DNA of 64,000 nt. It comes from Azolla caroliniana. Taxonomy: Eukaryota; Plantae; Polypodiophyta. Location of the stretch: the NCBI GenBank assembly GCA_043228905.1, contig JBHGNT010000008.1, positions 15,066,001-15,130,000 on the forward strand, given 5' to 3'. Position 1 is the first letter of the stretch. Each line of letters opens with the position of its first letter. The position numbers and the translations under genes are program-made. This document shows, in pieces, positions 1 through 64,000 of the stretch. The notes under the pieces were generated by a model. It did not search any database and had not been told where the DNA came from. It saw only the letters and a program-made list of their open reading frames with translations.

Positions 1-99
1 TTACGTGGAAACCCCCAAACCGGGGAAAAAGCACGGGAACATAGCTTCACAATATACAGTGGATATACCAAAACAGTGAAGATTACAACACAATATAGC

Positions 100-634
100 T
101 TCACGGGCCAATTCAACAGTTATCTTGAGCAGAAAGGAATTCAAAGCAAATTTAGCTGCCGATACACATCAGAACAAAATGGTATGCCCAAAAGGAAGAA
201 CCGGCTGATTGTCGACACGACATGGGCAATGCTGGATGAAAAGAGCATGCCCAAGTTCTACTGGGTCGAAGCGGTCCGGATGGTCGTCTACATTCAAAAC
301 CGGATCGGGGATAAGGTGTTAGCACATGAGCTGTATTTCGGGCGTAAGCCGAATTTAAGGCTCCTTAAGATATTTGGTAGCATTGCATGTGCATGTGGCG
401 GATGAGAAGCAGAGAAAGTTGTACCCGAAATTGGAGAAGTGCATCCTTGTCAGGTACTCACATGAGCAAAAGGGTTATAAGTGTTATAACCCACGAACAA
501 AACAAGTTCGAGTGAGGCTAGATGGCGAATTTGATGAGTCGGGCATCATGGTACTGTCTACCTACTCCGATGACCAACTCCGACCTGATTCTAGAAGATG
601 AGGCAAGTGAGCTCGAAATGATTTGGGCAGAAGT
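100..634 (+). pseudogene. Ty1/copia integrase fragment
   Basis: FSCRYTSEQNG..RKNR, MPKFYWVEAV, and KLYPKLEKCILV.YS.EQKGYKCYNP motifs split over two frames. Resembles the integrase of the copia at 58515-63651. Confidence 0.85.
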
Positions 635-941
635 TGTGTTGGCCAGTGGCGGCCAAGTATGGAAGGAGGAAGAGGCGAGCTAGTTCCAAGAGATATAATT
701 AAATAACTAAGCATTATGTTAAGAACGGACGGATCCAGAAGAGGTATGCCGATTCGGATTCAGACCGATTCATAGCCAGTTGCCGGTTAGGCACCGTTTT
801 GTAGCACGAACCGGATGCTTATAAAAGGGATGCGGATATCATTGTATGAATGACGGAACATTAATATAAGAACATGTTACTATTGTCTATCTGTTATCTT
901 GATCTTTATTCCGTCCTGTGTTTAATGTATTGATCTTACGC

Positions 942-1736
942 TGTCGTAGTGTATTTCGTACACTACGTGAAAAAGTAAAAATAATATAACCGATTTAATT
1001 ACATATAAATAAATAAAATAAGAATATCAAGATATTTATCACCAATAAATAAAATAAGAATATCAAGATATTTATCACATGCATAGGGCAAGATTTGAAC
1101 CTTGTACCTCCACGTAGCCAAATCTCAACTTTACCATTATGCTACCTTATCTTTAGTGTTTTATAAATAGATTTAATAACTATAAGTGCTTTATTTGCGC
1201 CTACCTTTATTAAAAGATAAATCATGCATTTTTAGAGTGCGTGAATATTTTATAGAAAAACGCAAGCAACTAAAAAGTGACTCATGCACATTTAGCGTGC
1301 ATGAGCACTATATTTAGCAAATAAAAGCAAGGATTAGAAAAGCATCACATGCACATTTAGTGTGCATGAACATATTAGAAAAAGCATGTAGTTATGCTTA
1401 GTCTCTCCCATCACTACATAAGGATGGGGAGCACAATGTAATAGGTGTGAAAAATATTTGGAAACTAGATATGTTTCTAAAAAACACCAATTAATAAACT
1501 ATACTCGTGGGATTCACGAGAATTCTATATCATTCTCTTTCAACCGAAGTTTATATTCTTATATTCATATTGATTAATCTAATACAATACACTCGTGGGA
1601 TTCACGAGTTTGCTATAACTCTTTCTTACAACATATTTATATTCTTATTAGCCTTAAAACTCTCTTCTTCCTAGTCCAAAACCCCAGTGGTTCCCACCCG
1701 ACTCACGCAAACGATCCGGAGCCGAAAGGCACGACA
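942..1736 (+). repeat. 5' LTR of the gag-only element
   Basis: Near-identical to 3806-4600. Confidence 0.95.
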
Positions 1737-1774
1737 CAGTTGGTGAACCCGACGTGAAGGCGGGTGGCAAGGAG

Positions 1775-3661
1775 ATGGAGAATCAACAAGAGGCAATGAG
1801 CATAATGATGATGATGATGTTCGAGCGGATGCTACAAGAACAACGTGCGATGTCGGAAATGAAGGCGGCAGTAGAGCGGCTTCTGCGACGAAACGGGGAA
1901 TTCAACGGTAAGGGTGTGTCACGCTATCTACGTGACTACAAGGCGGAGATGATACGATGTGGGATACCGGAAGGATTGCAAGTGACATCCTTCAATCGGG
2001 TGGCCTCGGACGAACTACAAGAGAGAATCCACAAGATACAACAACAAAACTCGACATGAGAGTCCTTTGAAGAAGCTTTACGGGAGGCATATGACTATGA
2101 GAGATGGACGGGACGAGATCGACGAGAATTCGACGAATGGGTGGCGTCGGAGAAGACTCACCGAAGTGCAACGCAAGCGTTCCTAGAGTTCGAGCATCGT
2201 TTTGCTCGACTCTCGGAGCGGGAACGAAGATTGGTGGGAGGAGATAAAGTCTTAATGTTCGTAAGATCGATCGATCGGAAAGAAAGGATGGACATTGGGA
2301 TCGAACTCGAAGATGATGACGGTGCGAACGGCCTTACCAAGGATTGGGCCAAAGTCGAAAGGGTATGCCGAAGACATGATGAAAGGAAGCTGAGAATCTC
2401 GTCAACAACGACATGGCCCATGAAGGATGGTCGATTGAGGAAAAACGATGAAGCCAATATGAAGGCCGAAATACAACATGATGGTACCACGGGAGAAAGA
2501 GTGGAACAAGACACCCACTCGTCTTGTGAAAGAACGATGGCGAAGGATAAGGCCGATAATTCAAGTGTAGAAGGAAATTTCGGGATACAAGTGCCCGAGA
2601 CATCGGGTCAAAAAGGGGTAAGCATAATAGATGTTTGCATAATTGATGCAGATAAAGAGTGTGAAGCGGATGTGATTAAGGAGGTAGCCACAAAAGACGA
2701 AATCGAATCGGAGGTGGCTATGGACGAATCAATGGCGGATTGCCATATCGAGACTTCCCCACCACTGATTCCAGAGACTCCGGCGGTTGCGTTCGAAAGG
2801 CAACGTGAGACCGAAGAGACGGAAGGTGGCGGAGAGAAAACAAAGGTCGAAGTCGATGCATACGACGGAGAGATAGCCGAGAATATGGCTATGGGTGAAA
2901 CAATGGAGGATGATAATACTGAGGATTCCTGCCCACTAATCCTAGAGACTTCGGCGGTTGTGTCTGAGAAGCAACGTGAGACCGGAGAGACGGGAGGTGG
3001 CGGCAAGAAAGGTAAAGTCGGAAGCCGGTTCGGATGGAAGGTGATCCGGACGGGATTCCGATCCGAAAGAAAGCCTAACCGGGTAAAAGAGGATTCGACC
3101 GAAAGTCGACCCGAAAGAAAGCCGAACCGAAAGGAAGAGAATTCGGCCGAAAGACGACACAAACGAAAGCCGAACCGGGCGAATGAGGATTCGGCCGAAA
3201 GACGACCCGAAAGAAAGCCGACCCGAAAAGGGGTCGACTTGGTCAAAACCGATCGACCGAGTCTGACTTGGTCGAACGCGAATATGGATGGAAGCCGACC
3301 TAGCCGAAAGCCGATCGGACGAGACCGATCCGGAAAGAAGCTAATCCGACTCAACCGAAGGTTGGACCGGTCGAGGCTGGTGAAAACGAGGAAAAGAAAG
3401 CCAACCGAAACCGAAACCGATAGATCAAAACCGGGCCGGAAGGAGACCGACTCAATCAAAACCGAACAACCGATTCCGATTCGGCCGAATACGAATCCGA
3501 TCGGAAGCCGATCAAACCGAAAGTCGATCGGACGAGAGCGATCCGGAAAAAAGTCAAGGTTGATGAAGACAAGAAAGAGGCCAGTAAAAGACACTACCAC
3601 GAATGACAAGGGCCAAGAATATGACGAGAGAGAACAAAGAATATGGTGGATCGGATGGTGA
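1775..3661 (+). pseudogene. Gag-like ORF with long low-complexity, repeat-rich tail
   Basis: GEFNGKGVSRYLRDYKAEM and FEHRFARLS...KVLMFVRSID resemble the gag of gypsy E (29826-30029, 35731 onward). In-frame TGA at 2057. Tail has ~171-bp and 48-bp repeats. Confidence 0.75.
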
Positions 3662-3805
3662 CAATGGTTCGGGTGGAAAGAATGGGTCTACTCAAAATGG
3701 AGAGACAAAGTTGACATAGCGGGACAAACGGAGGATGAAGGGGAGACAACGAGCATCGGCAACTTCGGCACATACCGGAGGATGTGCGGGTTCGGAGGGG
3801 GCGAG

Positions 3806-4600
3806 TGTCGTAGTGTATTTCGTACACTACGTGAAAAAGTAAAAATAATATAACCGATTTAATTACATATAAATAAATAAAATAAGAATATCAAGATATT
3901 TATCACCAATAAATAAAATAAGAATATCAAGATATTTATCACATGCATAGGGCAAGATTTGAACCTTGTACCTCCACGTAGCCAAATCTCAACTTTACCA
4001 TTATGCTACCTTATCTTTAGTGTTTTATAAATAGATTTAATAACTATAAGTGCTTTATTTGCGCCTACCTTTATTAAAAGATAAATCATGCATTTTTAGA
4101 GTGTGTGAATATTTTATAGAAAAACGCAAGCAACTAAAAAGTGACTCATGCACATCTAGCGTGCATGAGCACTATATTTAGCAAATAAAAGCAAGGATTA
4201 GAAAAGCATCACATGCACATTTAGTGTGCATGAACATATTAGAAAAAGCATGTAGTTATGCTTAGTCTCTCCCATCACTACATAAGGATGGGGAGCACAA
4301 TGTAATAGGTGTGAAAAATATTTGGAAACTAGATATGTTTCTAAAAAACACCAATTAATAAACTATACTCGTGGGATTCACGAGAATTCTATATCATTCT
4401 CTTTCAACCGAAGTTTATATTCTTATATTCATATTGATTAATCTAATACAATACACTCGTGGGATTCACGAGTTTGCTATAACTCTTTCTTACAACATAT
4501 TTATATTCTTATTAGCCTTAAAACTCTCTTCTTCCTAGTCCAAAACCCCAGTGGTTCCCACCCGACTCACGCAAACGATCCGGAGCCGAAAGGCACGACA
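3806..4600 (+). repeat. 3' LTR of the gag-only element
   Basis: Near-identical to 942-1736, preceded by a PPT. Confidence 0.95.
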
Positions 4601-4704
4601 GCGCATGTAACACTGTGTGTTGTGAATTGGATCTCAATCGAACGTTAACTGGTTGAAGCATAATCGGAGTCGGAAATCCTTACCACAACCACCCCTTTGG
4701 TGAA

Positions 4705-4740
4705 AACACATTCGCGTTCACAAGTGGAAGGATCGTGCAT
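4705..4740 (+). repeat. Left terminal inverted repeat (~36 bp)
   Basis: Reverse complement of ~25132-25167 and of ~47997-48032. Confidence 0.9.
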
Positions 4741-5160
4741 TCCACTTGTAGAATCTTCTTGAAAATATCCAAATATACCGTCTCTACAAAAATTGGATGC
4801 ATTAGTATCACATGTTCCACAACTTGATTAGAATTTGCAAATATAAAAATACATGATAGGTCTATGAGTGGAGATCATTAGAAATTCAAATAAGTTTGGA
4901 TGTGTTGATAAGTTAATGTAGGCATAATAAAGTTCAACAATGGCACAATATCTCACTAATGTGTGACATGGGAAACACTAAGTTAAAGACTTATATTAAT
5001 TTGGTAAGTTTTACAAAAATATGAGGATCTCAATCGGACGTTAACTGGTAAGTTAAAGACTTAAGACTTATATTAATTTGGTAAGTTTTACAAAAATATG
5101 AGGCGTACTTGTAACCATACTAATAAAATGAGTTATAATTTATACTTTGACCCATACTCA

Positions 5161-5436
5161 CATGTATATAATTGTGGACAATGTAGGATAGTGAACTTTA
5201 GGATAATGTGATTGGAATAACTAACTTATTAAGGTATTTAATACTTGTATTTAAAGTTGATCTAATCTATTCCTCAATTTGTTCGTATGGGATCAAACCA
5301 TATGTATATAATTGTGGACAATATAAGACAGTGAACTTTAGGATAATGTGGTGGAATTAACAAACCTATTAAGGCTTTCATACTTGTATTTAAAATTGAT
5401 CTAATCTATTCCTTAGGTGATTCACACGGGATCAAA
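5161..5436. repeat. ~140-bp tandem duplication in the transposon left arm
   Basis: ATGTATATAATTGTGGACAAT...GGGATCAAAC occurs twice, diverged. Confidence 0.8.
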
Positions 5437-5915
5437 CTCCGAACGATAACGCTACTGGAACTAAAGCGTATAAAAACATGTGGATAATGCGAGTGGAACC
5501 ATTATCAACACACTACACAATCTAAGCAGCAATAGAAGACAAACATAATAGTTTTAACAATAGAAGACAAAGATCCATAATATATGGACTGGTATATATT
5601 AGACAGAGAATGACAATCTCAACAATTGATCGCAAATAACAACATGGACAGTCATGGCAACAATTCTACGAGCATGTTATGTTAAGGTAAAGATTGACCA
5701 AAATCAACCTTACTTTAAACTAATTCATGTTTCTCCATATTGGTAGACAGCAATGTACGCGGTGAAACCAATGTCATAAGTCTACAAACCAAGTATATAG
5801 AAATAAAATTGAAACATATAGAAGATTATAAAGAATGGAATACACCAAGTAAAACCCAAAATTTGTATTAGTAATGTGAATTCCAAACAATACATTTCGT
5901 GAACAAAAAAGTCTA

Positions 5916-8900
5916 TTACATAGCAAGCAACTCGTCAATGTCATTTTCTTCTTCATCTTGTATAGAAGTCTCTTCGGCTATACAGGCATTGTCTTCCCCT
6001 TTTAGCCGAGCCAACGAAATATCTTCTATAAGCTCATCATCAAGCTCTATTAGCTCCCCCGGTTCCCCGGCTAACGAACGAATAGGATCTCATGAAGCAG
6101 GTTGAAACCTTTCGGTATCAGCGAGGTTCTTTGCACCCACCTCCTCGTCCTAGTCAGGGCACTCCCACAAAACCTTAATCCTCATGTTTATAAATATAAC
6201 TTGCTCCTCGTCCTTCTCCAATGCAACTATGTTTTTTAAGAGCTTAAATGCACATGCAAACGTTGTCCCTGTGAAGAAAGCAACAAGAAGAATTAGTTTT
6301 CAAACAAAAAGAATTAGTACTGGTTATCTCAAGATCGTTAACCTAGTTCGAGGAATACCTGTGCCAGAAAAGGGGTCTAATATATAATCTCCTTCTACAG
6401 AAAACATCTCGATAAAGCGCATCATAAGTCATTGAGGTTTTTGGTATGGGTTGAGAAGTCCATGTTCTGTCATGGTGACATGTCGCAATTTCCGTGTCAC
6501 TGCTGGATACACCAGCAGATTTGAACCTCCAACTTCATTATAATGCTCCTTGATTCTTTGTTTGTTTATTTCATCGAAGTAGCCAACCGTAATGTATTCA
6601 ATGGCATTTACGAACCGAAAGGTTGGCCCTCTATTGACATTGGTTTTTATCCTATAACAAATATTACATCGAGTTAAGAATAGATTGAACAATCTTAAGA
6701 AAGGCAATATAGTGAATGAGACTTATAAATAATCCTTACCATGCAAGGTTCTCGATGCCATGGCAACGAGATCTTAAAGCTTGAGCTACTGAGTACCCTT
6801 GGTCCATACTATGAAAGACAACTATCCTCCACAAGGATGCAATCGTTAGCTTAGCAAAATCCTTGACCATCTTCTCTAACTGTTTGAACCTAAATGGTTC
6901 ATCGTCGTATGATGACCCTGCCATTCAAAATCCATATGGAATATCAGCAATCATTAGCGTATATTCCTTCTTTGGCACTTTTTGGATCATGTCAACGACA
7001 TCGCCGCAAATCACGTTGTAGTAAAGATCTCTCGTAATATCCTTTTTGTGGCTAAATTTTTTGGAGTCATCTTCCTCAATTTCGTATGCCTTGACTAAGC
7101 GAGGATCCTTTTCTTTTCTAGCTCTCTCGAGATGTGCAAGGAAGGATGTCGGGAAATTGTGTATATCCTTAACTTCTCCTTGTTTCTTGCCACGGCACGG
7201 TTTCTAATAGAAGCAATAAGTCATCAAGTATTATTACACAACCTCTACATATGAGGAAAGCTTAATGAGAAACACCAATACTAACCCAATCCTTGAATGC
7301 AATAAAATACTCGGATAACGGGTTATATGAAGACGTTAGAGGATAATCCTCGGTCACTTGTTCCCAAGTTATACATCCAAGTTGTTTCATCATAACTTCT
7401 TGGATCTTCATGTACACCTTATGACTATGAAATTAGAAAACGAGATTAGAACTTTCAATTGCACCATATTGAATTCAATATCACTATTTGAAAGACTTAC
7501 TTATTGAACTCAGTGACCATTTCTTCAAAGCTTAAATCTTTTGCTACAACCCTTGACAAAACATACACAAGAAGCTGCTTGTCCTTAATACCTTGCATCA
7601 CTCCCCCCAAAGACAGCTTCATGTCGTCAGCCGCTTCTTCAATTGTCAAATCAATTTTCTTGGTCGCTTGTGACTTTAATTCTAGTTCAAGGTCTACCTT
7701 ACATTTCTTTTGTCGTTGACCCTTGACCTCCTTATTCTCCCACATTGAGAAAATTTGATCTTGTAGGTCCCATACTTCTCCATCTCTAAAGGCAAGTTGA
7801 AACCAGGATTCATATTTCTGAAGACCATCGGACTTAACATTATCATCCACCACAATGCCGACTTCATGCAAGCATTGACGTCGTAGGCCTGGATGTAGCT
7901 TCACACCGAACTTTTGTTTGATGTCCAAGTACTCGTGGTGGAAGAACCTTATACGCTCAATCAATGACATTTTCTGCCTATAGTCATTATCATTAGTGTG
8001 GTCCCATGCCAACAACTTTGCCTCTTTAGTTGTGAGGCCCACGTAAATTTTGCACTCGGCATACTTGAAGAAGAAAGTCGTTGGATGCTCTCTCAGAAGT
8101 TGCCGACATGCCTCCATAGAATGCGATCCATCAATTACAAAGTAATTGTATTGATCATGCTTTCTTATGTCGAATTCTTCAATGGTTTCACATTCTTCGG
8201 GATCCACCATAGCAATAAAAGGCACAACGGTAGCATATGGATTAATTTTCATTTTTTTCTTGACATTTTGAACATGCATTCGGTGCGGGTCTCTGATCTC
8301 AAGTGGTCTTCGTCCTGTTTTTTCATCTACAGGGGGCCGATGGATGTGTGTTATAGGCAAATTAAACACTTGCCCTTTTCCCACTAGTTTACGTTGCATT
8401 AACTCTCTCCATATCTTATTCTGCTCGAATGACAACACACCCGATGCCAACTATGCACCTGACGTCCCCCTATTGTCCTCATCTTCGTTTGAGCTTGATG
8501 AGTCGGACCCTGACATTTTAGTGGTCTTCTTTTTGGCTGGTCTTGATTGCACTTTAGATGCCCTTTTTGGGGCCTTCACTAGGGACGCAAAGGGCTCCCT
8601 TGGAGTTACATGGCCTTGTATATAAGGCCTCAAGGTGACAATAAGGTTTTGTGAGCCTTGTAGATATTTTTTAAAAGATTCTGGCCCACAAGATTCCTTT
8701 ACTAGTCGATCTTCAGAAAGGTACACTTTACGTACCTCCTTCGAGCACTCTATCATTACAAGAATGTTGGCTAAATCTAAAACTTCATAGTCAAATCGTA
8801 GAATACAACCATACATAAATGCGGTGTCATTTTCAAGCTAACCATCGCCCTTCTTCTTTGTTGTATAAAGCACGACTTTTTTCTTGGAATCGACGTACTG

Positions 8901-10133
8901 CATATACCATTCCTTTTTCCGTTAGATCACGATCAGGAAGGTCCTCACCACTAGTAGATGCTAACATTTTCTTTTGGCTAACATCATCGGATGGTTGAGA
9001 TTTTGTCTCCTCATTGAAGAGAAGCTTTTGTCCTCTCTTCATGTTCTGAGGAACTATTAGTTTCTGGGTCTCAATTGGAGAGCCCTAAATCCGGAGCTTT
9101 ATTTTCTTCACAAGTCAGTCCGACAAGTTCTCAAACGACCTATTTAAGAAAGGACGTGCGAAAATATAAGTTAGGTGGTTGCCTAGTTAAGGTTGTATAT
9201 TAAAATATACATAAGTAGGTCAAGACAAAAACTAGCAGGCGATTTATGCTAAACTCTAAATCTAGTAAGGGCGTCTCAACTTTGAAAATTATATATCCTA
9301 ATAATTATACAAGGATATGTATCATAGTGAAGGGTAATTATGGCTTATATTGATTCCATATCCATATTGTTGAGAATTTTAATACGATAGACTTAAATTT
9401 GGTATCATAAAGGTAATTTGTGGGTTATTTTCTATTATTTTAAGCTGTTATAGGCCATAAAACCTTTTTAAGTAAGGCCGCAAAATGTTACAAAATGTAG
9501 TAAAAGTCCCTAAAACAGTCTGAATTGGACATAGAATTGGTATCTTTGCACACATATACCAAATTGTTCCCCCAAAGACACAATATTCCTGTTTAAATTT
9601 TGTGTTTTATACAGTAACTCGATACGGTATATCGAGTTCATGTATAAAACACAAAATTGAAACAGGAATTCTATACAGGGTATCAAGTTCATGTATAAAA
9701 CACATACTTTACACATGAACTCGTTACGTCGTATCGAGTTCCTGTATGTAATACAAAATTTAAACAGGAACTCGATACAACGTATCGAGTTCTTGTATGA
9801 AACACAAACTTTAAACAGGAACTCATTACGACGTATCGAGTTCCTATATAAAACACAAACTTTAAACAGGAACTCGATACACCGTATCGAGTTCTTGTAT
9901 GGAACACAAACTTTATATAGGAACTCGATACAGTGTATCGAGTTCCTGTGTAAAACACAAACTTTAAACAAGAACTCGATACATTGTATCGAGTTCCTAT
10001 ATAAAACCCTAAACTTTAAACAGTAACTCGATATGTTGTATCGAGTTCTTGCGTGCTAAAACATATTTACAAAAATGTCCAGACTACCAGGCGCTTACCT
10101 GGATTCTTAGTGCTCGATTTTCTTCGAAGACAT
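5916..10133 (-). pseudogene. Six-exon ParB/Srx-like domain + beta-class N6A/N4C DNA methyltransferase (N6_N4_Mtase-like) fusion, ~970 codons
   Basis: Hand-spliced exons 10133-10099, 9139-7501, 7424-7286, 7203-6740, 6651-6359, 6268-5916. All five GT-AG introns preserve frame. Motifs: YFVIDGSHSMEAC (ParB-like), ICGDVVDMIQKVPKKEYTLMIADIPYG (motif IV region), NPYQKP, YILDPFSGTGTTFACAFKLLKNIVALEKD (motif I). Several premature stops and one frameshift near 8830. Confidence 0.88.
9586..10050. repeat. 51-bp minisatellite (~9 units), each with palindrome GAACTCGATAC-NNN-GTATCGAGTTC
   Basis: AGGAACTC recurs at 9766, 9817, 9868 and 9919. The array lies in intron 1 of the MTase gene. Confidence 0.92.
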
Positions 10134-10249
10134 GATTCTCGTTGTCGAAGCTTAGGGGGAGATGACAATTTGGTGTTGTGTGCTATGGGCTCTTTGTGCT
10201 TTGTCTGCTCTCTGTGCTCGTGTGCTCTGTTTTGCGCGTGAGTGATTGA

Positions 10250-10300
10250 GAAATGAGGAGGTCTTCCTATTTATAGGGATTGACCACTGTGGTTAAAGTA
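10250..10300 (-). promoter_or_regulatory. Putative TATA promoter of the ParB-MTase gene
   Basis: Minus-strand CCCTATAAATAGGAAGACCTCCTCATTT, conserved in copy 2 at ~40198-40225, upstream of the conserved exon 1. Confidence 0.6.
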
Positions 10301-11027
10301 ACCATAGTCACTTTAACTAGGGTTGGTAAGCTTAAGGTTAGTTAGTTAGACCTAAGAAAGAGTTAGTTAATTTATTTAGTACATAATTTTGAATGTACCA
10401 ATGACTCTCTAATGGATTTGATTTAAATGATGCTTATGAATGAATCGATGATTAAATACTCAAAATAACATATTAATGATTATTTTATACTCAAACTAAC
10501 ATACAATGCCTTTGATAGAGGTTCATGAATGAAACAATGATTGAATACTCAAAGCAACATTTTTATGACTCTCTAATGTTTTGTATTAAAGATATGGCCA
10601 TGAATGAACCAATGATTGAAAAGGCTTATATTTAAAATGGTGGGCATGAATGAACCAATGATTGAGAAGTTCTATATTAAATATGTTGATTCAACTTTAT
10701 ACTGACTAGTTTAAGTAATTATTAATATGTTGAATAAAATTATTAATATGGGTGCCATTAATTAACCAATGATTTTAACTTTAAATCAACATATATATGG
10801 CTTGGTAATGATTGTAATTATATTATACTTCATGGCTAAAGTAAATTTAATTTAAATTATATATTATAGGATTAATAATGTATAAAATATAATTGATTCA
10901 ACTTTATACTGACTAGTTTAAGTAATTATTAATATGTTGAATAAAATTATTATATTAAAAATAATATCTTTATTTATTGTATTAATATAATATTAAATAA
11001 TATAGACATTATATTGAGGGAGCTTCT

Positions 11028-11099
11028 GTTTAGAGAGGAGTTTATGTTTAGAGAGGAATTTATGTTTAGAGAGGAATTTATGTTTAGAGAGGAGCTTAT
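11028..11099 (+). repeat. 18-bp tandem repeat x4 upstream of the transposase
   Basis: GTTTAGAGAGGA(A/G)TTTAT repeated four times. Confidence 0.85.
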
Positions 11100-12635
11100 C
11101 AGTTTTTTATATTATCCCAAGCACATAACTTAAAGAGTTATGTGTGGACCTTAAGCCATAAGTGAAGACTCACCGTTCTCGATTGAAGAATATTGTTTGT
11201 CATCAGACTCTTCGTTTTCTACCGAAGAGTATTGTCTGTCGACAGACTCACCATTTTCTATCATAGAATATTGTCTCCAAATATGTTGTGCCCATGGTTG
11301 TATGTCAATGATTGGAAAATCAAAGTTGTGAGAATTAAGGCGATACTATTTTTCGATGATTGGTGATGAGCAAGACACTTACCTCGAGTGACATATGCAA
11401 CTAGTGTCTGACAAATGTATGGGGATCAAAGTATCATTCGAGTATTATATCTTCCATGCGCACCAGATATGTAGAATTGCATTCAAAATTGCGTTATGTG
11501 TTAGTAACATGCGGCTACATAGAGTACAACAACGTCTACTTAGTGGGGATCAGATGCTCAATTGTAAAGAGGTTCCAAGTATGAAAGGTGCAATTGGAAG
11601 TCATGCTATTGGTTGGATTAAAAGTTACTTTTAGTTAAATTGTGAAGTAATGCCCACTACAGGTAGGATGCACCTCTTTGATAATTACACACATCGGGAA
11701 GTTTATGATGTCTATTGATCTGATATAGTGGGCTCATGCAATAAATCTGTCACATATAGCCAATTCACAAGATTATGGAGAGCTCGGTTTAAAAATGTTA
11801 TCATTCTACGTAAAGTACGCATGGGGTATTACTCCATTTGTGCAAATCTTAAAAGTTTGGCGAAAGGTGCAAAGCCATCAATGGAAAAGGATATGAGTAC
11901 AGCCATGGTAGATAAAGGTTAAATATATTGTGAAGTCATGGTGATGAACGTTTATTTATATGTTGATCAATATGCAAGAATGGAAGAAGATGGATGAACA
12001 TTGGGTCTTAGCCAATGATCACATGAGATGGGAAAAAGAGTCATGTATGTGTGTCCACCACTGTTTGTAGTCTTCTACTTTGAGTCTCTGAGTTTGTGTT
12101 GAGAATCAAGCTCAACTTGGTCTAGTGTGTGAACTCACCTTGAGAGTGAAGAGACACTCCAACGGTCAAGAGTCACCATTATGTCACCACTTTGTATTCT
12201 AGCATTTAGTATGAGTCATAGAATCATATTCTATGACACATAACTTATGAGCTTTCACATTCCCCATGCTCCATGAGTCTTGTAGTTAATGAAGAGAGAG
12301 GGTGACTACATAAAGCACCCTCCTCCCACCTTGTATAACGTTGAGTCTTCCTCCTTTGTCAATATACTTTTACCTTGCGTATTCTCTGTGTTTCACTCAC
12401 TCTCTCTCTCTCTCTTACACACACACATAACTCACATCTCTTCCGATTCACAAGAATCCATCTCTTGATTCTTTACATGGTATCAGAGCGATTTGGTAGC
12501 TCGATCTAGCCATTCGCCTCATCATGATCGTGTGTTGTGCTCTATGCCGACGACCAAGAACCGGCTCATAGCTATCGTAGATTCGCTACATAGCTCGCTT
12601 TCGAAGAGAGAAGAAGAAGAAGAAGAATCGACATA

Positions 12636-15600
12636 ATGAATACTCAAATGGGGAACTCTCTCCCTACCGAGAAGTTGGATCAAAACAACTTTGCATCTTG
12701 GGAGTACAAGATGCACCAATACCTTGTCGGACAAGGCTATTGGAGCTACATCAAAGGAGCGCATGAAGACCGACCCGCCGAAGCGGCTCCCGGATACGCG
12801 ACATGGGAGCAAGCCGCAAGCCGCAAGCCGTGTGATGTATTGTTTGGCGATATGTGTTCACAACCACATGCTCGGTTACATTCGAGAAACCAAGACGCGA
12901 AGGAAGCGTGGGAAAATCTACGAAAGATTTTCACCGCCAACACGACCGCGAGGAAGCTTCAAGTCCGCCAAGAGTTGAACAACATTCAACAAAGGGACAT
13001 GTCCATCATGACATACACCTTGAAGATCAAGGAGCTTTGCGACTCACTCGGCTCAATAAGCGTAAGTATAGATGATGATGAGATGGTGCAAATATGCCTC
13101 GGCGGCCTCGCACCACGGTTCGACACGATGTGAACCGCCATTCTAGCACGGGAGAAATCTCCCTCCTTCTTCGAGCTCCAATCAATGCTATTGGTTGAAG
13201 AAAACCATGTGCGTACAAGGACCAATGAGTCGGAAGGCCACATGCTCTACACGCACTCTAATGGAGGAAGAGGATGCGGACGAGGTCCGACCTACGACAA
13301 CAACTCCCAATTTCGGCTGCAAAACGGAGGCCAACGAGGAGCCTTCGCAAGCAGGGGGAGCTTCCACTCTGGCCCAAGCCGTCAAAACGCAACCGAATGT
13401 GAATATTGCAGAAAGCTCGGCCACCACGAAGAAGAGTGCCGAAAGAAGATGCATGAATCGGCTTTCATAAGCTGACAACTCACGAATTATGCACACAACT
13501 CCGACTACGAAGATCGTGGCGGAATGTATGCACACAACTCCGACTGTGGCGAAATGTACGGGCACAACTCCGACTACGCAGATTGTGGCGGAATGTATGC
13601 ACACAACTCTGACCGTGGTGGAATGTTCATGATGAAACATAAAGCAAACTCTATGTCGCCCGCTACCTCAACTAGTGCCTCCGGTCTGGAAGACGTATGA
13701 TTCGTCGATTCCGGTGCCTCGAACCATATGACATCGCATCAAGAATGGTTCCGAGAACTTCGAGAGCTGGATTGACCCGGCTATGTCTAAACCGGAGACG
13801 ACACTACGCACCCAATTCGGCACATTGGCAATGTTCCGTTCAGAAAAGAAGGTAAGCAAAATTACATTAAAAATGTCTTGCATGTACCGACCATTACGAA
13901 GAATTTGGTCTCCGTCGGCCAAATTGTAGAGCAAGGGATGCAAGTTCGATTTAATCAAGGCGATTGCTTCATCGAAAAAGAGGGCTGACTCATCGCACGT
14001 AGACGAAGAGAGGGCCGGATGTTCATTCTCGATTCACGCGAGATGAAATCCTCCATGTTTGCGAAAAACACGAAAGCCGACTCTAACATAGAGCTATGGC
14101 ACAAGCGAATCGGCCACATCAATCTCAAGAAACTCAAAGCAATGAAATCGAAAGGAGTCGTCATCGGACTCCCGACATTTAAAGAGAAGGAGATTGAAGG
14201 TGTATGTGAAGCGTGCTAATTCGGCAAGCAACTCCGACACCCATTCCCAAAAGAGCAGAACGTGAGCAAAGGTCTACTCGACGTAGTCCATTCCGATGTA
14301 TGGGGATTGGCGCAGACGGCTACATTCGGCGGATGCCGATATTACGTGCTCTTCATCGATGACTTCTCTAGGCACTCTTGGATCTTCCCGATGTGGCAAA
14401 AGAGTGAAGTGTTCAGACACTTCCAAAATTTCAAGAATGAAGTCGAGAAAGCCACGGGCCGACATGTACGATGCCTTCAATCGGATGGCGGCAAGGAGTA
14501 CTTCTCGGACGATTTCATGGCGTAGCTCCGAAAGGAAGGAATTCGGCGAGAATTCACTTGCCGACACACTCCGCAACAAAACGGAGTAGCCGAGCGCAAA
14601 AATCGGCACATCCTCGAAGTAGCGCGGGCCATGATGAATGAGAAGCATATGCCCAAGTCATATTGGGCTGAAGCTGTAAATACGGCCGTCTACCTAATGA
14701 ACCGGTGCACAACATCCGGCGTGCACGAGGTCACTCCGCACGAAAAATACTTTGGAAAGAAGCTGGACTTATCGCACATCCGGATATTCGGCGCGATAGC
14801 GTACGTACAAATCCCCAACGAGAAGCGTCAAAAGCTTGACCCAAAGTCGGAGAAATGTATCCTCATAGGATACTGACTGGAGCAAAAGGGGTACAAGTGC
14901 TACAACCCCTCAAGTCGAAAATCTCGATTAAGTCAAGATGTTGTTTTTGACGAGTCCGCATCCTGGTATGTACCAGAGACAACTTCGACTCCGACTCCGC
15001 TCGACCCGGAATCCGCTGAACAAGAGATAGAGGATGAAGATCATTTTACGCGCATGTTCGAAGAAAGTCTGATCACGACCCGACTGAACGGACCACACGA
15101 GCCTCCGAGCGATCAAAGCACATCACGGCATAGCCTGAAGATGGACAAAGGCAAGGCGAAAATGGCGGAATACGAAGAAGATCACTTCGACGACGATGAA
15201 TTGACTCACTCACTTGACAGTGAGTTCGGCGGCTTCGACGTACCAATCGGAGCTAAGAAAGCCCTCATCTCTGCAAATGAAAAGCTCCATCGGTCCACCC
15301 GTGAAAAGAATCCGGTTAGCCGATTCGGCTACAATGACTACATGGCATATCACTATGCCTTTATGATGAAGGTGGCGACAATACGCGAGCTGGAAACATT
15401 CTCCGAAGCAGCCAAGGATCCGCGATGGATCGAAGCCATGAACGAGGAGATGCAGGCACTACACAAGAACGAGACTTGGGATCTCGTTCCCATCTCACCA
15501 CAAAAAAAGGAGATCGGATGCAGATGGATTTACAAAGTGAAGTACAACGCCGACGGCTCCGTCAACCGCTACAAAGCGTGACTCGTAGCGAAAGGCTACA

Positions 15601-16955
15601 CCCAAACGCATGGAGTTGACTATGAGGAGACCTTTGCCCCAGTGGCAAAGATGACGACGGTACGTACCGTAATTGCGCTTGCCACGGCGAAAGGGTGGCA
15701 CCTCCATCAAATGGACGTCAAGAACGCCTTTCTACAAGGAGAATTAGAAGAGGAGGTGTACATGATACAACCACCCGGCTTCGAATCGCGCATTCATCCG
15801 AAAGCTGTTTGCCGACTCCAGAAGCCACTCTACGGCCCCAAGCAAGGACCGCGTGCTTGGCATTCGAAGATAACGCAATATCTTCATCAAATCGGCTTCC
15901 GTATGTTAAAATCGGACAACTCCCTCTACATACGAAGCGATTGCGCAAGTCCGATCGTCATCATCTTATATGTGGATGACCTAGTCATTGGAGGTAAGCA
16001 TCTCATCGAAATCAATAAGGTGAAATCCCTCCTTTCCGGCAAGTTTGAGATGATGGACATGAAGGAGCTCCACTACTTCCTTGGCATCGAGGTAATTTCG
16101 ACTCTGGCCGGAATCATGATCTCTCAATGGCACTACATCCTCAACTTATTGTACAATTTCGGGATGGTTGAGTGCAAATCCGTGGCAACCCCGCTCGATC
16201 GTAATCTCAAACTAGACGCGAATTCCGGCACCAAAGCGTGTGAGCCGACTTAGTATCGGCAACTCATCGGGAGTCTCATCTACCTCACGATCACTCGACC
16301 CGATCTCAGCAATCCAGTCAGTCTCCTTAGTCAATTCATGCAAACACCGCGTGATACTCACTTGGATTGTGCTAAGCGAGTTCTACGATACGTGAGCGGC
16401 ACAATGGATTGTGGCATCCTCTACAAGACCGCGATGCCAATACGCCTCGAGGGTTACACAGACACCAATTGGGCCGGCTACAAAGCCGATAGAAGATCAA
16501 CCTCCGGATTTGTTTTCTCCCTCGGCAGCGGAGCAATATCCTGGAGTAGCCAAAAGCACCCTATCATCGCTCTTTCGAGTACGGAGGCGGAATATAGGGG
16601 CGCAGCCGTAGCTGCGTGTGAAGCCGTATGGCTCAAGAGGATTTTGAAGGATCTGGGTGTACCCATCAAGGATCCGAATCCCCTTTACTGCGACAACATG
16701 AGCAATATTTATCTGGCTCGGAACCCGGTGTTCCACCCGCGGACAAAGCACATCGAAGTGCACTATCACTTCATCCGAGAGCGCGTTCTAGCTGGCGATG
16801 TTGACCTACAACACATTAGCACCAATCTTCAAACGACTGACATCTTCACTAAAGCCTTAGGAGCCAACAAGCTATGGCAATTCATGACCAATCTCGGATT
16901 AACGATCCCTGAGCTGCCAAGCTTGAGGGGGAGTACTAAAGATATTACGCAATAA
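12636..16955 (+). pseudogene. copia gag-pol (gag, Zn knuckle, protease, integrase, RT, RNase H)
   Basis: [61 protein letters not shown]; multiple stops and frameshifts. Confidence 0.95.
13487..13625 (+). repeat. 39-bp tandem repeat (~3.5 copies) between gag and protease
   Basis: GTATGCACACAACTCCGACTACG...GTGGCGGAAT repeated in frame. Confidence 0.85.
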
Positions 16956-18137
16956 CGAGTGGATTACGCAACCACGCAACAAAGCCGTGAAGAAAGACGC
17001 AAGCCGAAGCACAGACTTCGTAACTACGCAAAACGCAAGCTGGAGCACGGATTCTGCAACTCCACATAAAGCGAGTCGACGCGGACTCCGGAATGTGAGT
17101 TGAAGCGGATTTCGGATACCGTCTGAAACTGACCCGACTTGAGCTTGAGGGAGTGTGTTGAGAATCAAGCTCAACTTGGTGTAGTGTGTGAACTCACCTT
17201 GAGAGTGAAGAGACACTCCAACAGTCAAGAGTCACCATTATGTCACCACTTTGTATTCTAGCATTTAGTATGAGTCATAGAATCATATTCTATGACACAT
17301 AACTTATGAGATTTCACATTCCCCATGCTCCATGAGTCTTGTAGTTAATGAAGAGAGAGGGTGACTACATAAAGCACCCTCCTCCCACCTTGTATAACGT
17401 TGAGTCTTTCTCCTTTGTCAATATACTTTTACCTTGCGTATTCTCTGTGTTTCACTCTCTCTCTCTCTCTCTCTCTCTTACACACACACATAACTCTCAT
17501 CTCTTTCTCTTCACAAGAATCCATCTCTTGATTCTTTACAGTTTGTTATTGGCCTATCATGGCCACAACTTTTATGATGTTGTCAGACTAATCATTTTCT
17601 CATGTATGTAGAATTTATACTAATGAAGAATATTGTTTTGGAAAAAAGAAGAAGGATATGAGTAAGAAGTTAGTACAGGAGCATCGTGAGGCACAATCAT
17701 TAGAATGAAAGAAGGTGATGCATCATAGAGAGAAGTGTTTGAAGAGGCCTGAACAATATGTGTGCTTAATGATAGATGGCATGGACCAGAAGACGACGTG
17801 CTTGCCATATATCCGGAGGCTCCCCAAAGACATCAATGATGAGTACCTTGTTCAACTGCACTTGGTAGGATGCTTGGCTTATATAGGTCTGTTGGACCTC
17901 ATGCCTTCATTACATACCCTAATGTTCACAATGACTCTAATGTAACAGTTACAGTGATTCACCGAGTTTTGATATCTTGGGGCCAACCATTTCCCCCTGT
18001 TCTATACATTCAATTGGACAATACTGCTACAGAGAACAAAAATTCAACTGTGTTTGGCTATCTAAGTATGTTGGTCAGCCAAAGATTGTTTAGAAAAGTG
18101 AAAGTCGATTTTCTTTTGGTTGACCACACACATGATC

Positions 18138-21100
18138 TGACAGGAACTACACGCTCTCTATGAACAACGCTCGGCCACAATTGAGTCAAAAATCAAACAC
18201 AGAAAACGGATAATGAACGCACGACACAAAGGAGAGAAGAGTACACAGGATGTTTAATGTGGAAAACCCTGAGAGGGAAAAACGACGGGAGTTCACAGAC
18301 TCCAAACTATCACTATATCACAATGATTACAATAGTGAGCTCATGGAGGCAACGACCTCGTGCTTACGATCTTCGCCACAGGCGGCGGTTACAACAGAGG
18401 CAACGACCTCTTCCTCTCTCTCTCTCTCTCTCTGTACACTGTTACGCGCTCTCTAGTCTTGCGCCAACAAGAATGACAACAACCTACTTCTAAGTTTGCC
18501 CTAAGTCATATTTATACTAATATGACTTTTTGGCTATTTACACATATAGCCCCGATGGACTCTCAGAAAACATATTTACGAATATGTCCCTTTATCCGGT
18601 GAGCACTTCTCACCGAGCCTTCATCATCCGGCTCTTGCCGGGTACTCCTCATCCAGTTCTCACCGGGTCTTCCATAGCCGGGTACTCCTCATCCGGTTCT
18701 CACCGGGTCTTCTGAAGCCGGGTACTTGTCATCCGGTTCTCACCGGGTCTTCCGTAGTCGGGTAGTTTACTCATCAGTATTGTTCTTCTCACTTCCCATC
18801 CGGAGGGACCTGTTTCCTAACAAACTCCCCCTTCACTCCGGTATGGGATGTCTTACTAGTCCGATCTGCTTCCAGCATGCATCCAGCTTGTCGGGTATTA
18901 GTACTTTGGTCAGGATATCTGACCCGTTCTCGGCCGTGTGGATCTTCGTCAGCGTGAACTCCTAGTCATCTACTCATTCCCGGATCCAGTGATACCTTTG
19001 TTGGATATGCTTCGTCCTGGAATGGTAGGCCGCATTCTTAGCAAGGTGGATGGCACTTTGACTGTCACAATAGAGCCGGTATTCATCTTGCCGGATACTA
19101 AGCTCTCCGATGAAGTCCTTCATCCATAATATTTCCTTGCCGACTTCCACAGCCGCCGTGTACTCCGCTTCCGTGGTTGACAATGCAACTGTCTTCTGCA
19201 GCCTCGACTGCCACGAAACAACTCCCCCTACATATGTCATTACATACTCGTATATAGACCGGTTGGTATCCACATCAGCCGACATGTCTGAATCGGTAAA
19301 ACCGTCAAGTGAAGGTTTGCCGGAACCGAATCAGAGACACATATTTGAAGTTCCCTTCAAGTACCGGAGTATCCATTTGACCGCGTTCCAGTGCTCCTTG
19401 CCGGGATTGCTCATAAACCGGCTCACCACTTCGACTGCGTAGCCTATATCCGGCCGGGTACACACCATTGCGTACATCAAGCTCCCGACGGCAGAGGCAT
19501 ATGGAACCTTCATCATATCATCCTTCTCTGCTTTCATCTTCGGGCTTTGCTTACCGGATAATCTGCAGTTTGCTGGGAGTGTCGATTCGACTGGTTTTGC
19601 TTCTAACATGTTGAACCGTTGAAGCACCTTTGTTATGTATTTCTCCTGTGACAGCCACAGTTGCTTCGTTGGCTGGTTCCGGATGATATGCATCCCCAGC
19701 ATTTGTCTTGCCGGACCCAAGTCTTTCATCGCGAAGGTTCGGTTGAGAGCCTTCTTCAGCATCCATATCCTGGCTTAGTTCCGTCCGACGATCAACATGT
19801 CGTCCACGTACAGAAGGAGTATCAGGAAGTCGCCTCCTTCGAACTTCTTCACAAACACACAGTGATCAGCCTGTGTCTTGTGGTACCCTTGATCGGTCAT
19901 GAAGGAGTCGAACTTCCGGTACCATTGTCGAGGAGCCTGCTTCAGTCCGTACAAGCTCTTCTTCAACCGGGAAACTAGGCGCTCCTTCCCTTTCTCCGCG
20001 AATCCTTCCGGTTGCGGCATGTAGATCTCCTCTTCGAGGTCACCGTGAAGGAATGTCGTCTTCACGTCCAGCTACTCTACCTCGAGGTCCATGCTTGCTG
20101 CTATACTCAGCATCGTCCGGATGGAGGTCATCTTTACTACCGGGGCAAATATCTCGTCGAAGTCCACGCCCTTCTTCTACTGGAACCCCTTCACCATGAT
20201 CCTAGCTTTGTATCTCGGGGGTTTTCCGGCATCTCCCGGTTTCAACTTGTACACCCACTTGTTTCGGAGTGCCTGCTTTCCTTTTGGCAACTCCACCAAT
20301 TCGTACGTATGGTTCTCAGGCAGGGAATCCATCTCATCCTGCATGGCACTTAACCATTTGCAGCTGTGGGTGTCATCCTCCGCTTCTTCGAAGCTTTCTG
20401 GCTCCCCTTCATGGGTTAGCAGCACATGCTCTGCATCCGGAAATCTCCGGGGGGGCCTTCTCTCTCTGAGAGGATATCTCCGTCTTTGGGCTTCGGTAAT
20501 CGGCCCCTCCATTCGCTCTTCATCCGAATCCGATTTGGGGTCTTGGCCGGTTCCGGTTTCAGCTTCCTCTACTTCTTCTTCTGCCGGTTCGGTATCCTCA
20601 CCATAACCGACTGGTTCCTCGAGTGCTAACCGGTCTCTTGCTAGTTGGGTCTGCTCATCGTAGAATCGATCCTTACCGGTCGACTCGGAGTTCATTATCT
20701 TCTTCTCTGACTCCCAGTCGGCGAGCGTCTTGTCCTCCATGAAGATAATATCTCTATTCCGGAATTCCTTCTTGTCGGCCAGGTCCCACACTCGGTAGCC
20801 GAAATCATCGTCGCCGTAACCGAGGAATATGCATGGCCGGGTCTTTGGATTCAACTTTCCTCTCCGGTCCTTAGAACATGCACGTACGCAAGACACCTGA
20901 ATACTTTTAGATGCCGGTAGGCAACTTCCTTACCGGTCCAGACTCTCTGTGGCGTGTCTCCGTCCAAGGGTACTGAGGGTGATCTGTTTATCACATATGT
21001 CGTCGTCGACAGTGCCTCAGTCCAAAACTTCTTGGGTAGTTTTGCATGCGCTAGCATACTCCGGACCCTCTCCATTATGGTCCGGTTCATCCTCTCGGCC

Positions 21101-23632
21101 AGCCCATTCAGTTCCAGCGTCTTCGGCACGGTAAATTTGACCCGGATTCCCTTCGAGCGACAATACTCCTCGAACTGACCCCAGTATTCACCTCCATTAT
21201 CTGCGCGAACCATCTTCAGCTTCCGACCGGTTTCTCTTTCCACTCTCGCGTGGAGCTCTTTGAAGACGGATAGCACCTAATCCTTCGTCTTCAATGGTGT
21301 GGTCCACAGCTTCCAGCTGCGGTCATCTATGAACGTCACGAAGTACTGCGATCCTACATGTGACTTCCTGTCCACTTGACACACATCAGTATGCACCAAC
21401 TCCAGTGGTGCATTACGTCTCATCGGTGGCCTTGGTCTGAAGGAGGTCCGGTTTTGCTTACCGGCCAGACAATCAGTGCACTTCTCCAAGTGCACGTTCT
21501 TCAATGGAATGAGGTTGTCTTCTGCAAGCCTCTTCATCCCCTTCTCGCTCATGTGACACAGTCTCTTGTGCCACAACTCACCGGTAGTGTCAGATGCCAC
21601 GTTCACTTCTTCCGGGCATAACCGGGCATTCATCAGGTACAACGTGTTGATGTTCCGGGCCCGAGCCACAATCAGGCTTCCTTTGCTGAACTTCATAACA
21701 CTGTTCCGGATGCTACCCGTGTAGCCTTCATCATCTAGCCGACCGGCTGATATCAGGTTCAGACGAACCTCCGGAACGTGTCGGACATCCTTCAGCAGCA
21801 ACTTGCATCCGGTTGGTGTTGTCAACCATACGTCACCTATGCCGACAATTCAACATGTACCTTCATTCCCCATCCGGACACAGTCGTGATCACCGGCTGA
21901 GTAGGATGTGAAGCATTTCCGATCCAGGGTAAGGTGGAACGACGCTCCAGAGTCGACCACCCAGGTCATCTCGTCGCCGGCAAGGTTTAGCTCACTCTCC
22001 TCAATGATGAGCATCAACTCTTCTTCACTTGCCGCGATTGCCGTCGTTCCCTTCTGGTCTGTTCCCCTCCGGTCTTTACCGTTCCGGTCCGGTGTCCGCT
22101 TCGAATTGGTACCGTCGGTTTCCTTGTCTTTCCGGAAATGCCGACAGTTCTTCTGGAAGTGTCTCGGCTTGCCGCAATAGAAGCAAGTAGGCCTCCCCCT
22201 TGACTTTGACCGTTTCCCCGACTTTTCCCGGTTCTAGGGACTACGGTTTCTTAGTCTTCTGCGTTCCGATTCGGTAAGGAGCGCTTTGGAGTCGGAGCTC
22301 GTATCCTTATCTTTCCGACGCGCCTCCTCATCTAGCAAGCTCGACTTCACTCTTGCTAGGGATAACCAATTCCCTTCCGGCCCGGCGTTGCCCAAAGTGA
22401 CAACCAACATCTCCCAGCTATCCGGGAGGGAACCGAGCAGGAGTAGCACTAGTACCTCATTGGCGAGAGGTACTTCCAATGATGTTGCCTGGTGTATCAG
22501 CCCCTAGAAGGTATTCATGTGCTCCGCCATGCTGGAGCCATCTTGGTACCGGAGTCTTACTAGCTTTCGTAATACCGAAACCTGGTTAACAACATTTTTG
22601 TTCTGAAACATAATGTCGATCTTCTCCTAGAGCTCATGAGCCTTGCTCTCTTCATTGAAGTTGTTGTATAGACTCATGTCGATGAAGCACCATATGTACG
22701 CCGTTGTCATCATGTGCATCACCTCCCATATCATGGCGTCGATTTTTTCTGGTCTCTTGTCCCCAAACTGAACCAGCAACCAAAGACCTTTAACCACGAG
22801 CATGTCTCTCATCTTCGACTTCCACACCGAATAGTTGGAGCCGGTAAGCTTGAACATGCCTCCCAACTATTCGTCCATTTTCTATGTCGTTTTGCTCTGA
22901 TACCACTTTGACAGGAACTACACGCTCTCTATGAACAACGCTCGGCCACAACCGAGTCAAAAATCAAACACAGAAAACGGATAATGAACGCACGACACAA
23001 AGGAGAGAAGAGTACACAGGATGTTTAACGTGGAAAACCCTAAGAGGGAAAAACCATGGGAGTTCACAGACTCCAAACTATCACTATATCACAATGATTA
23101 CAATAGTGAGCTCACGGAGGCAACGACCTCGTGCTCACGATCTTCGCCACAGGCGGCGGTTACAACAGAGGCAATGACCTCTTCCTCTCTCTCTCTCTCT
23201 ATACACTGTTACGCGCTCTCTAGTCTTGCGCCACCAAGAATGACAACAACCTACTTCTAAGTTTGCCCTAAGTCATATTTATACTAATATGACTTTTCGG
23301 CTATTTACAAATATAGCCCCTATGGACTCTCAGAAAACATATTTACGAATATGTCCCTTTATTCGGTGAGCACTTCTCATCCGGTTCTCACCGGGTCTTC
23401 TGTAGCCGGGTACTCCTCATCCAGTTCTCATCGGGTCTTCCGTAGCCGGGTACTCCTCATCCGGTTCTCACCGGGTGTTCCAAAGACGGGTACTTGTCAT
23501 CCGGTTCTCACCGGGTCTTCCGTAGCCGGGTAGTCCACATTCGGTTTCAGCCTCGGCCTATCGGCCTCGGCCGAGTTTACTCATCAGTACTGTTCTTCTC
23601 ACTTCCCATCCGGAGGGACCTATTTCCTAACA
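18138..23632 (-). mobile_element. Full-length Ty1/copia element B (Tnt1/Tork-like)
   Basis: LTRs 18138-18822 and 22909-23632, TSD TGATC, tRNA-iMet PBS at 22894-22905, PPT ~18823-18837. Inserted into the transposase HTHD|HID motif. Confidence 0.95.
18833..22878 (-). pseudogene. copia gag-pol of element B
   Basis: CFYCGKPRHFQKNC, DSGASFH, WHKRLCH, LVHTDVC, FLHGDLEEEIYM, LYVDDML, HSRTKHI; several stops. Confidence 0.95.
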
Positions 23633-25131
23633 TGATCATATAGATAAGATGTTTAGCACATTCTCCAGACAGATGTCTCGGCATGATTCTTTCACATTAC
23701 CAAAACTATTTGATGTCTTTTGAGATGCATATACACTACGCCCAAAAGTGTTACACTTGAAGGAGGTATATCACTTTAAGAGATATATATCAGATGGGGA
23801 TGTTGGGAATGTTAAAGTGCTAAACAAAATTCATCTTCTACAAGATGGGAACTCTAAGGTGGTTGCTAGTTATTACTTTGTATGTCGAGTACAATTGTCC
23901 ATGGAGTTAAACAAATGCCAATTGAGAAGAAAGGACAGTTGCATAGTGGCTTGGTATCGGAACAAAAACAATTATGGCTCCAAGCCTTAGAAGAAAAAAG
24001 AAAGCATATTGAGGCCGCCAAGAAATATGCCACACAACAAGACACGTCATGGTGGGATGTATCTTTTAGTGATCAGAAAGGAATTATAGACAATTATGTA
24101 TTTGGTGATAATTGGAATTTGGAAACGCCATTCACATGGTCGCTACAACATGATCGTGTAAATAAAACTTTGGAGCAACCAGCAAATGCGATTAATGACA
24201 GTTTGGTCCATCGACAACAAAGAGACATTTATGTGGGACCAAGGATGACCAAAGCAACCGAAGCTAGATGGCAAGGCAATTTGCAAGAGCTCGCGGCGGG
24301 GATGTTGATTGCAACGCCGGCTAATGAGAACTCACATGGCCACCAATTTTGAGTTGGTAAAATTCTAGAAGTGCTAATGCATGAAATAGAAAACACTTGC
24401 AAGTCTATAAATGTTCATGGGTACAACACTAGAAGTGCAAATGCTTTTACAGGTAAGTATACATTAGAGATGATTGAATGCCCAACGAAAAGGGGAGGTA
24501 GGAAGAGGAAGCGAAACATTTGTAACACCTTGACCCTTGATATCTTTGATGTGGATATCATCGTGTAGGACTTTATGCTTACAGAAGCCGGATGATTAAG
24601 GAAGTCAACAATAGATATAATAAAAGAAATATTACCAGGTCTACAAGGTGGCTCGAGTCAAAGGCCAACAAGATCTGCTACATATAATCTAAAGTCAAAC
24701 CATTTGGTTAATGATGAAGATAATGCACTGATTGGTACATCTGAGGATGACGAGTAGGAATCGTCATTGTATATTAGTTATATTCGTGATTCTCCGTAAA
24801 GGAGTGATCATGAATGTATTTTTGGCTATTAAGTGTAACTACATTCCGCTTGTAACAAATCGAGTAATATAAAAGCATGTGTTTTGAATTCTTATGATTT
24901 CTAAAAAATCGATTCTTATAAAATAACATTGGTTGTAAACTTTGTGATATAAATTTAGAATGTAACATTCTGAAATTCCTCTTCTTTTATTTATTTCTAA
25001 ATCACGAAAATAGTGGATTTTTAACCTTTTTCATAGTATGTTTGAACATGTATGATATTGGTATCAATGTGTTTTGTAAAATCATTGAAAAAGTGCTAAA
25101 ATCAACCAAAATATTCCTTATCCTTCCATTT

Positions 25132-25167
25132 ATGCGTGATCCTTCCACTTGTGAACGCGAACGTGTT
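25132..25167 (-). repeat. Right terminal inverted repeat, copy 1
   Basis: Matches the left TIR; followed by TGAA TSD. Confidence 0.9.
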
Positions 25168-25269
25168 TGAAGTGATCCGGAAGGACACCCTGTGTTACTG
25201 GCTAGTTCGGCCCAAGAGTAACACAGTTTTGGTGACCACGATTCTTGTGGAAAGCAGCGAACAACGGGG

Positions 25270-27160
25270 GGATGGATGACTAGGCCAACGAACGACCTAG
25301 TCGTTGAATGAGCAAGAAGGCTAGCGGAGAGACTACGGAAGCGAGAAGCTTACCAGCAGGCAGTTGAGTAGATCTGGTTGGATCGGTCTTTTTCCGGCGC
25401 GATACGGCGGCTTGCGGAGGAGTCCCTCCGGTTACAGTACAATCCATACCCAGACGAAGGAAGCAATTTGAGCAATTTGTGGTACGCGGAATCCATCCTA
25501 GAGACCCTCACGGCGAGTGAGAGAGATTATCGGGAGCACAGTGCTCAATCCAATTATATGGAGCAGTCATGACACCCCCAAAGGCCCGGAAGACGACGAT
25601 TCGGAAAACATATGAACGCCAGAACCGGAAACGACAAAACCGGCATCCCCGGTTAACGAAACAGGGCCGGACGAGCAAGTACCAACACCAACAAACAACC
25701 AATTGGAAACTCAGGAGGAACAGGCTCCGATATCACCACCCGAGTCACCAAAAAAACAAGAGGAGTGGGTATCGACAGAATAGATAGACGATGACACCAT
25801 TCCGTACCAATATTCGAAATATCGGGATGACCCGGACACAGAAGCCCACATATACGCTTTTCTCCAAACATAGGAGACGAACCATGTTTCCCAACAACTA
25901 AATGAAGTAGAGGCCGAATGATGAGAGATAGCAGAATTTGGCATGACCTTGGAGGGATTGGCGGCACGATGGCTCTCCAGGCACCTCCCCGGTAGTATTG
26001 ACACATTTGAAAAGTTAAAGACAAGGTTTCTACGATTCTTCCACATACAGCTGTATCAAAGGGAAATTGTTGGGCAATTCTATACGACACGACCTGACCC
26101 AACAGAAACCATTCAGCAGTTCGTCATACGGTTCCAGGAAATGCATAGTCAACTCCCTAGAGCACCAACGGAAGAAGAAGCGTAAGCGGTATTTTTGGCG
26201 TCGCTCCGGGAACCCCTTCGAATAGTGTGTGTAGTCATAGATTTTCGGATCAACACAATAGACCAGGTCATTGACCGGGTCATGGACATGGACAAGAACA
26301 GTTCTTGGCGGACGATGGGGGCACACTCCGACGACCACTCCCTACCGAAGAGGACCTACGGTTTTGCGAGGCGGTTCAATGCATGACGTGCCTTAATTCC
26401 GGGCATTCAATGGTAGAATGCACAATGAGATCACAATGCATGCTATGCCATTCCCGGTCACACACAATGAACCACTGTGAATATAATCTGCTAAACCAGC
26501 AGGCGAGACCAGTCCGGCTTATTGAATCCCGGACCGACTGACAAGACGAAGAAGAACGGTTCCAGTGAGACGATCGTTACAGACTGATCCAAGACATCTT
26601 ATACGACGATAGACGGCATGAGTATGATCGGGACCGTAATGATAGAGGTCGGGACTATAACCGTGATCGATATGATCGTGATTACTCCCCCGGTCATAAT
26701 CGGAGGAGGGATGACCAACAAGGAGACTATGCAGATTCGGATAGGCGCCAGATGGGATATCGAAACAACCGATGCTACAATAAAAAATGGAATGCTCGAA
26801 GAGAGGAGTGTCGGGAACCGGCAAAGGATTATCAACGGGAGCCAGATAGAAATATCACGGGTGTTCAATTGAAGCAACGAAGATTATAGGAGCCCAGTCG
26901 GGCAATATCCGGTTTTCAGCTGGGTAACACGGCAAATGCGGAGACTAGTAATACAAGGAAGGTGTATTGCTATTATTGCAGGCAAGACCGACACTACAGC
27001 CACCAGTGTTCGGTCAAGAACAACAAGAAGCAACTGCCAGTTAATATGGTTATTGCGGAGGTGACCGACATTTAGCAGGTCACCGCTCGGTCAAAAGGAA
27101 AGTTGGCCGAATGGGAGGCTTAGGAAGCAATCCAGAAGCAAGCCACGGAATGGATAGAGA
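25270..27160 (+). pseudogene. Degenerate gypsy gag with three CCHC zinc knuckles
   Basis: TLEGLAARWL...FEKLKTRFL, CMTCLNSGHSMVEC, CMLCHSRSHTMNHC, CYYCRQDRHYSHQC. Confidence 0.75.
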
Positions 27161-27162
27161 GG

Positions 27163-28345
27163 GCTCGTATCTAGCACCGCGTCCTGGCGAGCCAGCTTTC
27201 GATAACCAAAAGCAAGTAATCCTAGGACTGGCACGACTGCTAGCAACGTAGGTCTTCGGTATGCCCTTGGATTCCCACATTATCGATACCATACGTGAGG
27301 ACTTGAAGACAGATGCTTTCGCCCAAGCCATTCTAGCAGAAATTGATCCCTCTCGAGCATCTTCTTCGCAATCACAACAACCAGATACAAACTATTGACA
27401 ATTCGAATGTCATGATGGATTACTATTCTTTAAGAAACTCTTGTATGTTCCTAATGGTTCTTGTCGCCTTCGAGTAGTTCAAAACGCTCATGACACATAT
27501 ACAACTGGGCATTTTGGTAGTACTAAAACATTAGATTTAGTACAACGATCACTCTGGTTGCCCCATATGCGACAATTTATGGAAGATTTTGTTCGGATTT
27601 GTGATACATTTTTTAGAGCAAAAATGCCAAGGCATCATCCATATGGTTTATTAGAACCATTACCACTTCCAAGCAAGCCGTGGCAATCCATTGCTCTAGA
27701 TTTCATCACAGATCTTCTAGTTTCTAACGGATTCGATGCAATCTTAACAGTAGTAGATCGATATACGAAGATGGCCAATTTCCAGTGAGGAAACCGCCGA
27801 AACTGTCATGCATGAAGTATGTCGGCATCATGGCCTTCCTGATATTATCATCAGCAACCGTGGACCCCAGTTCATCTCAAAATTCTGGAAGCACCTCTTT
27901 AAAATTGTCAAGGTCACTTGTAACCTCTGCTCTGGTTACCACCCGCAAATAGACAACCAAGCAAAACGAACAAATCATACGTTTGAGCAGTATCTTCAGT
28001 GCTTTCTAAGCTATCATCAAGATGATTGGGCATTTGCGTATAATAACTCCTCCTCCGGTGGTGTGTCTACGGGTTATCACCCCGGTGGTGTGTATTTGAA
28101 ACCCTAGAGTTACCCACAAATCCTTGTGCAGAGGATCATTTGGAGCGGTTACGCAAGATACAAGCGGATTTATCTACTCATCTACAACAAGCTCAACAAA
28201 CACACAAGGTTTACGTGGATCGCCATTGGCTTCCATCTAGTTTTAACATTGGAGATCAGGTATGGCTACTACGACAACACATCAAGAGTACTCGCCCATG
28301 CGAGAAGTTGGATTATTGGCGATTAGGTCCTTTCTGTATTATCGG
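27163..28345 (+). pseudogene. Chromovirus (Tcn1-like) integrase fragment
   Basis: HDTYTTGHFG, SKPWQSIALDFITDL, GYHPQID. Diverged homolog of ~30830-32030 in the opposite orientation. Confidence 0.85.
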
Positions 28346-28936
28346 TTTTCTCTTCCCTTGGATCATTCCATCCGGTACACTCTTGGATCTGCCTCTCCGT
28401 TCGGTCCACCTCTTCCTTTCGTAATCTCACCCCCGAATGGCCTTCCAGTACTAGCGGCCAAAATCTGGTGTTGGTTCCAGATGCAACACCCTTCTCTCCG
28501 CCTACCCGGATCCTTGCTGACAACGAGTAGTGGATGGCCTCAACATTCCAAGCCATGGCTTCCTCCATTATCCTCTTCATGCCGCCTCGTCCAATGTTCA
28601 TTTCAAGGGGCCTTCGTGTATCGCATGCATGTACCCGTCCATTCTAGAGGTACACGACATTGTTCTTGAGTGCTTCGGCGAAATAGGCACACTCTCTTCA
28701 GATGTGGTCTACCGAAGGACTCCGGTAATGCGACTATCCCCCACCATCTCTCCGGGTTTGCGCGATCTGGAGATTGCGCACCATTTTCATCAGCTCCTCC
28801 AAAGTTGCACCCCAGAATGGGCCCTTGACCACGTTGGTCGGGACTGTACCCGACTCGAGCCACACCTTCGTGTCTCTTCTGCCCATGCCGGAATCAATCC
28901 CTCCAGCTTCTTCCTGACACCCGGTGTCGTGAGGTT
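28346..28936 (-). pseudogene. Inverted gag fragment of the gypsy E family
   Basis: ATLEELMKMVRNLQIAQTRRDGGG and NIGRGGMKRIMEEA match 36050-36620 on the opposite strand. Confidence 0.8.
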
Positions 28937-30464
28937 CGTCACACACGATATGAAAAATACCGAAATAATTATTTAAATTAAACTTAAGGGCTTGGTATGG
29001 AAAGATGGGCATCTTCAAGAGCTTCCGAATGCATTTTACTACATATGAAATAGACAACTATGAATCAAGTTATGTGAGTAAGAAGATAGGAAAACAGAAC
29101 TGTGAGATATCCCACATAGATAGGACAACATCGGATCCAACAGTATATAATCAGACCCATAACTTATTATTTCATATGTGTGTGTTTGGAGAATACAACT
29201 GTTAGGGTGATTTGGCCCAAACTATTTAGATGGATGGATGCAGATGAACAACTTGGAATGATTTTGGATGATTGTCGGATCGGTGGACATGCGGCTCAAT
29301 CAGATCAGTTGGGACGCGCGGCTCGGTCTGGACAGGCAGATCGGCCAGGATGCGAGGATCAGTCAGTAATGACGCGCGAATCGGGTAGGACGGCTGTACA
29401 GATCATGCACAAGTTTTTTTAGGGGAAGAAGGAGCTGCTGTCGGACTGGGAACCGAGCTCTCTCTTCCTCAATCATCATTCTCTGTAGGGTTGCCATCGT
29501 TGTAATTGTCACTATTATTGTAATTGAATCTCTTGTTTCCGTCTATCTGTGTTATCTGTGTCATCTGTGTTATCTGTGTTTCTGGGAGTGTCTTCTTTCA
29601 CGTCTCTCGAGTGTGCTCCTTGATTAAGTCGGTATACGCGTTGGTCGTTCAATCAGGCCACTGACAGGTATAACAGGCCTTACACTTTTGTGCTTCTCGT
29701 TTCCTCGTCTCTCTTGCTCTTCGGTTCAGGGCCCCCGTGGTCTCGCCTTAATTCACACGCGAAAGCGAAACAACGCGACATCTTTGGTGAACCCGACGTG
29801 AAACAAGGCGGTAGAGGAGTGAAGATGAGGGGATCAGAGCTCACCAAAGCCATGGAGGAAGCGATCGATCAGATAGTGTGTGCTCGCGAGGGCACGAGCG
29901 CCCTCGACAGGGCCATTGAAGCAATTGTCAGCACGATAGGCCGATTCGGTGGGAAGGACGCCACGAGCTATTTGGTGGCCTACCGAGCCGAGATGGTGAT
30001 GAGAGACATTCCGATGGATAGACGTCTCGTGTCAGGAATAATACTAAAGAATAGATGGAATTAGTACTAAGAAGAGTAGTACTATTAGTACTAAGAGGAC
30101 GGGACTACGTAAGATTCCCGAGAGAGGAAGTGAGAAGAGGAGAGAGAGAGAAAGATGAGGACAATAGCTAATATAATATGTGAAAAGATAAGACTTACAA
30201 GCGGCTAAGAGGCTTAAGACTGGCGTTGAACCAATTTGGTTCGAAACAATGCTTTGTGCCTCCTTTTATAGTGTTTTTAGGAATAATCCTGAAGCTTCTA
30301 GAATGTTCCAGAGAGATCTGGAATATACATCAATTTTCTATGATAAAACATAAATGAAAATAATATCCTACAAATTACAATTCATAGTCTAATGGTAAGA
30401 GCTTGACCCACGTAACATAAGGTCATGCGTTCGTGTCTTGCCATATCATGACACTATCTCCCCC

Positions 30465-33400
30465 TTAAAGACGACGAGTGGAACGAGTCGGCGCTGATTG
30501 CGGACCGGGTTTGTCCGGATACTTTTGCTGGAAATTAGCAAGAAGATCATGTGCATTGGCAACATGCTCGACGGGTTCCCAAGTACGTTCGCTCGGACTA
30601 TAACCAAGCTAAGCGACCAAGTAATAAAGTTTGTTGCGAACAAGTTTGGAATCGAGGATGGCAACAACTTCATACTCAGGGCCGACGTCCAACTCTAGCG
30701 AGGGCGGCGGTGGGGTCACATGATCGGGAATGGTGTTTGCTTTATAAGGTTCAAGAAGAGAACAATGGAAAACTAGATGTATCTGAAGCTGCGGAGGGAG
30801 ATCAAGGCGGAATGTGACATCATTAATCTTACCCGTAATACGGAAGGGACCGAGTCGTCGATAATCCAACTTGTCGCACGGTCAAGTAGTCTTGATGTGA
30901 CGACGTAAGAGCCATACTCGATCTCCGATGGCAAAAGAGGAGGGAATCCGATGACGATCCACATAAGTCTTCTGTGTGTTTAGCATGACGAAGGTGAGTA
31001 GAGAGATCCATCTGGATCTTGCGTAGCCTCTCCAAATGATCCTCGGCACGAGGGTTGGTAGGTAGCTCCGGGGTGTCGATCACCGACCAGCAAGGATGGA
31101 AACCGGTATAAGCGAAAAATGGGGAGACCCGAGTCGAGGAGTGAATAGCATTATTATACGCAAACTCCGCAAAGTGGAGAATCTCGGCCCAATCGTCCTA
31201 TTGATAATTCAAGAAACACCTGAGATATTGCTCCAGCGTTCCGCCTGCCCGTCGGTCTGAGGATGGTAGCCGGAAGAGAGGTTGCAGGAGACCTTGAGCA
31301 TCTTGAAGAGATGCTGCCAAAATTTGGAGAGAAATTGCGGTCCTCAGTCACTAATGATACTGTCTGGGAGGCCATGATGCCGAAATACCTCACGCATAAC
31401 AAGGGCGGCAGTTTCCTCGCTAGTAATGGCTTTAGTACACGGCACAAAATGTGCCATCTTCGTATATCGATCGACGACGGTTAGGATAGCATCGAACCCC
31501 TTCGAGACCGGCAGATCTGTGATAAAATCAAGACAAATAGACTGCCACGGCTTACTTGGAATCGGTAAAGGTTCCAACAAGCCATATGGATGGTGTCGTG
31601 GCATCTTTGCTCGGCAGCAAGCATCACAGGTCCGAACGTAGTCGTCGACAAAATGCCGCATGTGGGGCCACCAAAAAGATCGTTGCACTAGCTCCAACGT
31701 CTTAGTACTACCGAAATGTCCCGCCGTATGGGTGTCGTGACAGGAGCAATCGGGGACATATACGCGCTTTTTAAAGAATAACAAACCATCAAGATATTTG
31801 AATTGTCGGTAGTCAATACCTGGTTGTTGAGACTGAGAACAGGATGCCCGAGAAGTATCAATGTGCGCCAGGATGTCTCGATCAAAACTATCCGTCTTCA
31901 AGGTTGCACGTATGTCACGGTAATCGGTGAATCCATCGGGGTGTGAAAAATCTGCGTCGTGTGCAATCGTGTTGGTCCCAAGATTACTTGCTTTTGATCA
32001 TCAAATGTTGCATCACCAGGACGAGGTGCAAGATATGAACGCCGTGATAGTGCATCTGCTTTTCCTTGCTGCTTCCCCGGTCGATATGCGAGTGTTCTGA
32101 AAATAAGCAAGATTTTTATGATCGCTAAAGACAATGACCTGATGTGGAGAGACCTCTAAGAAATGCCACCATTGCACAAATGAATCCACGATGGCTAATA
32201 ACTCCTTGTCATGTATTTCGTAGTTGATTTCTGCGACATCGAATTTGCGCGAATGGAAAGCCACCGGATGCAACTCTTCTTTATCTCCTTGTTGAGAAAG
32301 AATGCTACCGAGGGCGAAATCTAATGCGTCCGCCTCCATGATGAATGGTTTGCTTGTATCCACATGAGCTAGAATCGGTGCTGATGTAAAGGCTTTCTTA
32401 AGATGCCGAAAAGCCATATCTGCTTCGATGGACGAAAGAAATGCTTGGCCCTTCTTTGTAAGTTGTGTGAGAGGTAAAATAATCTTCGAGTAATCCTGTA
32501 TAAACTTACGGTAGAAGTTAGCAAAACCTAGAAAACATTGTACATCTCGTACCGACCATGGAATTTGCCACTCTAGTACAGTTTGGATTTTAGCTGGATC
32601 CATGGCGATGCCCTTTGAGGAGATGACGTAGCCTAGAAATTCCACTTGCTTGCAGTCAAAGCTACATTTTTCTAGCTTGGCATAAAGACCATTCTCGCGG
32701 AGTCGCTTTAGTACTAATAGTACATGAGAATCATGCTCTTCCAAGGTCTTCGAATAAATCAATAGATCATCCAGATAGATGATCAAACAGATATCCAAGA
32801 GGTCTCTGAATATATCATTTGCCATGTGTTGGAAGACTGCGGGTGCATTGGTTAGGCCGAACGGCATAACAGTATACTCGAAATGCCCATACCGCGTGCG
32901 AAAGGCGGTCTTCCATTCATCTCCCGGTCGTATCCGCACGAGGTTATACGCTCCTTGTAGGTTGATTTTAGTAAAAAACTTGGCACCATTAACTCGCTCT
33001 AAAAGGCTTGATATAAGAGGAAGTGCATACCTATTCCGGATGGTGACCTTATTCAATCCGCGGTAATCAACGACGAGACGAAGTGAGCCATCTTTCTTCT
33101 TGACAAAGAAGATGGGTGCACCGGCCGGAGATTTCGAATGACGGATGAACCCGCTAGCCAAGTTCTCCTCTCTGTAGGCTCGAAGGACTTCTAACTCGGT
33201 GGGTGACAAGTTGTAAATTGGCCCCCATGGTGGCTCGGTTCTTGGTTGTAAATCGATGGGACAGTCATAGGGACGGTGATGAGGAAGGGTACCGGCTTTT
33301 ACCTTGTCAAATACATCGGCATAAGGATGATATTTTGTCGGAAGTTGTACTGAGGAGTCCTTCTTAATAGTGCTGGAAGGATGTACTGATATTGTAAATA

Positions 33401-33935
33401 GGAACATTGCCTCCTTGTGTCCTTCTTCGCGTAATTGATGGAGTGAAATGGTCGAAACTTGGTGAGTAGATTCTTGGGGTGTTCGATATCGGACTTCTCT
33501 TGTTCTCCAATCTATGGCTGGATTATGTAATTCAAACCAAGGTAATCCTAGGACAATGGGATGCTCTGGACTACTAATTATATTAAATGATATTACACAC
33601 ACAAAACTAGCTAGGACAACTTGAATGGGTTCTGATTCTTCTACAATATTCCCGAAAGCAATGGGACGACCATCAATGACCACTACAGATGCGGGACAAG
33701 GAAGTTTCCTTAGGGATATCTGAGAAGCTTGGGCAAAATTTCGATCCATAAAACGGGAATTAGCTCCGGAATCTAAAAGTGCTAGGACGGGTACTGGGGG
33801 AGTACTTTTAGTACTAACAATGACTTGGGCTAGGAACACATTGCTAACTTGCTTTGAAGGAATGGAACCACTAATGGGCTGTACAGATCTAGGGCTGCTG
33901 TCCAACCAAACGGCTCCTATTTTGGCTGGACTCAA
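30465..33935 (-). pseudogene. pol of element D (protease, RT, RNase H, integrase, chromodomain)
   Basis: LLDSGA, LRLVVDYRGLN, YLDDLLI, NYEIHDKELLAI, GHFG, YEVVAILDSK...YYLV...TWEP; frameshifted in the 3' half. Confidence 0.93.
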
Positions 33936-33959
33936 TCGTTTAACTCTTCATCTAATTGA

Positions 33960-35086
33960 CTAAGGATTTCAAATTTGTTTGAGATACTTGGGCTATTAGT
34001 ACTATGATTACTATCTGACACTCTATTAGTACTATTAATACTATCAGACACTCCGAAGGGAAGAATTGACTCGGGTTTAGTACAGGCGACGATTTGATTT
34101 ACTTGTCTTCTTGGCCTATGGGGACAATTGATGGCGATATGCCCTGGTCCACCGCAATAAAGACATAATTGATTGGCACGTCATTGTTGCTTTTCTTCTT
34201 CCGATAACGGGCCGCGTCGACGCATGGTGTCGATCTCCATCGGTGTCAGAATATTGGCTTGAGGTACATCGCGTGCAAACGGTTTAGCCGTGACTGAGGC
34301 GTATGTGGGTTCCGGCCAAGAGCGTGGTATTTGTAACTGACGTTCCGAACGTCGTTCGAAAAGGCGGTTGTCGCATCGGACCGCTCGACTGATTGCCTCT
34401 GTAAGAGACTTTAGTTCTTCGGGGAAGGTTAAAAGCAAATCTTTGACATCATTGCGCAAGCCGTAGCGAAACTGCTCCATGAGGGCCTGATCATCCCAGG
34501 GGATATCTGAGGTGAGTAGACGGAAATCCGCCGCGTAGGCAGAGGCTGGACGATCGCCTTGACGCAATCTTCGGATCTTGTTGATCGCCGTTCTGATGCT
34601 ATCGGTATCTCCAAAGCAGGCTTTAAACTCACCAATAAAATCTTCAAAGTTATTAAGCAAGGGTGATTGTTTTTCTAGAAGCGGAGAGAACAATGCCAAG
34701 GCTGAGCCGCTAAGTAATGTGCCTATTAGGCCGACTCGAGATGCAATCAGTGGGATATCGGGAAGGATGCATCTGATGACTAAGCATACCTGATTAAGGA
34801 ATCCCCAGAAGTGCGATCGCGTTCCATCAACTTTCACAGGAAGTCCAATCTTGGGCTCTTTATGAAATCCTTGGGGACTTAATCCTTGTTGCAACGCTGC
34901 TTCGAGTTGTTGTACTCGTAATGCTAACTCCCCATGTTGTTGTTGCGTTTGTTGTTTTTCGAGAGCGATTTGTTGCAAATCCCCTATCAACCGTTGGTTT
35001 TCTTGTTCCAAGGCAACAAACTTTTCTTTTAGGCACTGTAACTCAGAGAAAACGGATTGATATTCTTGGGCGCTAACAGAAGCCAT
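33960..35086 (-). pseudogene. gag of element D
   Basis: 301-aa ORF (EPKIGLP.K.DG.R, LRQG...AYAADFR, PMEID), a TGA, then CLYCGGPGHIAINC knuckle. Confidence 0.88.
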
Positions 35087-38000
35087 AGTATAGGGAAAAT
35101 GGTAGGAGGATGAGGGAGAATGACAAGTAGGCTGGAGGAAAGAAAAATTGGTTCAAACTGTCAGGAATAGTACTAAAGCAGAGATGGAATTAGTACTAAG
35201 AAGAGTAGTACTATTAGTACTAAGAGGACGGGACTGCGTAAGATTCCTGAGAGAGGAAGTGAGAAGAGGAGAGAGAGAGAAAGATGAGGACAATAGCTAA
35301 TATAATATGTGAAAAGATAAGTACAAGCGGCTAAGAGGCTTAAGACTGGCGTTGAACCAATTTGGTTCAAAACAATGCTTTGTGCCTCCTTTTATAGTGT
35401 TTTTAGGAATAATCCTGAAGCTTCTAGAATGTTCCAGAGAGATCTGGAATATACATCAATTTTCTATGATAAAACATAAATGAAAATAATATCCTACAAA
35501 TTACAATTCATAGTCTAATGGTAAGAGCTCGACGCATGTAGCATAAGGTCATGGGTTTGAGTCTTGCCATATCATGACATCTGGTCGGGTTCGCTCGTGT
35601 GGCGACACAGGGCATCCACGCAGAGATGCTTGAGGTACAGGCTGGATGTTGGACTTGGGAAGAATTTGAAGCACGCCTCCTCTAAAGGTACGAGCTTGAT
35701 GACGCGCTTCGGTTATCGAAGTGGGACTTCATGGAGTGGGTGGAAACTTCCGGAAAGGGGAGGAATGTGTCTGTGCTACTCCGGGAGTTCGAAGAACGCT
35801 TCGCACGGCTCTCAACGCTGGACAGGACCGTATTGGAAACGAGCCATGTCCTGTTGTTCATCAAATCGGTGGACGTGCGGGATAGAGGCCAGGTGAGTCT
35901 CGTGCTGGAGACAGATGATGGGCTGATGACCGACTGGGCTGTGGTCAAAGGGGTCTGCAGCCGCTTCGACAATTGGCGAGAGTGGGGCGACGCGAAGTCG
36001 TCAGCGACGGGACCCACCCCAGCAACGAAGTTCAACGAGCCTTCGCCGGCACGAAGGGATGAAACCCGAGATTGGCTTGAAACTGGCACAACGTCCACCA
36101 GAGCAGTCAAGGGCCCATCCGGCGGAGCGGCTCTTGAGGAGTTGACACAAATGGTGCGCGACCTGCAGATCACGCAAGCTTGGAGAGATAGTGGAGGGCA
36201 GCCACGCGACCGAAGGCCACCAGCTAGACAACGGTGTATGTTGTGCGACACGGTAGGGCACAGTCGGCAAGATTGTGTGGTGTTTGCCGAAGCCCTCATG
36301 GGTAATGTGGTGTACCTATGGAACGGACGGGTGCACGCTGGTGATACTCGGAGAGAGGTGGAGACGAATTTCGGGCATGGCGGGATGAAGCCGGTAATGG
36401 AAGAAGCGGAGGCGCACCATGTGGAGGCCCTCCATTATTCAACATCGGCCGGGATCCGGGTAGGAGGTGACGAAGACTGGAAAACGAAGGACTCTGTCTT
36501 CTAGCCCTTGGTGCTAGAAGACCACTCCGGTGCACGACTGAAGAGGGAGGAAGCGAGTCCGCAGAGTGGCGGGTTTGGGACGATCCGGTTGAGGAGAAGA
36601 CCGGTCTCGTGGAAGCTACGTACCATAACTATGAGGTTCTGGTAGAAGACAAGCAAGCGGGAAAGGCCGGAGGTGCCGGGCCCTCACAGCTGTACGAGAC
36701 CCGGTTCGGGCAGAAGCAAAATGATGGCGGTAACCTCGGCGCACCGGACAAAACGAAGCGGGCCGATTACCGGCTAAGCACTGAGGTTGAAAGAACAACG
36801 GACCTACGGAAGGTTCTAGAAAAACGGATCCTCAACAACAAGGTCGAGCTATCTTTGCGGGAAGTGCTTGGGATCGCGAAGAAGAAATTCCACAATTCCA
36901 TCATAGATCTAGTGAAGTGCAAGTAGCTCTCTACAGAATCGGAACCGGAGAAGCTGGTGGAGGTGTGGATGGTGCACCTGGAGCATGAGGCCCCAAAAGA
37001 CGAGTTGGCAGATAGGCACTACTCGAAGTTACATTGGGCCAGGGCCACCACGGAAACCCGTATCCAGATCGGGGATGTGCAGGAGTCGGTGATTGCGTTG
37101 ATAGACCATGGTTCAGAGATAAACTTGATGTCCATGGACTTCTACAGGAAAGGGAAGTGGCAAATCAACAGCAAGCACGGTTGGAAGATACGCGCAGCAA
37201 CGCGCGCTATAGAGGAGTTGCATGGGGCGTGCGCGAATGTACGCATGAAGATTGGGGATTTCAAGGTAGATCAACATTTCTTCATGCAAGAGATGTCCTC
37301 GCACCCGGTGATACTCGACGAACCGTACATTACAACAGCACGCATGGAAACAAAGGTGCTTGATAATGGGTTGGCGTATGCGCACGTAACAAGCCAAGAT
37401 GGACGACACTCCGTCCAATCCCTGACAGTAAGGCCGAACCATGAGAGGAACCGCGAGACCCTCGACGGCGATAGCCAAGGGGATTTTTAGAGAGGGCTAT
37501 CAAGGTGTGGGGCCGCGATAGTCCGGGCACACTGGAGGAACCCCACACATGTACCATAGGTAGGAGGTTTTGGTTCTCCGAGAACAGAGGTTGTACTTTA
37601 GCCATCGTCAACAGTCGGGAAAGGAAGCGGGCAGAGGAACGGCTTAGGGTATGTGGAGTTCTCGCCCCCGATGAAGAAATTAGCGGCGCCATAGAGGTGG
37701 TCTCTTTTGACGACACCTTGGGGGAATTACGGAAGGTGTCCAAAGAAGGCCTCAGTGAAGAGCGGATGATCTCGTTTAGTTCCTTGGAGATGTACGAAGT
37801 CATCGCTAACTTCAGGGAAGGGGTTGGTTCTGACCAGATGGCCCGCATGGATACCAAGTACAAGAATGTGGACCGGAAGTTGAGGCCAGTCGCGGCACCC
37901 TTGCCGGAGGGTAGTAGGGAAAGGATAAATGGGGTCGCATCGGACCCGAGTCTACGAGATCCAGCTGGCATAGGACACCGATTCCCTGAAACGACACTAC

Positions 38001-38608
38001 GGGAGCTCAAGGTCGGTGGGGGTGGGTTTCTACTACTGGCGGAAGAGGACCGGTTTCGGAGGATGCTCGAGAGGCATGGGAAAGGCTTCGCATTCTCACC
38101 GGGGGAAATTTGGTGCGTGGACCCGACAATCGTTGAACCAATGGTAATCTTCACGGTACCGCACGTATCGTGGAATCTCAAACCAATTTCGGTACCTAGA
38201 GCTCACATCCCAAAACTGATGAAGCTACTGAAGCAGAAGATGGAGATGGATATCCTCGAGCCGTCTAGTGCCCCATATTCAAACCAGTGGTTTACGGTAC
38301 CAAAGAGGAACTGCACGTTGCGCTTCATTCAGGACCTTCAACCGGTCAATAAAGTGACCATTCAAAATGCAGGTATTCGTCCGACCGCTGATGAGTTTGC
38401 AGAGGCCTTCGTCGGAAGGTCGATCTATTCGATCGGGGATCTATACTCGGGGTACGACCAGTTCCAACTAGTCATGGGAAGCAGGGATATTACGACGATG
38501 CGGACCCCTCTTGGCCAAGTATGGATGTGTACCTTGCCGCAAGGAGGGTCCAACTCGATGGTGCACATGGTGAACGCTTTGAACAAAGTACTAAGAGACT
38601 GCATCCTG

Positions 38609-39922
38609 GATCCGAACCGACTCGGCTTCCTCCGATCGGTTTTCGCTCTCGTCCGAGTTGGCTGTCTCCAACTCGTCTTCGGTCTTCTCGCCCTTGCTTC
38701 GTCGCCCCCACAATTCGTTGGCTTCAGCTCTTTCTTTTGACTGCTCCCCTTATGTCCGCTTTCGGACTCTTCCGCGGATCCGCCCTCGGTTTCTTAAAAC
38801 AGATCCGAAATCGAATTCATCATCTGACTCGGCGTCACGGTCTTTTCCGCTCCTTTCGTGCTCCCTTCCATGGTCATCATGGATGTCTCTCCCCCTCAAG
38901 TTTGGCACATCGAGGTGACGTAACCCAAGCGCACCCGAGAATTGTCGCAACTTGTCTAGACCAAGAGGCTTGGTGAAGATGTCGGCGTTCTACCGATCCG
39001 TTAGAACATACTAAAGTTCGACTTCACCGGAGAGGACACGCTCACGGACGAAATGGTAGTGCACCTCAATGTGCTTAGTCCGGGCGTGGAAGACGGGGTT
39101 CTTAGCTAGCTGGATGCTGCTGAGGTTGTCGCAGTAGATTGTCGTTGGATCGGGGTCCTTAAATAGCCGCTTCAACCATATGGCTTCGCATGTCGCGAAA
39201 ACCACTCCTCTATAGTCGGCTTCGGTGCTCGATAATGCAACTGTCGACTGCTTCTTGCTAGTCCATGCGATCGCGGCACTCCCAAGAGAGAACGCGAATC
39301 CAGACGTGGACCGGCAATCGCCGACGTTTCCGGCACAATCAGCATCGATGTAACCGACCAACTGCGCGACAGTATCGGTCCGATATAGTAGCCCCCGGTC
39401 CTTAGTGCCACTAACCTATCGGAGTAACCGTTGTGCGCACTAAAGGTGCTCCTCGGTCGGTCGCGCCATCAACTCACTAATCCCCCCGACCGGGTAGCTG
39501 AGATCTGGTCGGGTGATGGTCAAGTATATAAGGCTTCCGACTATCTGTTGGAACCTCGTTGGGTCGCATACCTTACAGTCGGTCATCCCGAATTTGAAGG
39601 GCATACTCAACACGTAATGCCGTTGGCTGATCAGTATGCCTTCGGGGGTGCGGATCACTTCGACCCCGAGGAAGTATTGAAGGTCCCCCAGATCCTTCAT
39701 GTCGAATGATGCCGCAAGCTGGAGCTTCACGCGGTCAATCTCACCTAGGTCGGCACTGGTGATGACCGATTCATCAACATAAAGTAAAATGCTAACCGGC
39801 CTGAGTTGACATTTCCGGATGAATAGTGAGGAGTCTGATTTTGACGTCGCAAAGCCCAACCGACGCAATCGTTGTGTGATCTTCACGTTCCAAGCCCGCA
39901 GGGCTTGCTTTAGTCCGTAAAG
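38609..39922 (-). pseudogene. copia RT/RNase H fragment (same family as 58515-63651)
   Basis: [47 protein letters not shown]. Confidence 0.9.
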
Positions 39923-40154
39923 GGCAAGTCGATACGCCGTATTGAGTTGGCGATTAAAATGTCTATTGTGAACACAAACTCGATACGCCGTATCGAGGTC
40001 CAGTTCATAGAAGGACTTAAAACAAAAACTCGATACGGCGCATTGAGTTGGAGTTTAAAACCTCGATATGCCGCATCGAGTTCTTGTATGAATTAGGGCT
40101 AGTGAATGTTCCTTAATGGTTAGAAAGAATTGAAATTACAAATTAGTATCTTAC

Positions 40155-40189
40155 CTGGAGTCTATGTATTCAATCTTCTTCGACGACAT
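40155..40189 (-). pseudogene. Exon 1 of the ParB-MTase gene, copy 2
   Basis: ATG TCG TCG AAG AAG ATT GAA TAC ATA GAC TCC AG|GTAAG, the same 35-nt length and donor as 10133-10099. Confidence 0.75.
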
Positions 40190-41169
40190 GATCCGGAAAA
40201 TGAGGAGGTCCTCCTATTTATAGGGCTTTAAAACCGTGGTTAAAGTAAGTAAAATTATTTTAATCATAGTTGGGTTATATCCAACTTAGTTCCCCTATGT
40301 TAGTTAGTTGTTAGTACCCTTTGGTTAGTACAAAGGTGGTTCCTCAGGTAGGTATTGCATGTGAGTTATAGGTTACTTAAATTTTAGTCAATTAGGTACT
40401 CTATGGTATTTATAGTTATAGTTACAGGTAGTAAGTATGCACATAGTCATTATTGGTGGTAATAATTGTGTCCCAGTTGTATTTATGGCACGGAATCATA
40501 GGTCACCAATGATTGCACATTATAGATCGTATTGTTTTTTCTATGTTGGATTATAAACACCAATGAATTAAATAAAGGAAAAATTTAATATACTTTCCTC
40601 TTTCCCACATGGGGATTAGGAATTCTATTCACACGTGAGGAATGGTACTTTTAAATGATTATGATCTTCATTAATGAACCAATTATTGAGATGAAACCTT
40701 ATATTTATGACTCTCTAATGATTATGAATATATAGTATATGTATATAAAGATTATATTTTTTTAATATAATACACATTTTGGCACTTTTAAATGATTGCG
40801 ATCTTCATTAATGAACAAATGATTTAGATTACACTTACATATTTATGACTCCCTAATGATTTTGAATATAAACTATATATATACAATAAAATATATTTTG
40901 ATTATAGACTATATGAATAATATTGTATAAAATAAATTTTATGTATATCATAATTTTATGTATATATTAATATATTTTAAACATAGACTATACGAGTAAG
41001 GCTAATGAAATGAATAAAATATATTTTATATAATAATAATATCTTTCTTTATTGGATTAATTGTTTATTTTATATAATAATAAATTTTATGGACATTAGG
41101 TTTCAATCTCTTATTTTATGGATTATTTGTTTATTTTATATAGACGCACTTATCATTTGTTTCAATCTC

Positions 41170-41439
41170 TTTTACATCGTACGAGATGTACGGAGAGTCA
41201 AGTGTGATGAGCGAGGATCGAATGTTATCATGATGTTGTTGTGTATGTGTAGGGGTATAAATGTAATTGTGAGTCTATATGTACGTGAACACATGCACGC
41301 GTGTGTGCATGTGAATGGATACGAGGAGGTGTGAGTGAGTGTCCAGTATGATTGCTGGAGGGGGCTTACACCCCTATGTATCTACCCCCTATTGTACTCT
41401 TTAATCCCTTATGGGGAATGAATAAAACATGAATAACCA

Positions 41440-41482
<43 letters not shown>

Positions 41483-44400
41483 TCATCTCTCTTCTTCTCT
41501 CTCCCCTTAACGTTGAGCCCCCCTTGGGAGGGGGGTGGAGCCATTCTAGGCACCACACCCCACCCCGCAATGCTTCTCAATGATTCTCAACCTCTTCATG
41601 ATCTCTCTCACCATCACACTCTCCATAGTCATCACACCCACCATGTCTATCTTTATCATTAATCATCATGATTATCATAAATGTTAACCCTAACCCTAGA
41701 ACCTATAACACCTTTTGGCGACCACTAAGGCGACCCCCCTTGGGAAACGGAGTCGAAGAATGATACGTGGATGTGCAAGCCATAGCGACTAAGTGCACGA
41801 AATGGCAAAACGTGGAAATGACGGTGAAGATGTTGGAGGAAGTCTATGGAGGAATGAATGAATGGCAACAATGTTTGTGCGAGGTTACGATTAGTGTCCA
41901 TGTGTGTGTTTCCGAAAGCGGTTAGCGACAATGTGTGTGTTCTCAAAAGCGTGGTGCAAGATGCACAGTTGGACAAACAAACAAGTCGCAATGTGTGGAG
42001 CGGAAACCGGCAGGATGAATGCACAGGCAATGATTCCAGAAGAAACAACATGGAGAGAGTCGGAACCGGAATCGGAACAAGAACCAGAGTTGGTTAACAC
42101 CGAAGGGCCATAGAAAACGGAGAAGGAGATGCAGACACAAACCAGACATCGACGACCAGAGAAACCATCAGCAGTGGAAAGACACGGTTGGAGGCACCAA
42201 ACAGAGAAGAAGACTACTGGAAAAATAGAGACATGGATGACGAGTGTGACAGAGATGCCACACAAAGACCATGGGCAGTGCGAAACGGGTGGTCGACAGA
42301 CAACGACAGAGGTGACGGGCAGACCTAGACAGACACAAAGACACAGATTCAACATAGCCAGAAACGGAGAAGCCGGACGAGACGACGTGATGCAAAAAGC
42401 CACAGACGGGGGCTGAAGACAATACATAAACACGATGGAATGGTCCGGATAGAAGAAACGGGAAAAGAACGGAATGAACCGGACGGATACAACCCGAAAG
42501 ATGTTCAAATCAAAAAGAGACACCGGATGGATGGCCAATATCAGACAGCGGAAGGGCCAGAAAGACAGTGACGACCGGACGGGGCCGGAATAGCTAGACA
42601 ATGTTCGTAAAGCGATCAAAACGGCGGCCAAGAAGGTGGTCGAACAGCATCCCGAATGGCCGGATAGGGGCTGCAGCGACGACAGCGCCTCAACAACCGA
42701 CGACAGCAACAATGATGACGCCAATAGAAGACCAGAGAGACACTGGCCGAAGATGGAGTCGGCCGGACAGAAGCCGAATAGTGGAAAGCTTGAGAAAAGC
42801 AAGACCGAAATGGCCAGAGACGAGAGCAGCTGAACCGACTGCCGGAATCGACCGGATGACGACTGGAATGGGCCGAACGAAGACGGATCGATGGCCAGAA
42901 TGGTCACACCGACAAAGACTGGCGAGAGGCCAGAAAAGCGCCGGACGGAGAGACAACCGTTAGACATGAACGATAGAAAAACAACCGGATGACGGCTGAA
43001 CAGAGCGGCTAAGTGACGAACCTCGACCAAAATAGAAGGCTGACTTGAGACTGGCCGAATAGGGCTGACAAGGCCGACGACTATGACAAATGGAGACAGT
43101 AATTGAGACGGATGGAAACCGACAGAGACAATCACTGAGTCGGAGACACAAAATGATTGGACAGAGACAGACAAGGTTGGGCAGAGATGACTGGAGATGG
43201 AGATGGAGCCTGTGGACAGGGCCGGACAAATACGGGAACGACAGCCAAACATCAGCCGAAGAGTGGAAAGAGCGACCAAAATGTTCGGAAATCGGCTGGA
43301 ATAGCTAGACAATGGCTGGAGCAGCCAGAGCGACAAAGGGCCGGACAAATACGGACGAGCGGCCGAAATGCAGCCGGAATGGCTGGAGAGCGACTAATTA
43401 CCGGCTGGAATGGCAGAACACCCCGGAATGGAGGCGGCTGGACCGGACGGCATGGACAAACAGAGGACGTCGGACAATGACGAAGATGGAGACGGCCAGA
43501 GGTTTGCAACGGGAACAGACAGATGAAGGGTCGGCTAGACGGCGACCACGAGGACAGAAGACGGACAATCGGATGAATAGATGACAAACGACGTGACAGA
43601 GATGGACAACCGACGACCAAAGAGCAACTAGAGCGGCTGGAGTGGCCAGACAACAGTCGAAGCGGCAGTCGGGACAGCTGACCGGATAGCCAAAGTCTGA
43701 ACAGTAGCGGCCAAAGGAGCAGTGATGAAAAGGAGACAAAAACGATGAACAAGGACGAAGAACGAGAAGGAGAAAGAGAAGAACAAGAAGAAAAGAATGT
43801 CAGAAGAAGGAGAAGAAGTAGAGTTTAACACCAAGAAGATGGAAGAAGGAAGCACACGAGAGAAGAATACTAGAGAACACAGAGAAAGAGACGTTGAAGA
43901 AGAAGAAATCAAGAAGAAGAAGAAGGAAGGAATTGGAGGAGACAGTTTGCCAAACAGATAGAAAGGAGGGAAACGACAGAAGCAAGAGAAAATGAAGAAA
44001 ACAAGAAAAGAAAAAAGAGGGAAAAAGAGAATGATAAGGGGCATGCGAAGAAATTTTAAAATGTTGAGGGTAACAACCTAAAATTTCAGAAACTTGGGGG
44101 TACTGAATGAAATTTTCAAAACTCGGGGGTACATATCAAAATTTAAAAAAAACAAGAGGGCACCACCAAAATTTTGAAAATCCCCAAGACTACTCACACA
44201 CACTCAAAACAAAGGAAGAACATACATATACACGACATGATTTTGGACCCTTGACGAAGTTCGTAAGCTGACAGAATGAGAATGTTTGTGTTGCGGAAAG
44301 ATTTGTTGACCGACAACGATGTTCGAGTCAAGCACTCCGATCGAGGGAGTCGATCGTTGAAAGGACCGATGGAAGTTCCGGTCGAAGAAATATCATCATC

Positions 44401-44650
44401 AAGGCATGTGGGATCGACGTGCAAGGCACCTTCCCATGGGCGTGCCATATTGTGTTACCCCGTACAAGATGTACAGAGAGTCAAGTGTGATGAGCGACGG
44501 TCGAATGTTATACGCGTGCATGTGGATGGATACAAGGAGGTGTGAGTGAGTGTCCAATATGAATGCTCGAGGGGGCTTACACCCCTATGTATCTACCCCC
44601 TCTTGTACTATTTAACTCCTTATGGGGAATGAATTAAACATGAATAACCA

Positions 44651-44697
<47 letters not shown>

Positions 44698-44925
44698 TCA
44701 TCTCTCTTCTTCTCTCTCCCCTAAACGTTGAACCCCCCTTGGGAGGGGGGTGGAGCAATTCTAGGCACCACCCCCCACCCTGCAATGCTTCTCAATGATT
44801 CTCGACCTCTTCATGATGTCTCTCACCATCATACTCTCTATAGTCATCACACCCACCATGTCTATCTTTATCATCAATCATCATGATTATCATAAATGTT
44901 AACCCTAAACCTAAAACCTATAACA
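41170..44925 (+). mobile_element. Non-coding LTR element (LARD-like) nested in transposon copy 2
   Basis: LTRs 41170-41710 and 44453-44925 with (CT)n tracts, TSD ATCTC, PBS-like TGGCGACCACT at 41716. The 2.7-kb purine-rich interior has no recognisable gag or pol. Confidence 0.85.
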
Positions 44926-44981
44926 ATCTCTTATAGTAGTTTAAGCACATAATTCTAAGAGTTGTGTTTGGATCTTAAGCC

Positions 44982-47660
44982 ATGAGTGAAAACTCACCCT
45001 TTTCGGTTGAGGAGTATTGTTTGTAAACCAACTCAATGTTTTCGGTTGAAGAGTATTGTTTGTCAACAGATACATCATTTTCGGTCGAAGAATATTATTT
45101 AGGCTCATCTTCTCCTATACCTCATGTGAATAATGACTCATGTGAAGAGGTCTCTTTTGAAGAATATGATGTCAATAAAGATCCAGACAATGAAGATAAT
45201 GCCAATCAGACATTGAAGATCATGGGGAGTCAACCTAACAACAACATAATTGACTCTAATGTGGTTACCCCTATTTCTCATGAAGAAAAGAAATTGGGAA
45301 ACCCTATGCATATTAGAAGAATCCCACGTAGAATTCGTTTGGAAAGATTTAACTTGGTGACATCAAATAAGCAACTTGGATTAGATGTCAACAAAACATG
45401 TTATGCTCGTGGCTATATGTCAATGATTGGCTCACATATGCAATTGGTGTCTGACAACTCCTCGACGATCAAAGTATCATTTGAGTATTATATCTTCCAT
45501 GTGCAACAAATATGTAGAGTGGCATTCAAGATTGCGTTATGTGTTAGTAACATGTGGCCACATAGAGTACACCAACATCTTCTTAGTGGGGATCACATTG
45601 TCAATTGTAAAGATGTTCCAAGTATGAAAGGTGCAATTGGAAGACATGCTATTGGTTAGATGAAAATTTTACTTCAAGTTAAATTGTGATGTAATACCCT
45701 CTACATGCAGGATGCACCTCTCTAAGAATTACACATGTCGGGAAGTTTATGATGTCTATCAATCAAAAATGCTATTATCAAGTGATAAATACGTCACATA
45801 CAACCAATTCACAAGATTGTGGAGAACATGGTTTTTAAATGTTATTATTCCGCGTAAACTACACATGGGGTATTTCTCGATTTGTGCGAACCGTAAAAGT
45901 TTGGCTAAAGGTGCGAAGACAACAATGGAAAAGGATATCAATAAGAAGTTACTACAGGAGCATCGTGAAGCACAATCGTTAGAATGAAAGAAGGTGATGC
46001 ATCATAGAGAGAAGTGTTTGAAGAGGCCCGAACAAAGCATGTGCTTAATGATCGATGGCATGGACCAGAAGAAGATGTGCTTACCTCATATGCAGAGGTT
46101 CCCCAAAGACATCAATGCTGAGTGCCTTGTTGAAATGCACTTGGTGGGATCCTTGGCTTATGATAGGTCAGTTAGACCTCACGTCTTCATTACATACCCC
46201 AATGTTCACAATGACCCTAACATAACAGTTATAGTGATTCACCGAGTTTTGATGTCTTGGGGCCAACCATTACCCCCTGTTCTCTACATTCAATTGGACA
46301 ATACTGCTCTGAGAGAACAAAAGTTCAACTGTGTTTGGCTATCTAAGTATGTTGGTCAACCAAGGATTGTTTAGAAAAGTGAAAGTCAATTTTCTTTTGG
46401 TTGGCCACACATGATCATATAGATCGGATGTTTAACACATTCTCTAGACAGTTGTCTCGGCATGATGCTTTCACATTACCGAAACTATTTGATGTCATTT
46501 GTGATACATACACATCACACCCAAAACTGTTGCACTTGAAGGAGGTATATGACTTTAAGAGATATATATCAGATGGGGGTGATGGGAATGTTAAAGTGCT
46601 CGCCCACTTAAACAATATAAGCTTCAATCACATTTTTTTGATAAAGAAAAATGATATAGGTGGTTCTACGGTTTTGTATGCCAAGCAATATTCATCTTCT
46701 ACAAAATGGGAACTTGAAGGCGGTTACCAGTTCTTACTTTGTATGCCGAGTAAAATAGTCTATGGAGCTAAACAAATGCCTATTGAGATGAAAGGACAGT
46801 TGCATAGTGACTTGGTAGAAGATAAAAAACACTTATGGCTCTAAGCCTTAACAGAAAAAAGGAAGCATATTGAGGCCACAAAGAAATATGCCGCACAACA
46901 AGACATGTCATGGTGGGATGTGTTTTACAGTGATCAGAAAGGAATTATTGACAATTGTGTATCTAGTGATAATAGGACTTTGGAAATGCCATTCACATGG
47001 TCGCTACAACATGATCGTGTAAATAAGTCTCTGGAGCAAGCAACTAATGTGATTAATGAAAGTTTGGTTCATCCACAACAAAGAGACATTTATGTGGGAC
47101 CAAGGATGACCAAAGCAGCTGAAGCTAGAAGGCAAAGAAATTTGCAAGACCTCACGGTGGGGATATTGATTTCAACACCTGTTGATGACAACGAACAAAG
47201 CCTCCAACTTTGGATTGGTAAAAATCTAGAAGTGCTAATGCATGAAATAGAAAACATGATCAAGTCTATAAAAGTTCATTGGTACAACACTAGAAGTCAA
47301 AATGCTTTTACAGGTAAGTATACCTTGGAGATGATGGAATGCCCAACGAGAAGGGGAAGTAAGAGGAGGAAGCGAAACATTTGTAACACCTCGACCCTTA
47401 ATATCTCTGATGTGGATGTCATTGTGTATGACTTCACGCTTACAAAAGGTGGATGTTTAAAGAAGTCAACAATAGATATAATAAAAGAAAAATTACTAGG
47501 TCTACAAGGTGGCTCAAGTTGAAGGCAAACAAGATCTGTTGCACATAAGCTAGAGTCACACCAGTTGGTTTATGATGAAGATAATGCATTGATTGGTACA
47601 TCTGAGGATGACGAGGAGGAATGCTTATTGTATATTAGTTATAGTAGTGATTCTCCATAA
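44982..47660 (+). pseudogene. DUF7869/Sola-like DDD transposase, copy 2 (~890 codons)
   Basis: N-terminal FSVEEYCL repeats, IDGMDQKKMCLP, LYIQLDN..RE, GHTHDHIDRMF, C-terminal LWIGK...IKVHWYN; stops and frameshifts. Confidence 0.88.
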
Positions 47661-47996
47661 AGGAGTGACCATGAATGTATTTTTGGCTATTAAGTGTAAC
47701 TACCTTCTGCTTGTAACAAATTGAGTAATATAAAAGCATGTGTTTTGAATTCTTTCGATTCATATGAATATCGTTTCTTATAAAACAACATTGGTTGTAA
47801 AGTTTGTGATATAAATTGAGAATGTAACCTTTTGAAAATTCACTTTTATTTATTAATTTTTAAATCACGAAAATGGTGGTTTTTAAACCTTTTTCATAGT
47901 ATATATTTGAGAATGTATAATATTGGTATCAATGTGTTTTGTATTATCACTGAAAAAGTACTCAAATCAAACAGAATATTCCTTATCCTTCCATTT

Positions 47997-48032
47997 ATGT
48001 GTCATCCTTCCACTTGTGAACGCGAACGTGTT
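47997..48032 (-). repeat. Right terminal inverted repeat, copy 2
   Basis: ATGTGTCATCCTTCCACTTGTGAACGCGAACGTGTT. Confidence 0.9.
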
Positions 48033-51000
48033 TACAAATTTCTGTTTCTCCTTATTTATTAGTACATTAAGAGCTCTTCTTCTATCTCCTTAATCCTTCA
48101 TTAGAGTTAAGAGAGTTTGGGATTAAGAGCTAAGTAAGCGGAACCCTAATCTCCTCCTCTTGTATGATGTTGGGTCCCCTTTTTATATTAAGAAGTGGTG
48201 TTCATGATAATATGTCTTCTTTGTGTAAGAGAGAGTAAGGCAAGGGAGATGTAAAGAATCGGGTATGATTCTTGCGTAGCGGAAAAGATGTGTGTTATGT
48301 GTATGTGTGAGAGGAATTAGAGGAGAGATGAGAGAACACAAGATAGATAGAAAAAGTAATACTCAAGAAGAAGGTGTATATTTCACAAGTAGAATAAGAA
48401 TTACAAAATGTAGCATAACAAGGAGTTACAACCAACTTAGTATGAAGTATGAGGAGGGTGCTTTATATAGAGTCACCCTCTCTCTTCATTAGGGCAGGTG
48501 ACCTTCTGAGGCATTGCTCCTTGTTCCAACATGATTTTCTTCGACCAATAACATGGATTGAAGATCGAAGAAAGAGGGAGAATTCTCCTCTCCTAGTACG
48601 GCTGTCTGCATCGCGTCGAACCGTGGTGCAAGGCCGCCGAGGCATATTTGCACCATTTCGTCGTCCTCCACGTTGACACTTATTGAGCCAAGCGAGTCAC
48701 AAAGCTCCTTGATCTTCAAGGTGTTGCTCATGATGGACATATCCCGTTGTTGGATGTTGTTCAACTCTTGGCGGAGTTGAAGCTTTCTCGCGGTTGTGTT
48801 GGCTGCGAAAATCTTTCGTAGATTCTCACACGCTTCCTTTGATGTTTCCGTTTCTCGAATGTAGAGGAGCATGTGGTCGTGAACACATGTTGCCAAGCAA
48901 TACATCACTTGACTTGCCGCTTGCTCCCAAGTTGCATAGTTGGCGTCTTTTGGGTCAGGTCGGTTTTCTTGTGCTCCGTTGATGTAACCCCAATAGCCTT
49001 GGCTGGCAAGGTATTGGTGCATCTTGTACTCCCAAGATGCGAAATTGTTTCGGTCCAACTTCTCCCTCGGGAGAGCGCTCCCAATTTGAGTATTCATTGT
49101 CGATTAAGCTTCCTTTCTTCTTTTCCTTCTCTCTCGAACACGAGCTATGTAGTGGTACTATGATAACGATGAACCTGTTGTTCTTGAACGCCAACGTAGA
49201 GATCACAACACACAATTACGATGAGGCGAGTGGGTTAGATCGAGCTACCATATCGCTATGATACCATGTAAAGAATCGGGTGTGATTCTTGTGCAGCGGA
49301 AGAGATGTGTGTTATGTGTATGTGTGAGAGGAATTAGAGGAGAGATGAGAGAACACAAGATAGATAGAAAAAGGACTACTCAAGAAGAAGGTGTATATTT
49401 CACAAGTAGAATAAGAATTACAAAATGTAGCATACATGGAGTCACAACCAACTTAGTATGAAGTATGAGGAGGATGCTTTATATAGAGTCACCCTCTCTC
49501 ATCATTAACTAACTACAACAACCACTCTCTCTCTTGGGGAATGTGAAGTCTCATAATCACGGGGAATATGTAACTCATTAGTTATGTGTCATAGAATATG
49601 ATTCTATGACACATAGTGTAGAGAGTAGTGGTGTGATTCTTGACAATTGAGTAATCATAGATTCTCAAGAGGTGTGTTCACACGTTGCACTATGTTGAGC
49701 TTGATTCTCAACAGGAGAGAGGGAGAGAGATTAAGTATTAATAGGTGAGAGCTAAGTAAGCTAGTAGCTTGGAGGTATTTGACAACTACCTCCACCCAGC
49801 TCACCACCAAAAGGGTATACGCTGGTCTAGATCCTAGGACAACGACATCGATAGGAAATATAACTCCATCGATTCATAGAAGTGCTTCTGTGCGATACAC
49901 GGAATCAACATAACATCACTTAGATGTGGTTGTATCTAGAGAGGGCATCAATAAAATTGTAGGTGTCCTTTCTCGCTTGTTAGAGACATGAACTAATGTA
50001 AGCATAAAATAAGGATAAAAGATAGATCTAGATAGAAAGGAGATAGAGAAAGAAGGGTGTCGATCCACCCGACCAACCCCGAGCGAAGGGATCAAGACGA
50101 ACTCGAGCTTCAATCGGCGTCCCATACCACCGTCGTGGCGTCGAGTCGTACCTGGTGCTGGCATGCTCGCTACAAGAGTTATTCCACCACGAATTAGAGT
50201 CTCGACGTAGTCAACAAGATGATAAAATGAGGGTAGCTAGGCCTCTTATTTATAGCGATACCCAAGGCCCGTAGGCAAGTTCACACTTGGCCTAATGGGT
50301 TGTCTCAATCCTGAGGATTAAAAGTAATCCTCCCCTTCTTTACACTCTCATTTAAACCTCACACTTATCCACGTGTATAGAATACTACGGTAAATTCTCA
50401 CCACGGGATATTATATGGTCATGCCCGTAACATACTCCCCCTCTTTAAAACATTACACTCTTGCAATGGAATGTTAGGGAAGTTAGTTCTGAGAGAATTT
50501 TCGCGTTCCCATGTGGCATCTTTTATTGATTTATCCATCCATTTTATTTTGAATTCTCGGATTTCTTTAGTACGTAATTTTTTTGTTTTAACATCGAGAA
50601 TTCTTTCTAGTACATGTGGTTTAGAAGATAATTCTTCAAAAGTAACTAGAGTTTCAGTTGTAATTGTATTGTCGCCAGAACCTAGAAGTTCGTTTAGACG
50701 ACTCACATGAAAAAGTGGATGAATTTCAACACCATCGGGAAGAGTGAGATGATAGGCTGATGACCCAATGTGTTTGACAACTGTAAAAGGTCCACCAAAC
50801 CGTGGGGCTAACTTAGCGCACTTACCCTTAGACAATGTCTTAGAATTGTGAGGTACATGTAAAAATACCTTTTGTCCAGGGTTGAATACACAAGGTTGCC
50901 TATGATGATCGGCATAAAAAGGTGGTCTATCTTGAGCTGTTTTTATATTATTTCGTGGAATATGCAACATATCTTGCATATCCTGAAGAAATTTTTGTGT

Positions 51001-54000
51001 ACTTCGCAACTCATCATGATGTATATTAACGTCAATCGGGGCTCGTGGCTGAAAATCATACATCAATATAAAAGGACTATATCCCGTTGACGTATGCTTG
51101 GAGTTGTTATAAGCAAACTCTAGAACTAGGAGATAACGTTCCCATTTTGTTGGTTTTGTACCAACATAAGCTCGAAGTATGTCCTCAATAATTTGATTTA
51201 CTCGTTCTGTTTGTCCATCGGATCGAGGATGATCCGTGGAGCTCATCCTCAACGTAATTTCTAACTTCTTAAAGACTTGCGTCCAGAAGTCACTAGTAAA
51301 TTTAGGATCTCGATCACTCACGATATCCATCAGTAACCCATAAAAACGAAATAACTCGTTAACGAATTGGTAAGCAAATTCAGGAGCTATTACCGTCGTT
51401 TTAGTAGCAATAAATATGACCATTTTAATTAGTCTATCAACCACAACCTAGATGGCATCATGGCCTTTTTGGGTGTGAGGAAGGCTAACAATAAAATCCA
51501 TGGATATACTTTCCCAATTATTATTGGGAATGTCCAAGGGATGTAAAAGTCCTACGGCTCTAAGTCGCTCGGCTTTGTTAACCTAACAATGGTAACATTT
51601 AGTCACATAACTATGTATGTTAGGGCGCATCTTAGGCCAATAGAATTGAGTGGAGATAAGAACGAGTGTACGATGTATTCCAGGGTGCCCTGTTGAGGGT
51701 GCTTCATGGCATTCAAAACGAATTCTCTTTTTGACCTCAGGCAAATCTGGAACACAAACCTTCCCATTACGATAGAGCAGACCATTAGCAATGTGGAACT
51801 ATTCCTTCGAGGATGTGGTGGTGTCTGTTCTGGACTCAACTCTTGCCCAGTATTTCGCAAAATAACTGTCATCAAGATACTTTCCTCGAAGGTGATCATA
51901 ATGTTCTTATGTTATTTCAGTGAAGCTAAGCATGTTAACTTCACGGATGCGACTTAGTGCACCAAGGACAATGTTCATGGAACCTTTACAATATCGTATG
52001 GAAAAATCAAAGTCCGGGATGAGATCAGCCCATCGTGCCTTACGACCTTTCAGGTCTTGTTGGTCACAAAAATATTTCAAGGACTCGTGGTCCGTAGTTA
52101 CCACAAAGCGATTTCCATAAAGATAATGATGCCATGTTTTGAGCGCATGTATAACTGCAAATAACTTCTTTTCTTGAACGGTATACCGACATTGAGCAGA
52201 ATCAAGTTTCGTACTCTCGAATGCTATTGGTTTACCATCTTGATATAAGACAACACCTATAGCATACTTGCTTGCATCGGTTTCAACCTCATAAGGTTTT
52301 GAAGGATCGGGTAAAAGAAGTGAAGGAGCCTTGCACACCAGGTCCTTGAGTTCCTTAAAGGTGACGTCTAGTGTAGCATTCCAGACAATAGGTTTTGTAG
52401 ACTTACGCGTTTGAGCTTTTAGAAGATCAGTAAACGACGTTGTCAATTGGGAGTAATTACGAAGGGATTTTCGCAAAATGTCAACAAAACCAAGGAATAA
52501 TCGAACTTCTCGAATATTCCAAAGAGTGGGTCAAAGCTTTGATTTTCTCGATGCGAGAAGGATCAATTTCAACTCCTCGTTCAGTTATGAGATGTCCAAG
52601 ATAAGTAACTGATTTCTTGAAGAACTCACATTTTCAGATCTTCGCATAAAATTGTTTGTCACGTAATGTTTGTGAAACAAAGCAGACATGTTTAGCATGT
52701 TCTTGTAATGTACGGCTATAAACTAAAATATTAACGAAGAAAATAACGACAAATTTTCCAAGTTGTTCTCGGAAAATTAGCTGAAGCATTGGTCAAACCA
52801 AAAGGCATAATGAAAAACTCATAATGGTCATAGCGTGTACAAAATGCCGTTTTAGGAACATCCTCCTCACTTATATTACGTTTAGGAGGTAACCCATCAA
52901 GTAGTTCACTCGGATTGTTTTTTTACACATTGAATAAAATGAGTACAATCGTTTAGTACAAAAGTTATTGAATGATGAACCCAATCAATAGATAAAGAAG
53001 AGTTTTTATTATAGAACCGGGGATAACCCAATATTACATCGGTGGTACAAAGATTCATTACATGGAAGTCTACTTCCTCTATATAAGTATCAATAGAAAT
53101 TCCTAATGAATGAATCGCCACATTGACGTATTGTACTCTTCCATCAACCAAGTGCACCGTATAGGTGTGATCACTTACAGTGGGTTGGATTCCCCATATC
53201 TGAACCAAACGATCATTTACAAAGTTGTGTAAGCTTCCCGAATCAAACAAAACTTGTACGGGAGATCCATTGATATACCCATTTGCACGTAGTAAATCAT
53301 TGTGACCCAATATATAGTGAGGAAAAGAACATTGACAATTACTTAAATGATGTGTATAGACCTAAAGAACATTAGGAATCTGACCTTTATGGTCTGCAGC
53401 TTTAGCTTTGCTGTCGTGCTATTTCCATTGGAGCATTCGACATTATTCTTTTGTATGACTCTTCTTTTTGCAGAATACACAAAAAGGATGTTGTCTCTTA
53501 CAATCGTGATCCATGAATTCGTTGGGTGTCTTGCGTTTCCCAACAAATTGCGACTGCTTAGTCCCGGGTGCTTCGTTGGGTTTGTTGTGGTCCTTCTTCA
53601 AAGTGTGTTGATAGCGAAGAACTATTTCAACGACCTCTTTGAAGGATTTTGGATCCTTATCATGCACTATCCAGTGATAGTCCGAATTGGGGATGTCGTT
53701 GACAAAACAAGCTATCAACCAATTGTCCCATTCTAGACCCGACTTTTGGATTTGGGTTCTAGCATGGTGCACATAATCTTCTAGCGAGGAAAATTTCTGG
53801 CTAGAGAGGTTCATTCAAGCTTGTGCTGCCTCGGTTCGAGAGGGAGGTTGTAGAAATTGGCCCTTGAAAACTGTGACAAAATCTGTCCATGTATCGGGAA
53901 ATTTCCCCAAACTATGGAGCCCACACCACCAAACGGCGGCCTTACCCCCTAGTTCTCGGGCGACATATGCAATCTTTGTACTATCTGGCGTGGGATAGAG

Positions 54001-54428
54001 CTCAAAATGAGACTCCCATCGGCCCAACTATGTGTAGATTGCTTCATTAGCTAAGGGCGTTGGCTCACTGGTCTTGCGTTGGCCCACATCAGTATGGTGT
54101 GGGACCTAACTTTCTCAAGGATGCCATTCATATCTTTACATATCCATTTGAATACATCGTTGAATTTGAGGACAAATACCAAGGAAGTTTATTCTTTCAG
54201 ATGGAGGTCCATGGTATGAAAACTGGTTTGGGAGTTTTAGTGTCACCGAGGTTGACTTCTTTGGCTTTGGTTTGCCCATCATAAGTTGTGCCTGACATGG
54301 TCATCGTTGTCGCTAAAATTCCGCGTGCGTGTGTCGCTCGAACAGGACCGCCGAGGCCTTGGACCGGGGAGACACAAGGGGTGAGGAAGTGAGAGATTAT
54401 GATGTCAACAATTAGGCTTTAATACCAC
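48033..54428 (-). mobile_element. Degenerate Ty3/gypsy chromovirus G
   Basis: PBS-like TGGTATTAAAGC at ~54416-54427, gag ~54300-53400, protease LFDSGS, RNase H ETDASKYAIG, integrase and chromodomain (ERILDVK...IKW...ATWE), PPT 50434-50445, 3' LTR starting at 50432 with unclear left limit. Part of the RT is deleted. Confidence 0.8.
48250..49713 (-). mobile_element. Internally deleted copia (relative of element A)
   Basis: TSD GGAGA, 5' LTR 49267-49713, iMet PBS, gag 49097-~48500 joined directly to a partial 3' LTR 48250-~48490. Confidence 0.9.
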
Positions 54429-56827
54429 TATTTCGGTGGGTTTTTTTACATCGAATTGGTTTCATGATTAATAAAAATAGTTATGAATCAAAACGGGTTT
54501 TTATTTTCGTTAGAATTGCTAGGCTTGACACCATGACTTAGGGGTTTTTTACAACAATGGGTTATGAGATTATCAAAGGCTAAAATAATCTAGCGAAGAC
54601 GAGTCTAGTGGGCTCCGAGCTCGACTACTTTCAACGGCTATGTTACCTCGATTCGGAGTAGCCCTCGTGCCACTACAACCTCCCTTCCACAATCGGTCAC
54701 TGAGTTGACCACCACCGAGATGCCGAAAAAGCCATTGTTTAAGAAATCCAAACCCTAAAATCTCGAGTAAGAAGTATAATAGGAGCAAAACTCACAAACC
54801 CTAAAATCATATGTCCTCTAGTAGAAAGAAGCTCTCAAACCCTAACCCTAGAAGGAAAAGATAAAAGACAAAGTGATAAGGAGAAAGGGAGGCTGCCAAA
54901 CCCTAACCCAAGAAGAAGAGGAGAAGATGAAGCCCTAGTGGTACACCCCTAGAAGACAAAATGGGCGACCCAAAAATAAGCCCTATCCCTCCTCTCTTAT
55001 AGACGAAAGAGGAGCTTATTTTAACATTACATGCTTTTTGGTATTTCCTTTATCACAAAAATGGAAGGGGAGCAAAATTCTCCTTGATTTGTAGCAAGAG
55101 AGACTTGAACATTACACCTCTCTACAGATACTTATAAACCTTAACCATTAAGCTACTACAAGTCATTTATTACTTATTTGTTTATTTCTCTATTTATACA
55201 TTATTTCATGAGATGTGCGTGGAACCTCGCTTTTTCTCACACTGCACACGCCACACCATGACATCGTGTGTCGCTAGAGTGAGTGCCTTGTTCATATAGT
55301 TGGAAATGGGCGGGAAAGATAACTTTCTTGAGAGGCGATGATCTTTATGTGTGTATGTTGGTATGTTGGGGAGATTTTTTGATGTTTGTTCACCAGTGGA
55401 ATGCAATTTTTACTATGGATGAGCGTTAGGTTTCAGCCAACCATTTCTCCTTCGTACAGTGGAGTTGTGTGGGGCATGTGGCATCATAATGTATTTCCTC
55501 TTCTTTATCAAGAATGGTAATTGTGAGGGGGTTAAAATTGAAACACACAATGGTAAATTCTCATTATTGTCGCGACAATGTGTTCCAATGGGATACATAA
55601 TATCAACCGTGGCTAGCGCATGTACCTAATTCATATATGAAGAGGTGGAACCAATGGACTTAGCCTTGGCATGGTTTAGGATCCAAGGGTTGGTACCTCA
55701 AGGAGGGTTGTCCTCTTGCCAAGATCTTCGGAATTTTTGTTGCGGTGGCAAGCGAGGAGGTTTGTGTCAAACTTGGTGGTCTCTGACAAGTTATCTATGA
55801 GTGAGAGTGGGCTTCCTTCTTGTTCGTGGACCTTTTCTGTGTAGACTTGGATTTTCAAGGTCTTTCTTGCTTTGCACATGTAGATACATCACGAAATTTA
55901 CTTACTCAAGGCAAGGTCACCTGAGTAAACACTCATAGGCAATGTGGTTAATGGATTTTGTGATAACAACATGAGATTTCATTCCTGAAATCCATGACTA
56001 ATCTACTTACTCGAATGCAAGGTTGCCCAATTAAACACTCGTAGGCAACGTGGTTAGTGAGGCTTGTGATAACAAACGTGAGAGAAAATTCAATGCTATA
56101 TGTCATGAAGTTATGAAGGGGCACCATACCTTCCAGTTGCTATATAGACTCGTTTACTATTGGTTGCCTTATGGGGTTAGGAACATTTTCAAGCTACCCC
56201 ATGTCCACAATCATGCCTATTGATTCTTACACATGTTCCTGTGTTGTTTATGGTTGGAGTAGTTATGTTATTGACACATATAGGGAGGGTGAAGCTTGTC
56301 TCATTAGTCTCAAAATGAGCTCCAAATGTGTTGCTTTTGTGACCTGGTTGACGATGTCGATATTGAGCAAATTCGAGAGAGCCCACTATTTAGTGTTTGG
56401 AGAACAACCAAGGTTGAGGGTTGATTTCTAACAATTGTTTTATTGTATGCTCAACCTTTTTAGAAACGATCTTCTTCAAACCCGAGCTAGTTTTTGTGGG
56501 GGCACCTATTGAGTAATACACCTTCTATAGAGTGAGTTTCACCTTAAGTGCTAATTTTCGTTGTAGTAATGCCATGTTGACCTCTTTGTTACTCTACGTA
56601 GCAGTGAGTTATTGGTGATGGTGGCTATATGTTGCCTGAGGGTTGCTTCATTGATCCAATAGCCGGATTGGCTGAAGTTCAATCTTGGGAGGCTTGGTGC
56701 TTGTTCTTCTAGTTGTTGGAGCACTTGTACTCCTCTACTTGTTTCTTTACTTTGATGGGGTTAGGGTAAATGGTGAGGTGTGCGAGTAATCTTTCCGTTG
56801 TGTCTTGAATAGGAAATCCTATCACGT

Positions 56828-57433
56828 TGTCATATTGTACTTCGTACACTACGTGAAAAATGTACAGAGTACCCAGTTGAATAAGTACGAGGAAAAAGGA
56901 GAAATATATTAAAATGCATGTTACATGCACAAGGCAAGATTTGAACCTTGTACCTCCATATTAACAATCCCAACCCCTTACCTTTGTCATTATTAATTAT
57001 AGATTTAGTTTGTATAAGATATCCTCACGTGCAAATTTTAGGAAACTTACTCATGCATGACTATTGTGCATGAGTACTATAGTTAGACAAAGCTACTCAT
57101 GCACAACTAGTGTGCGTGAATACTAAAGTAAGAAAAAGCATGATGCTTTCCATAGGGTAAGTTATACTTATCCTCCCCCATCATTATATAAGATGGGGAG
57201 TAAAATGTAATTGGGGGATTGATAAATTTTGAGGTAAAATTCTTGGGTATTATTAGGGTTTTAAATATTCATTAATAAAATACATTATACTTATTGGATT
57301 CAAGCATTTTCTATCTCTCTCTCTTTCAATCTATTCATGTTCTGATTTGTGTTAAAATTCTTCTCCTCCTAGTCCAAAACCTCGTTAGTTTCCACCCGAC
57401 TCACACAACAATTAGGCGCCGAAATGCACGACA
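56828..57433 (+). mobile_element. Solo LTR related to the 942-4600 family
   Basis: TGTCATATTGTACTTCGTACACTACGTGAAAA ... CACCCGACTCAC ... GCACGACA, with perfect 4-bp TSD ACGT. Confidence 0.9.
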
Positions 57434-57688
57434 ACGTTGTCATTTTCGGAGTTGTTATTGTGGGAGGCTAGTTCTGATTACTTCATTAACCTCATTTTCT
57501 CTAGCTTCCTTTTCCTTTGTTGTGTAGTTTCGGCCCCCTTCTCTTGACTGTTAAGGTTGTGAGAAATTTCTTTGGGCACACGTGATGAAGTGCGCTCCGA
57601 TTGTTGATGGGACGACTGATCATAAATTTTTGCTGACTCTCTTCTTTTTCTCGATATACTGAGGCACTAGATGTTCTAGTTCACATCC

Positions 57689-58386
57689 TAGACATGAAGC
57701 TTGTTACGAGCATGACCATAAATTATGATGAGATTCGAATCATTGATCTGGAAAGAAAAGGAAAATGCTGAAATACACAGCTCAGAAACACAGAGAAACA
57801 GTGTACACAAATTTAACGTGTAAACCCTAGAACAGGAGAAAACCACGAAAAACAAAGTTTCCACTATACACAAGAGAATAAGAAAAAGGTTACAATCTTC
57901 TCTGATACACATAAAGGATAACCCGCTTAAGGTTCTTAGCAAGTTCATTGAGCTTTGTTGCCACTCTCTGTCACGTTGACACACTCTCTCTTCTCTATCG
58001 TGCTCACATATAGAGGCTCACACTATTCTGTTCTTACTCTTGTTCTACTTCTGTCATGTTTGCCCTAAGTGTATTTATACTAATACACAAAATGTCTTAT
58101 TTACAATCATGGCCATTATTATTATCTAAACAATAATAATAGTCTTACTAATCAACCGACTCATCCATCGATTGTCGGGTCGGTCTGACTAGTCGACCTG
58201 GTCATTGACCATCCGGTTGGCCCGACTAGCTAGTTGTCTTGTCAACTCTCAAAAAGTCGACTCCTCGACTGTCGGGTCTCTCTATCTTCGACAGTCGGTT
58301 GCTCCTTGTCTTCGACTGTCGGCTCTCTCCGAGCAGTTGGCTCCTCCCATTGGAGGGACATATTCCTAACAAACTCCTCCTTCACT
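57689..58386 (-). mobile_element. 3' LTR plus PPT of a copia related to element B
   Basis: GGAGGGACATATTCCTAACA followed by AACTCCTCCTTCACT, and GTTTGCCCTAAGT, shared with the element B LTR. Left boundary approximate. Confidence 0.7.
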
Positions 58387-58514
58387 ACAGTGGGTTGGAC
58401 CTGGTCTCTTCTGTCGACAAACTGTAAATCTGTCGATAGGGAGGTTCTTCGTGAGCATGGCGGTTCCATTGTCGTTGGTATGTATCTTTGAGAGGGAAAA
58501 CTCACCTTCGTCTA

Positions 58515-61500
58515 TGTCGAGAGACAAGCTCAACATCGGCCGGATCGGCTGGGCAAGCCGAGGATTGGATCGGTTGGGACCGATTGGTTAGGCCAGATCG
58601 GTTGGAAATAGGTACGCAGACTAGTGCGTAGGAAGGTTGTATTGGTGCGTAAACCGAAAGGCCGTTAGACAGATATTCCTCGTAGGGAATATTCCTCGTC
58701 GAGGCTCGTTTATGAGCAGTCAAGTACTGTCAGTACTTGTGTCAGCCCATTGTCATGGCTTGTATAAAAGGTGCTCACTGAGCACGATGTATGCACAGAG
58801 TAATAGTTTTTGAATTGATTTTTTCTGGTGTTTACTCTCTATCTCTATCTCTCCCGTGCGTATTGTGCAAATCTAAGCTTTCCATTAAACCTGCGTTTTC
58901 GGTTATTCGGTTTCCTATATTGCTTCCGCACGCCATTCTTTTCATGGTATTAGAGCGCGAGGGTTGAAAACCTTTACAATCAACTTTACTTGAAGGAAAA
59001 ACCAACGAAGAAGAACAAGCAAACCGATGGACAGAGGAATGGCTAGCTCGCTTCCGACGGAGAAGCTCGACCGAACCAACTACACATCTTGGTCCTACAA
59101 GATGCACCAGTACCTACTTGGGCATGGTTACTGGAGCTATATCGATGGAGCGAATGACACGACACCCGAATCAACACACAAAGAGTTCCCGGCATGGGAA
59201 CAATCGGCGAGCAGAGTGTTGTACTATTTCGCGTCTTGTGTGGGCGAACAACTATTAAGCTACGTTCGGGATGCAAAAACGCTGAAGGGTGCGTGGGAAA
59301 ATCTGAAGAAAATCTTCACCGCGAGCACCACAACCGATAAACTTCAGCTCCGATAGGAGTTGAGCAACCTATGACAACGCGACTTGTCGGTGGCTGACTA
59401 TACCTCGAAGATCAAGGACATATGCGACTCCTTACCTTCCATTGATGTAAACATCGAGGAAAGCGAGATGGTCCAGGTCTGTCTCGGGGGTTTGACGTCG
59501 AAGTTCGGGGCGTTCCGAACTGTTGTTTATACCCGGGAGAATACGTTGTCCTTTTTTGACTTACAGTCAATGCTCCTGGTAGAGGAGAATCACGAGGGTG
59601 CGTCAACGAGCACGCACACCGAAAACAAGATGATGTACACGGAGGGAGATAGGCCCCGTGGACGTGGAGGACGAGGCGAGTCGGTGCGCAATGGAGGCGG
59701 CCAACGAGATCAAGGAAGGAGGCACCGAAATGATTCCAACAGCAATTCCGGACCCTCCGGAAATAGGGGGAGTCGAGGTGATGAGAACCGGCAAGGGAAA
59801 TCCACCGCAGAATGTTGGTACTGTGGCAAGAAAGGCCACAGGGAGAGCGAGTGTTGGAAAAAGCACGCCGAGTCGGAGAGAACCGGTTCCGGATCTGGTT
59901 CCGGACATACTGACAAAGGAAACCGACAGCGATAGCAGTACGCTGAAGGATCCGGAGAAGCCAGAAAAGAGTCAGTCTTCGTGACGAGACACGAAGCAAA
60001 CTCAATGAAGTAGACCACCCCAAAAGCGGACGAGGTGTGGTACGTCAACTCCGACACATCAAATGACATGACGAGCCATAAGGAGTGCTTCTCGTACCTA
60101 GAAAAACTGATGCAACCGGGAGTAGTCGCAACCGGAGACGACACTCCGCATCCGATCGCGAATGTCGGAGAAGTTCCCTGAGCCATGTCGGGCAGAAAGG
60201 GAAACTCATGAACGTATTACACATTCTGACAATCACGAAGAACTTGGTGTCGGTCGGACAGATCGTCGACCAAGGGATGGAGGTTCGGTTTACACACCTC
60301 AGGTGCTTCATTGAGGAAGAAGGCCGTGTTATTGCGCAAGGGCGCAAAGATGGGAGGATGTTCATCCTCGACCCTACTGACGGTGGCACTACAATGTTTG
60401 CGAAGGGCCAAAAAGTCGAGTCGGACATCGACTTATGGGACAAGCGGATAGGCCACGTCAACTACCAGCGGCTTCAAGACCTGCAATCGAAACAAGTGGT
60501 GTTCGGATTGCCCAAATTTAGTGGCCGGAAGGCACAAATTTGTGAAGCCTGCCAACTTGGGAAGCAACACCGAATTCCTTTCCCCAACGAGCATAACCGG
60601 AGCTGGAACAAGCTAAACTGGATACACTCAGATGTGTGGGGGCCGGCAAAAAACGTTAGTCTTGGCAGGAGCCAATTTTTCGTCTCCTTCATCGACGACT
60701 ACACGCGGCACACGTGGATCTACCTCATTGAGAGGAAAAGCGAAGTCTTCGACTCTTTCCGGGACCTCAAAGGGTTCATGGAAATGGAAACAGGAAGAAA
60801 CATCAGGTGCCTGCGGTCAGATGGCGGAAAAGAATACTTTTCCGGTCAATTCAACGGTTATCTACAACAGATGGGAATTCGGCCCGAATTTAGTTGTAGA
60901 TACACGCCGGAACAATACAACGTGGCCGAGAGGAAAAATCGGTCGGTTGTGGAAGTGGCACGGGCAAGGCTAAAGGAGAAGAGCTTGCCCAAGTTCTACT
61001 GGGCTGAGGCAGGACGAACCACGGTATACATCCAGAATCGGATCGGAGAAAAGGTGTCGGATTACGGCACGAATAGGAACGAGTCGGATCGACGCAAATC
61101 CGACTTCGAGGGAAGTGACAATGGGTCTTCGAGACCGAAGTCCACATTAGCCAAGAAAGCCTCAACAATGGCTGATGAGCAATTACGCCGATCTACCTGC
61201 CAGAAGAACCCAGTTGTGCGGTTCAGATACAACAAGTACATGGCGCATCATTGTGCGTACATGACCCGTGTAGCGCAAGTGCGATAGCTAGAGAGCTACG
61301 CAGAAGCGGCTAAGGACGCGAGTTGGTGCGCCGCAATGGAGGAAGAGATGCACGCATTGGCGAAAAAGGAGACTTGGGACCTGGTTGACGCACCAAAGGG
61401 TGTGAAGCCGATCGGATGTAGGTGGGTGTACAAGGTCAAGTACAACATTGACGGCTCGGTCAACCGATACAAGGCCTAGTTAGTAGCTAAAGGCTACGCG

Positions 61501-63651
61501 CAGAAACACGACATCGACTACGATGAGAAGTTTGCGCCGGTCGCGAAGATGACGACCATCCATGTTTTGCTCGTGGTAGCTGCGGCAAAGGGGTGGTAAT
61601 TACATCATATATATGTAAAGAATGCGTTCCTGCAAGGTGAGCTTGAGGAATAGGTGTACATGGTATAGCCCCCCGGATTTCACTCTAGAAAACGAACACG
61701 TCGGCAGTGTGCCGATTGAAGAAGTCCCTTTACGGAATGAAGCAAGCCCCGCATGCCTGGAACACGAAGATCAGGACAACTGCGTCGGATGGGCTTTGCA
61801 ACGTCAAAATGGGACTCTTCCCTGTTCATCCGGAAAGGTCGACTTAGTCTAGTCAGTGTTCTACTATATGTTGATGACTTGGTCATCACTGGCGCCGACC
61901 TAGGTGAAATCTACCGCGTGAAGCTCAGCTTGCGGCATCGTTCGACATGAAGGATCTGGGGGATCTTCATTACTTCCTCGGGATCGAAGTGATCCGTTCC
62001 CCCGAAGGCATATTGATCAGCCAAACCATTACGCGTTGAATATGGTCTTCAAATTCGGGATGGCAGACTGTAAGTCCGTCTCGACTCCTCTGGATAGAAC
62101 CGTCAGGCTTCGCCCCAATACCGGAGAGGTATGCAACCCGACGAGGTTCCGAAAAATTGTCGGAAGCCTTATCTACTTGACAATCACCCGACCCGATCTC
62201 AGTTATCCGGTTGGGGTGATCAGTCAATTTATGGCGCGACCTACTGAAGAGCACCTTCAATGTGCGCAACGCGTACTGCGGTACGTAAGCGGTACGTAAG
62301 CGGCACTAAGTGTTCTCTCTTGGGAGTGTCGTGATAGCGTGGAGTCGCAAGAAGTAACTGACAGTTGCACTGTCGAGCACCAAAGCCGAGTATAGAGGAA
62401 CAGCTGTCGCGACATGCGAAGCAATATGGTTGAAGCGGCTACTTAAGGATCTGCAGGTGGAGGTGTCCGATCCGACGACGATCTACTGCGACAACCTCAG
62501 CAGCATCTAGCTCACGAAGAACCCCGTCTTCCATGCACGGACCAAGCACATTGAGGTGCACTACCATTTTGTTCGTGAGCGTGTCCTTTCTAGTGAAGTC
62601 GAACTTTAGTATGTTCCGACGGATCGGCAAACCGCCGACATCTTCACCAAGCCTTTTGGTCTAGACAAGTTGCGGCAATTCTCGGGTGCGCTTGGGTTGC
62701 GTCACCTCAACGTGCCGAATTTGAGGGGGAGAGACGTCCCAGATGAAAGGGAGTAGGAAAGGAGCGGAAAAGATAGTAGCGTCGAGTCGGATGACGAATT
62801 CGACTTCGGATCGGCTGAAGAAGCCGAGGGTGGATCCTCGGATGAGTCCGAAAGCGGACATAAGGGGAGCAGCAGGAAGAAAGAGCCAAAGCCAACCAAG
62901 CATGGGGGAGATGACATCGTCAAGGGCAAGAAGACCAAAGACGAGTTGGAGACAGCCAACTCAGATGAGAGCGAAAACCGATCGGAGGTAGCCGAGTCGG
63001 TTTGGATGTTTGATTCAGATACACTGAATCAACCGAGGGCCAACCGGAAAAGAAGGCAGCAGGAGAAGCGCCAACACCGCGACAACAAGGGAGCTGTGAA
63101 GGGCCATGGGAGCAGACAAGCCGACCGGAAGGGTTGAAGCGCGCGGAGTCGGACAGGCCGAGGAGCGCGAGCGAGGCGTGGTGCCAGGAGAAGCCGGAGC
63201 GTAGAACCGGCAGAGCAGGCGGAACCTCAAGTTGAGCTTGAGGGGGAGTGTTGAGAGACAAGCTCAACATTTGTGCATAATACGATGCGTAACTAGTGCG
63301 TAGACTGGGTGCGTAAACTCGGTACGCATAACATGGTTGTAGCGGTGCGTAAACCGCGAGGCCGTTAGAAAGATATTCCTCGTAAGGAATAGTTTTGGGA
63401 GTAAGTGTCGAGGCTCATTTATGAGCAGTCAAGTACTGTTAGTACTTGTGTCAACCCGATTGCTAGGGCTTGTATAAAAGTGCTCATTGAGACAATCGTA
63501 TGTACAGATTGAGTATTATTTTTTAATTAAGTTCTTGTGCCTACTCTCTCTCTATCTCTCTCGTGCGTACTATGCAAACCTAAGATTTCCATTAAACCTA
63601 CGTCTTCTGTTGTTCTGTCTCCTATATTGCTTCCGCACGACATTCTTTTCA
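58515..63651 (+). mobile_element. Ty1/copia element I with diverged LTRs
   Basis: LTRs 58515-58944 and 63249-63651, PBS TGGTATTAGAGC, PPT 63238-63248; no matching TSD. Confidence 0.88.
59027..62760 (+). pseudogene. copia gag-pol of element I
   Basis: [48 protein letters not shown]; deletions near 61060 and 62310. Confidence 0.93.
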
Positions 63652-64000
63652 ATGATGAGAGAAAGAAAAAAGATAGAGAAGAGAAAAGGAAGATAAAAGA
63701 ATACTTCAATATACTATTAGGAAAACAATACAATCCTCTTAGACTCCAAAAGTAACAACCCCAAATACCTACTTCAATATACTATTAGCCGAAATAGTCT
63801 TTCCTTCTTCTCTCTTTCTTCAACTAATCTTCTTCTCACTTCTTCTAATCGTCTTCTTCTTTCTCACTTCTTCTTCCTCACTTCTTCTTCCTCACTTCTT
63901 CTTGTAGATCTTCTATCCCTCCTTGTAGATATTCTACTCTTCCTCCTCCCTTTTGCTAAGAATACCCTCATATTTATAGGTTTTTAGTTGCGTTATTCTT

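What the first reader, a model, noticed from the sequence alone, without database searches (positions are those of the whole stretch)
4705..25167. Eukaryotic TIR transposon carrying its own ParB-like/amino-DNA-methyltransferase gene
Seen: 36-bp TIRs and a TGAA TSD enclose two divergent genes, a DDD transposase and an intron-containing ParB-like + beta-class amino-MTase fusion, plus a palindrome array. Removing nested inserts leaves about 9.2 kb. A second diverged copy keeps the same layout, so the MTase looks like standing cargo of the family rather than a one-off capture. Established: beta-class MTases write 6mA or 4mC in bacteria and phages. Bacterial-derived 4mC writers are known in bdelloid rotifers and in Marchantia sperm, and some DIRS-type elements carry adenine MTases. 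Inference: this cut-and-paste family may write its own non-canonical epigenetic mark (self-marking, anti-silencing or transposition control) and could be a vehicle for such enzymes in early land plants. I do not recognise this arrangement as a described system but cannot exclude prior reports.
Basis: partly seen in the sequence, partly recalled or inferred. Interest (0 to 1): 0.95.

Follow-up and report, generated by a model that had tools for sequence, protein, structure and literature searches.

The report
Fern-type transposon carrying ParB-methyltransferase gene
This is a broken copy of a multi-copy cut-and-paste transposon family, likely from a fern, whose members carry a conserved second gene for a bacterial-type DNA methyltransferase fused to a predicted ParB-fold domain, plus evenly spaced palindromes that this protein likely binds to mark the element's own DNA; the same gene layout was described in a brown alga in 2025, so this extends a known design to land plants.

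Summary
The anatomy is real: 36-bp TIRs (33/36), TGAA duplication (empty site seen), a DUF7869 DDD transposase and a divergent six-exon ParB-like/beta-class amino-methyltransferase gene; 9,198 bp without three inserts. Both genes are dead here. Outside loci do: 16 of 16 methyltransferase loci with at least 1.2 kb upstream carry the divergent transposase; catalytic motifs are invariant in 24 of 24 open reading frames; dN/dS about 0.05. A CGATRC-N3-GYATCG palindrome array lies in the gene's first intron, spaced at multiples of about 10.3 bp. Best reading: the protein binds these palindromes and writes N6-methyladenine on its own element; binding, activity and expression are untested. It is not new in kind: Ectocarpus Sola1-1_Ec32 has the same layout (PMC12477816), and red-algal Plavaka elements pair ParB genes with inverted-repeat arrays. 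New against my ten paper searches: land-plant occurrence (homologs in ferns, Ginkgo, Riccia, Chara), selection evidence and a defined candidate site. This scan had already noted the family many times on other pieces of this genome.

The parts
4701..4704 (.). left target-site duplication TGAA
   Evidence: empty site
4705..4740 (+). left TIR, 36 bp, begins AACAC
   Evidence: related ends in 30 of 80 loci
5916..6268 (-). methyltransferase gene, last exon (end of motif I, acidic tail); two in-frame stops
6359..6651 (-). exon 5: target-recognition region, NPYQKP, motif I D-x-FSGTG; one stop
   Evidence: PF01555 E 6.5e-9
6740..7203 (-). exon 4: motif IV ADIPY; one stop
7286..7424 (-). exon 3: helical linker
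   Evidence: matches Ceratopteris protein P0007
7501..9139 (-). exon 2: N-terminal region and ParB/Srx-like domain (about 8030-8380) followed by helices; frameshift and stops
   Evidence: fold on homolog
9140..10098 (-). first intron of the methyltransferase gene (predicted), holding the palindrome array
   Evidence: donor at 10098, acceptor at 9139; same mini-exon and donor in 9 of 18 loci
9615..10048 (.). array of nine palindromes AA-N-Y-CGATRC-NNN-GYATCG-R-N-TT, period 51-52 bp
10099..10133 (-). predicted first mini-exon, ATG plus 11 codons (one stop in this copy)
10268..10275 (-). TATA-like box TATAAATA of the methyltransferase gene
11158..11899 (+). transposase pseudogene, N-terminal piece (start inferred from intact homolog P0009)
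11900..17664 (.). 316-bp insert between 13-bp direct repeats, itself interrupted by Copia 1
   Evidence: loose ends at 11899 in four runs continue into the transposase frame
12097..17540 (+). nested Copia LTR retrotransposon 1 (LTRs 97.6% alike)
17665..18137 (+). transposase pseudogene, catalytic core (DGMDQ, QLDN, HTHD)
   Evidence: PF25273 E 3.3e-26
18138..23632 (-). nested Copia LTR retrotransposon 2 (LTRs 94.4% alike)
23638..24799 (+). transposase pseudogene, C-terminal piece
25132..25167 (-). right TIR
   Evidence: 38 and 55 contigs with disagreeing loose ends exactly at 25167
25168..25171 (.). right target-site duplication TGAA
39926..48032 (+). second, truncated copy: four palindromes, mini-exon (about 40155-40190), transposase pseudogene, right TIR (47997-48032); no methyltransferase body, no left TIR; LTR-type insert at about 41300-44925

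Best explanation
The locus is a dead copy of a multi-copy Sola-like cut-and-paste transposon family, likely of a fern, in which a conserved second gene encodes a predicted ParB-fold domain fused to a beta-class DNA amino-methyltransferase that likely binds the phased palindromes in its own first intron and likely writes N6-methyladenine on the element. Shown: element boundaries, mobility of the family, linkage of the two genes, purifying selection on both domains, conservation and spacing of the palindrome. Predicted: exon structure and folds. Inferred: the spliced protein (about 970-1000 aa) acts as a dimer on the two-fold site; spacing at 3, 4, 5, 6 or 7 helical turns puts the dimers on one face of the DNA next to the shared divergent promoter; the mark or the bound protein keeps that control region usable in a host that methylates CG and CHG, and may feed back on the gene's own transcription. 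6mA is preferred to 4mC because motif IV starts with D.
For: Linkage: 16 of 16 loci with >=1.2 kb upstream carry a divergent transposase; 16 of 23 with >=0.8 kb. Trees of 12 loci give the same three clades for both genes at UFBoot >=99. Of 38 loci tested, 36 gave all four GT-AG introns; in the 24 stop-free frames kept, ADIPYGFR, GGSH, NPYQKP and LFSGTGT are invariant although overall identity falls to 52%. dN/dS median 0.05 (15 of 276 pairs), 0.034 for the ParB-like part (12 of 276), 0.18 for the N-terminal part (14 of 276). Model of homolog P0036 (pLDDT 77) matches CcrM (Z 22.8), M.BceJIV and MboIIA, and over residues 100-239 PadC ParB domain (Z 9.3, rmsd 2.8, 98 residues), KorB (8.6) and sulfiredoxin (7.6); Foldseek on viral proteins adds ParB/Srx hits; Atlas best named hit ParB_N 0.94 after DUF3723 clusters were left out. 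Palindrome: 212 hits in 46 kb upstream against 14 in 284 kb elsewhere; present in all three subfamilies while only 9 of 55 masked intergenic pairs give any blastn hit; best period 10.28 bp over 167 gaps, and 0 of 20,000 random draws reached the phasing of the 28 distinct gap values. The TIRs lack the motif. Host silencing: in this copy CG 19/120 and CHG 12/79 sites show transitions against CHH 36/600 and A/T 53/1555. Published precedent for the hypothesis.
Against: No binding, activity or modified-base data. Motif IV is D-I-P-Y, not the canonical DPPY (PMC8885841); the six prokaryote-type hits I read have DPPY, DPPF or SPPY and 23-46% identity in partial alignments. The arginine of the ParB G-x-x-R motif (motif recalled; GGHQR and AGHGR in three phage proteins) is S in 24 of 24, so a CTP sliding clamp is doubtful. 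Profile comparison with three phage ParB domains gave probability 0.14 and Pfam gave no ParB hit. The fold is of a homolog about 31% identical, not of this protein. The 80 contigs share one accession series and many have high coverage, so they may be one campaign and assembler-collapsed majorities, not single live copies. Linkage was tested only from the methyltransferase side. Gaps arise by tandem duplication and are not independent. Two of three loci with both TIRs and flanks show no 4-bp duplication. This copy was itself deaminated and inactivated.
Confidence: 0.55

Rival explanations
1. The methyltransferase is active, but the palindromes are bound by the transposase or a host factor; the mark acts elsewhere, for example on the element ends to time transposition after replication (as Dam does for IS10, recalled) or on RNA.
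For: No tool links the protein to the site. Eukaryotic amino-methyltransferases often shifted to RNA (PMC4738411). The transposase has its own cysteine-rich N-terminal region.
Against: The motif is absent from the TIRs, lies in the methyltransferase gene's own intron, and in red algae similar arrays lie beside ParB genes. Its flanking letters change by subfamily.
Confidence: 0.2
2. The protein binds the array but works mainly as a DNA-binding regulator (autorepressor or anti-silencing scaffold); the methyltransferase fold has little or no catalytic output, like the DIRS1 methyltransferase domains.
For: DIPY variant; Ginkgo copies have DIPH; DIRS1 domains are judged inactive; altered ParB nucleotide motif.
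Against: D, P and Y of motif IV and the whole SAM-binding motif are invariant in 24 of 24 with dN/dS 0.05; Chara homologs keep D-x-P-Y and two distant homologs have DPPY.
Confidence: 0.13
3. Same as the best explanation, but the mark is N4-methylcytosine on the CG of the palindrome, which would directly block host 5mC there.
For: PvuII (Z 19.5) and rotifer N4CMT (Z 18.9) fit the model nearly as well as the N6A enzymes; the site has two CGs.
Against: Known eukaryotic 4mC writers have SPPY; top sequence and fold hits are N6A enzymes.
Confidence: 0.1
4. One-off capture of a host or bacterial gene by a single element, now decaying.
For: This copy is a pseudogene and the second copy lacks the gene body.
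Against: 16 of 16 linkage, matching deep clades, 2,846 to 12,678 contigs per run laid on 4400-12200 in four runs with cover in all 30 bins, purifying selection.
Confidence: 0.02

Closest known systems
Sola1-1_Ec32 of Ectocarpus (PMC12477816; passages, abstract, outline and supplement rows seen)
   Same: Sola-type element, 4-bp target duplication, termini starting AAC, opposite-strand gene for a ParB-like domain plus N4C/N6A methyltransferase (1104 aa), same self-marking hypothesis.
   Different: 21.5 kb with 282-bp TIRs and AACCG ends, against 7.6-9.2 kb, about 36-bp TIRs and AACAC ends; host has negligible 5mC, while this host shows CG/CHG decay; the word 'palindrom' does not occur in that paper; sequence homology of the two proteins not tested.
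Plavaka (EnSpm) accessory genes of Bostrychia (bioRxiv 10.1101/2025.02.11.637652; passages seen, supplements not seen)
   Same: ParB-like gene beside tandem arrays of inverted repeats; PF01555 methylase on the same element; proposed self-modification.
   Different: Different transposase superfamily; ParB is fused to a 2OG oxygenase and the methylase to SET, on separate genes.
Sola superfamily (PMC10741241 and PMC3845634, passages; the 2009 original not held)
   Same: DDD transposase, 4-bp target duplication, short TIRs, size near 2-9 kb, known from the moss Physcomitrium.
   Different: Sola1 AWWT target preference not met (TGAA, TGTT); extra gene; no Repbase comparison possible.
Phage ParB-N6_N4_Mtase fusions and ParB-terminase loci (PMC4738411 passages; three phage proteins)
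   Same: Domain order ParB-N then beta-class methyltransferase.
   Different: About 410 aa, no introns; only the methyltransferase part aligns, at about 23-29% in the 30 rows listed; palindrome absent from 3 of 3 phage records.
MpDN4MT1 of Marchantia and N4CMT of bdelloid rotifers (passages)
   Same: Bacterial-type beta-class amino-methyltransferases in eukaryotes.
   Different: Host genes with SPPY that write 4mC; no ParB domain; not transposon cargo as described in the passages seen.
Other epigenetic cargo of transposons: DIRS1 methyltransferase domains, TET/JBP on KDZ and Plavaka (reference title only), VANDAL/VANC (recalled; named in earlier scan notes; not read)
   Same: Element-borne chromatin or DNA-modifying proteins.
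   Different: Different enzymes and elements.

Membership tests
Sola superfamily | DDD transposase | tested here: met
   DGMDQK, LDNxxRENK and GHTHDHIDQ in 11 of 16 transposase-bearing loci, two of three in one more, four too short; low-confidence model (pLDDT 44) gives only RNase H/integrase/IstA-type hits, best E 1.3e-3
Sola superfamily | 4-bp target-site duplication | tested here: met
   TGAA with empty site; TGTT in L026; no match in L039 and L056
Sola superfamily | TIRs of 11-1124 bp, size mostly 2-9 kb | tested here: met
   36 bp; 9,198 bp here, 7.6-7.7 kb in L039 and L026
Sola superfamily | Transposase groups with Repbase Sola proteins | not testable with these tools
   no Sola reference sequence in hand; DUF7869 occurs in 0 papers of the library
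Sola1 subgroup | AWWT target preference (PMC3845634) | tested here: not met
   TGAA and TGTT, two sites only; the Ectocarpus Sola1 row also gives another bias. Not filed as Sola1 proper.
Beta-class DNA amino-methyltransferases | Motif order IV, target-recognition region, I, with F-x-G-x-G | tested here: met
Beta-class DNA amino-methyltransferases | Fold | tested here: met
   homolog model against CcrM Z 22.8, rmsd 3.5, 217 residues; Foldseek E 1.5e-11
Beta-class DNA amino-methyltransferases | Catalytic (D/N/S)PP(Y/F/W) | tested here: inconclusive
   D-I-P-Y in 24 of 24: D, second P and Y kept, first P replaced
Beta-class DNA amino-methyltransferases | Methyl transfer to DNA | not testable with these tools
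   needs assay
ParB/Srx superfamily | ParB-N fold | tested here: met
   PadC Z 9.3, KorB 8.6, Srx 7.6 on a homolog model; against:
ParB CTPase clamps | G-x-x-R arginine patch (motif recalled) | tested here: not met
   GGSHS in 24 of 24; GGHQR or AGHGR in phage ParB
ParB CTPase clamps | Binding to a palindromic parS-like site | not testable with these tools
   candidate site defined, binding untested
Eukaryotic 4mC writers (MpDN4MT1, N4CMT) | SPPY motif | tested here: not met
Sola1-1_Ec32-type elements | Opposite-strand ParB plus amino-methyltransferase gene of about 1,000-1,100 aa between TIRs with 4-bp duplication | tested here: met
Sola1-1_Ec32-type elements | Common descent with the Ectocarpus protein | not tested
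   protein not in hand; none of the 20 of 150 hits whose names I looked up was from a brown alga

The most novel reading that the evidence does not exclude
Streptophyte Sola-like transposons have carried, from charophyte algae through liverworts and ferns to Ginkgo, a self-addressed adenine-methylation device: a ParB-fold reader docks on helically phased intronic palindromes and its methyltransferase writes 6mA there, shielding the element's bidirectional promoter from the host's CG/CHG silencing. It would be a transposon-encoded, sequence-targeted DNA-methyl writer active in land plants and a defined source of plant 6mA.
Probability: 0.3. Interest if true: 0.85.

Novelty: new member of a known kind. 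Interest (0 to 1): 0.55.

Why it matters
The published algal cases are descriptions with a hypothesis. This family supplies what a test needs: open reading frames, evidence of selection on the catalytic motifs, and an exact candidate site conserved across subfamilies at 52% protein identity. It sits in a host that methylates CG and CHG, so it bears on how transposons resist plant silencing and on whether any plant DNA carries enzyme-written 6mA or 4mC outside Marchantia sperm. A compact reader-writer with its own docking site would also be a possible epigenome-editing part.

Tried and rejected
No whole genome is held, so no genome-wide TIR census. Viral contigs: no relative of either gene; prokaryotic genomes: no transposase relative. 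No RNA holder listed; of two guessed-RNA runs, one laid 2 contigs outside the genes and one laid none: no evidence either way on expression. Sequence-level ParB detection failed: Pfam, NCBIfam and PHROGs on P0001, PDB profile search, hhalign. First Atlas search gave DUF3723 clusters (0.96, 0.95), a lead not followed; 0 papers hold both DUF3723 and ParB. Transposase model too weak for classification. No close prokaryotic donor found. The second copy as proof of cargo: rejected. Summed read depth was not used as a copy number. Rows dropped before counts: 53 of 133 relatives were not returned; 38 of 80 loci were taken for exon mapping, 2 failed, and of the other 36, 24 were kept (stop-free, over 900 aa; L036 and L037 dropped as C-terminally short; three loci with 1-4 stops and one more short one with a stop were excluded); 261-264 of 276 pairs were outside the dS range 0.1-1.5. 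Paper searches that found no land-plant report. Iyer 2011 (cited for green algae) and Bao 2009 were not seen, nor the bioRxiv supplements or Repbase; any of them may already list plant members. A search of earlier findings by sequence gave nothing.
Full report
Observation. The element runs from 4705 to 25167. Its TIRs match at 33 of 36 positions and TGAA flanks both. The duplication is real: in run X4, 37 contigs (and 1 in X18) carry the left-flank letters directly before 25168, the empty site. In runs X1 and X4, 38 and 55 contigs end their match exactly at 25167 with disagreeing continuations (agreement 0.40 and 0.38), as expected of many insertion sites. Two Copia elements and a 316-bp insert interrupt the transposase; without them the element is 9,198 bp. 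Both genes carry stops and frameshifts. Against two relatives, this copy shows transitions at 19 of 120 CG and 12 of 79 CHG sites, 36 of 600 CHH sites and 53 of 1555 A/T sites, the pattern of host CG/CHG methylation, which is what Ceratopteris has (PMC9477723, passages).

Correction to the finding. The second copy (39926-48032) keeps the transposase, right TIR, TATA, first mini-exon and four palindromes, but no methyltransferase coding body and no left TIR occur elsewhere in the window. It cannot show standing cargo.

Host and range. No genome is held. Named homologs of the ParB-like part: Ceratopteris 65% and Ginkgo 45%; among the 20 of 150 representative hits whose names I looked up, 7 Chara braunii, 3 Riccia sorocarpa, 3 Adiantum nelumboides, 2 more Ginkgo, 5 unnamed. 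Nine of 30 proteins scanned have PF01555. A fern host is an inference. Whether the Chara, Riccia and Ginkgo genes lie in transposons was not tested; several copies per genome only suggest it.

Cargo test. A scan of metagenome contigs gave 133 relatives, 80 kept. All 16 loci with at least 1.2 kb upstream of the gene carry a divergent DUF7869 transposase; 7 more with 0.8-1.14 kb do not, within the range of gaps seen in positives (553-1842 bp). TIR-like ends starting AAC were found in 30 of 80 loci with four patterns drawn from observed ends; of three loci with both ends and flanks, L026 has a 4-bp duplication and L039 and L056 do not. Trees of 12 loci give the same three clades for both genes; inside the six-member clade they differ or are unresolved; linked genes share history, so this shows long residence, not co-adaptation. 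Four runs from four coded organisms laid 12,678, 12,199, 2,846 and 3,233 contigs on 4400-12200. Limits: the contigs share one accession series and may be collapsed majorities of many copies, and the test starts from the methyltransferase, so elements without it would not be seen.

The protein. Thirty-six of 38 loci gave four GT-AG introns at the window's positions. In 24 stop-free frames (932-1007 aa) ADIPYGFR, GGSH, NPYQKP and LFSGTGT are invariant; dN/dS is 0.05 and 0.034 for the two domains in the 15 and 12 usable pairs of 276. A model of homolog P0036 matches beta-class N6A enzymes first (CcrM Z 22.8) and 4mC enzymes close behind (PvuII 19.5), and ParB/Srx domains over residues 100-239 (PadC Z 9.3). 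Sequence methods did not detect ParB. The ParB arginine motif (recalled) is altered, so I do not claim a CTP clamp. The transposase has the three acidic motifs and a weak RNase H-like model.

The array. AA-N-Y-CGATRC-NNN-GYATCG-R-N-TT occurs 212 times in 46 kb upstream of the gene and 14 times in 284 kb elsewhere, 8 of those in one locus beside a nested element end. It persists across subfamilies whose intergenic DNA mostly no longer aligns (9 of 55 pairs with any hit). Gaps cluster at 31-33, 40-42, 50-52, 63 and 72 bp; best period 10.28 bp. Following earlier scan notes I tested its position: a TATA box, an ATG and an 11-codon exon with a GT donor precede it in both window copies and in 9 of 18 loci, so it likely lies in the gene's first intron. 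The TIRs lack the motif, and 0 of 3 phage records with ParB-methyltransferases have it.

Mechanism. Most likely (0.55) the fusion protein binds the palindromes as dimers on one face of the helix and writes 6mA on its own element near the shared promoter, which would help it stay expressible or regulate itself. Binding, activity, base and effect are all inferred. Rivals: another binder and another target (0.2), non-catalytic regulator (0.13), 4mC (0.1), one-off capture (0.02).

Known or new. An earlier scan note pointed to PMC12477816, which had also been listed. I read the passages: Ectocarpus Sola1-1_Ec32 has an opposite-strand gene for a 1104-aa ParB-like plus N4C/N6A methyltransferase protein, and the authors propose that such proteins bind and modify their own transposon, citing green and red algal cases; its supplement gives AACCG ends and a 4-bp duplication. 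The Bostrychia preprint reports inverted-repeat arrays beside ParB genes and a PF01555 gene on Plavaka elements. So the kind is known. My ten searches found no land-plant report; Iyer 2011, Bao 2009, Repbase and the preprint supplements were not seen. I file it as Sola-like, not Sola1 proper, since the AWWT preference is not met and no Repbase comparison was possible. The scan had already noted this family on other pieces of the same genome; those notes are not independent support.

Verdict. Real, family-level, under selection and testable, but a new member of a described design, and this copy is dead. Interest 0.55.

Noticed in passing
window 11887-17664: A 316-bp insert between 13-bp direct repeats, with no terminal inverted repeat evident at its ends, lies in the transposase and was itself hit by Copia 1; its nature is unexplained.
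   Followed up: partly
window 4601-4704 and 25168-25400: The element inserted into another repeat whose other copies show the empty site; that repeat was not identified.
   Followed up: partly
L012:3280 and L031:4033-6332: L012 holds the end of an element of another subfamily with eight palindromes downstream of its methyltransferase; L031 holds a second, 5'-truncated transposase with its own TIR: nested or adjacent family members.
   Followed up: partly
P0026 (Chara braunii, 1825 aa): Two tandem ParB-methyltransferase units in one annotated protein (DFPY and DLPY), possibly two adjacent copies fused by the annotation.
   Followed up: no
P0001 residues 270-593: Best Atlas look-alikes are fungal DUF3723 clusters (0.96), a family I recall as Starship cargo; DUF3723 may be a ParB-like domain shared among transposon accessory proteins.
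   Followed up: no
P0112 (unnamed source): A homolog of the helical region is fused to a SAM (sterile alpha motif) domain.
   Followed up: no
L039:180-7773: A compact subfamily (TIR starting AACACCGGG) has one palindrome and an intergenic gap of about 650 bp, so a long array is not obligatory.
   Followed up: partly
window 942-4600, 25200-39900, 48250-64000: The rest of the window is nested LTR retroelements (Copia, Gypsy and an LTR pair 99.7% alike at 942-1736 and 3806-4600 with a gag-like frame); no host gene was noticed in the ORF lists.
   Followed up: no
window 24350-24650: The transposase has a beta-rich C-terminal region that earlier notes call BAH-like; Pfam gave no hit and the model is unreliable there.
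   Followed up: partly
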